Shown here: positions 1 through 64,000 of the stretch, in pieces
Layout of the letters: the number at the start of each line of letters is the position of its first letter
How positions within the stretch are numbered: the first letter of the stretch is position 1
Assembly (NCBI GenBank): GCA_003971905.1
Contig: RSEE01000104.1
Coordinates: 62,001 to 126,000, forward strand
Length of the DNA: 64,000 nt
Direction: 5' to 3'
From: Moniliella sp. 'wahieum'
Taxonomy: Eukaryota
Position numbers and translations under genes: made by a program
Notes under the pieces: model-generated
The model's database searches: none
What the model was told of the DNA's origin: nothing
The model's input: the letters and a program-made list of their open reading frames with translations, nothing else

Positions 1-1
1 G

Positions 2-472
2 GGCCCAGACTGTGGCGCAGCACCGGCTGCGCGAGGCGGAGGAACTGGTGGTGCTGCCTCGGCGCGCGCGGCAGTGGGCAACCAGCTTGCCCGCTCACCC
101 TATCTGGCCGGGGAAGAGGCCGCGCTGTTAGTTGCCTGTGTCGGTGTGCAGAGGGGGGAAGTGGGTTCGCTCAAGCGACGTACGTGTCTCGTGCATCGAC
201 CTTTGGGGCCACACCGGGGCGCAGTAGAGATTTACTCGTCGGACCCGGCGGTGGGACTGGGAACGGCATCGATGCCCAAACCGCCACTGTGGTCCATCGC
301 GCCGTCTGACGTGGCGAGCGTGCAAGATGCCGAGTCGGAGCTGATGCTGGACCATGCGGTCGTGTTGCTCAACGAGAGGAAGGACATGGTGGTCGTCTTT
401 GTCGCCGATTCGGACGAGGAAAAAGTCGCGCTCACGGCCGCCTTGGAGACGGCAACAGGACGAGTGTACTAG
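2..472 (+). CDS. 3' end of an unidentified protein-coding gene (partial, enters from window edge)
   Basis: Frame is open from base 2 to TAG at 470-472, is GC-rich with a globular-looking C-terminus (...VVVFVADSDEEKVALTAALE...), and is followed by a pyrimidine-rich UTR-like tract. No family recognised. Confidence 0.5.
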   Translation, partial: GPDCGAAPAARGGGTGGAASARAAVGNQLARSPYLAGEEAALLVACVGVQRGEVGSLKRRTCLVHRPLGPHRGAVEIYSSDPAVGLGTASMPKPPLWSIAPSDVASVQDAESELMLDHAVVLLNERKDMVVVFVADSDEEKVALTAALETATGRVY

Positions 473-1679
473 CCTCTCAACTCTCAACCCCCGCCCTCAC
501 CACTTTGGACCTCTTTTCCCCGTTCTTGTTCCCTCCTGCCCTCCTGCCCTCCCCGCCTCTCCGCCTCCCCACCTCACACCCGCCCTCTCTCTTTCGCCCG
601 CGCTGTCTTCCTCCCTTTTGAGAAGGAGCTGGTCGCAGCCAGGCTGCGTTCATACCCGTTTCCCCCCTGTGCCTCCCCGCCCCCCGCCGCCCTGCCCCCA
701 CTCTCACCCCTGAACTGCTGGTACCGGATCGTCCACTTTGCTTCCCACCTTCGTTCATTCTCATCATCCTCATTCTCTTAGTCCTTTCTCTCTCTCACCT
801 TCTCTTTCGCCTTCTCTTCCGCCTCTGTCTTGTCTCTCCACCTCCCGTCTTGGCTCTGCTCTCTCCATTCCACTCCGACCCTGTGTGCCCAGGGCCCGGG
901 GGTTGGCCGGTGGGGAGGTACACACGTCTCAGACGCGCGAGCATACCACCCGTTTGTCCCTTGCACGCATCCTATCCTCTCAATATCACCTATCACCTAT
1001 CACCATCACGTCCCATATATCCCCTCATATATCACTTCTCGCTTGACCCCATTTTCGCCCCATTTCACCGGAAGCGCGTAAGCGCGTAAGCTCTCAACAC
1101 CACAAATCGAGCTTGGATTCCCCTCTGTCGCGTCTGTCGCGCGCGGTGTGTGCTGCGCCAGCTGCGCCCTTTCGTATTGGACTCCCCTTGCGCTTAGATA
1201 CTTCTAGTGAACTACTGCCAGGGCCAAACCCCGTAGTCAGCCCTCTTGGCTTCAATATTCAATCTCGACTGTGGCTGGTACTTTGACTGTTTTGGACTTG
1301 GAGTTTGATCTCGACGTTTGGTGTGCGATGGACGTCTGGGCCGCGGCAGCGACCGTCATGCGGGACGGGACGGAGCTCAGGTACAGTACAGTACGGCTAC
1401 ATAGGCGAGAGGTGCACCGACGATGATCGAATGGATAGGACAAGGGCAAGGGGGAGAGGTAGGAGAGGAAACAGAGATGGAGTGCTGCTGCGCATGGGCG
1501 CACAAGTCGGGACAGGCGGTCTAGGGTGGCCCTGGGAGGGGAACAGCCGAGAGACCTTCAATGGCTACACCACCATCACCATCATCTTCATGCAACACCA
1601 CCGCCGCACGCAGGGACCTGCGAGCCGTGCTGAGACCCCGCGCAGGCCCATCACGTTTCTCCATGCAGGTGGGTACGCG

Positions 1680-4600
1680 TTAGGCCACCTTGGTCGTCAA
1701 GCGGCGGAGGACAGGGACGTTCAAGTACGCGGGGCAGTACGTTTCGATGCCAGTCACTTCACGTGGCATGGGCAGTTCGTACGGTCCCGCCTCGTCCACT
1801 TCGGGTGGGAGAAGGAGGTGGTCGTTACGGTCGTTGGGTACGACGCGGGCGGCGACAGCTTTGAGGATTTCGGGCGAGATGGGGTTCTCGTAATCGGCGA
1901 CGGCGTAGTGGGAGATGAGTTTTTGGATTTGGGTCGGGGTCAGCATCCAGCACACGTCGTAGATGATGTCAATGTCGCCCAGGGTGGCCTTTTTGAGCTG
2001 GAGGAGCTTGGTGGCCTGCATGAGGTGTTCGAGCTGGAGCGTGCCTTCGGGCAAGTCGTGGGACTTGCACCATTCCTCGAGTCGGGTAATGTTGTATTGG
2101 ATCTGCATTGCGCGTTTCCACGAACAAAGTTGCGCCGCATCAGCAGGTCGTTGAACGCCGTCACGCCAATCAACTTGAGCAGCTCGCTGACCACTTGCTG
2201 CGTCACGCTCGCCTCGACATAATAGCACAGCAGAGCCTTCCACACCTGGTTCAGCAGCGCCAGCACATCGTCCATCGTGTACGCCACCGCGCCGGCCGAG
2301 GGCAAGAGGCGGTTGAACAGTTTTCCTGCCGCCGCTTCGGACGTGACAAAGCCCGGGAGCGCCTGGTGCTCAATCAGCGCCGGCACCACCATCTTGTGCA
2401 GGACCTTCTTGACCTCCTGCATCCAAGTGTGGTAAATGTTGTACTCGAGACTGTCGAGGTCATGCTTGACAATCGTCACCAGCCGCTCGTAGTCGCCCCA
2501 CTCGAATTCGTACATCCCCATCTCGTCCATGTCCATGCCCGGGCCAATGCCCTGGAGCATGTCGCTTTCGGCAATGCACACAAAGCTCAGTACTTCGTGC
2601 ACGTTCGACAGCCAAAAGATGCCCGGTGCGATGGCCTCCTCGCCCTCGAAGGACATGACGTGTTGCTGGATCGTCTGCATCACGTTGGCCAGGAACCGTT
2701 CGCTTTCCCGCACCATGCCGTACTTCCACATCTCGTTCGTCACCAGCGAAATAAGATGGGCCGGGAACAAGACTTCCTTGGGAGATGGTGCGTTGGAAGA
2801 AGACGGGGAGGGGATACGTAGCTTCTTGATCAACCCGACCAGTACATCCTCATCCAACGCATCCTCATTCTCGAGCAAGCGGATGATCCTCGGCCGGATC
2901 CGCATCTGGGTCCAACGTCTCCTCGTCCAGCCTCGCAGCAAGGGGCAAGCCGTCGGCGCCAAATGCCATGCTCACGTGCCGGTTGGCCATGGCCAAGTCC
3001 CGTTTGGCCAGCATCATCTCCCCCTCGTCGCCATCCAAGACGACGTCCGAGTGGCGGCGCCCGCGGCGGCGCGCGCCCTCCATCGCGGCACCATCCAAGC
3101 CGCGGCCCGTGGAGAGTTGGAACGGTTCGGCGCCCTCGTGTCGCGGTGCAGCGGTAGTCTTTTGAAGCGTGTTGAGCGTCTGGGCGCGACTCAACTGTTC
3201 TTGCAATTGGCTCATCTCCTGCGCAGCCCGCCAATCAGTTGCGCATCCTCTTCGGACGATTGGCTCACCTGGGCAATCACACGTTCGCGCGCCTCGATCT
3301 CTTGGACATACTGCGTCGCTTCTTCGCGCAACGCGGCAATCGTCCGTTCGATTCGGCCACCCGACGAAGCGCATCGGCCTGTTGCGCATCGGCCTCGGCC
3401 TTGGCCAGCTGGAGCGCATCAAACTCGGCCTGGGGCACAGTGGGCTGGCTATGAGTTGGTGCTGCAATTCGGGTATGCGCATCCAACTCGGAATGCTTGC
3501 CCTGCCATGCCGCCACCTCGGCCTGCATGTCGCGCACCTTGGCTACCAACTCGCGGTTCTCCCGCGTGCGCGCCTGCAGGATCTGCGTCAACTCCACCAC
3601 CTTGTTTTCCAACTTGCCGCTGATCTCCTTGAAGTGCTTGGCCGACTTGGCCTCGGCTTTGAGCATCACCATCTCCTTCTTGGCCAGACGGCGCCGCGTA
3701 AGGCTCTGGAGCAACACCACCCCCTTGCGGTCGTGGGCATACCGTCGCCGTACCAGCACGCCGCGGAAGAGCGCTTGCAACCGCGCCGCGGCGCTGTCGA
3801 GGCGGGAAGAACGGAAATGGGCACGCACTTGCTGGCCACGAACGTGGGCTTGGATGCGCGTGACGGCGTGGCGGGTGGCGAGGAACTGTTGGCGTGCCAA
3901 GTGCGCCCGACCGGCGGCCTGCACCTTGAGCACAATCGTTTCTCTTCGCAGCGTTTCAAACGCCTGTTGCGCCGCACGCATCCGCCACCAGGTTTGTACC
4001 TGCAACGTGGTCGCCTTGAGGGCAAGGTACCGTTTGCGCGCAACACGGGCACGCAGGTTCTTTTGCAAGAGGATGGTCAAGTAGTTGAGGCGGTCCTTGC
4101 GACGCTGTTCAAAGGCGGCGAGCATGCCTGCCCGGAAAAAGATTTTGGTCAGGCCAATCTGATACGAGTCGGGCCCGGCGCCGACGGCGGCCAAGATTGC
4201 TTGGCTCAAGTCTTTGATCGCCTGTTCGCTCGATGCGTCCCAATGGTTGGTTTGGGCCGATGGGACCAACATGTAGTAGCGCTGCACAAACTCGGCAAAC
4301 GTCCAGCGTGACGGATAGCCCGCCGAACTGATCCGGATTGTCTCCAACACACCGCACGCACGCAGCTGACCCAACATGTTCTGCGGCTCCACCGCCCACG
4401 GTTCCTTGGCTTCGTTGGGCTTGATGCAGCGAATGTAATGCGCGTTGGTCTTATCGATCGTGTCCATCAGCCCGACCAGGGAGGCCTTAAACTGCGATCC
4501 CAGCGTCGGCTTCTTGATCAATCCCAGGGCCGCCGTCCGGCCGCTGGCGGCTCGGCGGTAGAAGAGGCAAGCGCCGTATCAAACACTTCTTTTAAAAAGG

Positions 4601-6664
4601 GGTTGGCCGTGCCCTGGAGCAAGGCCAGCTGCTCGTCGGGAACTGTATCCTTGTTCTTATCCAGGAACCCGTCCACTTCGTACGTCACATCCAGCGCGTA
4701 GTGGCACACAGTAAAGCTCGATTGGCCAAACCGGGGCTTTTTAAACGCAGTTTTGTACTCGGGCTTGCGGTCAAACTGGGTGAACAGTTTGTTAAGGAAG
4801 GACTGGTCCGAACCAGAGGGCAAACGCGACTCTTCGTCCAAGAGGGAGAGAATGCCAAGACGGGACTCGATCAGGTTGATGGTCGGTTGGTTGTCGGAAA
4901 ATTCAATAAAAGTCCACTGAATTTGTTCTTTGACGTACTCTTCTTGTTCTAACCTGAAAACATGGTCGTTAAACTCATGTTGTAGTCGCTCGTTGGCATA
5001 GTTGATGCAAAACTGCTCGTAGCTGTTGACTTTGAAATGCTCAAACCCATAAATGTCCAACACCCCAATCATGTTCTTGCGCAGGTCCTCCGTGTCGGGC
5101 GTCAAGGCCAACGATTTGTTCATCTGCGCCACCAGCCAGTCAAACAAGCTGGAATAGATGTACTTGGCCACCGAATCACGCACCGCCGTTGCCATCACAG
5201 GCGACAAGCTCGACACGATCTTCTCGCCTCGCGTGATGATCTGTCGCTTGACCAGCCAGCGGCGGAAATCAGACGGATCAATGCCAAGAAGATTGGTGGC
5301 CATAAACAAGCTGGGGTCGTCATCCGACACCATCGCATCGTTGCGAAGGGAAGTAATCTTTACATTGCCCAAATGGAGCAAGGCGGCAAGTAGGCGGAAC
5401 ACCTGCCACTGCCGATCCACCGTCAACCCCACTGTGGTCATGGCCGCCTGGGTCTCTCGGAACTCGGCAGCATCGTCCACACCATTGACCACAGGATCAC
5501 CGCCCTGATTGAGGTAATGGAACTCCATTGGATCCGACAAGCCTAGGTTTGCGTTCCGCTTCGGGAGCACCGGCAACGAGTTGATAAAAGATGTGGTAGT
5601 TGCGCTCGGTGGAAGGCTGGTAGATCAATCGGCTGCGCTCAAGGAGGTAGGTGCGCATTTGAGCACCGATAATCTGGTATCGCTTGTCAAACAGGATCTC
5701 AATGTACTTGCCAAAACGGGAAGAGTTGTCGTTGCGGGTCGTCTTGGCATTGCCAAAGGCCTCCATGACGGGATTGGTAGCGAGGATGCGCTCCTCGGTC
5801 TCGCTCATTCCGCTGGTCTTGGGTGCATCCTTCTTGCTCCACACGGCGAGGTGTCCTCTTCGACACTGGCAAAGTAGCGCATAATGTATTGGCCGAGACC
5901 GTTTTGCCAGCACCTCTGCATCACATTGGTCAGAACCGAAACAAGAGAGGAGGAGTGGGGGGGGGGGGGCAAAGAGGCGAAGTGAGCAAAACGTACGACT
6001 CGCCAGACACGACAATTGTTTGGTCCTTCTCGTCTCGGATCATGTAGCGATAGGCATCCTCGGCAATGGCAAACAAATGAGGCTCCATCTCGCCTCGTTT
6101 GCGGCCGCTGTAGGCCGTGATGACTTCTGGGGAGTAGAGGTTCATAGGGAAGAAGGGGTTGACGGCGATCAGGACAATGCCCGAGTAGGTGTAGATGTTG
6201 CGTTGGGAGTAGCGGTTGAGGATGGTATGCAGCACTGTGGCAAGCGGCTGCGGTTAGTACACAACGCAGCGGGGAAAGAGCAACAGACCCAGACACGCAC
6301 CAGATGGCTCGTTGAGGTGGGACAAGTTGGTCAGGTCGTCGGTGGCCTCGAGCAGAGGCGGATTGCGCAGCGGGGGCAGCTGGCCCTCCGCCAGCTGACC
6401 CGAGGCGGTGGCGGCCGCATCCAGCGAAGCGCTCTCCTTGGACGCGCCCGCGGCCAGGGCAGCAATCTTGGTAGCGGTGGTCTGGAGCACACGCTCGATA
6501 CCTGTCTCGTCGTCGACAAAGTGCAGCTCGACGGCGCCGGAGCTGGCCACGAGGGGGGCGGCAGTGAGGGTGGCGCTGACCCAGCCGAGGTCACGGTGGG
6601 GGAACCAGGCGCGTGTGCCAGCCACATAGGGTGCGAGCGCGAGCTCGGCGGCGTGGGACGCCAT
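1680..6664 (-). CDS. MYO2: Class V myosin heavy chain (Myo2/Myo5), with introns and apparent frameshifts
   Basis: Motor-domain motifs [33 protein letters not shown](A), [40 protein letters not shown] and [10 protein letters not shown] repeats at ~3700-4080, then coiled coil, then a DIL cargo domain ([14 protein letters not shown]...QIQKLISHY). ATG at 6664, TAA at 1680. GT..AG introns at ~6236-6300 and ~5916-5996. Confidence 0.96.
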
Positions 6665-7759
6665 GGGGGGGGGGCGGGGCGGAGGCGACGGCGGTGGAGA
6701 GGGCCGTGGAGAGGGCCGTGGAGAGGGCCGTGGTGGAGGCGGAGGAGAAGGCCGTGGTGGAGGCGATGGAGAAGGCGGCGGTGGAGGCGATGGGGAAGCC
6801 GCCGGATGCGTCGCCGCCGTGACGGGATCGCCTCGGTTGGCTGCCTGGCCAAGGTGGAGCGTCTGCGCGCCGACAGGCACCCGGCCAGTGTGTGGCGCGG
6901 CGGCGCCTCCCAGCACTGCCCCCATGCCGCTCCCCGGCCGCTGCTGCTCAGCAGCAACGTCAGCCGCCCCCGCACGGGGCCTGTGTGCCGCCGCCCCCTC
7001 CACGTCGCCGTCGGTTTCAGTATTTCAGTGCTCCACTCCTTCCCCAGGTTCTTTTCCTCTGAGATCTGACAGCTGAATCGTCCGTCCTTTTCGATGTGTC
7101 AAGCTTTAAGGCGATAAAGACATGGCGGTAAGTCAAAGCGGTGGGCCGGAGGCCGTCAACCAACGTCTGAAGGGAAGAAGATAGGAGGGAGAAAGTGAAG
7201 GGAGATAAAGCGAGCAGGGAGTCGGCAACCTCGTTACGATCGAACGAACCTCTCCCGCGCTGGACTAATACCATCTGGAAGGGAGCATCCCCGCGTCGAG
7301 ATTCAACAAAACTTATTGAGGGCCGTGCAGGGGATTGAACCCTATATGAGCGCTACCTTCTCAAGGGACCCAATGCAAAATCGGGCTTTCCTCAGAGATT
7401 TTGTTAACCGCGTTTGACGATATGACAGGGGAGGGTCGACGGCAGCCGCGCCAGCCACTGGTCTATCGCTGTTGCTAAAAAATTGTCGAGGGAGCAAAGT
7501 GTAACGACCTTAGATAAGTACAAGTCCCCGCAGTGAGAGAAATCCAGGCGGCGAGACCGGGTTCACAATACTATAGTACGTGATAGCTTCCCTAGACAGA
7601 CCCTCTTCGGCACTGGCACCAGTATTGAGGTCAGTTGCCCTGACCACGCGCCTATGCACCCCCACAGTTGTATACTCCTATGGCAACGTTGGTGAAAGAA
7701 GCGAGACTACTAGGAGAGACATGTATAGCGGCTATGAATTCAGGGTATCACTGCAACAA

Positions 7760-9581
7760 TCAGGTACACTGATCAGCACTAGTACATATTATCTCGTAAA
7801 GGAGAGACCTGGCGCCAACATCTCTTGAATCAATGCATAAACCTGCGAGTATCATTTTACTTGTGGGAATCTTTCCCTCAAGACTGTGGAGTAACTCGAT
7901 GCGTTGGCGATGGCGATTCCCGAAGTAGTTCAAAGGAAGTAAAACGATAATCCACCCGAAGAGTACCGGAACATTTCGATACACGTGGTTTGCTCCGCCA
8001 TGGACAGAACAGTCATGAAGAGTTCGTATGCGTTGAACGCAGGCCACGCGTAGTGAATCCGGTAGAATTGAGGAGAAATCTCCGGAGGGTTACCGTTGAC
8101 TAGACTCGCAAAAGAAATGACAGTTAGGGCGAGTGTATATACACGCATTGAGGCAAAATGATACCAAGACGCAGTACTCACGGATACGCTTAGCAACGCA
8201 GCAGTCAGGACGATAGGTGGAAAATAAAGAAACTCGGTGACCCAGCCAGTATATGTGTCGAAAACGAGCCACTGGATGAAAGAGTAGCACCAATAGGGGA
8301 GCCAATAACCCACAACATACTGCCATGCGGCAATGGAGTCCGCATCGTGGAACATCTCAAACCAGAGCCCCCACGAAATCCCCATCAAGCACGACACACA
8401 CAACCCAAACCCTAGCCGGAAGGCCCACCATTTCCGAAAGGGGGGATTCCAATCATATGAGTCAAATGGCGAGTTCCTTGCACCAGAAACCCGATGGGGA
8501 CCGCGGGCAAAACACTTCCCACCGTGTCTACCCAGAATTTGACCCCAGCAGAAAAGTCACGTATGTTTGCAGGGTTCCTGAGAAGCCAGTAAGAAGAACA
8601 CGGATGCCCAATAAGGTAGTGGTGTTTCTCCCTGTAGCATCGCTTGCCCATAGTGCGATTGCCAGAGATCGCTAGCATCGTTGATGGCTGTTTCCATAGA
8701 TGCCTGAACATTGAGTTCGGTTAGCGCCCACCGAGCGCCATTGTACTCATATCGGATGGCACTCTGTGGATCAAACGGTGTGGTATTCTTTCCTTCGATG
8801 GCTGAAGAAAAGAAAGTGTTGCATTGGGAGCAGCAGCGACCAACCCCCATAATGACCTCTGTCAGAAAGAAATATGTCAGTACTCTGTAATGGCTTCACG
8901 TCAAAATTGTGGCAGTCTGGTATTAGGGAAAACATACGATAGACTTCGTCGTGGGCGTGTGCTAAGGTTTTGTACTTGGAACAAACGTGACCATTCCACT
9001 CTGCCCTGACAGTGCCTCGGTTGCGTTTCGCACTGCTTCCCCTGCACGTCACTCGTGATTAGCCCAACATGTCAAGTAACAGCGGGGAATGCGTACCGAT
9101 TTGCCAACATCATGGTCCAGGACAAGCACAGGCAGGTTTCTCATCTGTCGTTCTCCTTGTATGCCGATCCGTAGAGCCATGTGGCGGTGAAACCAAGCCA
9201 CGAGTAAGTAACAGCACCAAATTTGGCCAGGAATCGCAAGTAAGCCGACTGAAAGGGGGCAATTGCCCCATTTAAAATTGTCATTTGACAGAGTGGATGA
9301 AAACAATCGTATGACCAGCGACTTCGGTATCGATACGATTTTCCATGTCCAAACCTTGCTGCTTGGCGACCATCATTTGTGGTAGGTCTTGGACGTAAAG
9401 GGTCGGCTTGATCCCGTGCCAAGAAGCGAACGAGAGCGAGTTTGGTGCAAGAAAGACTGATGGGGGGGGTTGATGAAATGGCTACCGCCTCTAACCTGTA
9501 AGGAGAAGCTGCTAGGGGTGGTGGTGGAGAGAAGGATGGTAATACTATCCCATGGAAGCGGGGCTTCGCATAGAATGCCAC
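7760..9581 (-). CDS. DUF3533 / SNG1-like multi-pass membrane protein (paralog 1); start uncertain
   Basis: Fragments across frames: WLYGSAY...LPVLVLDHDVG, FDPQSAIRYEYNGARW, PPEISPQFYRIHYAWPAFNAYELF, VYRNVPVLFGW. These match the DUF3533/SNG1 motif order as I recall it. Confidence 0.72.
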
Positions 9582-10818
9582 AGCCGAGCTATGAGCAACC
9601 GTGTTGCCGCAAGGATAGTCACATCCTGTGCATCATGCATCCGTCAGCATCGAAGATCGTCTGTGGTATCTGATCGAATTCGATGGGGGGGTGGCCGATG
9701 GGCTGGATTCCATACTGGTTGTGCGGTTTGCACCTTCGGAAGATTTTTTCCAGCAGGAAAGTTACGCTGATTCGATGATCCGGAGGACTGACAAAAGCCC
9801 TCAACAAAATCCGGCTACGTCCGTCCGTCGTCCCTTTGTTGTTGCGAGGCCTACACACTAGCAAAGCCCACGAGAAGTCTATATATATAACCACTCAAGC
9901 AACACTCTCAATCCGAGACAGTTGTCATAGCTGTCGTGGCGCATACACAGTCCCTAAAAAGGACCCTACTAATAATCAGTCTGTAGTTCAAAAGCTCATC
10001 AAGCGTCACTAGCTCGCGTCACTGATATACATTCCGACATTGGGGAATGCCTTTAACCGGTAACCCCTCTAGGAGCGAAGCTGCTATTCCGTTCCGACTG
10101 CATTCGGAGATAAAGTGTGGCACAATTGTTTTTATGTGGCTAATACAGGTTTGGTGGTTGGTACGAGATGATCGATGGACGTGGAACTCAACGTTCTCAG
10201 CAATTGAGTAAAAGGATATATCGATAGCACTCCTCGCCCTTTGGGATCCATCGATCGTCTTCATCACTTTCAAGGTCTACTACTAAATCCGGTTGCCCAC
10301 CACAGCCACGTATACTTCAGTCAGCGCTATAAGCACTAGTCAGGAAGTATCCACACCACGGATGTAAGATAGGTGCGCGGGGGTTTCCACCGAGTATCCA
10401 CCGGGAAATATCTGCCATGCAACCGTGGTCGTTTGCCGGCGGGATGGACCCTACCATCGTCATCGCGTCATTCATCTGCATGAGAGCATAGGAGTTGCGA
10501 CGTGAGTATATGAGTACTGAGTGAGTACACGATACATGAACGCCGCCTTTTTGTTAGTCGGCAACTGTGTTTTTAACCTGCTGTTGGGCCGGCATGGCTG
10601 GACTGCGGCGCCGTGCTGTTTTGACGGTGCAATATCCAAAGTCCGATGTTTTACACTTTCAACGCGGCAGAGCTATTCCACGAGATCATCGGTTTTTTAA
10701 GTGGGCCTCCTGGCCTTGACCGTTTGCGCCTTTATTCTGGTGCTAGACCACCTTCATCAACTGGTTCTCTCGTCGAGGAGACCTTCGCCCCCGATTCGAA
10801 CAACAGCAGCTCTTCAAG

Positions 10819-12534
10819 ATGCTTGAGGAACCCACGCCCGTTTCATCGTCGCATCGCCCCAGCGGGCCGCGTCGAGAGGAAGGCGACGCTGATACGATCA
10901 TTGAGCAGGAGATGCACGGATGGAACCGTTTCTTCGCGCGGCCATCGCCTTCCCATACACGTTCCCTGCATGCGGCCTCACGACAAGACACGATTGAGTA
11001 TGATGTGTTTGAGTCTGGGCTGGGCACGGCGCACGCCCAATTCACGGTGAAAAGCATCAAGCCCTTCATTAAGGTCAGTTCAATTTTTGTCGTCGTCTTT
11101 CTTGGCCTTGCCTATATCTGTGCCAGCTGGATTGGTGGATCGTCGTTCCAGCAGAGCGTCAAGGCATCACGGCTTACTGTGTTACTGCTTGACCTGGACC
11201 AAAACGAAATTGGTAAGGAATCCTTTGTACTACTGAGTCCGCGCGGGGCAGACTATTGAACAGATATATACTTCTTGTATTCTTCTTTGCAAAAGGGCGC
11301 AGTCTTGTCGCTGCTGCACACGACTTATCTGGTCAACCAGGAATCGCCACATTTCGGCAAGTAAACTGGACCTGGGATCAAGGCTATGAAGCCGTTTGGA
11401 GGTATGTGCACATCAGAGCTCAATATTAATTCCAGGAAAAGGTATGCACAAGCGATGCGCACATGAAGAACTGAACTCTCTATGATACCAACGCAGGGGT
11501 CACGCCTGGGGTGCAATCGCTGCTATGCCAAACGCCACCACGAAGTTGCTGGATGCGATTGAAAACAGTGGTGATTACGAGCCAACAAGTGCTCTGCAGT
11601 ACGTGTACAATGAGGCGCGCTGGCCGACGGTGAACATGATGTTCGTCCAGCCTTCCCTGTCCGCCTTGGTACGTGGTACGCAAAACGGGTGGATGATGAA
11701 TGCTGGAGCACCACTTTTGGCTTCAGGGTCAAGCCTTTCTCAGCAGGCAATCAAAACAGTGCTGCAAGGCTTTTCGGCTCGCGTGTTCAACATCAAACCA
11801 TACGGCATTGGGATCAAGTTTTTGTACCTTCGGTATCGCATGTGGTTGCCTTTGTGCCGATAACCTTTGTCATGCTGGCATGCCGTGGGGTGGTTGCTGT
11901 CTATGGCCCGCCGAAGTATGTACAGTACATGTTTCTGCGGATAGGCGCAGCCCTCATCTTTCTTGTCTGATTGGCATGTCGTGGGGATTGTGGGTCGAGA
12001 TGTATCGAGAGACACTGTCCTACTCGGCCACTCAATTTTGTCGCATTTGGGGTGTGTACTGGCTGTACGCGCTGGTCAACTTTCTCTTCCTCGACATGGT
12101 CACCAGTTTCCTCCCGCCTCCCGGTGCTCCTTTCTGCATCTTCCTCGTGGCTATCATATGTATATACCATTCTACTCCTTCTCTGCGTACACACCACTCA
12201 CGATACCACACCTTGCTGACTGACATCTCATCGCGACGCAGCCGTCACGAGTGCTGTTTTCCCGCCAGACATCCAACCGCGGTTCTATCATTTTGATTAC
12301 ATCGTTCCAGCCTTGAATTGCTACGAGCTGTACGTTACCATCGTGACCAACGGCTCTACCTCACGAGTGTATCGGAACTTGCCAGTGCTGTTCGGGCAAC
12401 TCGTGGCCTATCTCACGCTCAATTTCCTGCTGAACTACCGAAGGTGGAAATCCGACGTCCGGTCTTATGATGAACAACTTCCAGAACATCAACGCTGGCG
12501 GGAAGCCTTGGAAACACAACAGACTCATGGCTGA
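10819..12534 (+). CDS. DUF3533 / SNG1-like multi-pass membrane protein (paralog 2)
   Basis: LTVLLLDLDQ, YEPTSALQYVYNEARW, FYHFDYIVPALNCYELY and VYRNLPVLFGQL, all collinear with paralog 1. Intron-like segments at ~11213-11295 and ~12160-12241. Confidence 0.78.
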
Positions 12535-15048
12535 TGCTGCTACTGCATGTCCCTGGCCCGATGGCCACGGGCAAGCGATCACACATTTTCCTGGTTTCTC
12601 CCTCGGAGGCCATTGTCCTCTGTACGGTGCCTTTCGATACACAATTTACGCATTCACAGAGGCCGTATAACCCTCAGGTAACTCAGAAATAAGAACAAAA
12701 CGCTATAATGCTGCTCCCCGCCAACCACAGACCCACTGCTCTGAGAGACTGGTTGCGTTCAATGCTCTTTACTAGTCCGTCACTTGACGTTTCAAACTAT
12801 AACCATCAGTATACCCGGCGTGGCGTATCGTAGCCAGAAGACACTACCGACCCCTTTCTGACATCCATGACTATCAGGACGATCATGACTGTCATAGATT
12901 GAGGACCTTTACTTTGATGTCATAGACATCAAGTAAATAACGCAGCTGTTCTCGATGACGGGGACGGTAGTGATGTCCATGATGTCAGATACGAAATGGA
13001 TGTCATTGGCGACATGGATACGAGACTCGCTCAGGGTATCAAAGACATCAGGGAAGGGGAAAACATCAAAGGGTTATGCCCTATCAACGATAGGGTTCAC
13101 GTCAAATATGTCGGCGATGACAGCACTACCAAAGATGCCTTAGACGTCGTGAGTGCCTTAGACGTCGGGGTGTCATTGACGTGAGTGATACCATAGGGGT
13201 AATAGATCTCCAACAATGGCATTGATGTCCCCGGGTACCCCGACATCAATGTCTCCGCAGCTTTCCATGGCATCATTGCATCCGCCGATGACACTGTCGA
13301 CATCGAGGACTATGACTGCTCTCCTGTTGCATACACGTTTCTTTGGGGGACTATCCATAATAATGGCTAATCCTATAATTAAACCACAAAAAGGAGATCT
13401 GGTATTTGGATAGATTGGTATTGTATCGTGCCAGGTCACCACATGTGTTCGAAGGGTTAGTATCACAGACGCTGCAACGAGGATCAGCGGGTACAGTTGC
13501 ACCGGAGTCTCAGGGATGGCATCCAGTGAAATGCCCCACTAGTTTCACAGTCCGTTAGACAGCTTCTCCACCTGGTTGTATATTCAGCAAATCGAGACAG
13601 AGATGAAGGAGGATGGGAATGCACATCGCCGGAAGGATCCTGCCCTCCACGCCGTTGAGGTTGCGGTCATACTCTCCCAGGTTGTGTTTGACAACCTTCT
13701 TGTAAAATGAGGCCACACTGACGACACCCAAAGTGGGCCCGCGGGCCTTACTTACCCAGTGGTGCGTCTCCACCTGCAAGTGGGTTCGGGTAGAAGCGTT
13801 CAGAATGTACCGTGAAGAGGAAAGGAACCAATTGAAGATACGCACATTAGTTACGATCTCGTAGCGGATGACCGCTATAGCTAGCGTTATTCTTGCTCGT
13901 ACTTCTTTGCCTAGGCACCCTTTATCATCAGTTGCAGCATCGATAACGGTGCCAGGAGGCCTTGGTCTGGCAACGTGACTTTTGGCCCATTCCTGCTCAA
14001 CCCAACCTTCCTTTCTTCCTTTTGTCAGAGAGAAAGCTGGGTCTCGAGCGATTCAAGATAGATACATACCGCACAAAGGCACCTAGATGAGACGCTTCCC
14101 AAGGAGCCTTCAGGGAACGCATGACTAGCTGTTTAATGTACTTGCGCTGCAAAACCAAAATGCCTTTAAACGGAAAAAGATGCTGTGGTCAGCCTTAATC
14201 ATCTGAAGATGAAAAATGGAGGCATACAGACATAGGGCGGACTTGGCCAACAGCATCTCGAGTCCGCTTTTCTGCGTCTTCATCATCCGCTCGCAGTGGC
14301 CTGCGACATGTGGCCGTCCGCGTCATGATCTCATGAAGAACTTTCCGTTTTGCGCTTTATGGAGTTCATGTTGCGTTTCGTTTACCCCACTTACGGCTTC
14401 GCGGACGTCTGCGACCTGATCTTGGAGTCGGATCATGGCCTTCCACTGGGGTGTCGAGCACGTCATGCTCTCCACAACAGGCGGCTGGCCGAGGCTTGGA
14501 AGTCGGCTTGGAGGTGAACAAACGTATAATGGCCGAGGTGTGCGCGGATGTCGTCCGGCTGATCCTGGATGCAGTCTGGTTGCCTCGCCCGGCCACTGGC
14601 TGTCATCAAAATATCCACATCGGGTCTGATGGGGGCCATATCGGGACTGGCGGGGTCCGAAAGCGTTCAGACGTTGGAATGAATAAGAGTTGGCCTCGCC
14701 TTTAATAACTGCCACTAGTGCTACTAACATTTGCAATGAGAGCTACAGTAGAGGCTAGAGAATATACTCCTGTTGGAAGGAATGATAAGGAAGGTTCCCT
14801 TTGGCTGCGCCTTTTCCCTACAGTGGCGCCACTTTTGGCGCGTGGCCTGGTATACGCCACATGGAACCGTGCTGCAACTGTCACAGATAGCGCGAGTACT
14901 TGCACTGTGTAGTGCACCCTCCGCTTCGACGGACATACTAGCGCATGGAACCGTGTCCGGTGGGCTGAATAATGATGTGAAAGACCAGAGAGCAGGCAGT
15001 TGACGGTGTATTGCATTTTGCACATGAGCGGATGAGCTACAGAGATGG

Positions 15049-15407
15049 TATGGGACGCTCCGGTGTCTCTCGATGCGGAGCCACACATGTCATAGGCATC
15101 TCTTCCAAACACGTCATCAGTCTCTACATGCCTAGCAAGAGAGAGCTACAGTAGTAAGGCATAAAGCGCAGTCAGTTCTGTCAAGTCCGCGGTCCGGTAG
15201 GCCGCAGCAGACAAAGGGTTCTGCCAAGACTGTGGGCGCAATGGGAACAAAGCATCGTACCCATGCGCCCATATTGAGCGGGCTGCGAAGGATGCCAGCT
15301 GCATGGATAGATAAGCTCTCTTGCTAGCCTATGTAGAGGCTGACGTGCTAGTAAGAGATGCCTATGACATGCGGGCTCTGCGTCGGGAGACACCGGAGCG
15401 CCTCGTA
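15049..15407. mobile_element. MITE-like foldback element with ~100-bp imperfect inverted arms
   Basis: 15049-15148 (tatgggacgctccggtgtctctcgatgcggagcc...cctagcaagagagagcta) aligns with the reverse complement of 15311-15407. Both outer ends are TA; spacer is ~160 bp. Confidence 0.65.
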
Positions 15408-15860
15408 ACAAGAGTCAAATTGCTCAACACCGTGCTGCAACTTGGGTCAATTAAAGGACATTAGATTACGATTACACCGAACCATGCCACACTGAGAGGA
15501 GTGTGGAGTTACTATTAGTTACTAGTTTTCTCTATACTGCATCCCTATCATTGACAGAGCTTTAAAGGCGTCGCGGTGCTCTCATGTACCGCCTTCCGGT
15601 ACTCGGTCTGCGCCTGCGGCGTTACGCGTTACATGAGTTGCTTGTTTGCTCAGGGGGACGAGACCAATTTTCTCACGCCCATCGTATTTAGATGCTTTGG
15701 GATGCACCTTACACTACACAGCCCCTGTGCTGGCGCCGCACGGGGCCGCATGAGAGCACCAGTACAACCCTGCTGCCTGCGGCGCCATCGACTGATCGCC
15801 TACTGCGATTCTCAGATCTCATGCCAATCGATAATCTCTTCAAGCTTCGCTTCACTAGCT

Positions 15861-15893
15861 CTTCAAGCTTCAAGCTTCAAGCTTCAAGCTTCA
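15861..15893. repeat. (CTTCAAG)n tandem repeat, ~4.7 units
   Basis: Directly visible. Confidence 0.9.
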
Positions 15894-17479
15894 CTAGCCG
15901 CTAGTCACTAGCTCCACCAGTACTCTAGTACTCTTCGTACTACGTGAGGCCGGGTGAAAAAATGGGAAATGGGAAACGCCCCTGTGCACTTTTACATCAG
16001 CTGACGCGTGCCACGTTCCAGTCCACCCAGCCAGCACGTATCTCTAGGGGGAACGGTGGCTAAGGTGGCGGCCAAGCACCGAGCTGGGGGAAGAGCTGAC
16101 CGGGCCGTAGGCCCGGTGGTCTCTCGTTGGTGATAGTATTTGTCTCTCCAGCGTGGAATGGTGGACCGGTGGACCAATGGAACGGCGGCTACGGTGGCAA
16201 CGGTGACCCAGCCTAACAGGCTGGGGCGAAGCCTCAGCAGACCGGGCCGTGGCCCGGTGGTTTCCTATGAGGCGCATAGCGGTCGCCCACAGATCGCTTA
16301 GTTGGACGAGATGCAAAGAAAAGTAGCGGTGCGATTGATGAATGCCTGGCCCATCGCTGGTCAACTGTGGCGAAGCAGCGAATACGCGGCAAACACACCC
16401 AAGGAGGCGGAACAGCGGCGGAACACGGGGCCATCGCCCCGCACAAAGATACGATGCGAGGGTGCTTGCCCCTCTGACCGGCCACCATCAAGGTTGCATA
16501 AGCAGATCCAGGGACCATTGCCTTTTGCTTGAACATTGAAGCTTGAAGACTGATGGCACTGCTGTCCTTGTGATCGCCGATAACAGATTTGACCTCACTC
16601 GCGTCCTTGACACGAGGATAGCAAGGGAGAGCCGAGATGGCGCTGACATCCTGGATGTCAGAATAAATAAGGTTTCTGACATCAGCGACATCAAGGCCAC
16701 GATGGATATTGGTGACGTGTACACTATCAAAAAGGGGTCGGTAGTGGATTCACTTCTTGCAACACAAGAAAAAGTGATCCGAGAATCCTTTTCTTCGTTC
16801 AACAATCATTAATCATTGTGCGACAGAGTAGTACTTCAATTGTAGCCACGACGGTAAGCAATAAACAAACGGAATCACCCCCTACGGCCTGATCGGTAGG
16901 AATGAGCGAAGAGGGACAAGCGACGAGTATTAGCAGCGAAATGACCACTGAACAAGGCCGAAACTACAGCCAGGGACGAGCAACACCAATGGAAGCTCTC
17001 ATCCAGCGCGCTCACCGCTCACATGTCACATGTCACAGGCCAAAAAAAACTAATGCCCCTCTGCCTCAGCACGTCGACCACCCTCCGACCTCACCGGTCA
17101 CCCTCTCACCCACCTCTCTCTACCAGACAGGCTTATACCCATCTTGATTTTTTCTTCTGCGGGCGATCTGGTTTACGGATCAAGCTGATCAAGCGTGGCG
17201 CATCGCGCCCAAAAACATATGTGCGAAATAAGATGCAGGAGATGAGTACAACAGAGGAGGGGGGTCTGAGATTCGGCGAGTGGGAGAGTGGGAGAGTGGG
17301 AGAGCGGGAGAGTGGGAGGCTCTGACACTCTAGTTCCGACATGTGACAATGAGAAAGGTCAGCGCGACATGGTGCATGGCGAGGGACTGAGGATCCGTGC
17401 AAGATCCGAGGGGCCAAGGGGAGGGACAACCGTAACCCGTACCCGTACCCGTACCCGGTACCCGGCCCCCGTGGCGCAA

Positions 17480-19813
17480 TCAACGAATGAACCAAGACAG
17501 AACGAAGCCCAGTAAGGCGACGATACCGATCTGCCAAAACGACGCGACGTAGTTGAACGGCCAAGGGTGTGCGTCGGGGGTAGGGGAGACCGAGTAGGCC
17601 AAAGATGCCACCGAAGATCGGGCCGAGGCAGTGCGGCCGAGTGGTAGTTTGAGCCAAGCCGTTGGCGGGGGGACCAACGCTGGAGGGCTCAGGGCATTGA
17701 TCAAGATAGTAATCGAAGTGAAGGCAGCTACGTTGGCTAGGTACCGCAGTGCGCTGATCGCTACCATGGTGGGCATGACCAGTGCCCTGCCCAGGCCGAA
17801 GGGTACCACTTCCTCCAGTGGACGCAGCAGGGGGAACAGGACGTAGCACGGGAAGTAGAGTGCCATACCGAGGCGGAGCATGCTAGCGTGGGTCAGCTGG
17901 CCCGTGGGCGGGCCGACGCGTGATAAAACCGATACTGCAGTAAGTTTGGCAGATGGCCATGATGGCGATCAGAACGGCAAAGTGGGCTGCGGTCAAGCCT
18001 AAGCCGCCATCGGAAAAGGGGGTTACAAGAAACACATTGAACACCTGGTCAAACGAAGAAGAGTGAAGAGCCAAGAGGGAGTAGAGGCCAATCACCAAAT
18101 AGGGTACCGAGGCGCCGCGCTCCTCGTCGGGTTCTGCACGTGGCCCTTCGAGCGGGGACGGAGGCGCAGGGCTATGGGCTCGGTGAGCTGGGCGGACACG
18201 CACACCAGAGCGGCGGAACAACACGGGCATCGTCCTTCGTCTGCGGTGGGGCGAGGAACGGAGATGGACCGAGGTAAAGTGCCGCGGGGCCAGTGGCGGT
18301 TCACCACTCTCTTCCTGCCTCTGGGTGGATGCCAAGGCATCCCCAAACGGTTGGTCCGGATCCAACTCGACCGCATCGGCATCATCTGCTTGCGCATGAT
18401 ACAGGTCCAACACGTCGTCGCTGCCGGCACTTTCATCGGCCTCCTCGTCCCAATCCGAAGACCCCGTAGGATCCTCCTCGTCGGGGGTGCCATGATCGCG
18501 CTCGCCACCAAGCACAGCCGCCACCCATAGATCGACAAGGCACATGCTGTCGTTGGCGAGCAGAAACCGCTCGGCTACCGTTGGCACGCGCGAGGAAGGG
18601 GCGAACTGCGCGGTGCCGGGGACAGGCAATGGGCGGGAAGCAGGGCGGTAGCCATAGGCCGAGCCGGGGGCACCTGTGAGCTGCTCGGATACGATGGTCC
18701 GGGGTTGGGATCGGAAGGAAGCGAGAGGGTCCGGTCGAAGGTTCGGGGAGAAGGTGGCCCAAGGTCTGAGCGGCGGAGCGGCCGGCAGAGCGAGCGTCAA
18801 GAGCAACTTGTCCCCCACTCGGCGCAGATCGTCCTTCTCGACCGGGAGAGAAATGGATCCTGTCCTCGGCCCCCCGTCGCGCGCAACAAAGAAGCAGAGC
18901 AGCGCGCCTCCAGCCGGGATGAAGGAGGCGACCACACAGGGCAGCAAATACGGCAGCCGAACAAATACGCTCGACGAATCAAAGGCCCAAGGGAACTTTT
19001 GCACGGGATGTTCCAAGACGCCACCCAAGATTGGGCTGTGGCATCCCGGTGCCCCCATCATGCAAGATACTTGGTCAGCAACACAACTCGAGCCACACAT
19101 GCAGCAGGACCACGCACCCAACACTGCCTCCCAAGCTCCAGCAGACACCGAGGAGCGCGTACGCGCGCGCCTCGTGAGCTGGGTGAACAATATCCACCGT
19201 GGCGCGGGCGACGCCTACAGCGCCATTGAACACGCCCTGGGCAAAGCGGGTAGCCAGCACGGCGGGGAGGGTGGAGGATGCACCGAATGCGACGGTGGCC
19301 AGGGCCGAGCCGGCGGGAGGCGGCCATCACGGCTCGGCGGCCATGGGGGCAGCAAGGCGAGCCCACAGGAGGCTGGTGATGAACTGGGCCAAGAAGAAGG
19401 TGGCACTGACAATGCCCACCCAGAGCCCCACCTGGCCCGGAGCCAAGGTGCCCATGTCGGCCAGCATAAAGAACAAGAAGGGGCCGCCGACGCCTGCGCA
19501 GAGGAATTCGCCAAACAGCACGCAGCAGACGACGGCGAAGGGGATGCCGTAGGGCGGGGGATTGCAGAAGAGGGGGATGTATGCGCGGCCATCGGCAGCA
19601 GCCAAGACGCGCTCCAGCTCGGCGTCGGGGGGAGAGGTGGTGGGAGCGGGAGCGGGGGCGGGGGCGGGACGCAGGCCAGGGCCAGGGCCAGGTGCGGCGG
19701 CGGGGGGCTGGGGCGGGGCGGGGCGCTTGAAGGAGCGGGGGCCAAGCGGCTCGAGGGGGACGGCGGTGGGGCCAGTGTCGGGGTTCCGGCACGGCGAGCT
19801 CCCACGCGGACAT
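17480..19813 (-). CDS. Major facilitator superfamily transporter (YCR023C/ZIFL-like) with long acidic central loop
   Basis: TM segments GIVSATFFLAQFITSLLWARLA(A)-GRRAVM, RFAQGVFNGAVGVAR, AYALLGVCWSLGGSVG, PILGGVLEHP, LPYLLPCVVAS, and a C-terminal half (GGLGLT, ASARSSVASL). Frameshifted. Confidence 0.85.
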
Positions 19814-20173
19814 GGCGGGCGAGGCGGAGGCGGAGGCGGTGGCGCTGACCGGGGGCTGAGCAGGCGGGCGTTTGGCGTTGGTGTGACTGGCAGAGTGGCG
19901 ACTGCGCAGCATGCGGGTGGGAAAGTTTCACTACGACCTGAACATCTCACCAGCACATCCATCCCTGCCCGCATCTTGAATCTGACAGCCCCTTCCTGCG
20001 TGCTCCCACAGAGCGCGTCTCTCGCCGTGGCGGTCTGGGGACATTACAGATTGATTCGAGGGTACCAACGTACTCCATACCGGAGCGCGCGCCGGACGCA
20101 GGACGAACCGCCCGCAGTATTGCAGCACCGATTACGGGGTGCCAAGGCAAGGACCCGGGCAAGGGGGGTAAGG

Positions 20174-22200
20174 CTAAGACGTATGCGCGGGTGTGCGATG
20201 GAACGGGGGTGGAGCCTCGTGGGCCGTATCTGGCGCACCCGCATCGGCATTCCAATCAGCCTCAGCGTCGGAACGTGACACTGAGCGCAACGGAAGCGGG
20301 GCCTTGTGAGCTTGTGGGGCAAGGCACTCGTACAGGGCAGGGTGAGAATTATCCAGCGCGTCGAGCCAGTGGAAAAAGGCGTGGTGGAGGTGCTCTTGCT
20401 TGCAAAGCAGTGGGCAAATGTGCTGCTGGGCAAACGCTTGTACCTCAGCTTGGTCCACCGGCTCAAGACGAGGGTAGAGCGGGAAACTAAGTAACGCCAA
20501 GCGTTCGTCGACAGCGTGATGGTACGCGTCAAACAGCGGTGTGGCCAGTACCAGTCCCTCGGCCGGGGCGCGTGGTACGCCCGACCCGCTTACCTTTCCC
20601 GGACCAGCCTTACCCCGGAGTAAGTCTGGGGCAACCCCGTCCCCGTCGTACCAGATGCGCACGGGCGCGCGCGAGCGGGTAACCGCGACGAAGGTCGCGA
20701 CCATTTGGCGGATCCGGTGGTGGACCAACGAATCCCTGGACAGTGAGAGTGAGCTTGATCCACTGCAGGCCGGTGGGATCGGTGGGGTAGACAAACGGGT
20801 CAGAGAGGTGGACGGTATGCACGGCCGGTCCGGCCTGCTGATCGTTCGTCCCTTGGTGCGCGGTACAGTTGGGAAAAGTGGGACTAGCTTGCCAAGCGCG
20901 GAGGTGCTGCCGTGCACGGGCGAGCGTGGACGCAGGTAAACGGTAGGTAGGCAGTTTGGCGTACACCTGGTCCAACCAGCTGCGTTCCTGTTCGGTAAGT
21001 GGGGGAGGGTAACGACGTCCCCTCTCGCGCCCACGCTTGCCCATCGGTTCGGGCGAGGACGCGGGCGGGGCGCAAGGCGGATGGGGCGGAAGCGCACGCC
21101 AAAACGGATGGTCCAGTATGTCCCCACGACGGCAGAGGCGGTGGGTCGTTAAGCAACTGGGCTCGCACGTCGTTTGGAACGGAGAAGGATTGCATCCACG
21201 TCAGATCGGCACTGGGTGCGCTGGCCTGGATCTCGTGCTGGTGAACGTGTTGCAAGCGGCGGTGCATCGCGCTGCCCGGCGCGGCGGGAGGAAGAGGTAG
21301 GGGGGAAAACGTACTCGTACCGACAGGACGGGGCGACGCTGCGGAGCTCAAAGAGTTTGCTTGTGCGCACCAGGGCAAAGATGCGCACAGTCGGGGGCAA
21401 CAACTGATTAGCCCTAGCGCGAAGACCTTCCAATGCTGTACGGGCCGTATCCTGGGCCACACGTAGCTCCTCCTCGCTCACCTCGTACGGTGCGGCACCT
21501 GCACTGGTCTTACGATCGCGACCAAACTGGTGTCGGAGGTGGCGGAAGCGCAGCGCGCGCGAAGTAATAATTCTCCTCGACCGACGGTGCCAGCGCCACG
21601 CACTCGGGCACCTCGAGTTTCAACGAAAACACATTGGTCAAAGCGGGCACGCCAGGCTGCGTTCGCGCCGCGCCGCACATCATCACTTTGCTCCGATTCG
21701 TCGCGTTGGCCTCGGTCACCGCACCGGCTCCCACCAGCGCACCAAATACCTCCGCTTCAATCCTATCCATATCCGCGGGGACGTGGGACCCCGCGTGGCC
21801 CAAGCCCGCTTCGGCATAGCCAACCAACACGGCAAACTTGCGCTTCACACGCTTTTCCTCCGCCTCGGGCACGCTCGCCTGCCAAGTCCGCTGGCGTGGG
21901 GTGCCATCCGGGCGGCGGAGCGCGGCGCGAGGTGGGCTGGGTGCGTTGGTCAGGGTGGGGGTGGGAGGAGAGCGGGGCGCGGAGGGGGCAGGGCGCGAGG
22001 GGGACGCCGAGCCAGACGTCTGGTGCCGGATCAGGTCTTCAAACGTGCACGCCGACGCGGGGGGCGGGACGGACGGGGTGGAGGGGGGATGGGGAGGAGG
22101 CGCGAGCGAGCGACAGAGGCCGCACGACAGGTGCAGTGTCCTGCGCGGGACGAGGGCGCGCGGGGCCGGGGCGCGCACAGCGCAGACGCACGACGGCCAT
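20174..22200 (-). CDS. Divergent TruA/PUS1-family pseudouridine synthase-like protein (catalytic motif altered)
   Basis: KRKFAVLVGY, IEAEVFGAL, AARTQPGVPALTNVFSLKL, RYEYVFP, HRIRQMV, VPRAPAEGLVL and FAQQHI occur in PUS1 motif order. Arg-rich N-terminus from ATG at 22200. Confidence 0.75.
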
Positions 22201-23880
22201 CGTGGCGAAGCTGGTTGTGCGAGTGGCGGAGGCGGAGGCGGTGGCCAATGGCCGATGGCCGATGGGGGTGAACTCCAACGGGTGCGTTGGGCGTGGAAGC
22301 TGGCCTGGGGCGGTGCGTTGGGCTGCTCAAGCGGCAGCGCACAGGGTGAAACGGAAGGTGGGAGGGAGGGGGTGGGAGTGGGAGTGGTTACTTACTGGCT
22401 GATTTCATCTCATGGATCATCGATCATCGATCATCCTTCCTCCGCACACCCCGCAGAAGACACAGACACTGCCCCCGCGCCAGCCGCGCCGATTAAATTG
22501 TTCCTTCGCGTGGCCATTTCTTTCGTCTGCGGTGCAAGTCGATTGTCGACGAGAGAGAGGATCCGACGCTGCCACCCAGTGCTCCACCGCTCCCCCCGAC
22601 GCCAGCTCGACTCCCCCCGCTCGCCCTCGCCCTCGTCCGCCTGTCGCCAGACCCCAGGAACAGGGCCTGGCGGGGGAGCGTGTGACTGTCGTGGTCGCGT
22701 CAGGCGCATCGCTGACTATGGCCCCCCGTCAAAGCAAAAACCACAATCCCACTGGATCATGGCATGCAGCGTGGCATCGTGGCCGCTCATCTGTACTATA
22801 GCACTCGACATCAGCGCTTGGCTGGGGTAGCGTGCGCAGCGCTGGACGGCGGAACTGCGCTGGCCTGGTCCCACGCCACGCCCACCTCGCCTCCCACCTT
22901 CCGCCTTCCTTCGTGGTCAGTCATCGAGCAGGCCAACTATGCGAATGAGAATGTTGACGACACTTGGAGGTAATCGATCAAGATGGATCCAGGCCGGCGT
23001 AGCACCAGTGCGGCGGAACCAGTTGTCAGACACGCTGGCTGTCGTTGTCAAGTCCACACCTCATACTCAAACCGTAGCAACGTAGCCTCCACTGTCCGTC
23101 CGTCAGATTCATAAACGGGTCTTATGTGGAGCGGATGGCCAAGAGTAGGTCGGAGCCCTTGAAAGGTCCAGAGGCGAGGGGTATACATATGCTCATTCGT
23201 TTCCACCACAATCAGTGCACCTACTTGTGACGTCTCTGGCGCGGACTCGAAGAGGAGACAACCAGAAGGTGGATTTGCCTCAACCAATGGCGCAGTCCCT
23301 AGTCATGGCCCAGCTCAAGTGGATCAACCGACGTAACTTGACCGGTCGCAAACACCAGTACCTGCTATACAGTCTCTGATACCTGGTACCTCCTCCGTTT
23401 GGGGCGTGGGGTGGTACGAGCACAAGAACCGAGGTTTCTGCAATGTCTTGCAGGTTTCTGTCGTGCGGGATGTGGGACGCCTCGCAGACACAATGGTGGT
23501 GGCGGACATTATACTATTGATGGAAGTTTTACGAAGAGGACCAAGTCGGACTATGCTCAGATACGTCTTGGGCCATACACACCTGTTTGGCACACTGATT
23601 TTTTGGTTTTGGGACCGGGACCGGACGTACTCTGGAACTAAGGGTAGGGCCGACCTGTTGGTACTGCCCAAGTACTAAGTACTGACATCAAACGACGATG
23701 ATCTTGCCTCCAACCGGGGGGGCGGTACCGGGCGGATCTTTACATGTGCATCATGTCACTAGCGTCATACTGGTGCCTGTACTGTGGCACCTGTAGCCCA
23801 CCAGCGAGGGGGAGACGAGTGGTGCGGTAGGGATTGTGCGGATGGCCAGAGGTTGATGGGAGAAAAAAAGCGATACGAAC

Positions 23881-23934
23881 GTTCTCGTTCTCGTTCTCGT
23901 TCTCGTTCTCGTTCTCGTTCTCCTTCTCGTTCTC
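23881..23934. repeat. (GTTCTC)n microsatellite
   Basis: Directly visible, ~9 units with one imperfect. Confidence 0.9.
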
Positions 23935-24498
23935 GGTCGCTTCATCCTTCGTCATCGGCTTTGGTGCGCTGTTGGGCGGAAGGATGCGCTGGGCTGAGAT
24001 ATGAGATCTGAGATACCTTGCAGCACGGCACTTTGATCCGAAGAAACGGTCGCCCATCCGACGGAATCAGAAATCAGAATGAACATATGCACTACACGTC
24101 TATCAAAAGTAGCTACTGCTACTGCTGCCGCCCTCGGGCCTGAGCCCTGATTCCCTGGCCTCACGAGAGGTGGGGCACATACGGTCGCTAGACTAGATCT
24201 ATACTACGTGGTGAGGATGGGGCGAGGCAAGCCATCGAGTAATTACTACTCATGCAAAGCAATGCGTTCGGGCGGTCCGTGCAAGGCAAGGCGGCAGTGC
24301 CAAGGACATACAACTGGCAACTGGTATTCTCATCGGTGATCAATGAAAATGAGAATGAGAATGCGAGGCGAAGCGCGAGACGAGGGCGAGAAAGTACATA
24401 GGGGAGGGGGTATGCGAGGCCAACAGAGAAGGGGAAACAAAACCATACACATGATCACGGCAGCAAGAGGAAGAGGCAGGCTTAAAACATCGCCACGG

Positions 24499-24969
24499 TC
24501 AGGTACTGTCCGGACCGATCTTGGCGCGGCGTGGGGCCGGTCGGGTGTGGGCTGGGGTGTGAGTCCGGGTGGGGGGGAGGTTCGGGGGGGAAATGAGGAT
24601 GGCCGGGACGAGTGGCAGGACAGGCGGGGCCGGGGGCGGGGGACAGTGTGTGTCTGGGAGCGGTTTGGGCGCTTGGCGCGGGAGCAAGGCGGCGAAAGGC
24701 AGGAGGAAAGAGGTGAGGGGGTAGAGCCAGAGCGGAAGGATCCATTCAGGCACGGGCGGGAGCGGGGGCACCCAGTTGCGCAGCAGCGCACGCCACGAGT
24801 CGTCGGCAGTGGGGTCGGGGGGCAGCGGGAGGTAGGCGACGTGGCCCGAGACGGGGTCGAGGAAGAGCTGGCGGCCAGTGCGGATGGCGGGGTCGAGCCA
24901 CCAGTCGTCGATGCCCTGCGCGGCGGGCGGCAGGCGGCGGCCAAACACGCGGCCGGCGATGGGCATCAT
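24499..24969 (-). CDS. Hypothetical small protein
   Basis: MMPIAGRVFG...IDDWWLDPAIRTGRQLFLDPVSGHVAYLP... has coding-like GC3 bias and a hydrophobic segment. No family recognised. Confidence 0.35.
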   Translation of the reverse strand: MMPIAGRVFGRRLPPAAQGIDDWWLDPAIRTGRQLFLDPVSGHVAYLPLPPDPTADDSWRALLRNWVPPLPPVPEWILPLWLYPLTSFLLPFAALLPRQAPKPLPDTHCPPPPAPPVLPLVPAILISPPNLPPTRTHTPAHTRPAPRRAKIGPDST

Positions 24970-26557
24970 GGTGCGCGTGTGGCGGCGGGGCGGGGGGCCT
25001 CCGCGGGGGGGAGGAGGGGCAGGGGGTCGTCCATTGGGGGGGGGGTAGATGGTGGGGGCGATGGGGGCGATGGGGGCGATGGAGGAGAAGAGAGGGCTGT
25101 CTATAACTGAAGCTGCCAGGCACGGGTGGGGCAATGGGAGCAGACGTGAGGGCGGGCACGGGGGCAGTGGTGGGCGGTGCGCTGAGGCGCATGCGCGCCT
25201 TCCGATCTGGCCCGCGCTGTCGCACTGGCCGCGGCTGCCCCCGTGCGGCGACGGGTGGCGCCGCGTGGGGAACGCATCGAGTACTAAGGACGAACGCACG
25301 CCTGCGTCTTCTGCCGTTCGTTCCCCCGGCCCCGTCCGGCTCATTCGGGCCGTCTGGATCGCCAGTAGGGGTGGTGGTAGGGGTACTGATACTAGCTAGC
25401 GGTACTGGTACTGACGGAGTCAGAGTAGCCTACGCCCCCCTCCCATCGATAGGAGTTCTGAGATGCAGATTCAGTATTCACCACACGTCGATCCGATGAC
25501 ATCATCAATCACGCATGCTCTCGATCACCCCACAGCACCCCTGCATCCATCGGCGCGACGGCCGATCAGGCGCATCGATCGTCCCGCGCATCCCGCCGGC
25601 CCACGGGCGAATGATGTCATGCATCATGCACCGCAGCTGATGCCACGCCACGCAGGGTGCTAGCACATCAGGACTGAACTCTCCCATCGTCTACCCTCAC
25701 CATTCCCATCCAAATTCCCATCCAAATTCCCATCCAAATTCCCACTCCCACTCCACTCCCACTCCCACTCCCATGCCCACTCCCATCGCAACGCAAAACA
25801 AGGAGGCAGATTGAATCGATACGAGATGAAGATGAAGATGATGAGGGAGATGGAGATACGGATGGAAATCGAGCACATACATGGCAAATCGTCTTTTGGC
25901 ACTGGCCCAACCCATACGCCCCATCCCCCCATCCACCAGGCACGCCACCCAGGCAACCCAGACAGCAGACCAGGAACATGTACTCATGCCCAACTGCGTA
26001 CCTACCGCGTACCAACTTCCGCGTAGGAAACTCAGGTGCTGGAGTGCGCGGCAGCCAGCGGAGGGAGAAGGAACTGCTTGGACGGGGGCACGCTAGCTAT
26101 GCTTGGACGGGGGCACGCTAGCCACTCACTCGGTTTTGCGAGGGGGGCAACGGTGAGCGGTGACATGTGACACCGCCGATGACATGGGACGCCCAGCACC
26201 GATCCTCGCATCGCGGATGTAGATGTAGGATGTAGGATGCAGGACGAGGTAGGGTGTAGGATACAGGACGTGGGATGGGGAAGCATGGGAAGAAGGGGTC
26301 TCTGTGACTGGCCTTCGCTCCAGCGTCAAGCGTCAAGGTGTTCGCTTGGGTCTGGGTCTGGGTCTGGGTCTGGGTCTGGGTCATCTGGGTCCTGGTTTGG
26401 ACCTGGGTCTGGAGTTGGGGTCGAGCACGGGCACGGACCTCCGAGGGACCCCAGTTGGCAGCTGGGAGAACCTGTTCACCCCCCCCCCCCCGTCCCTGAA
26501 CAGGATGTAAGAGCGTGCAAGAGCGTAGCAGAGCTTCCAAGGTCCTGTCAGAGGGTG

Positions 26558-29500
26558 CTAGAGCGTGCGCGACCGGGAGGGAGCAAGGGCGACGACCCTT
26601 TTTTTCGACTCAGAGCAAGCCGGGGAAGGTTCGAGTTGAGCCGGGACCAGTCCGCGGCGCGTGAGACGGTCGCGCAAGTGGCGTAAGAGTTGCAAGGAGG
26701 AATCAGCGAGGAGCTGCAAGGTCCAAAAGGATACGTTGCGGTACCGTTCCAAGTTAGCGTTTTGGGACATGACGTGAGCCGCTAGAGCCTGGTACACTTT
26801 ATCGTACATGATGGGCATGAGACCAGTTTGAGCCAAGTCCATGGACCCATCAAATTCGCTCAGGTCCATCACGATGCGCGCATGGATCGGGATCAGGGTC
26901 CGGTTCGCATTCATAAATGCTACAATTGGCCGGACGAAAGCATGGTTCTTGTAGCTGAGCTGGTTGGTGAAGAGTGGCACGGCCGCTTTGATGTCCTTGA
27001 AGCGCACGTCCATGTCGATCACCACAGTGGGAGAGGGACGTTCGAGCGGGAGCGGGCCTGCGTCGGGCTCGGAGGGGGGCCAAGGTCCGTCCCAGTCTCC
27101 GAGGACGAGAGCACCGCGCGCTCGCGCTCAGTGGGTGCAACCGGGAGGGGAGACGATGACGACGCAGAAGCTGACGGGGGCGCCGTGCGACCTGGCTCAG
27201 TCACTGGCTGTACCGGCGGCGCACCTTGTTCTGCTTCGCTCACGTCTGCCTCCGCCTCTGCCGACGGGACCAAGCACGATGCACGTGGGTCATCCGTGAT
27301 GACGCCCAAGAAGGTCTGACGTCCGTCCTCGGAGAAAAGACTGAGGGTGTCGGTCCAAATTTCGCCCGACTGAATACGTTCTTTCAAGCGGTGCAAAGCG
27401 ACGCGGACGCGTTCTTGTTTGACGTGAAGGGTACGTTGGCGCTCAGCCTCTGCTTCGGACGACAGGGCGACCTGGGACTCCTCGGCTTTCCTTTGGGCCA
27501 ACTGGGCACCAGCACCGACGGCTGTGACGGGGACCTCGATCGCCGGTTCGTTGAGGTCATGTTGGCCCGAGACAAAGCCTCCGCTCGGCTGGGGCGAGCG
27601 GACGCACCTTGCTCGACAGGCTGGGAGGATGGCGTGTGCGCGTGCGGGTACTGGTCCCTGTCGCGCCCGACCAGACCAGACAGGTTGGATGCAATCTCAC
27701 TAAAGATGGCGTTAATGTCCATGTCCTCGGTCAGGTCGCGTGGGAAACGCAGGTCGGCCACCACGTCGAACCGGCCACTGAGGATCCAGGCAATGGGGCC
27801 TGTGGCCTGGGTCGACTGCGACTGGATGTGGTCAAAGTTGACACCGTCGATGCGGATGCGGGACTGGTACGAAACGCGTAAAGTCAGTCTGGATTGTCCC
27901 CTGGGTGTGCCATGCCATAACCCCAGGAGACGGGGAGGGGCGGGGTAGACGTAAGGCAGGGGTTAGGGAGGAGAGAGGGGGGGAGGGACGTACCACGCGG
28001 TCCCATTGGCTCTGCTGGTTCTGCGAGCGTTCCTTCTCGACGGACTTGCCGACAGACTGGGGCGTATGGAGGAGAAGAGGCATCCATCGAACTGCCCCGT
28101 GATGGAGTTGGCCGAGAGAATGTCGTAAAGATCCACTGTTTGCGGAAGCGGGGCAAAGAAGCCGAGAAGACAGACATGTTAAACGGCCGGAACTGGTTGG
28201 GCTGGTAAATCGTGATCAGCACATCCTCCACGTCGAGTCGTTCCAATTCAAAGTCGCCATGTTTGGCAGTACGTCGTGCGGCCTTGGGTCGTACACCCGG
28301 TTCGGGTCCCAAAACACTTGGCGCCGATCCACCGTGCCACGCACACCACGTACCACCGCGCTGCGCAAGATGCCCTTTCCGTCCCACCACTGCCCAAAGT
28401 CCAGCTGACATCAATGCTGTCGACCGACAAGTCAAACATGGTAAAGTTGTTGTTCAACAACTCTTCCTCCAACCCACGCGCGCGCGCCGACATGGGCATC
28501 GCCTTCTCCTGGTCTTCGTAGTACATCCCGTCCCACGCATGGCCACTGTGGTTGTCCTGCGCACCAGGCAGGGACGGGGCAGAGGCGCGGTCGGGCGTGC
28601 GCCGCGTGGGTCCTGTGTGCCCGAGGCGGGCGCAGTAACAGAGGAAGGGTACATAGGCCTCACCTCTTCGTCGGCGTATACGCGCACCCGCCTTTGGCCC
28701 GCCAACACTTCCAGACGATCTTGGCGCAACGTTTCGGGGTCGTAGGAGGAGCGACGGGAGATGAAGACGTTTTTGAAGCTGATCCGCCCTTCACGCCACT
28801 TGGGCACAATCGCCGACTCGAATACGACGCTCACCCCCGTTTCGGCCGTGAGGTAATCGGTCAATTTGCGTGCGATCCAGTGGTCCAGGTTCAACAGCTT
28901 GGCACCGGCAAACACGACGCTGACAAACGTTGTCGTGCCCACTACAAACAGCAAGATCGTGCCCACTGAGCCCAGGGTAAAAAACGCACTGAGATCGTCG
29001 GCGTTGAACCGCCGAAAGAGCGGATGGTAAACCACTTGAACCGGATCTGGAGCCGCGTCCAAAACCCGCGCGCGTACCGCAACAGTTCCTCTTTCGTGGG
29101 CCGGTGCCAGGGGGGGGAGGTGCGGGTCGTGGGGATGTGGGTCGTGATCGAGGCGAGGGTGGTAAGGGTCGTCGTACAAGCGCGACCCATCGTGGGTTTT
29201 CCACAGCGGATCGTCGAATCCGCCCTGGGCCAAGTGGGCCGGGAGGCAAATGCGATGACGAAGGCGAGAGGAGAAGAGGAAGAGGAAGAGGAAAGAGGAA
29301 GAGGAAGGCGAAGGTGAAGGTGAAGATGCCGAGGCGTTGGGATCGGGAAGTTCGCCCCCACCAGCGCTGCTGGCGCCGCGGGAGGAGGGGAAGAGGTAGA
29401 TGAGGCAAGACGACCCTGCTGGATCTGACTCATCTTTTTGTTGAGCGAGGAGGGCGAGGTCGCGAAGGCCTGGCGGGTAGTTGTGGAAGAGTTTTGCATC

Positions 29501-29914
29501 ACCGGATAGGACATGGGGGGCGACCGAGTCGGGGGGGGGAGCAGGAGCAGGGAGGGGGGGGGCAGGGCTGGAGTCTTCAGCGACGACGGTATTGGCGAGT
29601 GGGAGGGTGTGGGGTCGGAGGGATGGCCGCGGGGGCGAGGCGCGGCCGAAGAGGAGGGCGCTCAGCATCGTTGGTGGTGGAGGCGGCCGGGGCGGAGGCA
29701 GAGAAGGCGCGGGCAGAGGACAAGGGGGATGGGGATGCGCATCGCATGCGCAGGGGAAGGGCGCTGGACAGCGGCTGGGGCGCAGGAGCGATGGTGGCGG
29801 AGGAGGGAAGCGAGGGCGCGGTCGCAGCACGGCGGCGGCGGGGGGCAGGGTGCGTGTGGCGGTGCGGGCGAGGGCGCGCGGGGCGTGCAGCACGCCGAAG
29901 GGGGTGGCCGGCAT
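26558..29914 (-). CDS. MDM31: Mitochondrial distribution and morphology protein Mdm31/Mdm32 family
   Basis: RFKWFTIRSF/RRFNADDLSAFF, YLTAETGVSVVFESAIVPKW, ISFKNVFISRR, GDFELERLDVEDVLITIYQP, LPRFRKQW, DVRFKDIKAAVPLFT and VRPIVAFMN. Mitochondrial presequence-like N-terminus. Confidence 0.92.
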
Positions 29915-30265
29915 GGCGGGGGCGGGCGCGACGGTGTGTGGGAGGACGAGGACGGGAGGGCGATGCTACGCGTGCGGCATGCCGGGTGGCGGTGGTGGTG
30001 CGTATGATGGTGATGTGGTTCGCCTTCGCCTTCGCCTGGGCGTCCGTCGGCTGGCGAGCCAAGAACAAATTTTTGCCAGCCATCCGAATTGAAACGGGCC
30101 GGCGAGCGTCGCGTGCTGGCACGGCGCCAGTCTCCCATGCTCTCCGGGCCGCCCTGTGTCGAGACAAGCCTACTATAATCAATCCACCTATGCTGCCCTC
30201 ATTTTGTGGCCATTGGACCATCCCTCGATCCATCCATTTGCTCGTGCTTCTTCTCCTCCTCCCCC

Positions 30266-32931
<2,666 letters not shown>

Positions 32932-33468
32932 CGGGGCCGGCGGTGGCGTGGACGGCCAAGAGAAGAAGGAGGCGCCCCGCCGCCTGAAAAAATAATCCAC
33001 GCCAACAAAATGGACCAGCAGCCTGGCCGGAGTTTACGTCACGTGATGCACCCGCTAGTAGTAGCCCCAACATCCAAACCACACTGAACAAGAGGTAGTA
33101 GTAGTGCGTTTGTCTGCTACGTAGCGCCCCGCTGGGTCGTGGTCCACAGTACTGCTTTGCATAGCCAACACCATTCCTTCCACACACACGCATGCACGAC
33201 ATCTTGCCCGCACACAAGATGCTGGCGGTGATGCAATCACGATATTTCTGGGCGACCAGGGGGAGATTGCGCGGGGGACAGGGGGGATATAACGGGCAAA
33301 AGAACGAAGAGACCAATCGAAATGCAGCTGACGAGCCAGAGCCACAGAAATGACAAAAAAAGAAGCAAACCAAAGAGAGGGTGACCAACCGTACCCGTCA
33401 CAGCCGCCGTCAAGGGGCCAGGGGAGGTAGGGGGGGAAGAAGGGGTGGGGAGGGGGGTATGCGCACGG

Positions 33469-34494
33469 TTAGGCAGAGTGAGCCTTGTTGGCCATTTGGA
33501 CAAACGCATTGTTGATCACGCCCAGGCGGTCAACGTTTCCGGCGGCAGGTGCCGAGGAGGCGACGCTGGCGCTGGCAGCAGGCGCGTTGGTGGGCACGGC
33601 CGAGGTGGGGAAGATGGTGGTAGCCTGCTCCGACACCTCCGATACCCCTTCCTCGAGGGACGCCGCAGCGGAGGCGGAAGCGACGGATGCCAAGCTGACC
33701 GAGGACGCCGAGGCAAGGCTGACGTGCGACAAGGACGCCTGGGAAGCCGCAGCGGAAGCGGCGGCGGCCGACGAAGCAGCCGCGGCCGAGGAAGAAGAAG
33801 CAGCAGCAGCAGCAGCAGCCGAAGCGGAGGCCTTGGACGCCGAGACGGACGACGCGTGGGCACGCCACGCCGAGGCGGCCGAGGCGCTAGAGACGGACGC
33901 CTTGGACGCCGAGACGGACGACGCGTGGGCACGCCACGCCGAGGCAGCCGAGGCGCTGGAGACGGATGCCTCGGATGCGGCCGAGGCGGCGGCGGCAGAC
34001 TTGGAGGCGGCGGCAGACTTGGAGGCGGCGGCAGCCGAGGCACTGGACGCGGCGGCGGCAGCATCGCCAAAGACCCAGGTGATGGGGATCTTTCCGGCGC
34101 CGAGCGGGGAGAGAAGGAGAAGAGGGCCTTGGTCATGTCGAGGTCGGCCCGCCACAGTTGCCCTGGCCAGTGGGACAGGCATCGGCGATGGTGGCGGTGT
34201 GGGATTTGCCGTTGGCGTAGATGGTGATGGTCTGGCCGCAGTACTGGGACTGGGCGTTGAGGTTGCCGTACATGGGCTGGGCGAGGGCGACGGTGAAGGC
34301 GTCGGGGGAGAGGGCGTTGCCCGCCGGCGCCGAGGTCGCCGTGCTGGATCTCGTAGAAGGTGCCGGATGTTTCGTGGCGGGCAGCGTCGCGGGGGTGGTG
34401 GGCGCGGGGCTGTGGAGGCGTGGGCGTGTGCGTGGGCGTGGGCGTGGGCGAGGAGGGCGGCGGCGAGGGCGCCGAGGACGAGGGCGGAGCGCAT
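33469..34494 (-). CDS. Secreted DPBB (RlpA-like/expansin-/loosenin-like) protein with Ser/Ala-rich tail
   Basis: Signal peptide MRSALVLGALAAALLAHA; GTFY...GA, VAL...CGQTITI...TATIADACPT, DLDMTKALF...GKIPITW; long S/A tail containing a 69-bp duplication. Confidence 0.82.
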   Translation of the reverse strand: MRSALVLGALAAALLAHAHAHAHAHASTAPRPPPPRRCPPRNIRHLLRDPARRPRRRRATPSPPTPSPSPSPSPCTATSTPSPSTAARPSPSTPTANPTPPPSPMPVPLARATVAGRPRHDQGPLLLLSPLGAGKIPITWVFGDAAAAASSASAAAASKSAAASKSAAAASAASEASVSSASAASAWRAHASSVSASKASVSSASAASAWRAHASSVSASKASASAAAAAAASSSSAAAASSAAAASAAASQASLSHVSLASASSVSLASVASASAAASLEEGVSEVSEQATTIFPTSAVPTNAPAASASVASSAPAAGNVDRLGVINNAFVQMANKAHSA

Positions 34495-34907
34495 GGTGGC
34501 GGCGGTGGGGAGGGATGGGCAAGGCAGGAGCGGGGAGGGGCAAGAGAAGGTGGTGTGTGAGTGGGAGGAGTGCGAGGGGCTGTGCGGGTGCGCCCACACT
34601 GCCCCTGCGCCTGCGCGGGTGATCGGCGGCGGGGGGGGCTGCTGCGGCGCGGCGCCAGTGTGTGGCGGCGGGCGCAGCGCCACTGTGGCGGCGGGCGAGC
34701 AGGTGGGCTGGGAAGCGCGGCGCGCGGCAGGCACAGGCGCGCACTCCCTAGCACAACCCACCTTCACTTGCAATGTTGCATCCCGTGACCCCGCCGCGTG
34801 ACCCCGAAAAGCCTGCGTACGTCAGCCGCCGCCGCCCCCCCCATGGCGCAGCGGCGGCAGAAAACACCCCCCCACCTCCTCCGCCCCCCCTCATCCAGCC
34901 CGCTACC

Positions 34908-37859
34908 ATGAGTGGGCCGCCGACCATGACGGCCTTCCTCGAGGCCGCCGACGCGCTCTACAAGGCCAGCGACCCCGCCGCTCGCTCCCGCGCCAACGAC
35001 TGGCTCCAGGAGTTCCAGCAGACCTCCGACGCCTGGGCCGTCGCCAACGACGTCCTCCTCGCCCAGTCCCTCAGCCTCGAGCCCCGCCTGCTCGCCGCCC
35101 TCACCTTCCACAAGAAGGTCGTCTACGACCTCGCCCAGCTCCCTCCCGCCGCCCAGGACTCCCTCCGCGACACGCTCCTCGTCGCCCTCGCCGGGTACGC
35201 CGCCGGCCCCCGCGTCATCCAGAACCGCATCTGCCTCACCCTCAGCGCCCTCGCGCTCCAGATGCCCACCTGGGCCAACCCCGTGGGCGACATGATTGCC
35301 CGCTTGGCTCCGACCCCGCCACAGTCAACGTCCTCCTCGAGTTCCTCACCGTCCTCCCCGACGAGGTCACCACCAACAACCGCATCCCCATTCGTGTATG
35401 TATGCCCTCCCCTCTTCCTTGTCCTTCTCCTTGTCCTCTTCTTGCTGACCCGGACCGACGCTGGCAACCAGAACGAGGAGTACTATGCGCGTGTGCCGCA
35501 GCTTCTCGGCGCGCATGTAGAAGAGGTGCTGGGCCTGCTTGCCATGTACCAAACCGCCCAGGGCGTCACCACGCCCATCCAAGCCTCCGTCTTCCGCTGC
35601 ATGCAGTTGGCTTGCCTCGGGCGAGGTGACCGCCTCGGACTTTGCCGCGACGCCGCTGCTGGGCGAAGCGATCAAGGCTGGGAGGACCTGCTGTTCGACG
35701 AGGCGGTGGAGGTGGTTGTGTTGGATCAAGGAGACGCAAGAGATCCACGACAATATGAGTGCCATCACCTCGGTTGCGCCGCTGCTGATTGCGCTCGCGC
35801 CCCAGGTCCAACAGCCGGGGACGACGAGGACCGAGTGCGTGGGTATACGCGTGTGTTTTCCCAGGCTGGCGAAACGTGGTCGCCGCTCTTTGTCTCCCAC
35901 CCGGCCCGACTTTGAGCCGCTGGTCCAAGTCCTGCTCACCTGCACCGCCTACAATGACTTGGACATTGTCGGCATCACGTTCCGCTGTTGGTATTTCCTT
36001 GCTGCTGCCGTGTGGCGTGCGCAGGAAAAGGCGTCTCGGCCGGACCTCGATGGTCTGCGCAGCGCCTTTGTCACGCTCCAGGACACGCTCATCCGCCACC
36101 TCCGCTTCCCCGACGATGACAGCAGCTTGACCGCCAAGAGCGTGACGATTTCCGTGACTTTCGCCATGCCATGGGCGACACGCTCAAGGACTGCTGTGAT
36201 GTGTTGACCCCCGAACGCTGTCTCGCCCACTCGCTCGAATTGATACAACAAGCCATGACGCGCAGCCCGCTGAAATGGCAGGACATTGAGGCCCCGCTCT
36301 TCCCATGCGCGCCATGGGCACCCGTGTGGACCCGCACGACGAACAGATCCTGCCCCAGATCATGGAACTGGTACCACGCAGTTGCCTGCCAACCCGCGGC
36401 TCATATGCCGGCCTCCTCGTCCTGGGCCGCTACACAAGTGGGTCGCGTACCATCCGGACCGCATCCCCACCCTGCTCACCTACATCTCCTCGGCGTTTAA
36501 TGATGGCCAAGAAGACGTGACGGCGGCAGCGGCGCGGGCGCTGCGGTTCCTGTGCCTCGACTGTCGCTCCAGTTTGTCTTCGTACCTGCCGCAACTGTTT
36601 GAGTTTTTCAGCATGCTCAACGCGACCTTGTCGCGGGAAAACTACTGGAAGTGTCTGAGGCGATTGCGCATGTCATCTCGGCCCTGCCGCCGGGCGAAGC
36701 TCTAGAGATGCTACTCAAGTTTGTGCAACCTATTCTGCAAGCTGCCGCGTCGACGGCGACGACGGCAGGTTGCGACGATGGAGCAGCTAAAACGCTCGGC
36801 CGATGCGTTGAAGCAAGTGGATCTGATGCTCAAGATCAACCTGGAGAACGCGAGCAACTTACCGCCCAGCTGTGCTGCCACGGCCCAGCAAGCCTACCTC
36901 TTGATTGACGCCATGATCCAAGCGCGGGCGACAAGACGGTCATGTCGGAAGCGACGTGTGCGCTGCTGCGGCGCGGGATCCAGTTCTTTTGGCCAGACAG
37001 CCGTCGAGGTGGTACCGACCATGGTGCTGCACTTGGCGCAGGCCTTCCAAGCGTCGGGCCACCCTGCGTACGTGTGGATCGTAGGTGCAGCCATTGACAA
37101 TTACGGTTTGCGTCCTGAGCCAGAGCTGCGCGAGGCGCTCAGCACCGCATTCACCCTCGTCTCGGGCAGGTGATGCAAGTGGTGGATGCGGCTGCGCCGC
37201 GGCTGGACACGGTGGCGGATTGATTGATGATTATGTGCATGCGTGTGCGCTGGCTGCTCGACGGCACCCGTGGATCCTACTCTTATCGCCGCACCTGACC
37301 GAGCGGCGCACTTGGCGCTCGATGCACTGGACCTGTACCAGCCCGCTACCGTCCAGCGTCGCTAACCTTCCTGCGTGACTTTGTAGGACACGATGCGTTG
37401 CTCTTACTCCTGCCAGGGGGTGTGCCGACGGCGGAGATGATGGCCGCGGCGGCGCAAAGCGCCCGCGAGCGGGACCGACACGCAAACGCTCACCACTTTC
37501 TCCCTTTTGTTGCGGGGGGTCTTGCTTCGGGTCCTGCGCCGCTGGGGGCCCCCGTGGTGCACACCTTGCTCGTTGGTTTGACAGGCAAGTTTGATGCGGA
37601 GAGCAGCCGATCACGGTATCCATTCTGCGCATGTTGGCTTGGCGCGTTCCCATCGCAGTCGGTCGAGTGGGTACGCGCGGGCGTGCCCAGTCTATCCGCC
37701 AGCAACGTGGCCCAAGCGGACAAAGAAGCGTTTGGACGTCGTACCAGACCGCCGTCGCCAGCCACAACTCGACCACATCCGTGTCGCGCTCAACACGCTC
37801 TACGTGCCTCGCGCCGCACGCGCGAACGCGCTCGGATGGATCGATCCATCCAAGATTAG
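34908..37859 (+). CDS. MTR10: Importin-beta family nuclear import receptor Mtr10/transportin-SR
   Basis: ANDWLQEFQQTSDAW, KVVYDLAQLP, LRDTLL, DLDIVGITFRCWY, LIRHLRFP, FRDFRHAMGDTLKDCC, WQDIEAPLF. Intron at ~35394-35471. Confidence 0.87.
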
Positions 37860-38689
37860 CTTCGCACCCTGGTCTGGCTACGCGCGCCTCCTAGGTCCGT
37901 TCCACCTCCTTTTCTTGTTCTGTTTCTGTGTCTGTTTCGGTACCCACACCAGCACACCGCACATCGTACACCGCATCCAACTCCCGAGCCGCTGGAGGAG
38001 GCTTGGTTCGAATGCGCTGCCTCGAACGGTGGGGAGGGGGATACTCCCGGTCGAGTGGCCAAGAGACAAGGAACACGTTGGTCGACGCATGCAGTGGCGA
38101 GGATGGGAGGACGAGGACCGACGTGCGTGCCGTGCTAACCGTATAATTACACCCACCCCAGCCGCTCGTTCTCTGGCGCAATGCATCCGGCGAGAACGAA
38201 GGTAGCACGCACTGCCTGGCGCGTCGATGTGTAGGCGTTAGGCAGGTTGGATGGACGGGAAAGCAGGCAAGCAGGAACGTAGGAAAACGGGAACGTGGGA
38301 AAGCAGGAAAGCACTGAAGGAAAACAAGAAAACAAGAAAACAACGTGAGTTGTTCCGACCCGACGGGCCACTAGGCTCTCGCGACGGAAACGATACATGG
38401 CAGGGGTGAAGCCGGTGAATTAAACCGTAGTAGACAGAGAAGATATAGGTGAGCACCGCCGCCCACCAGACCGATACTTCCAGGGACACGGGTTACAATA
38501 CTAACTAGTACTTCGAAACGCGGCAATAGTTCGACCCCCTCCCCCGGTATCGGTGCTCATCTTGTAGTAGTTCAATACCTTTCGGGCGGCATTTGTTAGC
38601 CGAGCCGGGCTGTGCTCTGGTGCCTGCCCCGGCCTGCCCTCTGGTTCTTCCTCAGCTCAGAGAGAGACCTGGATCCTTGGGCACACGCT

Positions 38690-39290
38690 TAGTTAGTCAC
38701 TGTACTGCCGAGCTGGTCTGCTCTCTGGCGCTTCGCACGGAGAGAGCCACTGGCGCTCACGCTTTGTTAGTCACTGTACTGCCGAGCTGGGCTGCTCTCT
38801 GGTGCCTCCCTCTGCGAGCATTTGCCCCATGTCTGTTTAACCAGTTTCGACAATCGTACTTTGATCCTCCGAAAGGGCTCCCACGGATTCCCTGTTGATG
38901 AGGCACTGAATCATCCATGACAGTGGTTGCTGTTTCTCTACTGATGAGGTGCCAAAGTTGGTGACACTACCGTCGTGAACATCTCCCAACTCGGTCATAC
39001 ACAGCCTGAAAACATGAGCAGGATTCGCTGTTGCTCAAAGATCTCTAATGTTCGTCATACGGTGCCTCGAAACCTGTATGCAACTGAGGTGCTGGTATTC
39101 CTAGTTCGCATGTCCCAACAATGTACTTTTGCTGCTCAACCTTAGTGCAGATCAGTCCTCAAAACGCAGCTGATTGGTAGTTCAAACGTCTCCAAAGTTG
39201 AACGTACTATGCCTCGAATCATCTGCAGAAGTTATTGGTATACTCCCAGTTCGCATGTCCGAACAATGTGCACTTGCTCCTCAAACAGCA
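38690..39290. repeat. Degenerate direct repeats in a lower-GC intergenic island
   Basis: ttagtcactgtactgccgagctgg at ~38693 and ~38767; (t/c)tggta..agttcgcatgtcc.aacaatgt at ~39092 and ~39235. Confidence 0.7.
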
Positions 39291-40814
39291 TAACAATTGC
39301 ATTAACCATCGCATTGATGCCATCCGATAGCCATGCTGTTGTTTGTTTGAACACCGTTGATACTTGCTGAGGGATATTTGCTGAGGTACGCCTGTCGAGC
39401 ATCTAGTTAAGTGCATGCCATGATAGGCTGGACCAACTGGGGCAGTCGTTCTATCTTTAAAAACCACGACCGTCACAGTCATTGGCCACTTCAAATCCAT
39501 GACAGGTGCTCTGGTGCTTCGGTGGTGCACGTTCCCAACAGACTAGAGTGGACGGAGAGATAGGCTGAATGATGACATGCATTAGTATGTTCCTATACAT
39601 GCTTGAGGTGGAGGATGGGGAGCACAGGCTTGATGGGGAGCGCTCGGTTGGGGATGAGGAGCACAGGCTTGGAGGCGGTGGCACATGCTTGCTGGTGGCG
39701 GGCACAAGCTCAACAACGGTGGCACAAGCACATGGAAAGCACAGGCTTGGAAATGGTGGGCGCATGCTTGGACATGGCCGGCACAAGCTTGGAGACGCCT
39801 GACACAAGGTGGAACCAACAGGGGCCGTCGGACGAGTGCTAGCCTGGACGCGACAGTCAGACAGAACACCCCGTTGAACTTGCACATGGGCAACTCGAAC
39901 TTGAGCATGGCGAGCGTTGAGATGGGGGTAATGATAGGGGAGAGCGACGTGGTGGGGGCACGCGGCTGGTGCAAGAGCGGGTCAGAATGAGGAAGGGTGG
40001 GATGGGATGGAATGGGATGGGATGGGATAGCATGGGATGGCATGGCATGCGTACCGATGCGCTCAACGACGTTGCACATGGCCAAGACGACGTTCGAGAG
40101 AGGAAACCACTGAGCTCAACGACAGCAGGGGCGGCCAAGGGGATCGCGTGGGGCCGCGTGCGTGGAAGCGGTTAGAGATCATCTCGGCGTTCGAGCAAGA
40201 ACACAGGAGAAGTCGGCGCGCCCGCCTGCGCTCTGATGTGGCCGGATCCCGATGCCAAGCGAGACGGCAATCAAGAACTGGAGGCATTAGACGATAGGGA
40301 TTGAATATTGATTGCTAGTGAGCGATGGTAGAGAGTAGCGGAAAGGGAGGAGGAGGGAGTGACTAGTGGAGAGAGGGAAGACTAAGAGCTACTGATTGCC
40401 GAGGCTTCTAGAAGGAGGCTTGGCACACTGCACTAGTGTCCCAACAGTGGGCACGCACATATCCTGCTCCCCCCCGGCAACGACGGCGGCAACGGCAATG
40501 ACAATTAACTAACGATTGTGCCCGTCTGCCGTGCCTGCCCTTCCCCGCGTCCAGCCTGCATCCACCTGGTCTGGCTTCGAGCTTCAACCTCACTCGATTT
40601 GCCTATAGGCGGCGATTGTAGCCCGCCCGATTCACATCGCGCCCGGAGCACACCTTGACAGGTGGGTGGCTGCGCCCAACCCCGGCGGTACGATGCACAG
40701 CAGTCGACTTTTTTCTTCCGATAAAACCTGAGCGTGGTGAGCGGCGCACAGGACTGAAGCACTCTATCTCTACTACGTGCCTCCCCGCGCGGAATGCAAA
40801 CCGAGTCGATGCAG

Positions 40815-42054
40815 TTAGGCCGTGCCCAAGAGTTCGGGCGCGGTCTGGTCCTTGACATAAGCCGAGACCGACTCGACCTTATCGCACCAAGTGGCGAGGC
40901 GAGTGCGCAGTTCCTCAATCTGCGTTCGGTCCAGGACGCGTGGCTGGACCCAATCCACCTTGACAGTCCTGGACCTGGTCCATGGTACCGCGAATCAAAT
41001 GGAGCGAGAGGGCCTTCATCACCAGATGTTCCACCTCGTCGAGCGGCAGGCGCGTCTCGCGCGCAATCGAGCCAAACGTGATCGCCGCGCGCTGTTCGGG
41101 CGAGCGGGCAAAGACGGACTGGATCAAGGCCATCAAGCACATTTTTTGGCGCAAAAACGAAACGTTGGCACCTAGGATCGGTTCCGCCGTTTTGGCAGGG
41201 AGCAAGATGGCTTCAAACGCGGCCAAGTCGCCGGCATTGTACGCATTGAGCAGTTGCACCAGCAGCGCATGCGCGCGTGCCCTCCAGCGCGGCCACAATC
41301 GGGTGCAACAGCAACTCGCCAAAGTTGTAAATCGCATCCGATAGCAGCGCAGCCAAGGCCAGGTCGTGCGCACGTTCCACCTTGTCGTCGGTGGACAGGT
41401 CCGTGTCGAGGTTGACACAGGCAAGGTAGAGCAACGAGTTTTTGTAGTAGGGCGCATACTCCGCTTGGCTTTGTGGTAGTCGCCTGCGACGCGGTAAAAA
41501 CGCACCGTACACGGCCGGGTCTACCGCGTCAAACTGGGCCAGCAGGGCGGCACAGTCGTCCATCGCCTGCTTGGTCGCGGGCAAGTTGCCGTGGAGCAGT
41601 TCGAGATGGGCAGCTTCCATGGCGAGGAGGATGTATGCCTCGCGTTGCTGGAAAGGCGAGTTGACGGCGGCGCGGGCGCCAGGAGGCCTGGTAGCGCGGC
41701 TCGCGCTCCTCGTCGGCGCGGGCGCGGGGCTTGACGGCAGCGACCTGGGCCGCGAGGAAGGCGCGGGCATCGGCGGGCGGGGGGAAACGCTTGACGACGC
41801 GCACGGCAATCTGGGCACGGCGGAGCTGGTTGATCTTGCCCTCGAAGCCGGCGACAAAGTGGGTGTAGAGGGAGACGGTGCGCGACGGGGGGTGGCCGCC
41901 TCGGGGAGCTGGAGAAAGTGCTCGAGGGCGAGGGTGAGCTGGTACCAGAGCTTGCGCTCGTACAGGTCGCGCATGGACTCGTACAGCGGCCTGAGCACTT
42001 CGGGCGTGCTGGGCGCGACGGCCTGCTCGGCCAGTACGTAGCGGTGGCGTCCAT
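40815..42054 (-). CDS. RPN9: 26S proteasome lid subunit Rpn9 (PSMD13)
   Basis: LYERKLWYQLT, YYKNSLLYLACV, AHDLALAALLSDAIYNFGELLLHPI, FLRQKMCLMALI, EVEHLVMKALSLHLIRGTMDQV, WVQPRVLD. Confidence 0.94.
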
Positions 42055-43110
42055 GGGGGGGGTGGGGAGGGAGAGGCGAAGACGGAGGAGAAGGTGGCTG
42101 CGTCCTGCGGCAGGCCACGCGTCGTCTGCACGGGGGGGGGCGCTGAGGTAATGGCACGTGCCCGGGGCGACGGCGGCGGAGGTGAAATTGGCAGCGGGGC
42201 GGAATGGATGGGACGGGGATGGCAGGGCGTACGTAAGCAGCGGAGGGCGGGCTGGGAGCTGAGAAGCTGGGAGCTGAGACTGCACTGGGCTCAGCTGGGC
42301 GTGTGGCATGCGGGCAGCGTGTCTTCCCCACATGGGCGCGTGCCGGCCTGCCTTGAAGGGGGCAGGGGCAGCGGCCAGCGGCGCGCTGCGCAGGGCCAGT
42401 GTGCTGCGGCGCATGGCCTGGCGGTGCGTGTCTGGCCGGGCCAATGCGCTTGCCAGGAGCACCCGCGCCGGCGTGGAGCTACGTGGCACACTCGCCCGCG
42501 GCCGGGCCTGGCGCGCCCTGCAGCGATCGGCACGCCCGCGCAGCCACACCGTGCGTGCCGGCGCGGGCGAGCGAGCGAACAGCAACCCTAGCGGGGCTGC
42601 CAGCGCGTGCGGGCACGGCGGGTGTGTGTGCAGCACGCCCCAGCACAGGCGCCGTGGGGCGCTGCGGGCCGGCCGGGGACGGGGCGCGCCAGCTGGGCGG
42701 ACGCTGGCGCTGTGCCGCCCCCTGCACCAGCGGGGGGCGCAGCAGGCGGCGAGTGTGGGCGGAAAAGGCAGCCGGGGCGCCCAGCGCGTTTCTGCAGCGC
42801 TGCGTTTGGGGTTACTTTCTCTCTATCCACCCCCCATCCCCAGCCACACCATCCGCGCGCCTGGAGCACACGGCATTCATCCTCACCACCTCCATCTCCA
42901 TCCACGCCACCTCCATCTCCATCTCCATCTCCACCACCACCACCACCACCTCCTCCTCCGCCTCCTCCGCCTCCTCCGCCCCATATTTATGGCCCACACC
43001 TAACCCCCATCCAACCCCCAACCCACAAGTACGTCCCCCCCGCCCCAGCCCATCGCCCACACCTCCTAACCCCCCCCCCCAGTCTTTACCCACCGCTGGC
43101 CTCCCACGCC

Positions 43111-46100
43111 ATGGCCGACACTCCCGCCGCCCCCGACCGCCAGCAGCGCCTCGCTGCCGCCAAGAAAATCGTGCGTCCCCCGCCACCCTCCCCCGCGCGC
43201 CTGTGTCTGACTCTCCCCCCGCAGCTGCGTGCCCACCGCGCCAACACGCCCAGCCGCCCCCCCCCTCCCCAGCCCCCCGCCATCGCCCCCCCGCCACGAC
43301 CCTTGCCCCCCCGGCTAGCGTGTCCGCCTCCGCTGCAGGCAGCGCGCGGCACGCCCGTGGCCACTCCCGCACCTCCTCCATCTCCCTGTCCCAGCGCAAC
43401 TCTGCTGTCCTCCTGCCCCCGCTCTCCCCCGCCGCTCCTCCCGCCGCCTCTCCCGCCCGTCTCCTCCCTCGACCCCCACCGCCGCTCCCACTCCCGCTCC
43501 GACTCGCGTGGCGCATTTGTCAAGCCACTGCCCAGCCCCCGCCGCAGCAGGATAGAAGCGCGCCATTCCAAGCGCCAGAGCACCAAACTCAATGATGTCT
43601 CCCTCTTGTTTGGCGGCGTCCCCACCACGCCTTCGACCGACTGGCTGGACGACGAGCCTCGCTCCACTCCTCCCGTCGTCCTGGCCCCGGCCCCTGCTGC
43701 GACGCGCCGCCCCGTCCACCGTCCGTCCGGCTGTCCCGCACCATCCCCGTCTCGGCAGCATCTCTGTTTGGTCCGGTGCCCTCCACGCCCGCTACGCCCG
43801 CCACGCCCCATTCTCACGACAGCAAGCCCTCCGCCACGCCTCGAGCAAGCGCAACAGTCGCCACCTTCGCCATGCTAGTGTGTCGACGAAACGCGACAGC
43901 CTCGAGATTATGGCCTCGTCCGGCTCTAGCTTTTACTCGCCTGCCGACCGGCGTCGATCGGCACGCTTGTCGGGCGCCGTGCCGGCGTCGATGCTGTTTA
44001 GCCAGTCGGGGTCGGGGCTGTCGCAGGCCTGGGCCTGGTCCGCGGAAGAGGAGCCAGAAAGTACGGACGACAGTCGGTTGACCGCGCTGGAAAAGCTCGA
44101 AGGCAAAACACGTTCTTCATCCGAATCCTGCCAGTCGCGTCCGTCGGCCAGCGACCCACGGCCTCCCTCATCGCCGTTCCCCTTTGCACTGGAGGAGAGT
44201 GCGAGTCGGAACTCGGTGGCGCTTCCGTCGTTTGATGCGCTGCACGGATCGGAACCGATGGACCAGCGTGTGTCCCGTACGCTGCTGCAAGAGAACGAAG
44301 ACTCGACGCAGCAAGATGCCTTCCCGCTTGGGCTGCAGGACTTTGACCGTGCAGCTTCCGACACTTCCTCTGACGATACCGAGGTGGCCGAGGTAGACAC
44401 CTCGACGCCGCCGGCGGAATCTGAAGCCGAAGGACTCAGCACGTTGCTCGAGGAAGAGGAGGAGGAAGACAATTCCTTTGCCCCCCGAATCATCCGAGGT
44501 GATTGAGCATCAACGTGTGCTTCGGCGCAAGAGTCTGGCGCCCGCCCCGCTCAAGCTGCAGTCGCGTCCGCTCAGCATGCGATTCCAAGGTGGCTCTTCC
44601 TCCGTTCGGGCGGGACCATGGTGCCGTCGACGTCGATGCCCGACCTGTCTGGGCGCAGCACCCCGTCCCCGTCCCCTACCCCGGCCCAGAACCACCCAGA
44701 ACCAGAACCAGGGCAAGGACACGAAAGAGGAAGACGTGGCGACGCCGCGTGCCAAGCGCTTGTCGTTGTTCATGGACGATGTGCCCCAGTTTAAAGAACT
44801 TCAGCTGTCCAGTTCCAGTCCCGGTCTGCCACGACCGAGATCCCAACCAGCGCATCGACGAGCAGTGTCAAGGCGTCGTCGCAGTTCCATCATGTACAAG
44901 ACGGATACGGGGGCGATCGTGCCTGCGCGTCGCGGCTCGACTGCCCGTCGTGGCTCGGGCAGTTTGTCCTCGATCCTCTGGACGAGCTACGTGGGAAGGC
45001 GGCGCAGGATGCGCAAGCGCTCGAGCAAGCTCGGCAACAACTTGCCGTTGCCCGGCTCGAGTTGGCTGAAACACGTGGCCAGTTGGACCAAGCTTGGTCC
45101 GAAGTGCACGAGCAGGAAGATCGGTTCAAAGCCGTGGAACACGACTTGCTTGACCGCATCGAGACGCTCACACGTGCGCAGCACGAAGCGATGGAAGCCG
45201 TAGCCGTGGCGGAGCGCAAGGCCAGTCAGCTGGCTGACCAGCTCGAGTTGGCCGAAGCGAACGGGACACGTACAAGGACGATGTGGACGGGTGGCGAGAA
45301 CGGTGTTCGGAGCTGGAGCAGCGTGCCGAAGTGGAGAAGGCACGTGCTGACCGAGAGACGGAGGCACGGCAAACTGTGATGGGCAAAACGGAGCGACTGA
45401 TTGCCCAGCTCGTTGCGCTTGACCAGCCGGTTGCTCCGGAGGATCAGCTGACCCGTGAGGACACTACGGTCCAAAGCGAGACCAAGGTGCACGAGCGTCG
45501 TTTCAGTCCTGTTTCTGCTTCGCCCGTCACGCCTTCGCCCGAGGCGACGGTCAAGTTGCTGTCGGACATGCGGCAGCAAATTTTCAACTTGCGCGCACGC
45601 TGGAGCACGAACGGGAGGAACGGCGTGCTGTCGATGCGCAGTTGGCCGAAACGCGAGCCGAGTTGGCCTCGCTTCGCAGTCCCACCCAAGACGAAGGAGA
45701 CGACTCGTTTGGCGCAGGGGAAGATGCGTTTGCGCTCGAAGGGCTGGGTGCACCGGAGATTATGGTGACTGCCTCGCGCACCGGACGCAACCGACACGTG
45801 TTTGCCTACGACTCGAGCAACGACAGTTACTCGCCTCCCAGCACGGTGGCACCAGCGCGCACGACGGATCAGTCTCGATCCTTTCGGACCGTCCGTCGTC
45901 GGAGGATGTGTGGAAGACGGGTGGGTTTGGCGAGATGACGGACGAAGAGGATTTGGGGTTGGGCAACAGCCACCATACCATGCCTCGCTCGCGCTCGGCC
46001 GACGCGACACGCTCCACACGCTCCCCGAGGCCGATGAGGAACCGACCGCCGCGACGCCCGTCCTGGACTCGGAGGCGTTCCAGCCGTGTTGCCTGACCCG

Positions 46101-47123
46101 GAAGCACTTTGACCCGGAAGTCGATCCCGAGGCCGTGGCCGAGGCCGATGCCGATGCCGCGGCGAGAGCGTGTCCCGTCCGGTGCCGAGGCAAGCTGGAT
46201 GGCAGACCCCGAGCGGAGACGACCGGTACCTGTGGACGCGGATCCGGAAGCAGAAGAAGGGTGGGAGGACGAGTCGCATTTGATGCCGCGCGAGCTCTTT
46301 GGGGGTGCAGCGACGCCCGAGTTGAGTGTGACGGGCCCGACGTCGAGTCAGACGGAGGGCGACGAGACGCCGACACCCCTGGAGGAAGAACAAGAGGCGG
46401 TGTTTGACTAGGACAGGGGTACGACGGGTGGGAGACTGAGTCGACTCGTCCGAGACCAAGGCTAAGGAATTCGATCGCACCTGGTCCTTCTCCAGTGCGT
46501 CAAGCAAGACCCAGCGGAGATTGCGCGGCAACGCGAGATGGTGGCGCAAGCGCACGGCGGTAAAGTGCCATGCAACTTTACCCCTGGGCCCAAGCTGCCT
46601 GGGCACGACTTTTTCGGGATCAATACCGAGTTGGATATGCCGCCGTTGGCTCCTCGTTGCCAGTTTGGACTTGCCTCCTATCCCGCTCACGGGGCTGCCT
46701 GTCCGCCACGTTCGTCGCGCATCCAAGATGATGCGGGAGAACCTGGACGCGTCGACGAGCAAGATGGTAGCGCGCAACTCGTTGTTGGGCATGACCAGTT
46801 CGCGCTGTACGGTCTGAGTGGGTACTTTCTCGCCTCGGCCCACGTCGATGGTGGGTGCTGTAGCTGGCGCTGCGGCGCATGCGGCGCATTCCTGTGTGCC
46901 CAACCCACCTCGTTCCAATTTCACTTCGTCCACTGCACCAGGCAAGCACGCCAACGCCGATTTGCGCAACAGTACCGCCCAATCCTTCTCCAGTGCCTAC
47001 TCGAACGCTTTACCCGACGGACGCGCCGACGCGGCGCTGCAGACGCTGATCCAGGAACAAGGGGGCAACCCGACGTGGCAAGCACCGCTCGCTTGCCCGT
47101 CCGGCTTTACCCTGCGCGACTGA
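43111..47123 (+). CDS. Large low-complexity/coiled-coil hypothetical protein
   Basis: MADTPAAPDRQQRLAAAKK start, intron at ~43171-43224, S/R-rich and acidic segments, coiled coil at ~45000-45660. Continuity across frameshifts and the 3' end are inferred. Confidence 0.55.
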
Positions 47124-48959
47124 CGTTGGCGCCCGCCTGCGCCGCGGCTGGCGCGGGAGGCACGGGAGAAACTTGGCCCCCGCCGTCTGGTGCCCAGGGT
47201 AGGCGTGACCAACCCCCCTCGCTCTTCCCGGCACCAAGGGATACGCTCGACTTTGGTCCGGCCACCGAGGGCGTAGGTGCCTGGCCGCTCATCTGCATCT
47301 AACGTCAGTCTTGTGAAACGGACCTCCCCCCCCCTCTCCCTCTCCCTCTCCCTTCTTCCCCCTACCTCCTACTAGCTTCTACTAGCTCCCACTACCTTTC
47401 ACTGCATCCCCCCTCCCCCCCCCTCTCTCTCGATTGGTGTCTTTTTTTTTCTCTTGGTAACGCTCTCCTCTGCATCCTGATGTATTTTCTTCACTTCCCC
47501 CCCCCCCTCCCTCTTTACCGAAAACTTTTGTCCTCTCCCATCTGCCCATCTGCCCATTTTGTCCCTCTTCCCCCCCGCTGTGCTCTTGACTATTACCGTT
47601 TTCCCCGTTGCTCGTCCCCCCCGGGGTTTATCTCGGGTTACCTCCGTGGTTTACCTCTGGGCGAGCAGTAGTTACCGGACACAAGAAAGCTCTGCGCTCT
47701 TCATTTGATGTTTTTTTCCTTGATTTTTCTTATGGTTTTCTCTTGTGTTTCTCTTTGGGTGAAGGGGGGGGGGGGGGGGCCTTACTACATAACTTAACCT
47801 CGGTGCTTGTATCTGCCCTATGCCCACCTTCCCCCCTTCGTCCCCGCCTCTGGGTGCCCCACTCGCTTGGTGGTCCAATGGACCGACTCTGTTCCTGCTC
47901 CTGCTTCTGCTTCTGCTTGCATTTGGGTTACTTGGGTTGGTGTGTTCATGTGGTGGTGGCGGGGCCGATTCGGTACGGTAGGTTGGCAGCTGAGGCTGCG
48001 GTGGATAGGTGGCGAGGTCAGGTTCAATGTGGGGACGGCATTTGTTGGCATGGGGTGAGTCCGGAGGACGGGAGTAGTAGAAAATCGATGCAAGATCGAA
48101 TAACCGAACGCCTTAGTAGTACTCAGAACTCAGAGTAGTAGTGACGAGGACAGTAAAGCAATGCGGATGCCAGGTGCACCACCGCATGCCGAACAGAGAT
48201 AGCAAGCAGTATTGTGTTGTGCAACGACCGACGCGAACGACGAAAGAGGAGGTGGGTGGGCTATTCTATGTTCCTACGGAGGCGCGGGAAGGTGGCGGTG
48301 CCTACAGTAGCCTCGAACGGAGGGGAGTGGCAAACACGTATACGGACGAATCTAGGGACTACTAAGTAAGTACTAACGTGCACCGCTCGAACGTTGGCCG
48401 GCGCCTCACTGAGCTACGGTATCCAACGCGGGCGTGAAACAAGAACAAAAATCAAGGCATTGATGAATTAATCATTGCATCGGCATAGAATCGCTTTTGT
48501 TGTCGTCCAGTGGACGGACGAGAGCGAGAGAGGAGAAAACCTGCTCGAGTTGGGCGGGTGCCAGAGTGCAAGATGCGAGGTGGAAGCCCTGGGGCAGAAG
48601 GGAAGCATCAGAGGTGTGACAAGAAAAGGGGGGTCAGACACTCTGCGGTTGGCAGATGAACGGTGGGCAAGGTGGTGGAGGTGATGGGGCTACAAAACAA
48701 AGAGACGTTGGCCTCTGTGGGGCTGAGATTCTGAGAGGATCGCCCCAGTTGAAAGCCAAAAAAAAGCCAATTAACCCGTCAGAGTAATCGTGTGGGGTTT
48801 ATTGCAGTTTATATTATTGCAGCGCGCCAACTCCGCCTCGACTTCATTCCGCCGGGGGGTCTGCTGTTAATTTTTTTTTCTCAACGCCCGCCCCACCACA
48901 TCCATCCATCCATCGATCTTCCCTCCGCCCATCGAACCAGCTCCCCCCTCTCGCCCACC

Positions 48960-49292
48960 ATGCATTTGATGTACACGCTCGACAGCGTACGTGCCCCGCT
49001 TCTGCTGCTGCGTCCGCGCCTGCGTCTCTCTACTGACCCCGCCTCCGCTCCCAGAACGGCAAGCGCACCTACACGCTCAAGAAGGCCACGCCCGAGGGCG
49101 AGGTGACCAGAGCGCGCACCCAGGTACGTTTTTATTTTTTCTCTCTCCTGTCCCGCCGCCATGTGCCATTCACCTAACCTCTCTCCGCTCACCTCCTTTG
49201 CCTTCCATCCAGCCCGCTTCTCGCCGGACGACAAGTTCTCCCGGCAACGCGTGACGGTCAAGCGCCGCTTTGGTGTGCTGCCCACGAGCTGA
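48960..49292 (+). CDS. NOP10: H/ACA snoRNP subunit Nop10 (3 exons)
   Basis: MHLMYTLDS | [10 protein letters not shown]...SAHP | [26 protein letters not shown]. Introns at 48987-49054 and 49124-49212 with GTACGT donors and CTRAC branch sites. One apparent 1-nt deletion in exon 2. Confidence 0.96.
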
Positions 49293-49444
49293 GCAAGAGT
49301 AACTTGCAATGCACCATCTTTTCATGTCGTGATTGTCTTGGTTGTCGTGGTTGCCGTGGTGGTTTGGTTCGTTGGCGCTTGCGGGCCTAGCGCTGCGCAA
49401 CAGCGTCCAACAACTCAGCGGCACAACCAACTTGTCTTTTGGGG

Positions 49445-49934
49445 TCAGTCTGTGCTGTCGGTGCCTGCGTTGGCCTTGCTCCCGTTTCTCGGGGTCGACG
49501 TACGGGGAAAGGGGGACGGAGGAAGCAGGACGTACAAAGATGGTGTCGCCATCTTCAATGCCGGCACTGATGAGGGACTGTGTGCTGGCTCGCTGGGTGT
49601 GGTGTGGTATGGTGGGTTTGGGTCAGTGTCCTTCGTCTGCCCACCTGCCGGGGGGAGGGGGAGAGCACGCACAGGGTCTGGCCATAAAACACGAGCCGCT
49701 GCCAGCTGGGGTCAATGGACAGGCGGCAGGACAGCAAGGTCTTGAGGTCTACCACTGTAGCAGTCGGGGGGAGATAGATCTCATGGTCTGGGGCACAGTG
49801 TCCCACGTTCTACGGTCAACGTTCCGGCCGTGGCGGGCTATCGTAGCGGGGATGGTGCGCGTGGACGGAGGAGGGGAGGGGGACGCACCGATCCAGCGGG
49901 GGTCCTTGACAGTGACGGTGAGGGTGGTGCCCAT
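49445..49934 (-). CDS. Small ubiquitin-like domain protein
   Basis: PTATVVDLKTLLSCRLSIDPSWQRLVFYGQTL...GIEDGDTIFV follows the ubiquitin-fold pattern (TV..LK..I....P..QRL.F.G..L...GI.DG.TI). Confidence 0.6.
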
Positions 49935-50097
49935 GGCGAGACGCGAGACGCGGGCAGGGCAAGTGGCAGGAGGGGCGGATGGATGAGGGCGGGAAGGGGG
50001 AGGATGGGGGGGGGTGTATTTATAGTGTCTGATATCCTGGCGATTCCCCTGGTTCCCTAACAGGGGGCGCTATCAAGCAACACACGCAAGATAAACG

Positions 50098-50158
50098 GGT
50101 CGGCTTAGGCGTGGCGTTTCGCTGTCCCAGGCTTAAGCCCGGTCAATGCTATGGATGA
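50098..50158 (-). repeat. Dispersed ~60-bp repeat, diverged reverse-strand copy
   Basis: Reverse complement reads TCATCCATAGCATTGACCGGGCTTAAGCCTGGGACAGCGAAACGCCACGCCTAAGCCGACC. Confidence 0.7.
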
Positions 50159-50702
50159 AGAGTGTGGGATGCGATACAAGTAGGCTGCGCCAGACCCGCG
50201 ACGCAGACGCATCGCAGACGCCCTGGAGAGGGTTTGGATCGGTTGCAGCCGCCTTGGTTTGATTGGAGACGCCTGGGATCGATTGATTGCAGACGCTGGA
50301 TCGCTGGGACAGGCGCCGGAGAAGCGTGGCAGGCGTCGGCTGGGCGGAGGAGCAGGTGCGGCCCGAGGGAGACCGATGCTTGATGATCATCCACCAGCGC
50401 GCCCACACTCGTCTGCTGCCGCCGCACGCAGACTGGCGCCTGCCCCTTCGGCCAGAAGAGTGCGGCTGCACAGGGTTGGTTACGTACGCAGCACACTGGC
50501 GCTTGGCGGCGAGCACACACACGGCGTCTCCCCTGGCGCATGCCGAGTCCCTCGCAGCTCGCGGCTCGTCATTGCCTGGGGTGTCCCCATCCGCCTCGTT
50601 GTGTCCTCGCCATCCCCATCCTCATCCCCCTCGACGGCACCCACCTCCTCGCCATCGCCATCCCCACCCTCCTCCTCCTTCTCCACCGCACCCCCACCGC
50701 CC

Positions 50703-51996
50703 ATGGCCCGTGGGGGCTGCACTACGACGGCAGTGTCCCCAGCCCGCCCTGCGTGCTGGGCGACATCAGCTACGCCGACATGGCCTCCCTCCTCCCCCAC
50801 CTCAACACCACCGACCCCGTCATGGCCGCCTATGCGCGCGTCGTGTACACTGCGCTGGCCTACGAGCGGGCCGGGGCCAGTGCACCGCTGTCAAGGCCCT
50901 GGCCGACGTGCGTCTTGCCGTGACCTACATCATCTACACCTCCCTGTGCACGGTGCTGTTTCTGCTCCTCACCACTGTCCTGCTCAAGGGCGGCCTGGAG
51001 AGCGCCAAGCGCCGCTCGCCCATCGTCTGGCTGCTCGCTGCCTCCATCCTCCTCGGCCTTGTCGCCTCTGTCTTTGACACGGTCTTCTGGACCGTCGAGA
51101 TGGTCAATGCGCGCATCCCGTCCCAGGTCGCCAATGGCCTGTACGTGGTGGAAGACCTGATGCTCTTTCTTGTGCCTTGGGTTTTGTCTGGGCGCTGATC
51201 CTCCGCCTGGCTGTCTTCTGGCCCCCAGCTCTGTTTGGGCGCAAGAAACAGTTGCTGGTCATCTTGCCTCCCTCGGTACTGCAGTGTGCCAGCCTGGCCT
51301 GCTACGGCCTCGTCCTGCGCAGCGCCACCACAGCGACAGCCGCATTGCCTCTGACTTCTCGCCCCAAGTCAGCCAGCCCAAACCTGCGAGCATGGTGCTG
51401 GGTCAGCACCCGTCTGCCGTCCGCATGCGCTGGGACCACGCGCACTACGCGACGTTTGTCACTGCGCTTCTCTATGTCAACGTGGGCTTATCACGACAAT
51501 GGTGGCGGATGCGCTCCCACCGTGGCACAGGCACCTTGGCACAACTGCGTCGTGGATTGGGAAAGCGCCTGATCCCATCTTACGTCTTGCTTTGCCACCT
51601 ACCATGGCCACCGCTGCGCCGACCTCCTTGGCGCGGGAAGAGGAAGCGCGGCTCTACCGTTCGCTCCGACCGCAACGAAGGGTCGGGCTGTGGTGGACGT
51701 TGATTCGCACACTGCATTTTCTCGCGTTTGGGTTCTGGGTGCCGACAGCTACAGCGGTAGCTAGTTGGGTCGTGCTCGCTACCCAGAAACTGGAGGTGGC
51801 CATGTACCTCGAAGCGGCGTTGGTGTATGTTTCCCCTTGGCGGGCATCGTGGCCTGCTTGGGCGCCACATCCCGATTCTTGGATCGAGAAAACCACTACT
51901 ACCCCTCGGCCACAACCACGTTTGTTACGCCCCCCGAGGAAGGGAAGAGTCCAAGTACGATCCTGCAGAGATAGGAACCGGAGCCGGAGCCGGAGC

Positions 51997-52028
<32 letters not shown>

Positions 52029-52269
52029 GGCAGGCACACGAAAACGAGGGCATACCCAAGCCCATGGGACCGAGGTGGTATCTCTAGCGGACTTTTTGAT
52101 GGACTCACCTCCCCTGACCGACTCATTTTCTTCCCCCTGTGCTGGGCCGCCTTCGCCTCCGCTCCAGGACAGGTGCGAGAGCCGAACCGGTGGCTTTTCC
52201 CCTGCCGCGGTCTGGTCCGAGTGCGCTTCCGACGCACGAAGCGTCAAGGGAGCCGGGGTAAGGGGGTAA
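50703..52269 (+). CDS. Multi-pass membrane protein of unknown family (about 6-7 TM)
   Basis: Hydrophobic helices VTYIIYTSLCTVLFLLL, IVWLLAASILLGLVA, LMLFLVPWVL-WALILRL, LLVILPP, FVTALLY, FLAFGFWVPTA and MYLEAALVYV. Start uncertain. Confidence 0.6.
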
Positions 52270-54037
52270 GGGGCAGGGTTAAGGAAAGAAAAGAAAAGCC
52301 AAAAAAAGGGGGGGGGGGGCTTCGGTCCTCCATGCCATGCCTTGCCTATGTTGTCGCACTATGTACCTTACCTTACCTTATCTTGCCTTACCTTGCCTCA
52401 CTGGCTCACCTTACCTCTCCGCACCATGCTAACCACGCTCACGTTGCCCCCCGCCTCGTTCCAAGCTTGCCCCTTCCCCTTTTGCTCTCTTATCTACTGC
52501 TCTGGCCTCGCGGATGCGAGGTCCCAATCGTTGTACTTGTGCGTTGGACCGATCGATGGTGATACCCTTAATGGACGGTGGTGATGGTGGTGGTGGGCGG
52601 TAGTAGTAGTAGTGGGAGTGGGAGTGGATGGGTGAAATGGCGGAGGGGAACTTCAATAGTGCGTTTGGGCTCCTGTGGTCTTACACTACACATGGGTGGG
52701 GCGGGCGGGGGTGTGTGACAGGTGACACAACAGCTTGAAGCTTATAAGGCCTAAGGCCCAAAGGGGGTAGTAGGGGTCGGTAATGGGTTGGTGTCCAATA
52801 CTGGTTCCTGACCCGTCTGTCCCGCTTGCTGTAGCCCAGGCGCCCCAGGGCGATCTGTGGTATTCCGAGTGGGAGAGAAACTCGGGGGTAACGCAGGATG
52901 GATCGCCGGCGAATGCCACGGAAGGAGGGGGGGCGAGGGAGCAGGTGTGCGTGGATTGGGTGGGCGAGAAGCGGGGTTTGGTCGATCGTTGCGTGCAAAA
53001 GCGTTGAACGTTGGACGTTGAACGTTGATGGCGAATGGCAGCAAGCGTACCCAGGCGCGTCTTGCCAGTGTGTGGCGCGGGATGGGTGGGTGTCGAGTGG
53101 AGCGGAGGCGAGGCGATGGACGCTGTGTGGCGACCAAGCCACAGCAGCGGGTGGGTGCGTGTGCGGCTGGCAGAGGCGGGAGGACTGCGGGGATGTGGAA
53201 CGTTCGGGCGGGCGGCGGCGGGCGTTACGGTGGATGGGATGATGTGTTGGCCGCCGTCGAAGCACTAACACGGGCAAGCAGGTGGCTGTCGACAAGCACA
53301 CCCATCCCCCGCCACGCTGGCCCCGCCGCTCCCCTCGGTTGCGGCGTCGGTGGGGCGCCCGCGTCTGGGATGGGCCGGGGGGACGCCCTGAGCCGGCGCT
53401 GATCCACGCCCACTGCCCGCCCGCCACGTTCTCCGCCCCCGATCGCCGTCGCCGCTGGGCGGTTATGGGCAGCAGAGGCCTCCGCTTCCCGTCGCTCTCG
53501 CCTCCCTCCTCTTCCTTTCCTTCTTCTTCCCCCCCTCCTCCACCTCTCCCTCCCCCCTCTCCCTTCTCTTCTTTGTGGCCAGTTCCCCAGCCCGTCGCCC
53601 GACCCTTGCGCACGCTCCTTTTTGCATTTTTGCCTTCTTCCCCCTCCACACGCGTCCTTGCACCGGCCGCAGACGGTGCCCACGCCTCGTTACCCGCCCC
53701 AGCAGCAACTTCCTTCGTATGTCCGCGCCTCACGCCTTCCCCTGGCCTGAACAGGACGGTACGTGTGCCCCTCTCCTCTCCCTCCCGCCCCGACGGCAAC
53801 GCCACATCGGATCGGCCATGGCCTGTGTCCCCTCCCAGGGGCGGGCGGGCTGCTTGCTTGTGGGCCGACGGTTGGCTGTGGTGGCAGAACCCCGACGGTG
53901 GATTAGATTCGCCGCGTCGAGAGGGACCGCGGACGGAGGGCTCGTATTCCAGTGGCTACTTTACTAACCCCGCCGTGTCTGTCTGTCTGTCTGTCTGTCT
54001 GCTCTTCTGGCCCGGCTGTGCAATGTCTCGACGATGC

Positions 54038-57000
54038 ATGATGACCACCATGGATGACCCCCGCATCGCACCCGCCCTCTCTCCGCCGCTCCGATCGGGA
54101 AATCTGTCGACGGGAACGGGGCCACCACCTCGATCGCCGCTGTTGCTTGTCCCCGCCGGTGCTTGTCCCGCCATGGTTGGGCCCTGCCCGCCGTCGGTCG
54201 CGATGGCGTGTGTGGGCCTCCGCCTCCGCCTCCGCCTCCGTCACCACGCCCCCTTGGCGCTCCAGCCCGCCCCGCCATGCTCAACCCCCCGCCCGCCATG
54301 CCGGACGACCGCCGCTCGGTGCGCCGCCCTGCGCCCTTGTCCCTTGTCCCCCACGCCAGCGCAGCGCGCAGCCTCACCCGCCCCCCCCGCCTCCTCCGAG
54401 TTTCCCCTCTCGCCCCTCTCGCCTCTTGACCGCACCCCGCACGCGCGGCTCGGATCCGGATTCGACCCCCTCTGCCCTGGACGCTCCCCGACACGCCCGA
54501 CACGCCCTCGACCCACGCAGCCCCTCCCTCGGCTGCCCGCCCGGCGGCGGCGGCGTCGGTGTCCGGCGCAGCCACGGGCGTTGGTATCGGGCTTGGGCTT
54601 GGCTTCCTCCCCACCCTCCGGCCCCCGGACCTGGACCGTCGCCTGGATCGGGACCGTGCGGACCATCGTGCGCCCACCTCGGCGGCGCCTTTCTTCCCGC
54701 CCTCGGCTTATCCTCCCCCCACAACCACACCCACACCCACACCCACTCGCACGAAGCGGAAGCGTCCGAGGCAAACGCACGCGAGATTCACTTACCGCAC
54801 GGCATCTGTGCCGGACTTCCACGCTGGCCGTGCCAGTCCCGCCGCCGCACGGTTGCCCGCCTCCCAGCACGCTTCGCACTTTGGCTTGGCACGTTTCCCT
54901 CCGCACACGGTGCCCCGTGGTCTAGGTTCGCCCCTGATCAACCCGCCCCGTTCGGCACCTTTTAGCACCACGGCATTTTCCCCCTCTTTGCCGTCCCTCC
55001 CTTCCTCCTCCTTCCCCCCGCCTACCTCCTCCCCTCGCTCCCCATCCGCGCCGACTTGCACTTCAAGCCGTTTGGCGCACATGCGTCTCCACACCTCCTC
55101 AGCCACCCAAGCCTCCTTGGCCATCCCAGCCACCCGAACCATGCCAACCACCTCAACAACCCGAGCAACCTAAGCAACCCGAGCAACCTAAGCAACCCGA
55201 GTAACCTAAGCAACCTAAGCCACCCGAGTAACCTAAGCAACCTGAACAACCCGAGCAACCTAAGCAATCCGAGCAACCTCAGCAACCTCAACAATCCGAT
55301 CCACTCGAATCATCCCACCTACCCCAACCGCCTGTGCTCCTACGCCTCCTCGCCCGAAATGGAAGTGGACTCACCCACGTTCACGCCACTCCCTTCCCAC
55401 CCCCTACTACGAGAGACGACGACCGCGCCAGGGACGGGCACGCTGGGCCGCTGCACCCTTGTGCGTATCTTATCTTTTGGCCCTGTGTGGGCAGCCCAAG
55501 TGGGCAAGGAGGAAACCGTGTTGTTTTCACGCCAACAGGATATGGTACGTTCCCCCCCTCCCCACCGCGCCGTGCACGTAACCAATTGAATTGGCATGGT
55601 CATCCGTTCTAACTCCTTCTTTTCCAGCTCATCTTTGGTGGTCGGAACGGGTTCAACCCGCGCCATCCACTTGGCTTTGTGCGCACGTTGCACAGCTTTG
55701 AGCGATGGGAAAAGATTGTGGATACGGGAAACGTAGGAGCGTTCCGATTCCAGCGGGGCGACTGGTTTTGTGACTTGTGCGGGGAAAAAATGTGGCGGTG
55801 GCGCTTGTCGTGTCGGAAATGCAAGACGGAGCATGCGGCAACGCGGTTGCAGGATCGGAACCAGATCGGGGTCAGCTTGACCCCGGCCGCACTGGCAACT
55901 GCTTGGGAACGGGTCAAACGGACGGAACAGGCCATGCTGTCCGCTACTCTCTCGGCTCTTCACACTATTCCTTCCCTTCCCTTGTCTTTGTCCTTGCCCT
56001 TGCCCTTGCCCCTGCCCAGCCCGGCCGTCTCTACCCCACCGCTGGCTCAGACGACCGACGTCCGCCCGCCTCAGCACTCCCATCCGTCCCATCCGTCCCA
56101 TCCGTCCCATCCGTCCCATCCGTCCCATCCGTCCCATCCGTCCCATCCGTCCCATCCGTCCCATCCGTCCCATCCGTCCCATCCGTCCCATCCGTCCCAT
56201 CCGTCCCATCCGTCCCATCCGTCCCATCCGTCACTTGCTTCTCTCCCCCCTCGACCGGGACGGGCTGCCGGACTGGGCATGCCGTCCGGGGTACTATCTC
56301 CCTTGGCACTTGACGTGCGTTCGCCTGCGCCATTGCTCCAACCCGTTTCGTCCCGCTGTACCCTTCGCCGCTGGCCGAGTATGTAGGGTACGGACCGGAG
56401 CCCAGTCGTCGTCCGAGCTTTGTCCCGAGCCCAAGCCCTACCCTTGGCCCCATCCCCACGGCACCTGCCACGCCCCTGGCCCAGACGGACCTCGCCTCCC
56501 ACCCATCTCCCACCCCAACCCAGCACGACCGCACCAACGGGACCAATGGGACCAACGGGACTAATGGGACCAACGGAACTAATGGGACCAACGGGACTAA
56601 TGGGACCAACGGGACTGATGCCCCTACCACCCCGCCGCGTCCCTCCCCACCAACCCGTTCTCCCACCCCACGCCAACCTCCACCTCGAACGTGACCGTGG
56701 CCACGACGTCGAACGTCAATCCGTCCTCGCATCCCAGCCCGAATCTGAATCTGAGTCTGAGTCTGAGCCCGAACCTTCGTCTAAGTCCGAACCTGTGTCT
56801 GAGCCCGAACCTGGGTCTGAGTCCCAACCTGAACACGAATGCGAACCTGAATCCGAATGCGCACCCGAACCAGAATCTGAACCCAAGTCTGAATGCGACT
56901 GCGACCGTGACTGCGACGACGCTGGATCCGGACCTGGTTTACGTCCCGGACCAGCCGAGCCCTAGCACCAACCCACCGCCCGCACTCCGTTCCCACCTCA

Positions 57001-57095
57001 GCCCGTTGACCCAGATGTCTCCCCTCCTCGCTCACCTTCCTCTCCGCCCGAGCGTGCGTGATACGCTTCACCCTACCAAGGGGTTTGACTCCTAA
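54038..57095 (+). CDS. Low-complexity protein with a RanBP2-type zinc finger and several tandem peptide repeats
   Basis: QRGDWFCDLCGEKMWRWRLSCRKC (W-x-C-x2-C-x10-C-x2-C), plus (NLSNPS)n, (SHP)17, (MGPTGL)n and (PNL)n tracts. Boundaries are inferred across frameshifts. Confidence 0.55.
56078..56230. repeat. Perfect 9-bp minisatellite (TCCCATCCG) x17
   Basis: Directly visible. Confidence 0.95.
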
Positions 57096-57216
57096 GTTCA
57101 GCGTGTAGCTGGGATTCTCCTGCCCCCCTGACTTTCTGAACATGTTCTCTTTTTGACCGTCCCAGTAATCGTATGGCGACACTGACACCAGTACATATTG
57201 CTGGTCTTTTAGCTGA

Positions 57217-57281
57217 TGCGTCCATATCATTGACAGAGCCTAAGGCTGGGACAGGGGGAATGCTACGTCTAAACCGAACCG
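57217..57281 (+). repeat. Dispersed ~60-bp repeat, copy next to the STE3 3' end
   Basis: TGCGTCCATATCATTGACAGAGCCTAAGGCTGGGACAGGGGGAATGCTACGTCTAAACCGAACC; related copies at ~62986, ~50098 (reverse) and ~15538 (partial). Confidence 0.85.
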
Positions 57282-57683
57282 TTCATCTTGCGGGGGTTAC
57301 CGGTTACAGACCTGGAAGCGCCCCCAGGTTAAAAGTAGCTTATTGAGTACACCATCGATCATCTGCATCATCAATAGTATCAGACGCAGATCACATGCAT
57401 CATGTATTGTTGCCACGTCACCCACCGGTGCCTTGCCTGATTCGTAGATGGGAAAGCTAGACGCTGGAGTTGCCGCGCGCAGGCCAGCAGGACACGGGTA
57501 CATTACTGTCCCACTGCTTGCTCTATCCTCTTCGCCACCACTCTCCTTCCCCCTTCCCCTTCTTCTCGCTCACCTCGTTACTTGATTACTACTCGCTGAT
57601 CGTCTGTGGTTTAGAGACTAGGTGTCTCCAGGTCAGAGCCTTCACGCGTCGCTAAAGTATGCATCATGTGCATCATGCAATGG

Positions 57684-59107
57684 TCAATTGATCTCGGTTG
57701 TAGAATGGATAAGCACTTGGTCCAGTCCCTTGCCTCTCAATTGGGGGGACGAGCATTCCATGTCACCAGCAGCTGTGGCAAATGAATAGCCGTGGTTGTT
57801 CCCCCTTGGTGCATCCAGCATTGACCCACCCGCAACTCCCACGTTTTGCGAAGAGGTAACCTGTTCCTGCCCACATGTGTAAAAGGTAAGCACCACTGGT
57901 GGGAGGCTGAACTCGATCGCCTTTGACCACAAATGTTGTGCTCTGGATAGATTAGTACCAATGACATACCGAGGATGGATTGCGGTTGAAAAGTTGAACC
58001 CAAAAGTAGATATCTTCTTTGTACCGCCGAACGAGGAAACTCTTGACCGCCTTGTACCAATCCCTGTACGCTTGAACCTGCTCCCTGGTGAATCCGTATG
58101 TAAAGAATATCATGAAAGGTACACCAAAGCGAGAAGCAGCGGTAGCATTTCTCCAGACCTTATCGTTGTCGTACACCCAATATGAGACGTTGTAGTCTTC
58201 ATGTTCAAATCCCACGAAACTTCATGAGAATGGGGAATTTAAGTCAGCCTCAAGCTACTGTTACACAAATAATGAATGTACAGTACTCACCGTAATGGTG
58301 CAAGGGCTGCTTCGCCCTTTTCGAGAACTGAAAAATGACCCATATAAGGTACAAAATGGCCACCGTCAATCCGAAAACCAGGAGTCGAACGAAGGCTGCT
58401 GGTTTGACTGCTCCCTTCGTACCCTTGATCAAAGAATCGCGTCTTATCGTGCTCCACAGTCGAAATGTACGCCAACTGGTGAACGCTATTACAGGACAAA
58501 TATTGGTTAATATTCCTGTGAGATATTAGTTCGACGGATCAGAGGGAGAGCGTACTTACCGGCATACCCAGCCGCTACCACAGGCAAAATCAGCAACCAT
58601 ATGAAATGAACGAAGATCCCGGGAACAGTGAAGTCGATAGGGGAGGCGCAGCCACTTGGTCCAAGGATGTCGCTGCGGTGCCCCTGCGACACGTATTGCA
58701 CATCCGGTGAGAACAGTCGGTATACCAACGCCAATACATATATTGATAATGAGAGATCGCTTAGTCTTGGCATGGTTGGTTGACAGGATGGCCAAAATCT
58801 CTCTAAACAAAATCACCTCAGTGCAGGATAACCCAGATAGAGACCACTGTTCGATTGGCAACGATATATCGCACCAATCAATGGTCGTGGACGGTCTGAG
58901 TGTTACCGCCGATAGCATTTTGACATTGGAATATTTCCAGATGTTGGTCGTCATGATCGTGCTTGACACGATCGAGTCGACGTAAAAGCAGTACATCGGT
59001 ACGCATAGATGCCCGCCCTTCTTGAGTTGCACAGGGAGGAGAAGAGCGACCAAAACAATGCTCAAGACACCGAGTGTACCTACGATGCCAGAGTATGCCG
59101 TTACCAT
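57684..59107 (-). CDS. STE3: STE3-type lipopeptide pheromone receptor (Pra-like GPCR); 3' end uncertain (57952 or 57684)
   Basis: STE3 hallmarks in order: NIW...WCDIS, ICIGVGIP, YVSQGHRSDI...GC, FVRLLVFG, SWD.EHEDY and MIFFTYGFTRE. ATG at 59107. Introns at 58516-58559 and ~58220-58290. A few 1-nt indels. Confidence 0.93.
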
Positions 59108-59582
59108 GGCTGGTGTTTGAGGGGGATCGAAAGACTGAGTTGGAAAGAAGAGGTGAAAATGATAAAAGAATGTGGGAGGGCCATGTATATGTACTTCGGG
59201 ATTACTAAAGTACTATAGTGCTACTTATATAATAGGAGACGATCGGACGATGCATAACGATATGGGGAAGATTATCGATACTAACGGTCGGTGTTGTCAC
59301 GCGTGACTCATTCATTAATCATGCAGAAACAATTTTACTTACACATATTGACAGAAAGGCTTCACGCTTGAGAAGCTTGAAGCTTGAAAGCACACAAAAG
59401 GAGGCAAACGTTGTATATTGTCTTTGGCCTCCCATAAAGGCTGCCATAAGGCCGGGTCGCGTGCACAGAGAAATGAGCGTAGCCAGAAGCAACACCCCCA
59501 GAACGGGTTTAGCTGTGTAACAGTGAGTTTAATCGAAGGAACAATACCGGAAGGGGCGATGTTGGGTGACACAAAAAAGGAC

Positions 59583-59591
59583 ACAAAGGGA
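59583..59591 (+). promoter_or_regulatory. Pheromone response element (ACAAAGGGA, Prf1-type HMG site)
   Basis: Exact match to the Ustilago maydis PRE consensus, within the divergent receptor-pheromone promoter. Near-matches at ~59394 (ACAAAAGGA) and ~59571. TATA-like boxes at ~59226 (receptor side) and ~59768 (pheromone side). Confidence 0.7.
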
Positions 59592-59629
59592 ATGATGCAA
59601 AAGGGGGGGGAGACCAGAATAAAGCCGCA

Positions 59630-60245
59630 CCTGCCGATACCCCGCCTTCCAGCAACATACATATCGGTACGTCAGCAAAACTAGCGTGGAAAAGGGGCCG
59701 GGGGGTTCCGGCTCAAGAGATAGGAAACAGACGATAGTATACTCTGCTAGGGATGGTGTGCATTGCTATTTAAGAACAGCTCATTTCCACAATGCCGGAC
59801 GTACATCACCACTACCCTCACCCACTCTTCTCTCTCTCATCAGCCACTGCCGACGCGCACCAGCACACCGTATCTTCCATCAAGATGTCTCTTTCACCAT
59901 GTTCACCATCCCTACCAACACGATGGCGGCCGAGCCTATTGGCCCTGACCAGGACCCGAGTATGTAACGCAGCTCCGTTTGGTCTGATTCGACCGCCGCG
60001 CCCGTATGTTGCTAACACTGTGCTTTTTGCACGCCAGCTGGTTCCATGACTGGCTGTGTCATTGCCTAGAGGGGCTTTCTGGTAAAGCCCTCCCAATGCC
60101 ACGGCAGGTCAATCCCCAATCCTCCCTCCACCGCTGTTAGGCCGCTTAGGCATATCAGCAGTTCTCCTTGGCATCCCTACGGTTGATGCTCATGTCTGCA
60201 CCTGTTCGGCCTGCAGGGATACTGGGAGGCATGCACCAGGAGGTG
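59630..60245 (+). repeat. Direct repeat A (pheromone cassette), partner at 63380-64000
   Basis: Near-identical to the partner from ~59700 onward; more diverged over the first ~70 bp. Confidence 0.95.
59885..60069 (+). CDS. mfa: Mating pheromone precursor, copy 1 (2 exons, CAAX = CVIA)
   Basis: Exon 1 ends at 59959; intron 59960-60037 (GTATGT...GCTAAC...CAG); exon 2 60038-60069 encodes TGSMTGCVIA*. One T is missing after the first ATG relative to copy 2; there is an in-frame ATG at 59899. Confidence 0.88.
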
Positions 60246-60316
60246 TGTTTGTCTTTCAGTCTCTTCTAGCGTGGCCCCGGTATTTGATCACTTCTCTTTT
60301 ACCTCATATATTGGAA

Positions 60317-60348
60317 CCCCCCCCCCCCCCCCCCCCCCCCCCTCCCCC
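60317..60348. repeat. Poly-C tract (26 C + T + 5 C)
   Basis: Directly visible. Confidence 0.9.
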
Positions 60349-60639
60349 ATAGGAGAGAGCAGACAGTTGGTGTGTTTGTTATAGACCAGAGAGCAGGTAG
60401 TTGTTAGTGTATTGCATTGCACATGAACTACAGAGGATAGAGAATATTCCTGCCCGCCAGGAAGGAATATTGCATGGAACAAACCAGAAGGTTCCGGACT
60501 TGGGCTATACCGGCGCCATCACTACACCAGTGTGGCGTCACATCTCCACAGCCCAAGGACGGTACCGACGGTTTTCCTCAAGCGCTCGAGCTCAATCCCC
60601 ACCAAAACCTAGGCACCGGAGTGGCCAGGTGGGGGGAGA

Positions 60640-62940
60640 TCAGGAATAGGACCCAATTCGCGGTCACAGCGGCTCCAGGACCCTGTATGCCAGGCTCTTG
60701 GTGTGGAGGTCGGAGACGGTGTCCACACCTTTTATGGACACAGGAGTAACAATCCCTGCTCGGTTGCTCTCACGTATATCGGTGTAGAAGCGGGCAAGGT
60801 GGCGCGTCCCTTTGGCAGAACCCCAATATTCGCGCAGGCGACTGCCACGGATGAGTCGCACCGAAGCGCGAAAGGAATACCTGTGGAAAAGCACAAGCTC
60901 CACCAACAGTTCACGCAGCGCCACATAGCATAAGCGACACCCTACTCCCTGCCACATACTCCGAGTCGCCCGTGCTGCGTCCCACCACGCGCTGCTTGGC
61001 CGAGCGCCAGCCAACCAAGGCTCCAAAAACGTAGACTGCCAGGCCAGAGGTGGCCTTGCTGTCCCACCTTTCGTTGTAGCTGCTGTCGGTTGTAAAGTTC
61101 CAGCGGTGGGCCAACGGTAGAGTAGGATGGAGTCGGAGCGCTAGACCAGCAGTGTGACCCAAGTAGCCCCATACCCGGCCAAAGCCGTCCAGTGTTGGGG
61201 ACCAGGGTCAGCACAGAATTGTCCAAGTGAGCGCACAGCAAATCAATGTCCGGGCGGGTGCAGGATGCGATCCATCCTAGTGTTCTCACTTCACTGGCGA
61301 AGCGATGTGTCTCCTCCTCCGGACACTGTCGCTCGCCTTCAGCGCGGGGGACAAGCTGAGTCCCCGTAAGAAGAGGTTGACGATAAGGTGGCTCGCCCTC
61401 ACGTCCAAATCTTCTCGTGCTCGCCTTAATATAGTCCTCCTGAGAGAAATCTCCAGGTCGGAAGCGAAACGCACATTCAGAAAGTATGCTAACGGACCGC
61501 CGTCCTTGACATCCACATGTTGGCGTAGGCCCCATAAGAAGTTGTAGTATGCCTCAGCAGATGAGGCAGCGACGCAAGCATCATCCACCCATATACAGAG
61601 GATGATCACCTCTTCACCGCGTACACGGGAAACACGCACCGGTCGGCGACAGTGGAGGTGCAGCCGATGAGTTGGAGCAACCGTAAGTTCTCATACCATC
61701 TCCGCGAGCTCTGCTTCAGGCCATACGGGGCTTTCTTGAGTAGCCACACCTTACCATCTTCCCGCCGAAGCCCTTTGGCGGTTCCATGTACACGTATTCG
61801 CTTGGCTGGACGTCGGCATAAAGAAAGCGGACACCACATCGCAAGTGAAAACGGGTCAGTCAAGACGCAGAGCAAGAACGAGAAACGGTTAGCAGTGCCA
61901 TGAAGCTTACAGTGGCGGCAGATAACGTAGCTGGATCATAGTCAAGGCCCGGGCGTTGAAGGAAGTCCTGGCCCACCCACCGGGTGCGCCGCCGAACTAG
62001 TCAACCGGCCTCGGTTTTGTAATGGCACCGGACAAAGCGGCCCCTCGACACCATGGCATCACTCCCTTTCGCCGGCCGCTGCACGCTCTCCCCAATCCCC
62101 CCCGGTCTTCCAGATTCTTCACCTCATTCCGGAAAGCTGCTCCCACTCGCTTGCACCCGCACCTCGTCGGGCTTCATACTCATTGCGGGATCCACCCACA
62201 GAGGGGGGACATCCCCACCATTGTCCCCACCATTGTCCCCACCATTTCCCACTGTGGCACAGCCGCGGAAATGGGATGGGACGGTTGATATGCTTCGTCC
62301 TAGTTTTGCCCTGATAGGGCCCAAAAATTTGGACCAACGACTGATTGCGCAAATCAGCCTGTAGGGCCGCCTGCCGTCTCGGACGCTCCGACATTGTGGT
62401 CCGGTACCGCAGCATCGGCGCGGTCGGCTCCAACTCCGCAATCGTGGCTGATGGACCTGGGGCACAGGTCCGTAGTTGGTGTCATCACCCCATCGTAACA
62501 TATCCCTCACCCAGGTGAGCCGCCACTGCGATACTGCCCACTCGCCCACTAGCCACTTGCTTTGGCCCACGTCGTATCCAGGAGGGCCCGAGGAGCACCA
62601 CGGCACGACAAGCGATTCTCCGATCCTCTTCATTCACGAGCGCATAGGCCACTGCACCAAAGCGATGAAGGTACCCTGGCGCAGCTGGTTTCTCCAGGTA
62701 ACGCGTGGCAGGATTCGGAGGGCCAAGCTTGCCGATACTCATGTTGCGTATATACGCTGCGGCCTCAATGGCGAGCGGCCAAAGGTCCAGCCACCGCTGC
62801 GATTCACAGCAGTTTCAACGGCGGTGTTGAACGTACTAGGAAGCGAATCTTGGATACGACCGTAGACAAAGGTGTCACGACGCTGGGGTTGAACGTTGAC
62901 AACTTGTGCGCGATTACCTGATGCACCTGCAGTGCTCCCA
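60640..62940 (-). mobile_element. Degenerate, 5'-truncated Ty1/copia retrotransposon (post-integrase region, RT, RNase H)
   Basis: LHRFGAVAY (post-integrase); LLKKAPYGLKQSSRRWY and LCIWVDD (RT); TRPDI; TDSSY...ATSG...WRSAKQRVVGRSTGDSEYVA and SDLHTKSL (RNase H). This is the copia domain order. No gag and no LTR pair were found. Confidence 0.9.
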
Positions 62941-62985
62941 CTCGGTTGTGTTTCTGTTCTGTCACATGTCAGGTTCTCTCTAAGT

Positions 62986-63054
62986 TGCGTCCACTGCATA
63001 TCATTGGCAGAGCTTAAGGCTGGGACAGGGGAGTCGCTACGTCTAAACCGAACC
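62986..63054 (+). repeat. Dispersed ~60-bp repeat, copy upstream of pheromone copy 2
   Basis: ...CATATCATTGGCAGAGCTTAAGGCTGGGACAGGGGAGTCGCTACGTCTAAACCGAACC. Confidence 0.85.
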
Positions 63055-63379
63055 TGTGAAAACATATAGAATCGCAGCAACCGGTAACCAGTAACCTCTC
63101 TTCAAGCCTCAGCTTCTGGCTCTTAATTGAACCCTGTGTGAAACATAGGTCAGGTGGAACAGCGAGCAATGTACACAAGGGAATTATTCTGCGACCCAAC
63201 AGCAGCCAACAGTCATATTGAAGGAAGGATATGTAGCTGAAAACATTGGATTGCCGTATGAAAATATGGCTCAAGGCTTTCACTGCCAGTGGGGGTGAAC
63301 GAGATTCGCTCCACCCACCCCGAACAGAGAGGGCGGACCTTCCGAAAGAGATTTGGAACTTCCGAAAGAGGGAGCCAAC

Positions 63380-64000
63380 TTGCCGATACACCCCGCGTTC
63401 GAGAGCAACGTAGACATCGGTACGTCACAGAAAAACTGGTGTGTAAAAGGGGCCGCGGGGGTTCCGGCTCAAGAGATAGGAAACAGACGATAGTATACTC
63501 TGCTAGGGACGGTGCATTGCTATTTAAGAACAGCTCATTTTCCACAATGCCGGACGTACATCACCACTACCCTCACCCACTCTTCTCTCTCCTCATCAGC
63601 CACTGCCGACGCGCACCAGCACACCGTATCTTCCATCAAGATGTCTCTTTTCACCATGTTCACCATCCCTACCAACACGATGGCGGCCGAGCCTATTGGC
63701 CCTGACCAGGACCCGAGTATGTAACGCAGCTCCGTTTGGTCTGATTCGCCGCCGGCCCGTATGTTGCTAACACTGTGCTTTTTGCACGCCCAGCTGGTTC
63801 CATGACTGGCTGTGTCATTGCCTAGAGGGGCTTTCTGGTAAAGCCCTCCCAATGCCACGGCAGGTCAATCCCCAATCCTCCCTCCACCGCTGTTAGGCCG
63901 CTTAGGCATATCAGCAGTTCTCCTTGGCATCCCTACGGTTGATGCTCATGTCTGCACCTGTTCGGCCCGCAGGGATACTGGGAGGCATGCACCAGGATGT
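63380..64000 (+). repeat. Direct repeat B (pheromone cassette), runs to window end
   Basis: Near-identical to 59630-60245. Confidence 0.95.
63641..63825 (+). CDS. mfa: Mating pheromone precursor, copy 2 (35 aa, intact): MSLFTMFTIPTNTMAAEPIGPDQDPTGSMTGCVIA
   Basis: Exon 1 63641-63716, intron 63717-63793, exon 2 63794-63825. The spliced length of 108 nt is in frame and ends in CAAX (CVIA) then TAG. Confidence 0.92.

Follow-up and report, generated by a model that had tools for sequence, protein, structure and literature searches.

The last part of the 64,000-nucleotide stretch of DNA analysed here (the window) carries an STE3 receptor gene that is physically adjoined by genes for short CaaX precursors. 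We read this cluster, with a probability of roughly 0.78, as the pheromone/receptor (P/R, or 'a') mating-type genes of a smut-related (Ustilaginomycotina) fungus: one receptor gene of the Pra/STE3 type together with an Mfa-type precursor gene in two near-identical copies, one of which diverges from the receptor with a 777-bp promoter in between, with the frame breaks taken as assembly errors. Apart from the receptor (57952–59107), the window has no STE3-like region. The receptor ATG, at 59107 on the minus strand, is separated by 777 bp from the closest pheromone copy, which is on the plus strand and has its first ATG at 59885; the second copy is 3.76 kb further on, past a decayed copia-like element. 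The kind of locus is well known, and what is new is this example, whose receptor is unusually divergent and whose pheromone gene is concealed by its intron. An earlier note on this DNA had described an STE3 receptor on the minus strand and, ~780 bp away on the plus strand, a two-exon gene with a 35-aa spliced product ending in CVIA, and had taken the pair for the P/R locus of a basidiomycete. The Pfam scores of two receptor pieces, the measured spacing, the canonical intron predicted in the second copy and the similarity of the MYO2 gene in the window to Ustilaginomycotina all uphold that core of the reading, a STE3/Pra-type receptor beside a CaaX precursor gene, while the note's hint of decay is not supported and its claim of sexual capacity is overstated.

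The membership of the receptor in the STE3 family is supported by profile and pairwise matches. The piece at 58556–59107 matched Pfam PF02076 (STE3) over profile positions 2-127 with 29.3 bits (E 6.6e-7), and the piece at 58507–58812, in another frame, matched positions 123-181 with 36.2 bits (E 5e-9). Both reach the gathering score of 29.2, the weaker one by just 0.1 bit, and neither matched any other Pfam family at E ≤ 1. Together they cover positions 2-181 of the 292 in the profile, with a low summed score of ~65 bits; the ORFs with receptor exons 2 and 3 (the TM6-TM7 half) had no Pfam match at E ≤ 1, and the match falls short of the whole domain. Using hhalign, the profile of receptor exon 1 was aligned with the Trametes cubensis pheromone receptor P0124 at 97.1% probability (E 5.9e-11, 105 columns), with the WCDIS and QGHR core blocks kept between the two. 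In blastp, the receptor model matched P0124 at E 6e-10 (30% identity over 115 aa) and P0001, a 184-aa fragment, at E 6e-43. These two were the only relatives returned by the word-indexed and full searches together. For example, phmmer with the first 140 aa of the receptor against 1.84 billion representative proteins gave three hits; P0001 is a true relative, and the other two are repeat proteins. When longer relatives of the same 140 aa were sought with a word index, none of 1159 candidates gave a hit; the word-indexed profile search returned P0124 as its one hit, and a PDB sequence search with the receptor profile returned nothing relevant. Language-model look-alikes were unspecific: the receptor piece drew generic 7TM fragments, and an STE3 cluster came no higher than rank 21 (score 0.83); second for P0001 was a cluster with STE3 in 37% of its members (score 0.90). 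Judged from these matches, the receptor is a real and very divergent member of the STE3 family. Since a single relative was detected among the 1.84 billion representative proteins, the receptor may sit on a deep, almost unsampled STE3 branch. This forms part of a more specific proposal that we make tentatively and consider rather doubtful as a whole, in which the DNA comes from an Exobasidiomycetes-like lineage with undescribed mating genes and the pheromone gene is split by its intron within the region coding for the mature peptide.

The receptor gene was modelled on the minus strand in three exons (57952–59107), with a conceptual product of 339 aa that carries an X at one frame break. Exon 1 (58560–59107) has one extra base near 58708, which divides it into frame A (59107–58709) and frame B (58707–58560); P0001 crosses this point uninterrupted and with unchanged spacing. 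Removal of the predicted intron 1 (58516–58559; 44 nt, GTAAGT..CTAAT..CAG) puts the receptor back in frame into the TM5-TM6 segment. The P0001 ORF ends just past the position of the YAG of this intron, and we infer that its stop there marks a conserved intron. Exon 2 (58291–58515), assigned by translation and hydropathy, would encode the third intracellular loop and TM6. Intron 2 (58197–58290; GTGAGT..CTGAC.., 94 nt with the second AG) was placed by frame bookkeeping; use of the first AG (58221–58220) would require one further 1-nt correction. Exon 3 (57952–58196), with TM7, a short tail and a TAA stop at 57952–57954, weakly matches P0124 residues 284-309 at a position collinear with the other matches (tblastn, E 4.1 alone). 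A Kyte-Doolittle scan of the receptor found six strong hydrophobic helices; a seventh (..FGVPFMIFF..) was weaker and stayed under the threshold used. The C-terminal tail may extend towards 57684. A putative third intron of 27 nt (57955–57929; GTATGT, TACTAAT, CAG), which would lengthen the tail, was too short to accept.

The two pheromone precursor genes are both on the plus strand. Copy 1 (59885–60069) consists of exon 1 at 59885–59959, a 78-nt intron at 59960–60037 and exon 2 at 60038–60069, and copy 2 (63641–63825) of exon 1 at 63641–63716, a 77-nt intron at 63717–63793 and exon 2 at 63794–63825. The copy 2 intron has GTATGT, then GCTAAC, then CAG, and the predicted spliced product is 35 aa long (30 aa counted from the second ATG) and ends in CVIA. 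In copy 1, the first ATG is closely followed by a T-run that lacks 1 nt relative to copy 2, which puts this ATG out of frame, and an in-frame ATG at 59899 would give a product of 30 aa. The pheromone intron (GTATGT..CTAAC..CAG) agrees with the MYO2 intron of the window (GTACGT..CTGAC..CAG). The Ustilago mfa genes are not known to carry introns, and the intron sets the present gene apart from them. The predicted product is short, within about 30-60 aa, and has a CaaX-stop with a farnesylation-type X. A short precursor with a Cys-aliphatic-aliphatic-X end is shared with the fungal a-factor-type lipopeptide pheromones, and CVIA is the ending of both the S. cerevisiae a-factor and the S. pombe M-factor precursors.

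The earlier note had held that ORF calling missed this gene because the intron splits it. Our search for an unspliced alternative agrees: none of the 13 CaaX-stop ends found in six frames across the whole window belongs to a Met-initiated ORF of 25-70 aa. The predicted precursor has a hydrophobic N-terminus and an acidic middle, a general build that fits the 31 Ustilaginales precursors compiled by Kellner et al. 2011 (PMC3248468, Fig. S4). The mature part, compared by eye, has no likeness to any of those 31, in line with the note's remark that it did not recognise the pheromone sequence, and no occurrence of the exon-2 motif was found in the literature. The accessible portions of the literature on intron-bearing pheromone genes in basidiomycetes and Malassezia (including PMC8686365 and PMC9296135) make no statement either way.

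The receptor and copy 1 share a divergent promoter region of 777 bp (59108–59884, 47.7% GC). It contains one exact Ustilago-type (Prf1-type) pheromone response element, ACAAAGGGA, at 59583–59591 on the plus strand, 302 bp upstream of copy 1, and a one-mismatch copy at 59394–59402. The consensus was taken from the Fig. 3 legend of PMC3248468, and the sections of that paper available to us place ACAAAGGGA elements within the Ustilaginaceae a locus as well. Across the window there are two exact matches against 0.33 expected, and 14 against 11.25 with one mismatch allowed, which is no enrichment; copy 2 has no ACAAAGGGA element inside its repeat. The element may be taken as a regulatory hint, and a thin one.

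Both pheromone copies lie in a direct repeat on the plus strand. The first repeat copy (59629–60244) comprises the pheromone gene and 256 bp upstream, with a TATA-like TATTTAAG at 59766–59773, and the second (63378–64000) reaches the window end. By blastn the two are 95.5% identical over 627 columns, with 15 gap columns, and a hand count on the alignment gave 8 indel events and 3 substitutions in the core. Between the pheromone copies is a decayed Ty1/copia-like retroelement remnant (60660–62900, minus strand; extent by eye from ORF translations). Its RVT_2 matches are weak, in profile order and in two frames (61606–61935, E 0.00098; 61286–61690, E 0.0024), and both are under the gathering score. 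GC3 is 0.58 in the receptor and 0.74 in MYO2, and the GC content is 48% in the locus region and 60% in the window, values that are compatible with a long-standing low-recombination region, but only suggestive of one. The low GC, the transposon remnants and the distance to MYO2, 55 kb away, might reflect an expanded region of this kind.

The affinity of the host can be derived from MYO2, a fragment of which had its best named matches in Tilletiaria anomala (74%), Tilletia horrida (71%) and Jaminaea rosea (71%), within a range of 69-74% for Tilletiaria, Tilletia and Jaminaea together. By this similarity the host is a basidiomycete and Ustilaginomycotina-like, in the same subphylum as the Ustilaginaceae. 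MYO2 also provides a measure of assembly quality. All five junctions (5/5) between its HSPs, over ~5 kb, change frame with at most 6 nt between them. The assembly thus has about one indel error per kb, and apparent pseudogenes in it are not to be trusted.

This error rate bears directly on whether the cluster might be what remains of a P/R locus in an asexual lineage, with real breaks near 58708 and in copy 1, an invading retroelement and genes in decay. The earlier note had pointed in that direction by setting an 'intact copy' against a broken one and by speaking of a 'frameshift-corrected' receptor. Decay would account for the frame break in receptor exon 1, a possible second frame conflict at intron 2, the lost frame of the first ATG in copy 1, the copia-like remnant between the pheromone copies, and a receptor that is very divergent and has no Pfam match in its C-terminal half. 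However, at the error density of MYO2, roughly one break is expected in a 1-kb receptor gene from errors alone. Outside that single break the receptor pieces are free of in-frame stops, copy 2 is intact, copy 1 retains an in-frame ATG and all splice signals, and the 8 indels against 3 substitutions between the repeat copies are a signature of sequencing error. The density of these indels is far above the MYO2-based error rate, which counts against the error reading, and the frame breaks in the receptor and copy 1 may be real. Because an essential gene, MYO2, has five gap-free frame changes, assembly errors are the simplest explanation, and the receptor break and the 1-nt loss in copy 1 are probably errors and not decay. 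A relic locus is therefore unlikely.

The P/R reading also draws on comparison with known systems. In ascomycetes the a-factor-type genes are unlinked to the receptor gene, and the tight linkage seen here is the basidiomycete pattern. As far as the available parts of the sources go, the same arrangement has been described for smuts, rusts and Exobasidium (PMC3248468, PMC5295586, PMC7766764). For example, the a locus of Ustilago maydis and other Ustilaginaceae combines a receptor of the STE3 type with short CaaX precursors of 35-42 aa, encoded by one or two genes (PMC3248468, in part). In contrast to the Ustilaginaceae, the two pheromone copies here are near-identical and do not represent two specificities, no lga2/rga2-like or border genes were recognised in Pfam scans of the window ORFs, and the receptor is too divergent to be placed among Pra1/2/3. 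The Puccinia STE3.2/mfa2 pair is likewise divergent, with the genes 500-700 bp apart, and its 33-aa CaaX precursor was overlooked by gene prediction; Puccinia belongs to another subphylum and its receptors have five introns, compared with two here (PMC5295586, in the sections consulted). The portions consulted of a survey of MAT a loci in 16 non-model Ustilaginomycotina genomes (Kijpornyongpan and Aime 2020; PMC7766764) report that the pheromone gene, being short, is often unannotated, that it is duplicated in Exobasidium vaccinii, and that MAT a synteny is not conserved outside the Ustilaginales. The divergent mfa/receptor layout a few hundred bp apart and the duplicated or unannotated mfa gene are thus already described in the parts of PMC5295586 and PMC7766764 that we cite.

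According to the same portions of PMC7766764, Rpn10 and CAF1 are frequent neighbours of the receptor gene. Neither of them, nor homeodomain, lga2/rga2-like or other mating genes, was found in the Pfam scans of the window ORFs. These scans took in 89 of the 95 ORFs of at least 200 aa (all but five microsatellite-region ORFs and the receptor ORF), 124 of the 181 ORFs of 110-199 aa (all but those over explained genes and the locus) and 62 of the 64 ORFs of 65-109 aa in 42.5–57.7 kb, plus 13 long ORFs that were re-scanned. Rpn9/PSMD13 lies 15 kb from the receptor; that the neighbours differ counts against the P/R reading. The 15 kb left of the receptor showed no recognisable domain; genes in that part may be masked by introns and frameshift errors.

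Another potential explanation is that the genes are functional and have no mating-type role, either with a locus that is the same in all strains (homothallic/autocrine) or with a receptor that is a non-mating STE3-like paralogue. The window represents one haplotype only, and this, together with a receptor too divergent for a Pra allele class, would suit this explanation. Non-mating STE3-like paralogues occur mainly in Agaricomycetes, however, which counts against it, as does the presence of a single STE3-like gene in the window. The receptor and pheromone genes are as tightly paired as in the mating-type a loci described in the consulted parts of PMC3248468 and PMC5295586, and the low GC and GC3 with the transposon remnants fit reduced recombination, if weakly. 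We consider a cluster outside mating type improbable.

A generic scan for two-exon CaaX genes on both strands of the window, designed after the candidate was seen, returned exactly two loci, pheromone copies 1 and 2; the same type of scan on 60 Markov shuffles gave a mean of 0.067 per window, with one hit in 4 of the 60 and two hits in none. That only the receptor is real and the CaaX frame arose by chance in a non-coding repeat that was duplicated is very improbable: the gene is predicted from sequence alone, the identity of two copies within one repeat is uninformative on coding selection and the scan that singles them out came after the fact, but a start, donor, branch point, acceptor, phase, length and farnesylation-type CaaX coincide 777 bp from the STE3 start, the scan expectation of 0.067 per 64 kb corresponds to about 0.002 within 2 kb of the receptor, and the window has no other candidate pheromone gene.

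If the cluster is a P/R locus, its mode of action can be proposed from better-studied fungi. An Ala at the X position of a CaaX box directs farnesyltransferase, and for this reason we propose that the precursor would be farnesylated on the CaaX Cys, by analogy with a-factor/Mfa biogenesis. The last three residues would then be cut off and the Cys carboxymethylated, and the N-terminus would be trimmed, for which the acidic ..DQDP.. stretch is a candidate cleavage site. The peptide could be exported via a Ste6-type transporter, and it would activate, in a compatible partner, the receptor allele present there and not the one linked to its own gene. By analogy with Ustilago signalling, the receptor would act through a G protein and MAPK cascade on an HMG factor, which would bind the response element and raise the expression of both genes.

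The presence of P/R genes does not prove sex, and the earlier note went too far in taking them to indicate sexual capacity. For example, MAT a genes are retained in species without observed mating, such as Malassezia (PMC7766764, in the portions consulted). The locus leaves the understanding of how P/R loci work unchanged. It does offer a worked example of an intron-split pheromone gene that escapes both automatic annotation and simple ORF scans. Were such genes common, they would go undetected in CaaX scans based on ORFs, and this could, if true, explain the 'missing' pheromone genes reported for some Ustilaginomycotina genomes. For the organism itself, the receptor and pheromone of an apparently unsampled smut relative provide a handle on whether the fungus mates.

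The receptor gene of the candidate P/R ('a') mating-type locus lies on the minus strand (57952-59107), and its translation from the ATG at 59107 matches Pfam STE3 (pheromone A receptor). The match falls into two adjoining pieces in different frames, of 29.3 bits (profile positions 2-127) and 36.2 bits (123-181) against a curated cut-off of 29.2 bits, so the STE3 profile check proposed in the earlier note came out in its favor. Neither piece matched any other Pfam family at E<=1, and the TM6-TM7 half had no Pfam match. The frame switches at about 58708, where the only close relative found, the 184-aa fragment P0001, continues uninterrupted with identical spacing; the break can thus be ascribed to one surplus base in the window. 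Further downstream are a 44-nt intron (58559-58516, with GTAAGT, CTAAT and CAG) and a second intron for which there are two options, either 94 nt using the second AG, or the first AG together with one further 1-nt correction. The conceptual product has 339 aa, with an X at the frame break, and its hydropathy profile shows six strong hydrophobic segments, the seventh being weaker. The stop codon is at 57952-57954, and the tail may be longer, extending towards 57684. This is the only STE3-like gene in the window.

Relatives of the receptor are few. A phmmer search with its first 140 aa against 1.84 billion representative proteins returned one true relative, P0001 (E 2e-16, 36% identity; 44% against the whole of exon 1). 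The sole match in a word-indexed profile search was P0124, a Trametes cubensis pheromone receptor (E 6e-5), which hhalign aligned to the exon-1 profile over 105 columns with 97.1% probability and with the WCDIS and QGHR blocks kept. The receptor's look-alikes under a language model were generic 7TM fragments. Judged by these comparisons, the first two thirds of the predicted protein can be assigned securely to STE3, although the receptor is an outlier within the family.

On the opposite strand, 777 bp from the receptor ATG, begins the first of two near-identical, two-exon pheromone precursor genes. Copy 1 (59885-60069) consists of exon 1 at 59885-59959, a 78-nt intron at 59960-60037 and exon 2 at 60038-60069; copy 2 (63641-63825), also on the plus strand, has exon 1 at 63641-63716, a 77-nt intron at 63717-63793 and exon 2 at 63794-63825. 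The predicted spliced product of copy 2 is 35 aa, beginning MSLF and terminating GCVIA. The T-run after the first ATG of copy 1 is one T short, and therefore only the second ATG, at 59899, is in frame, giving 30 aa. The earlier note had seen both the receptor and the divergent CaaX gene correctly and had given the locus its correct name; it also stated that the intron conceals the pheromone from ORF calls. This is borne out, as unspliced exon 1 reads into a stop and the window's 13 CaaX-stop ends all lack a Met-initiated ORF of 25-70 aa. A splice-aware scan of both strands for an ATG exon, a canonical intron and a short exon ending in CaaX-stop recovered only the two loci. In Markov shuffles, 0.067 matches were expected per window (one match in 4 of 60, two in 0 of 60), a figure that is indicative only, since the scan was written after the candidate had been seen. 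The splice signals (GTATGT, GCTAAC, CAG) agree with those of the intron interrupting the P-loop codons of the myosin V gene MYO2 in the window (GTACGT, CTGAC, CAG).

Each pheromone gene is carried on one copy of a direct repeat, at 59629-60244 and at 63378-64000, where the window ends; the two copies are 95.5% identical in an alignment of 627 columns that includes 15 gap columns. Between the copies is a decayed, minus-strand copia-like element, recognized by weak RVT_2 matches that lie in two frames, follow the order of the profile and both score below the gathering threshold. GC content is 48% in the receptor region, 60% in the window and 63% in the 15 kb left of the receptor; GC3 is 0.58 for the receptor versus 0.74 for MYO2. 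The shared promoter has an exact sequence match at 59583-59591 to ACAAAGGGA, which the Fig. 3 legend of Kellner et al. 2011 (PMC3248468) gives as the pheromone response element marked on a loci of Ustilaginales, and a one-mismatch copy at 59394-59402. Exact matches number 2 in the window against 0.33 expected; no enrichment is seen once a single mismatch is tolerated. Several repeats were noted nearby. About 32 C residues form a homopolymer at the repeat edge (60317-60348), 250 bp downstream of copy 1. A 58-nt direct repeat (90% identity; 57223-57280, beyond the receptor 3' end, and 62997-63054, upstream of copy 2) flanks the receptor together with copy 1 and may be a piece of a transposon or LTR. 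Dense tandem repeats at 55150-56885, just beyond the receptor 3' end, have periods of 9, 18, 27 and 36, all multiples of three, and include a stretch at 56078-56232 in which TCCCATCCG occurs 17 times without a mismatch; they may be a repetitive coding region or microsatellites only.

The frame breaks can be read against MYO2 (1683-6637, minus strand), which has one real 93-nt intron at about 5985-5893. Searching the window with two myosin V relatives (tblastn) gave five gap-free, frame-changing junctions, at about 4527, 3350, 3215, 2878 and 2128, and the alignment to one of these relatives, P0005, changes frame without a gap at all five. Since five frameshifts are incompatible with an essential motor gene, the assembly seems to contain roughly one indel error per kb, which makes any "pseudogene" in the window suspect. 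At this rate, a receptor gene of 1 kb would be expected to have one break. The core of the pheromone repeats differs by 8 indel events versus 3 substitutions (counted on the alignment), as expected from sequencing error and not from divergence; indels between the repeats are denser than the MYO2 rate, so some of these differences may be real. The damage to the receptor and copy 1 implied in the earlier note is, given the five MYO2 frame changes, most likely an assembly artefact. Elsewhere, an MDM31/MDM32-family gene (26561-29965, minus strand) is split among five or more ORFs that differ in frame, and two Pfam pieces meet at about 29011-29017 without space for an intron, probably another error-induced frameshift. 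GC drops to about 50-52% in the block at 8000-17000, where ORFs of 200 aa or more are absent from 8556 to 17133 and pieces of a DUF3533-family gene occur in two frames (11486-12293); decay or assembly errors may have affected this block too. The 15 kb beside the receptor (42500-57700, 63% GC) has many long ORFs and no Pfam domain except a weak ubiquitin-like match at 49558-49809; parts resemble real coding sequence, such as a membrane-protein-like end at about 50900-51198. Ordinary housekeeping genes encode an AAA ATPase (31729-33033), a transportin-3/importin-13-like protein (34752-36702) and the proteasome lid subunit Rpn9/PSMD13 (40505-42478).

A 368-aa myosin V motor piece (4518-5624, minus strand) was used to place the host. 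Its best named relatives are from Tilletiaria anomala (74%), Tilletia horrida and Jaminaea rosea (71%), followed by Thecaphora, Violaceomyces and Parajaminaea (69%) and Ustilago (67%), with Pucciniomycotina and Agaricomycotina lower (62-66%); two further proteins reach 84-85%. No match was identical, so the host itself is not represented among the proteins searched. This ranking, from one gene fragment, places the host in Ustilaginomycotina, apparently nearest Exobasidiomycetes. MYO2 is one gene inside the Cryptococcus MAT locus. Here about 51 kb separate it from the receptor gene, and its presence in the window may be coincidence.

Comparable layouts are described for several basidiomycetes. 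According to PMC3248468, Ustilaginales a loci have one receptor, no more than two precursor genes (35-42 aa), and response elements. The precursor in the window is built like those in Fig. S4 of that paper, whereas its mature part has no similarity to them, in keeping with the earlier note's remark that the pheromone sequence was unfamiliar; the exon-2 motif likewise had no match in the literature searched. For Puccinia, the relevant section of PMC5295586 has mfa2 and STE3.2 divergently transcribed 500-700 bp apart, the 33-aa pheromone gene having been overlooked by prediction. In the survey of 16 Ustilaginomycotina genomes in PMC7766764, annotations often lacked the pheromone gene, two species yielded none, and Exobasidium vaccinii has it in duplicate. 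Pheromone genes also needed manual addition in Cryptococcus depauperatus (excerpt of PMC9296135), and a CaaX gene adjoins STE3 in Wallemia (excerpt of PMC6738226). The architecture of the locus is therefore textbook. The literature searched yielded no statement for or against intron-bearing pheromone genes in Ustilaginomycotina.

The gene structures, family assignment, CaaX end, pairing and duplication, and one response-element match were shown by the sequence analysis; the working of the locus is reconstructed from established a-factor and Mfa biology. With Ala as the X of the CaaX, the precursor Cys would be farnesylated, -VIA taken off and the Cys carboxymethylated. The N-terminus would be trimmed, the peptide exported by an ABC transporter and recognized by the receptor of a compatible partner, and MAPK signalling to an HMG factor would feed back on the shared promoter. 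The suggestion of sexual capacity goes too far, as gene presence alone does not show mating. The locus is of modest interest in three respects: its receptor is an outlier, its pheromone sequence is new, and the pheromone gene is concealed by an intron.

What the first reader, a model, noticed from the sequence alone, without database searches (positions are those of the whole stretch)
63641..63825. Intron separates the CAAX box from the rest of the pheromone, giving a possible splicing switch
Seen: in both copies the 77-78 nt intron falls in the codon after QDP, nine codons before the C-terminus. If the intron is retained the frame reads ...QDP-S-M-stop and has no CAAX. Established: the CAAX box is required for farnesylation, export and activity. 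Inference: intron retention gives a null product, so splicing could gate pheromone output. Such genes would also be missed by single-ORF CAAX scans in related genomes.
Basis: partly seen in the sequence, partly recalled or inferred. Interest (0 to 1): 0.7.

Follow-up and report, generated by a model that had tools for sequence, protein, structure and literature searches.

The report
Intron-split mating pheromone gene, duplicated
Two near-identical copies of a small fungal mating-pheromone gene sit next to its receptor gene, each interrupted by an ordinary-looking intron just before the lipid-attachment signal; the gene model holds, but nothing shows that splicing acts as a switch.

Summary
At 63641-63825 (+), and again about 3756 nt upstream, a short ORF ends in ...QDP and runs into GTATGT. 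A 77 nt (copy B) or 78 nt (copy A) GT..AG intron with a TGCTAAC branch site follows. A 32 nt exon then ends in GCVIA-stop. Retaining the intron gives ...QDPSM-stop in both copies.

A STE3-type receptor gene lies about 780 nt away, divergently transcribed. A splice-aware CAAX scan of the whole window finds only these two genes; simulated sequence gives a mean of 0.04 per window. The locus is therefore a pheromone/receptor mating-type locus. Its nearest named relative is Tilletiaria anomala, a smut relative (Ustilaginomycotina).

The "splicing switch" has no support. The splice signals are consensus-strength and match constitutive introns in neighbouring genes. The RNA fold is unremarkable, and no RNA data could be obtained. 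Intron-bearing lipopeptide pheromone genes, and their loss in single-ORF scans, are already in print for S. pombe and Yarrowia lipolytica.

The essential RPN9 gene needs 6 frame changes. So the 77/78 nt difference, and a T3/T4 difference that puts copy A's first ATG out of frame, may be assembly noise.

The parts
63641..63716 (+). Pheromone gene copy B, exon 1. It has three in-frame ATGs (63641, 63656, 63680) and ends ...QDP plus the first base of a split Thr codon.
63717..63793 (+). Copy B intron: 77 nt, phase 1, GTATGT 5' splice site, TGCTAAC branch site 23 nt from the 3' end, CAG 3' splice site. A TAA stop lies 6 nt into the intron.
63794..63825 (+). Copy B exon 2: 32 nt, comprising 2 nt of the split codon, nine codons ending in CVIA, and TAG.
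59899..59959 (+). Pheromone gene copy A, exon 1, counted from the first in-frame ATG. The upstream ATG at 59885 is out of frame because of a T3 versus T4 run.
59960..60037 (+). Copy A intron: 78 nt, with the same signals as copy B. It differs from copy B by three 1-nt indels. Retention keeps the reading frame but meets two TAA stops.
60038..60069 (+). Copy A exon 2, identical to copy B exon 2.
59690..60244 (+). Duplicated unit, copy A. It holds a TATA-like box (TATTTAA, 59767-59773), the 5' leader, the gene, and 175 nt of 3' flank.
63446..64000 (+). Duplicated unit, copy B, which runs off the end of the window. The TATA-like box is at 63521-63527. It differs from copy A by about 8 indels and about 3 substitutions.
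57952..59107 (-). STE3-type pheromone receptor gene. Its ATG is at 59107 and it is transcribed divergently from copy A. The Pfam-supported part is 58525-59074. There is a frame change near 58690-58700. The 3' end is approximate.
59583..59591 (+). Exact match to the smut pheromone response element ACAAAGGGA, in the STE3-pheromone intergenic region, 294 nt upstream of ATG 59885.
   Evidence: 2 in the window, 0.33 expected; the motif is as printed in PMC3248468
60377..63054 (-). Degenerate retroelement remnant between the two copies. It gives weak Ty1/copia RVT_2 hits. Its ends resemble sequences at 14976-15017 and 57223-57280.
   Evidence: (families D9, D12)

Best explanation
This is the pheromone/receptor (P/R) mating-type locus of a fungus of the Ustilaginomycotina, probably near the Exobasidiomycetes. 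It carries a STE3-type receptor gene and two directly repeated, essentially identical copies of an mfa-type lipopeptide pheromone precursor gene. Each copy is interrupted by one ordinary spliceosomal intron (phase 1, 77-78 nt) seven codons upstream of the CAAX cysteine.

Inferred mechanism. The intron is removed constitutively, giving a precursor of 30 or 35 residues that ends in CVIA. As in other fungi, the precursor is then farnesylated on Cys, trimmed of VIA, carboxymethylated, cut at the N-terminus and exported, and it activates the STE3 receptor of the compatible mating type. A mature peptide of the usual 9-13 residues would span the exon junction.

Shown here: the sequence anatomy, the linkage to STE3, and the match to introns elsewhere in the window. 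Inferred: splicing itself, peptide processing, and activity.
For: - Canonical intron whose removal joins an ATG-started ORF in frame to CaaX-stop, in both copies.
- The strict splice-aware scan finds only these 2 loci in 64 kb on both strands. In simulations the mean was 0.04, and 4 of 100 had at least 1 hit.
- STE3 (PF02076) is found on two collinear pieces of the minus strand: profile 2-127, E 1.1e-6, 28.6 bits; and profile 123-181, E 5e-9, 36.2 bits against a cut-off of 29.2. The receptor ATG at 59107 lies 777-791 nt from copy A and is divergently oriented. Rust mfa2/STE3.2 pairs have this arrangement, described there as reminiscent of the a2 loci of Ustilaginomycetes (PMC5295586 passages).
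- Introns in housekeeping genes of the same window look alike. Myosin V 6300-6235 is 66 nt (GTGCGT..TACTAAC) and appears as a 22-residue stop-containing insertion in the alignment to a Tilletiaria protein. Myosin V 5996-5916 is 81 nt (GTACGT..TTCTGAC). The importin intron 35396-35471 is 76 nt (GTATGT..TGCTGAC), supported by frame logic only.
- An exact pheromone response element lies in the intergenic region.
- The single-exon CaaX scan finds nothing near STE3.
- Taxon: the RPN9 piece is 57% and the myosin V piece 74% identical to Tilletiaria anomala, followed by Tilletia, Jaminaea, Testicularia and Ceraceosorus.
- CAAX processing of basidiomycete pheromones is as stated in PMC3248468 (passage).
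Against: - There is no transcript evidence at all.
- No homologue of the peptide, and no related locus, could be found to test whether the intron position is conserved.
- The assembly is indel-ridden, so reading frames in a 185-nt gene are less certain than they look. RPN9 needs 6 frame changes in about 1.2 kb, myosin V at least 5, and STE3 one.
- Copy A's first ATG is out of frame.
- The response-element evidence is thin. With 1 mismatch allowed there are 14 matches against 11.25 expected.
- The STE3 N-terminal piece is just under Pfam's cut-off. The Atlas look-up gave only generic 7TM clusters, with a STE3 cluster at rank 22 and score 0.83.
- The locus is full of transposon debris and could belong to a lineage in which mating genes are decaying.
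Confidence: 0.75

Rival explanations
1. The intron is retained in vegetative cells and spliced only under mating conditions, so splicing rather than transcription alone gates the output of functional CAAX-bearing precursor.
For: Retention gives ...QDPSM-stop without CAAX in both copies. The intron sequence is kept in both copies. From my own knowledge, not from any call: intron retention is the commonest form of alternative splicing in basidiomycetes, and meiosis-specific splicing exists in yeasts.
Against: The splice signals are consensus-strength, not weak, and match constitutive introns nearby. There is no unusual RNA structure: z = +0.49. The duplicated unit is near-identical throughout, flanks included, so identity of the intron says nothing about constraint. 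A response element and a TATA-like box suggest ordinary transcriptional control. I found no report of such a switch for any pheromone gene in the searches and passages read.
Confidence: 0.07
2. A relic or non-functional locus. The pheromone copies, and perhaps STE3, are decaying pseudogenes in a transposon-rich region that no longer recombines or is no longer used, and the intact-looking spliced ORF is residual.
For: A frame change in STE3 near 58690-58700. Copy A's first ATG is out of frame. A retroelement remnant lies between the copies and transposon-related repeats lie around the locus. The STE3 region has lower GC, 48% against about 60%.
Against: The same kind of frame change occurs in essential genes: RPN9 has 6 and myosin V at least 5. 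The protein encoded within each frame is still 80-85% identical to relatives, which points to assembly error rather than decay. From the second ATG to the stop, and at all splice signals, the two copies are identical and intact.
Confidence: 0.12
3. A different gene model: no splicing at 63717-63793, with the CaaX end reached some other way. Candidates are the 7-codon ATG-started mini-ORF inside exon 2 (63802-63825), an upstream alternative first exon (ATG 63547 with donor GTATCT at 63625), or a +4 donor (GTAACG, seen in copy A).
For: The relaxed scan lists these alternatives, and all end in the same CVIA. The ATG at 63802/60046 is in the CVIA frame.
Against: The alternative donors lack the G at position +5 or the GTRNGT consensus seen in the confirmed introns of this window. 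The alternative first exons are not shared by both copies. From my own knowledge, a 7-residue primary product is far below any known precursor.
Confidence: 0.03

Closest known systems
Schizosaccharomyces pombe M-factor genes mfm1, mfm2, mfm3
   Same: They encode farnesylated, carboxymethylated CAAX lipopeptide pheromone. Several gene copies yield one identical mature peptide, and the genes contain introns (passages in bioRxiv 10.1101/366260, and bioRxiv 10.1101/2021.09.28.462209). Because of those introns they are missed by stop-codon-anchored ORF scans.
   Different: S. pombe is an ascomycete, not a basidiomycete. The position of the intron relative to the mature peptide, and the CAAX sequence, I know only from memory: Davey 1992 and Kjaerulff 1994 are not held. 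No regulated splicing is reported in the passages I read.
Yarrowia lipolytica YlMFA4
   Same: An a-factor-like pheromone gene copy whose ORF is interrupted by a canonical intron. It was recognised from its 5' splice site, branch point and 3' splice site, and had been masked from a single-ORF CAAX pipeline (passages).
   Different: It is one intron-bearing copy among three intron-less paralogues, whereas here both copies carry the intron. Ascomycete.
mfa pheromone genes at the a (P/R) locus of Ustilaginales (Ustilago maydis, Sporisorium reilianum, U. hordei)
   Same: Same subphylum. CAAX lipopeptide precursor genes lie next to the pra (STE3-type) receptor gene. ACAAAGGGA response elements occur in the locus. 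There are at most two pheromone genes per locus (PMC3248468 passages).
   Different: Where there are two genes per locus they encode different pheromones in the triallelic system, whereas here the two copies encode the same peptide. I saw no mention of introns in mfa genes in the passages read. From memory, U. maydis mfa1 and mfa2 are single-exon. Ustilaginales average under one intron per gene (PMC10262431).
Rust mfa2 / STE3.2 pairs (Puccinia spp.)
   Same: A short CAAX precursor (33 aa) transcribed divergently from a STE3 gene 500-700 bp away, and not predicted by automated gene calling (PMC5295586 passages).
   Different: No intron is reported in the passages read. Different subphylum.

Membership tests
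Fungal farnesylated lipopeptide pheromone precursor (a-factor / Mfa type) | Short precursor, roughly 30-60 residues | tested here: met
   After splicing the product is 30 residues (copy A, from 59899) or 35 residues (copy B, from 63641).
Fungal farnesylated lipopeptide pheromone precursor (a-factor / Mfa type) | C-terminal Cys-aliphatic-aliphatic-X followed directly by a stop | tested here: met
   CVIA then TAG in both copies.
Fungal farnesylated lipopeptide pheromone precursor (a-factor / Mfa type) | Genomic linkage to a STE3-type receptor gene | tested here: met
   PF02076 on two collinear pieces of the minus strand, 58525-59074. The receptor ATG at 59107 is about 780 nt from copy A.
Fungal farnesylated lipopeptide pheromone precursor (a-factor / Mfa type) | Sequence similarity to known pheromone precursors | not tested
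   The spliced peptide is a joined sequence, so I did not submit it to any search. A degenerate DNA pattern for the exon 2 peptide found 0 metagenome contigs.
Fungal farnesylated lipopeptide pheromone precursor (a-factor / Mfa type) | Pheromone-responsive promoter element | tested here: inconclusive
   One exact ACAAAGGGA lies in the intergenic region. The window has 2 against 0.33 expected, and 4 of 100 shuffles reach 2. With 1 mismatch there is no enrichment: 14 against 11.25.
Fungal farnesylated lipopeptide pheromone precursor (a-factor / Mfa type) | Expression, farnesylation, export and receptor activation | not testable with these tools
   No RNA run was listed and no genome is held.
Canonical spliceosomal (GT-AG) intron | GTRNGT 5' splice site, CTRAY branch site 10-40 nt from a YAG 3' splice site | tested here: met
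   GTATGT, TGCTAAC 22-23 nt from the 3' end, CAG.
Canonical spliceosomal (GT-AG) intron | Length and signals typical of confirmed introns of the same genome | tested here: met
   The local introns are 66, 81 and 76 nt with GTGCGT, GTACGT and GTATGT and with CTAAC or CTGAC. Two are confirmed by protein alignment and one by frame logic.
Canonical spliceosomal (GT-AG) intron | Removal restores an open frame; retention interrupts it | tested here: met
Canonical spliceosomal (GT-AG) intron | Spliced junction seen in RNA | not testable with these tools
   One search listed no run.
Regulated intron-retention switch | Suboptimal splice signals, or a special intronic element or structure | tested here: not met
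   Consensus signals. The fold gives z = +0.49. No relatives were available to test for conserved intronic elements.
Regulated intron-retention switch | A retention ratio that depends on condition | not testable with these tools
   No RNA data.

The most novel reading that the evidence does not exclude
In this lineage of smut relatives, the pheromone gene's intron is removed efficiently only under mating conditions. Production of a CAAX-bearing precursor would then be gated after transcription. Both gene copies keep the intron because it is part of the control, not a passenger.
Probability: 0.07. Interest if true: 0.6.

Novelty: new member of a known kind. Interest (0 to 1): 0.25.

Why it matters
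The main value is practical. Pheromone genes at basidiomycete P/R loci are usually found with single-ORF CAAX patterns; the Trichosporonales survey, for example, used M-X(15-60)-C-aliphatic-aliphatic-X-stop (bioRxiv 10.1101/626911). A gene built like this one is invisible to such scans. A lineage could then be wrongly scored as lacking a pheromone gene, or as asexual. A splice-aware scan next to STE3 recovered this gene cleanly.

The point is not new in principle, because it is in print for S. pombe and Y. lipolytica. I did not find it stated for a basidiomycete in the 15 papers I opened. The regulatory idea would be interesting if true, but it is pure inference for now.

Tried and rejected
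- Whole-genome search: no genome is held for this window.
- Sequencing runs: none was listed, and no RNA holder was listed. Read laying could therefore not be used.
- Earlier notes of this scan: none.
- STE3 N-terminal piece against the protein collection, longer lengths: nothing at E <= 1e-5.
- Related loci in metagenome contigs with the STE3 piece: 254 pattern matches, none confirmed.
- Degenerate pattern for the exon 2 peptide in metagenome contigs: 0.
- ESM Atlas on the STE3 piece: only generic 7TM clusters. A STE3 cluster came at rank 22 with score 0.83, which is a lead only.
- Bacterial promoter/terminator scan: not applicable to a eukaryote, so disregarded.
- Homeodomain genes: none among the 138 ORFs of at least 170 aa or 135 of the 141 ORFs of 90-169 aa in the chosen regions. 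The 6 omitted ORFs overlapped the pheromone repeat. Linkage between HD and P/R is therefore not seen in this window.
- The idea that the two 555-nt repeats are LTRs of the element between them: rejected. The remnant has its own ends (60377-60418 and 62997-63054) that match transposon-related sequence elsewhere in the window (families D9, D12, D13). A chance CAAX gene with an intron inside an LTR is also very unlikely.
- Alternative donors and first exons from a relaxed scan: poorer signals, and not shared by both copies.
- A second candidate ending CIAI-stop (ATG 59559; proposed intron 59667-59737): no branch motif, and its stop lies in the TATA-like box. I treat it as chance.
- Literature. 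Searches, plus passages on 'intron' in 15 papers, gave no report of an intron in a basidiomycete pheromone precursor gene and none of regulated splicing of any pheromone gene. Most subscription-journal papers are not in the library, including the primary Ustilago hordei, Coprinopsis and Schizophyllum pheromone papers, so this is not proof of absence. Davey 1992 and Kjaerulff 1994 are not held. Supplementary alignments of smut pheromone precursors (PMC3248468, Figure S4) were not opened.

Full report
**What is in the sequence**

At 63641 on the plus strand an ATG opens a short frame that ends ...GAC CAG GAC CCG A and runs straight into GTATGTAA. Coordinates for copy B were computed:
- exon 1: 63641-63716
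- intron: 63717-63793, 77 nt, GTATGT...TGCTAAC...CAG
- exon 2: 63794-63825

Exon 2 completes a split Thr codon, reads nine more codons ending Cys-Val-Ile-Ala, and stops at TAG. Reading through the intron gives ...QDPSM-stop.

A second copy lies about 3756 nt upstream. Its exon 1 ends at 59959, its intron is 59960-60037 (78 nt), and its exon 2 is 60038-60069.

**Is it more than chance?**

- The junction 19-mer occurs 2 times against 0.01 expected. Exon 2 occurs 2 times against 0.00 expected.
- I wrote a splice-aware scan requiring ATG, GTRNGT, a CTRAY branch site 8-45 nt from YAG, an intron of 45-150 nt, a CaaX-stop, and a product of 25-70 residues.
- On both strands of the window it returns exactly these two loci and nothing else.
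- In 100 second-order Markov simulations the mean was 0.04 per window; 4 of 100 had at least 1 hit and none had 2.
- The two copies are one duplication and count as one event.
- A single-exon CaaX scan finds one unrelated ORF at 50780-50923 and nothing near the receptor gene.
- A relaxed scan adds only poorly signalled alternatives.

**Surroundings**

On the minus strand, two collinear ORF pieces match Pfam STE3:
- profile positions 2-127, E 1.1e-6, 28.6 bits, just under the cut-off of 29.2
- profile positions 123-181, E 5e-9, 36.2 bits

The receptor's ATG is at 59107. Receptor and pheromone copy A are therefore transcribed divergently, about 780 nt apart. The intergenic region holds one exact ACAAAGGGA at 59583; the window has 2 against 0.33 expected. 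This is the pheromone response element of smuts as printed in PMC3248468. With one mismatch allowed there is no enrichment, so I treat the element as suggestive only.

Each gene copy sits in a duplicated unit of at least 555 nt: 59690-60244 and 63446-64000, the second running off the end of the window. Each unit includes a TATTTAA box about 115 nt upstream of the first ATG.

Between the copies lies a degenerate retroelement remnant (60377-63054). It gives weak, collinear RVT_2 hits, and its own ends match sequence elsewhere in the window. The pheromone repeats are therefore not its LTRs.

Other genes in the window are myosin V, MDM31/32, an AAA ATPase, a transportin-like importin, RPN9 and a DUF3533 protein. 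No homeodomain gene was seen among the ORFs scanned.

**Whose genome?**

The RPN9 piece is 57% identical to Tilletiaria anomala, followed by Testicularia and Ceraceosorus. The myosin V piece is 74% identical to Tilletiaria, followed by Tilletia horrida and Jaminaea at 71%. Unnamed relatives reach 80-85%. The window therefore comes from a fungus of the Ustilaginomycotina, probably near the Exobasidiomycetes, with no close named relative in the collection.

- RPN9 (40818-42034, minus strand) aligns to its relatives end to end without any intron, but only by changing frame six times. The peptide in each frame is still 80% identical to the best relative.
- One of those RPN9 changes sits at a run of T.
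- Myosin V needs at least five such changes, and STE3 needs one near 58690-58700.
- RPN9 is an essential gene, so these are almost certainly indel errors of the assembly, at roughly one per 200-1000 nt.
- The two pheromone units differ by about 8 indels and only about 3 substitutions, which is the same signature.
- Three differences between the copies may therefore not be real: the 77 versus 78 nt intron length; the fact that retention keeps the frame in copy A (which still meets two TAA stops); and the T3/T4 difference that puts copy A's first ATG (59885) out of frame, leaving 59899 as the first usable start.
- From the second ATG through the 5' splice site, and across the branch site and exon 2, the copies are identical.

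**Is the intron credible?**

Three introns in housekeeping genes of the same window serve as a yardstick.
- Myosin V 6300-6235: 66 nt, GTGCGT..TACTAAC. It shows up as a 22-residue, stop-containing insertion in the alignment to the Tilletiaria protein.
- Myosin V 5996-5916: 81 nt, GTACGT..TTCTGAC. It accounts for the gap between two aligned segments.
- Importin 35396-35471: 76 nt, GTATGT..TGCTGAC. It joins the two Pfam-supported frames.

The pheromone intron (77-78 nt; GTATGT; TGCTAAC 22-23 nt from the 3' end; CAG) fits this set and is, if anything, closer to consensus. One strict-motif candidate inside myosin V (3311-3219) proved to be coding sequence, so motif matches alone are not proof. For the pheromone gene the added evidence is that removing the intron restores the frame to a CaaX-stop next to STE3.

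**How it most likely works**

I read this as an ordinary P/R mating-type locus. The intron is most likely removed constitutively. The 30- or 35-residue precursor is then farnesylated, trimmed, carboxymethylated, cut at its N-terminus and exported, as stated for basidiomycete pheromones in PMC3248468. It signals through the STE3 receptor of the compatible type. If the mature peptide has the 9-13 residues known from Ustilago maydis (recalled, not from a call), it spans the exon junction. In that case the intron does not separate a pro-region from a mature module.

**The splicing switch**

Nothing supports it.
- The splice signals are strong, not weak.
- Folding the intron with its flanks gives z = +0.49; 133 of 200 shuffles fold at least as well.
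- The intron's identity between copies is uninformative, because the flanks are just as identical.
- No RNA data were obtainable.
- No related locus was found in which to test conservation.

I cannot exclude the switch. I give it about 7%.

**What is known**

- Intron-containing lipopeptide pheromone genes are documented in S. pombe. One passage says its pheromone genes contain introns and are therefore missed by an ORF-tracing algorithm. Another reports mutations in pro-sequences and introns of mfm1-3 across 151 strains.
- In Y. lipolytica, YlMFA4 is interrupted by a canonical intron that masked it from the pipeline.
- Basidiomycete surveys commonly use single-ORF patterns or add pheromone genes by hand.
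- In nine literature searches and the 'intron' passages of 15 papers, I found no report of an intron in a basidiomycete pheromone precursor gene, and none of regulated splicing of a pheromone gene. The library lacks most subscription-journal papers, including the primary descriptions for U. hordei, Coprinopsis and Schizophyllum, so I do not claim this is a first.

**Verdict**

This is a correct and neat piece of gene finding: a new member of a known kind. It has a useful practical message for annotating mating loci, but the regulatory gloss is unsupported. Interest 0.25.

Noticed in passing
window 40818-42034 (-), 1683-6637 (-), about 58690-58700 (-): Conserved genes need frame changes with no extra nucleotides: RPN9 six, myosin V at least five, STE3 one. 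Within each frame the peptide stays 74-85% identical to relatives, and one change sits at a run of T. This looks like indel error in the assembly rather than gene decay.
   Followed up: partly
window 59885-59899 versus 63641-63656: Copy A has TTT where copy B has TTTT right after the first ATG. In copy A that ATG opens a 28-codon out-of-frame reading after splicing, and the pheromone frame starts 14 nt later. This is either a real upstream ORF or a homopolymer error.
   Followed up: partly
window 60377-63054 (-): A degenerate Ty1/copia-like remnant lies between the two pheromone copies. It gives two collinear weak RVT_2 hits, both below Pfam's cut-off. Its ends resemble sequences at 14976-15017 and 57223-57280, so the same element family is scattered around the locus.
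   Followed up: partly
window 55079-55321 and 56021-56286: Two long arrays of 9-nt tandem repeats: about 18 imperfect copies, and about 20 copies of CCGTCCCAT. Their translations give weak collagen-like and proline-rich hits.
   Followed up: no
window 60317-60342: A run of 26 C about 250 nt downstream of copy A's stop codon, just before the retroelement remnant.
   Followed up: no
window 59559-59775 (+): The relaxed scan finds a second CaaX-like reading ending CIAI-stop, with its ATG at 59559 and a proposed intron at 59667-59737. It has no branch motif, and its stop codon lies inside the TATA-like box of the pheromone gene. Probably chance.
   Followed up: partly
window 59567-59598 and about 63172-63184: The exact response element at 59583 sits in a tandem GACACAAA..GG context. 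Upstream of copy B, outside the duplicated unit, there is a version one base shorter (ACACAAGGGAAT).
   Followed up: partly
window 8001-16000 and 58001-60000: These are islands of lower GC (48-52%) against 60-72% elsewhere. The second island holds STE3. The first holds transposon-related repeats and a DUF3533 gene (11486-12531, +) that is split across frames.
   Followed up: no
window 50780-50923 (+): The only single-exon ATG-to-CaaX ORF in the window: 47 residues, ending CVLP. It lies in GC-rich sequence far from STE3 and is probably spurious.
   Followed up: no
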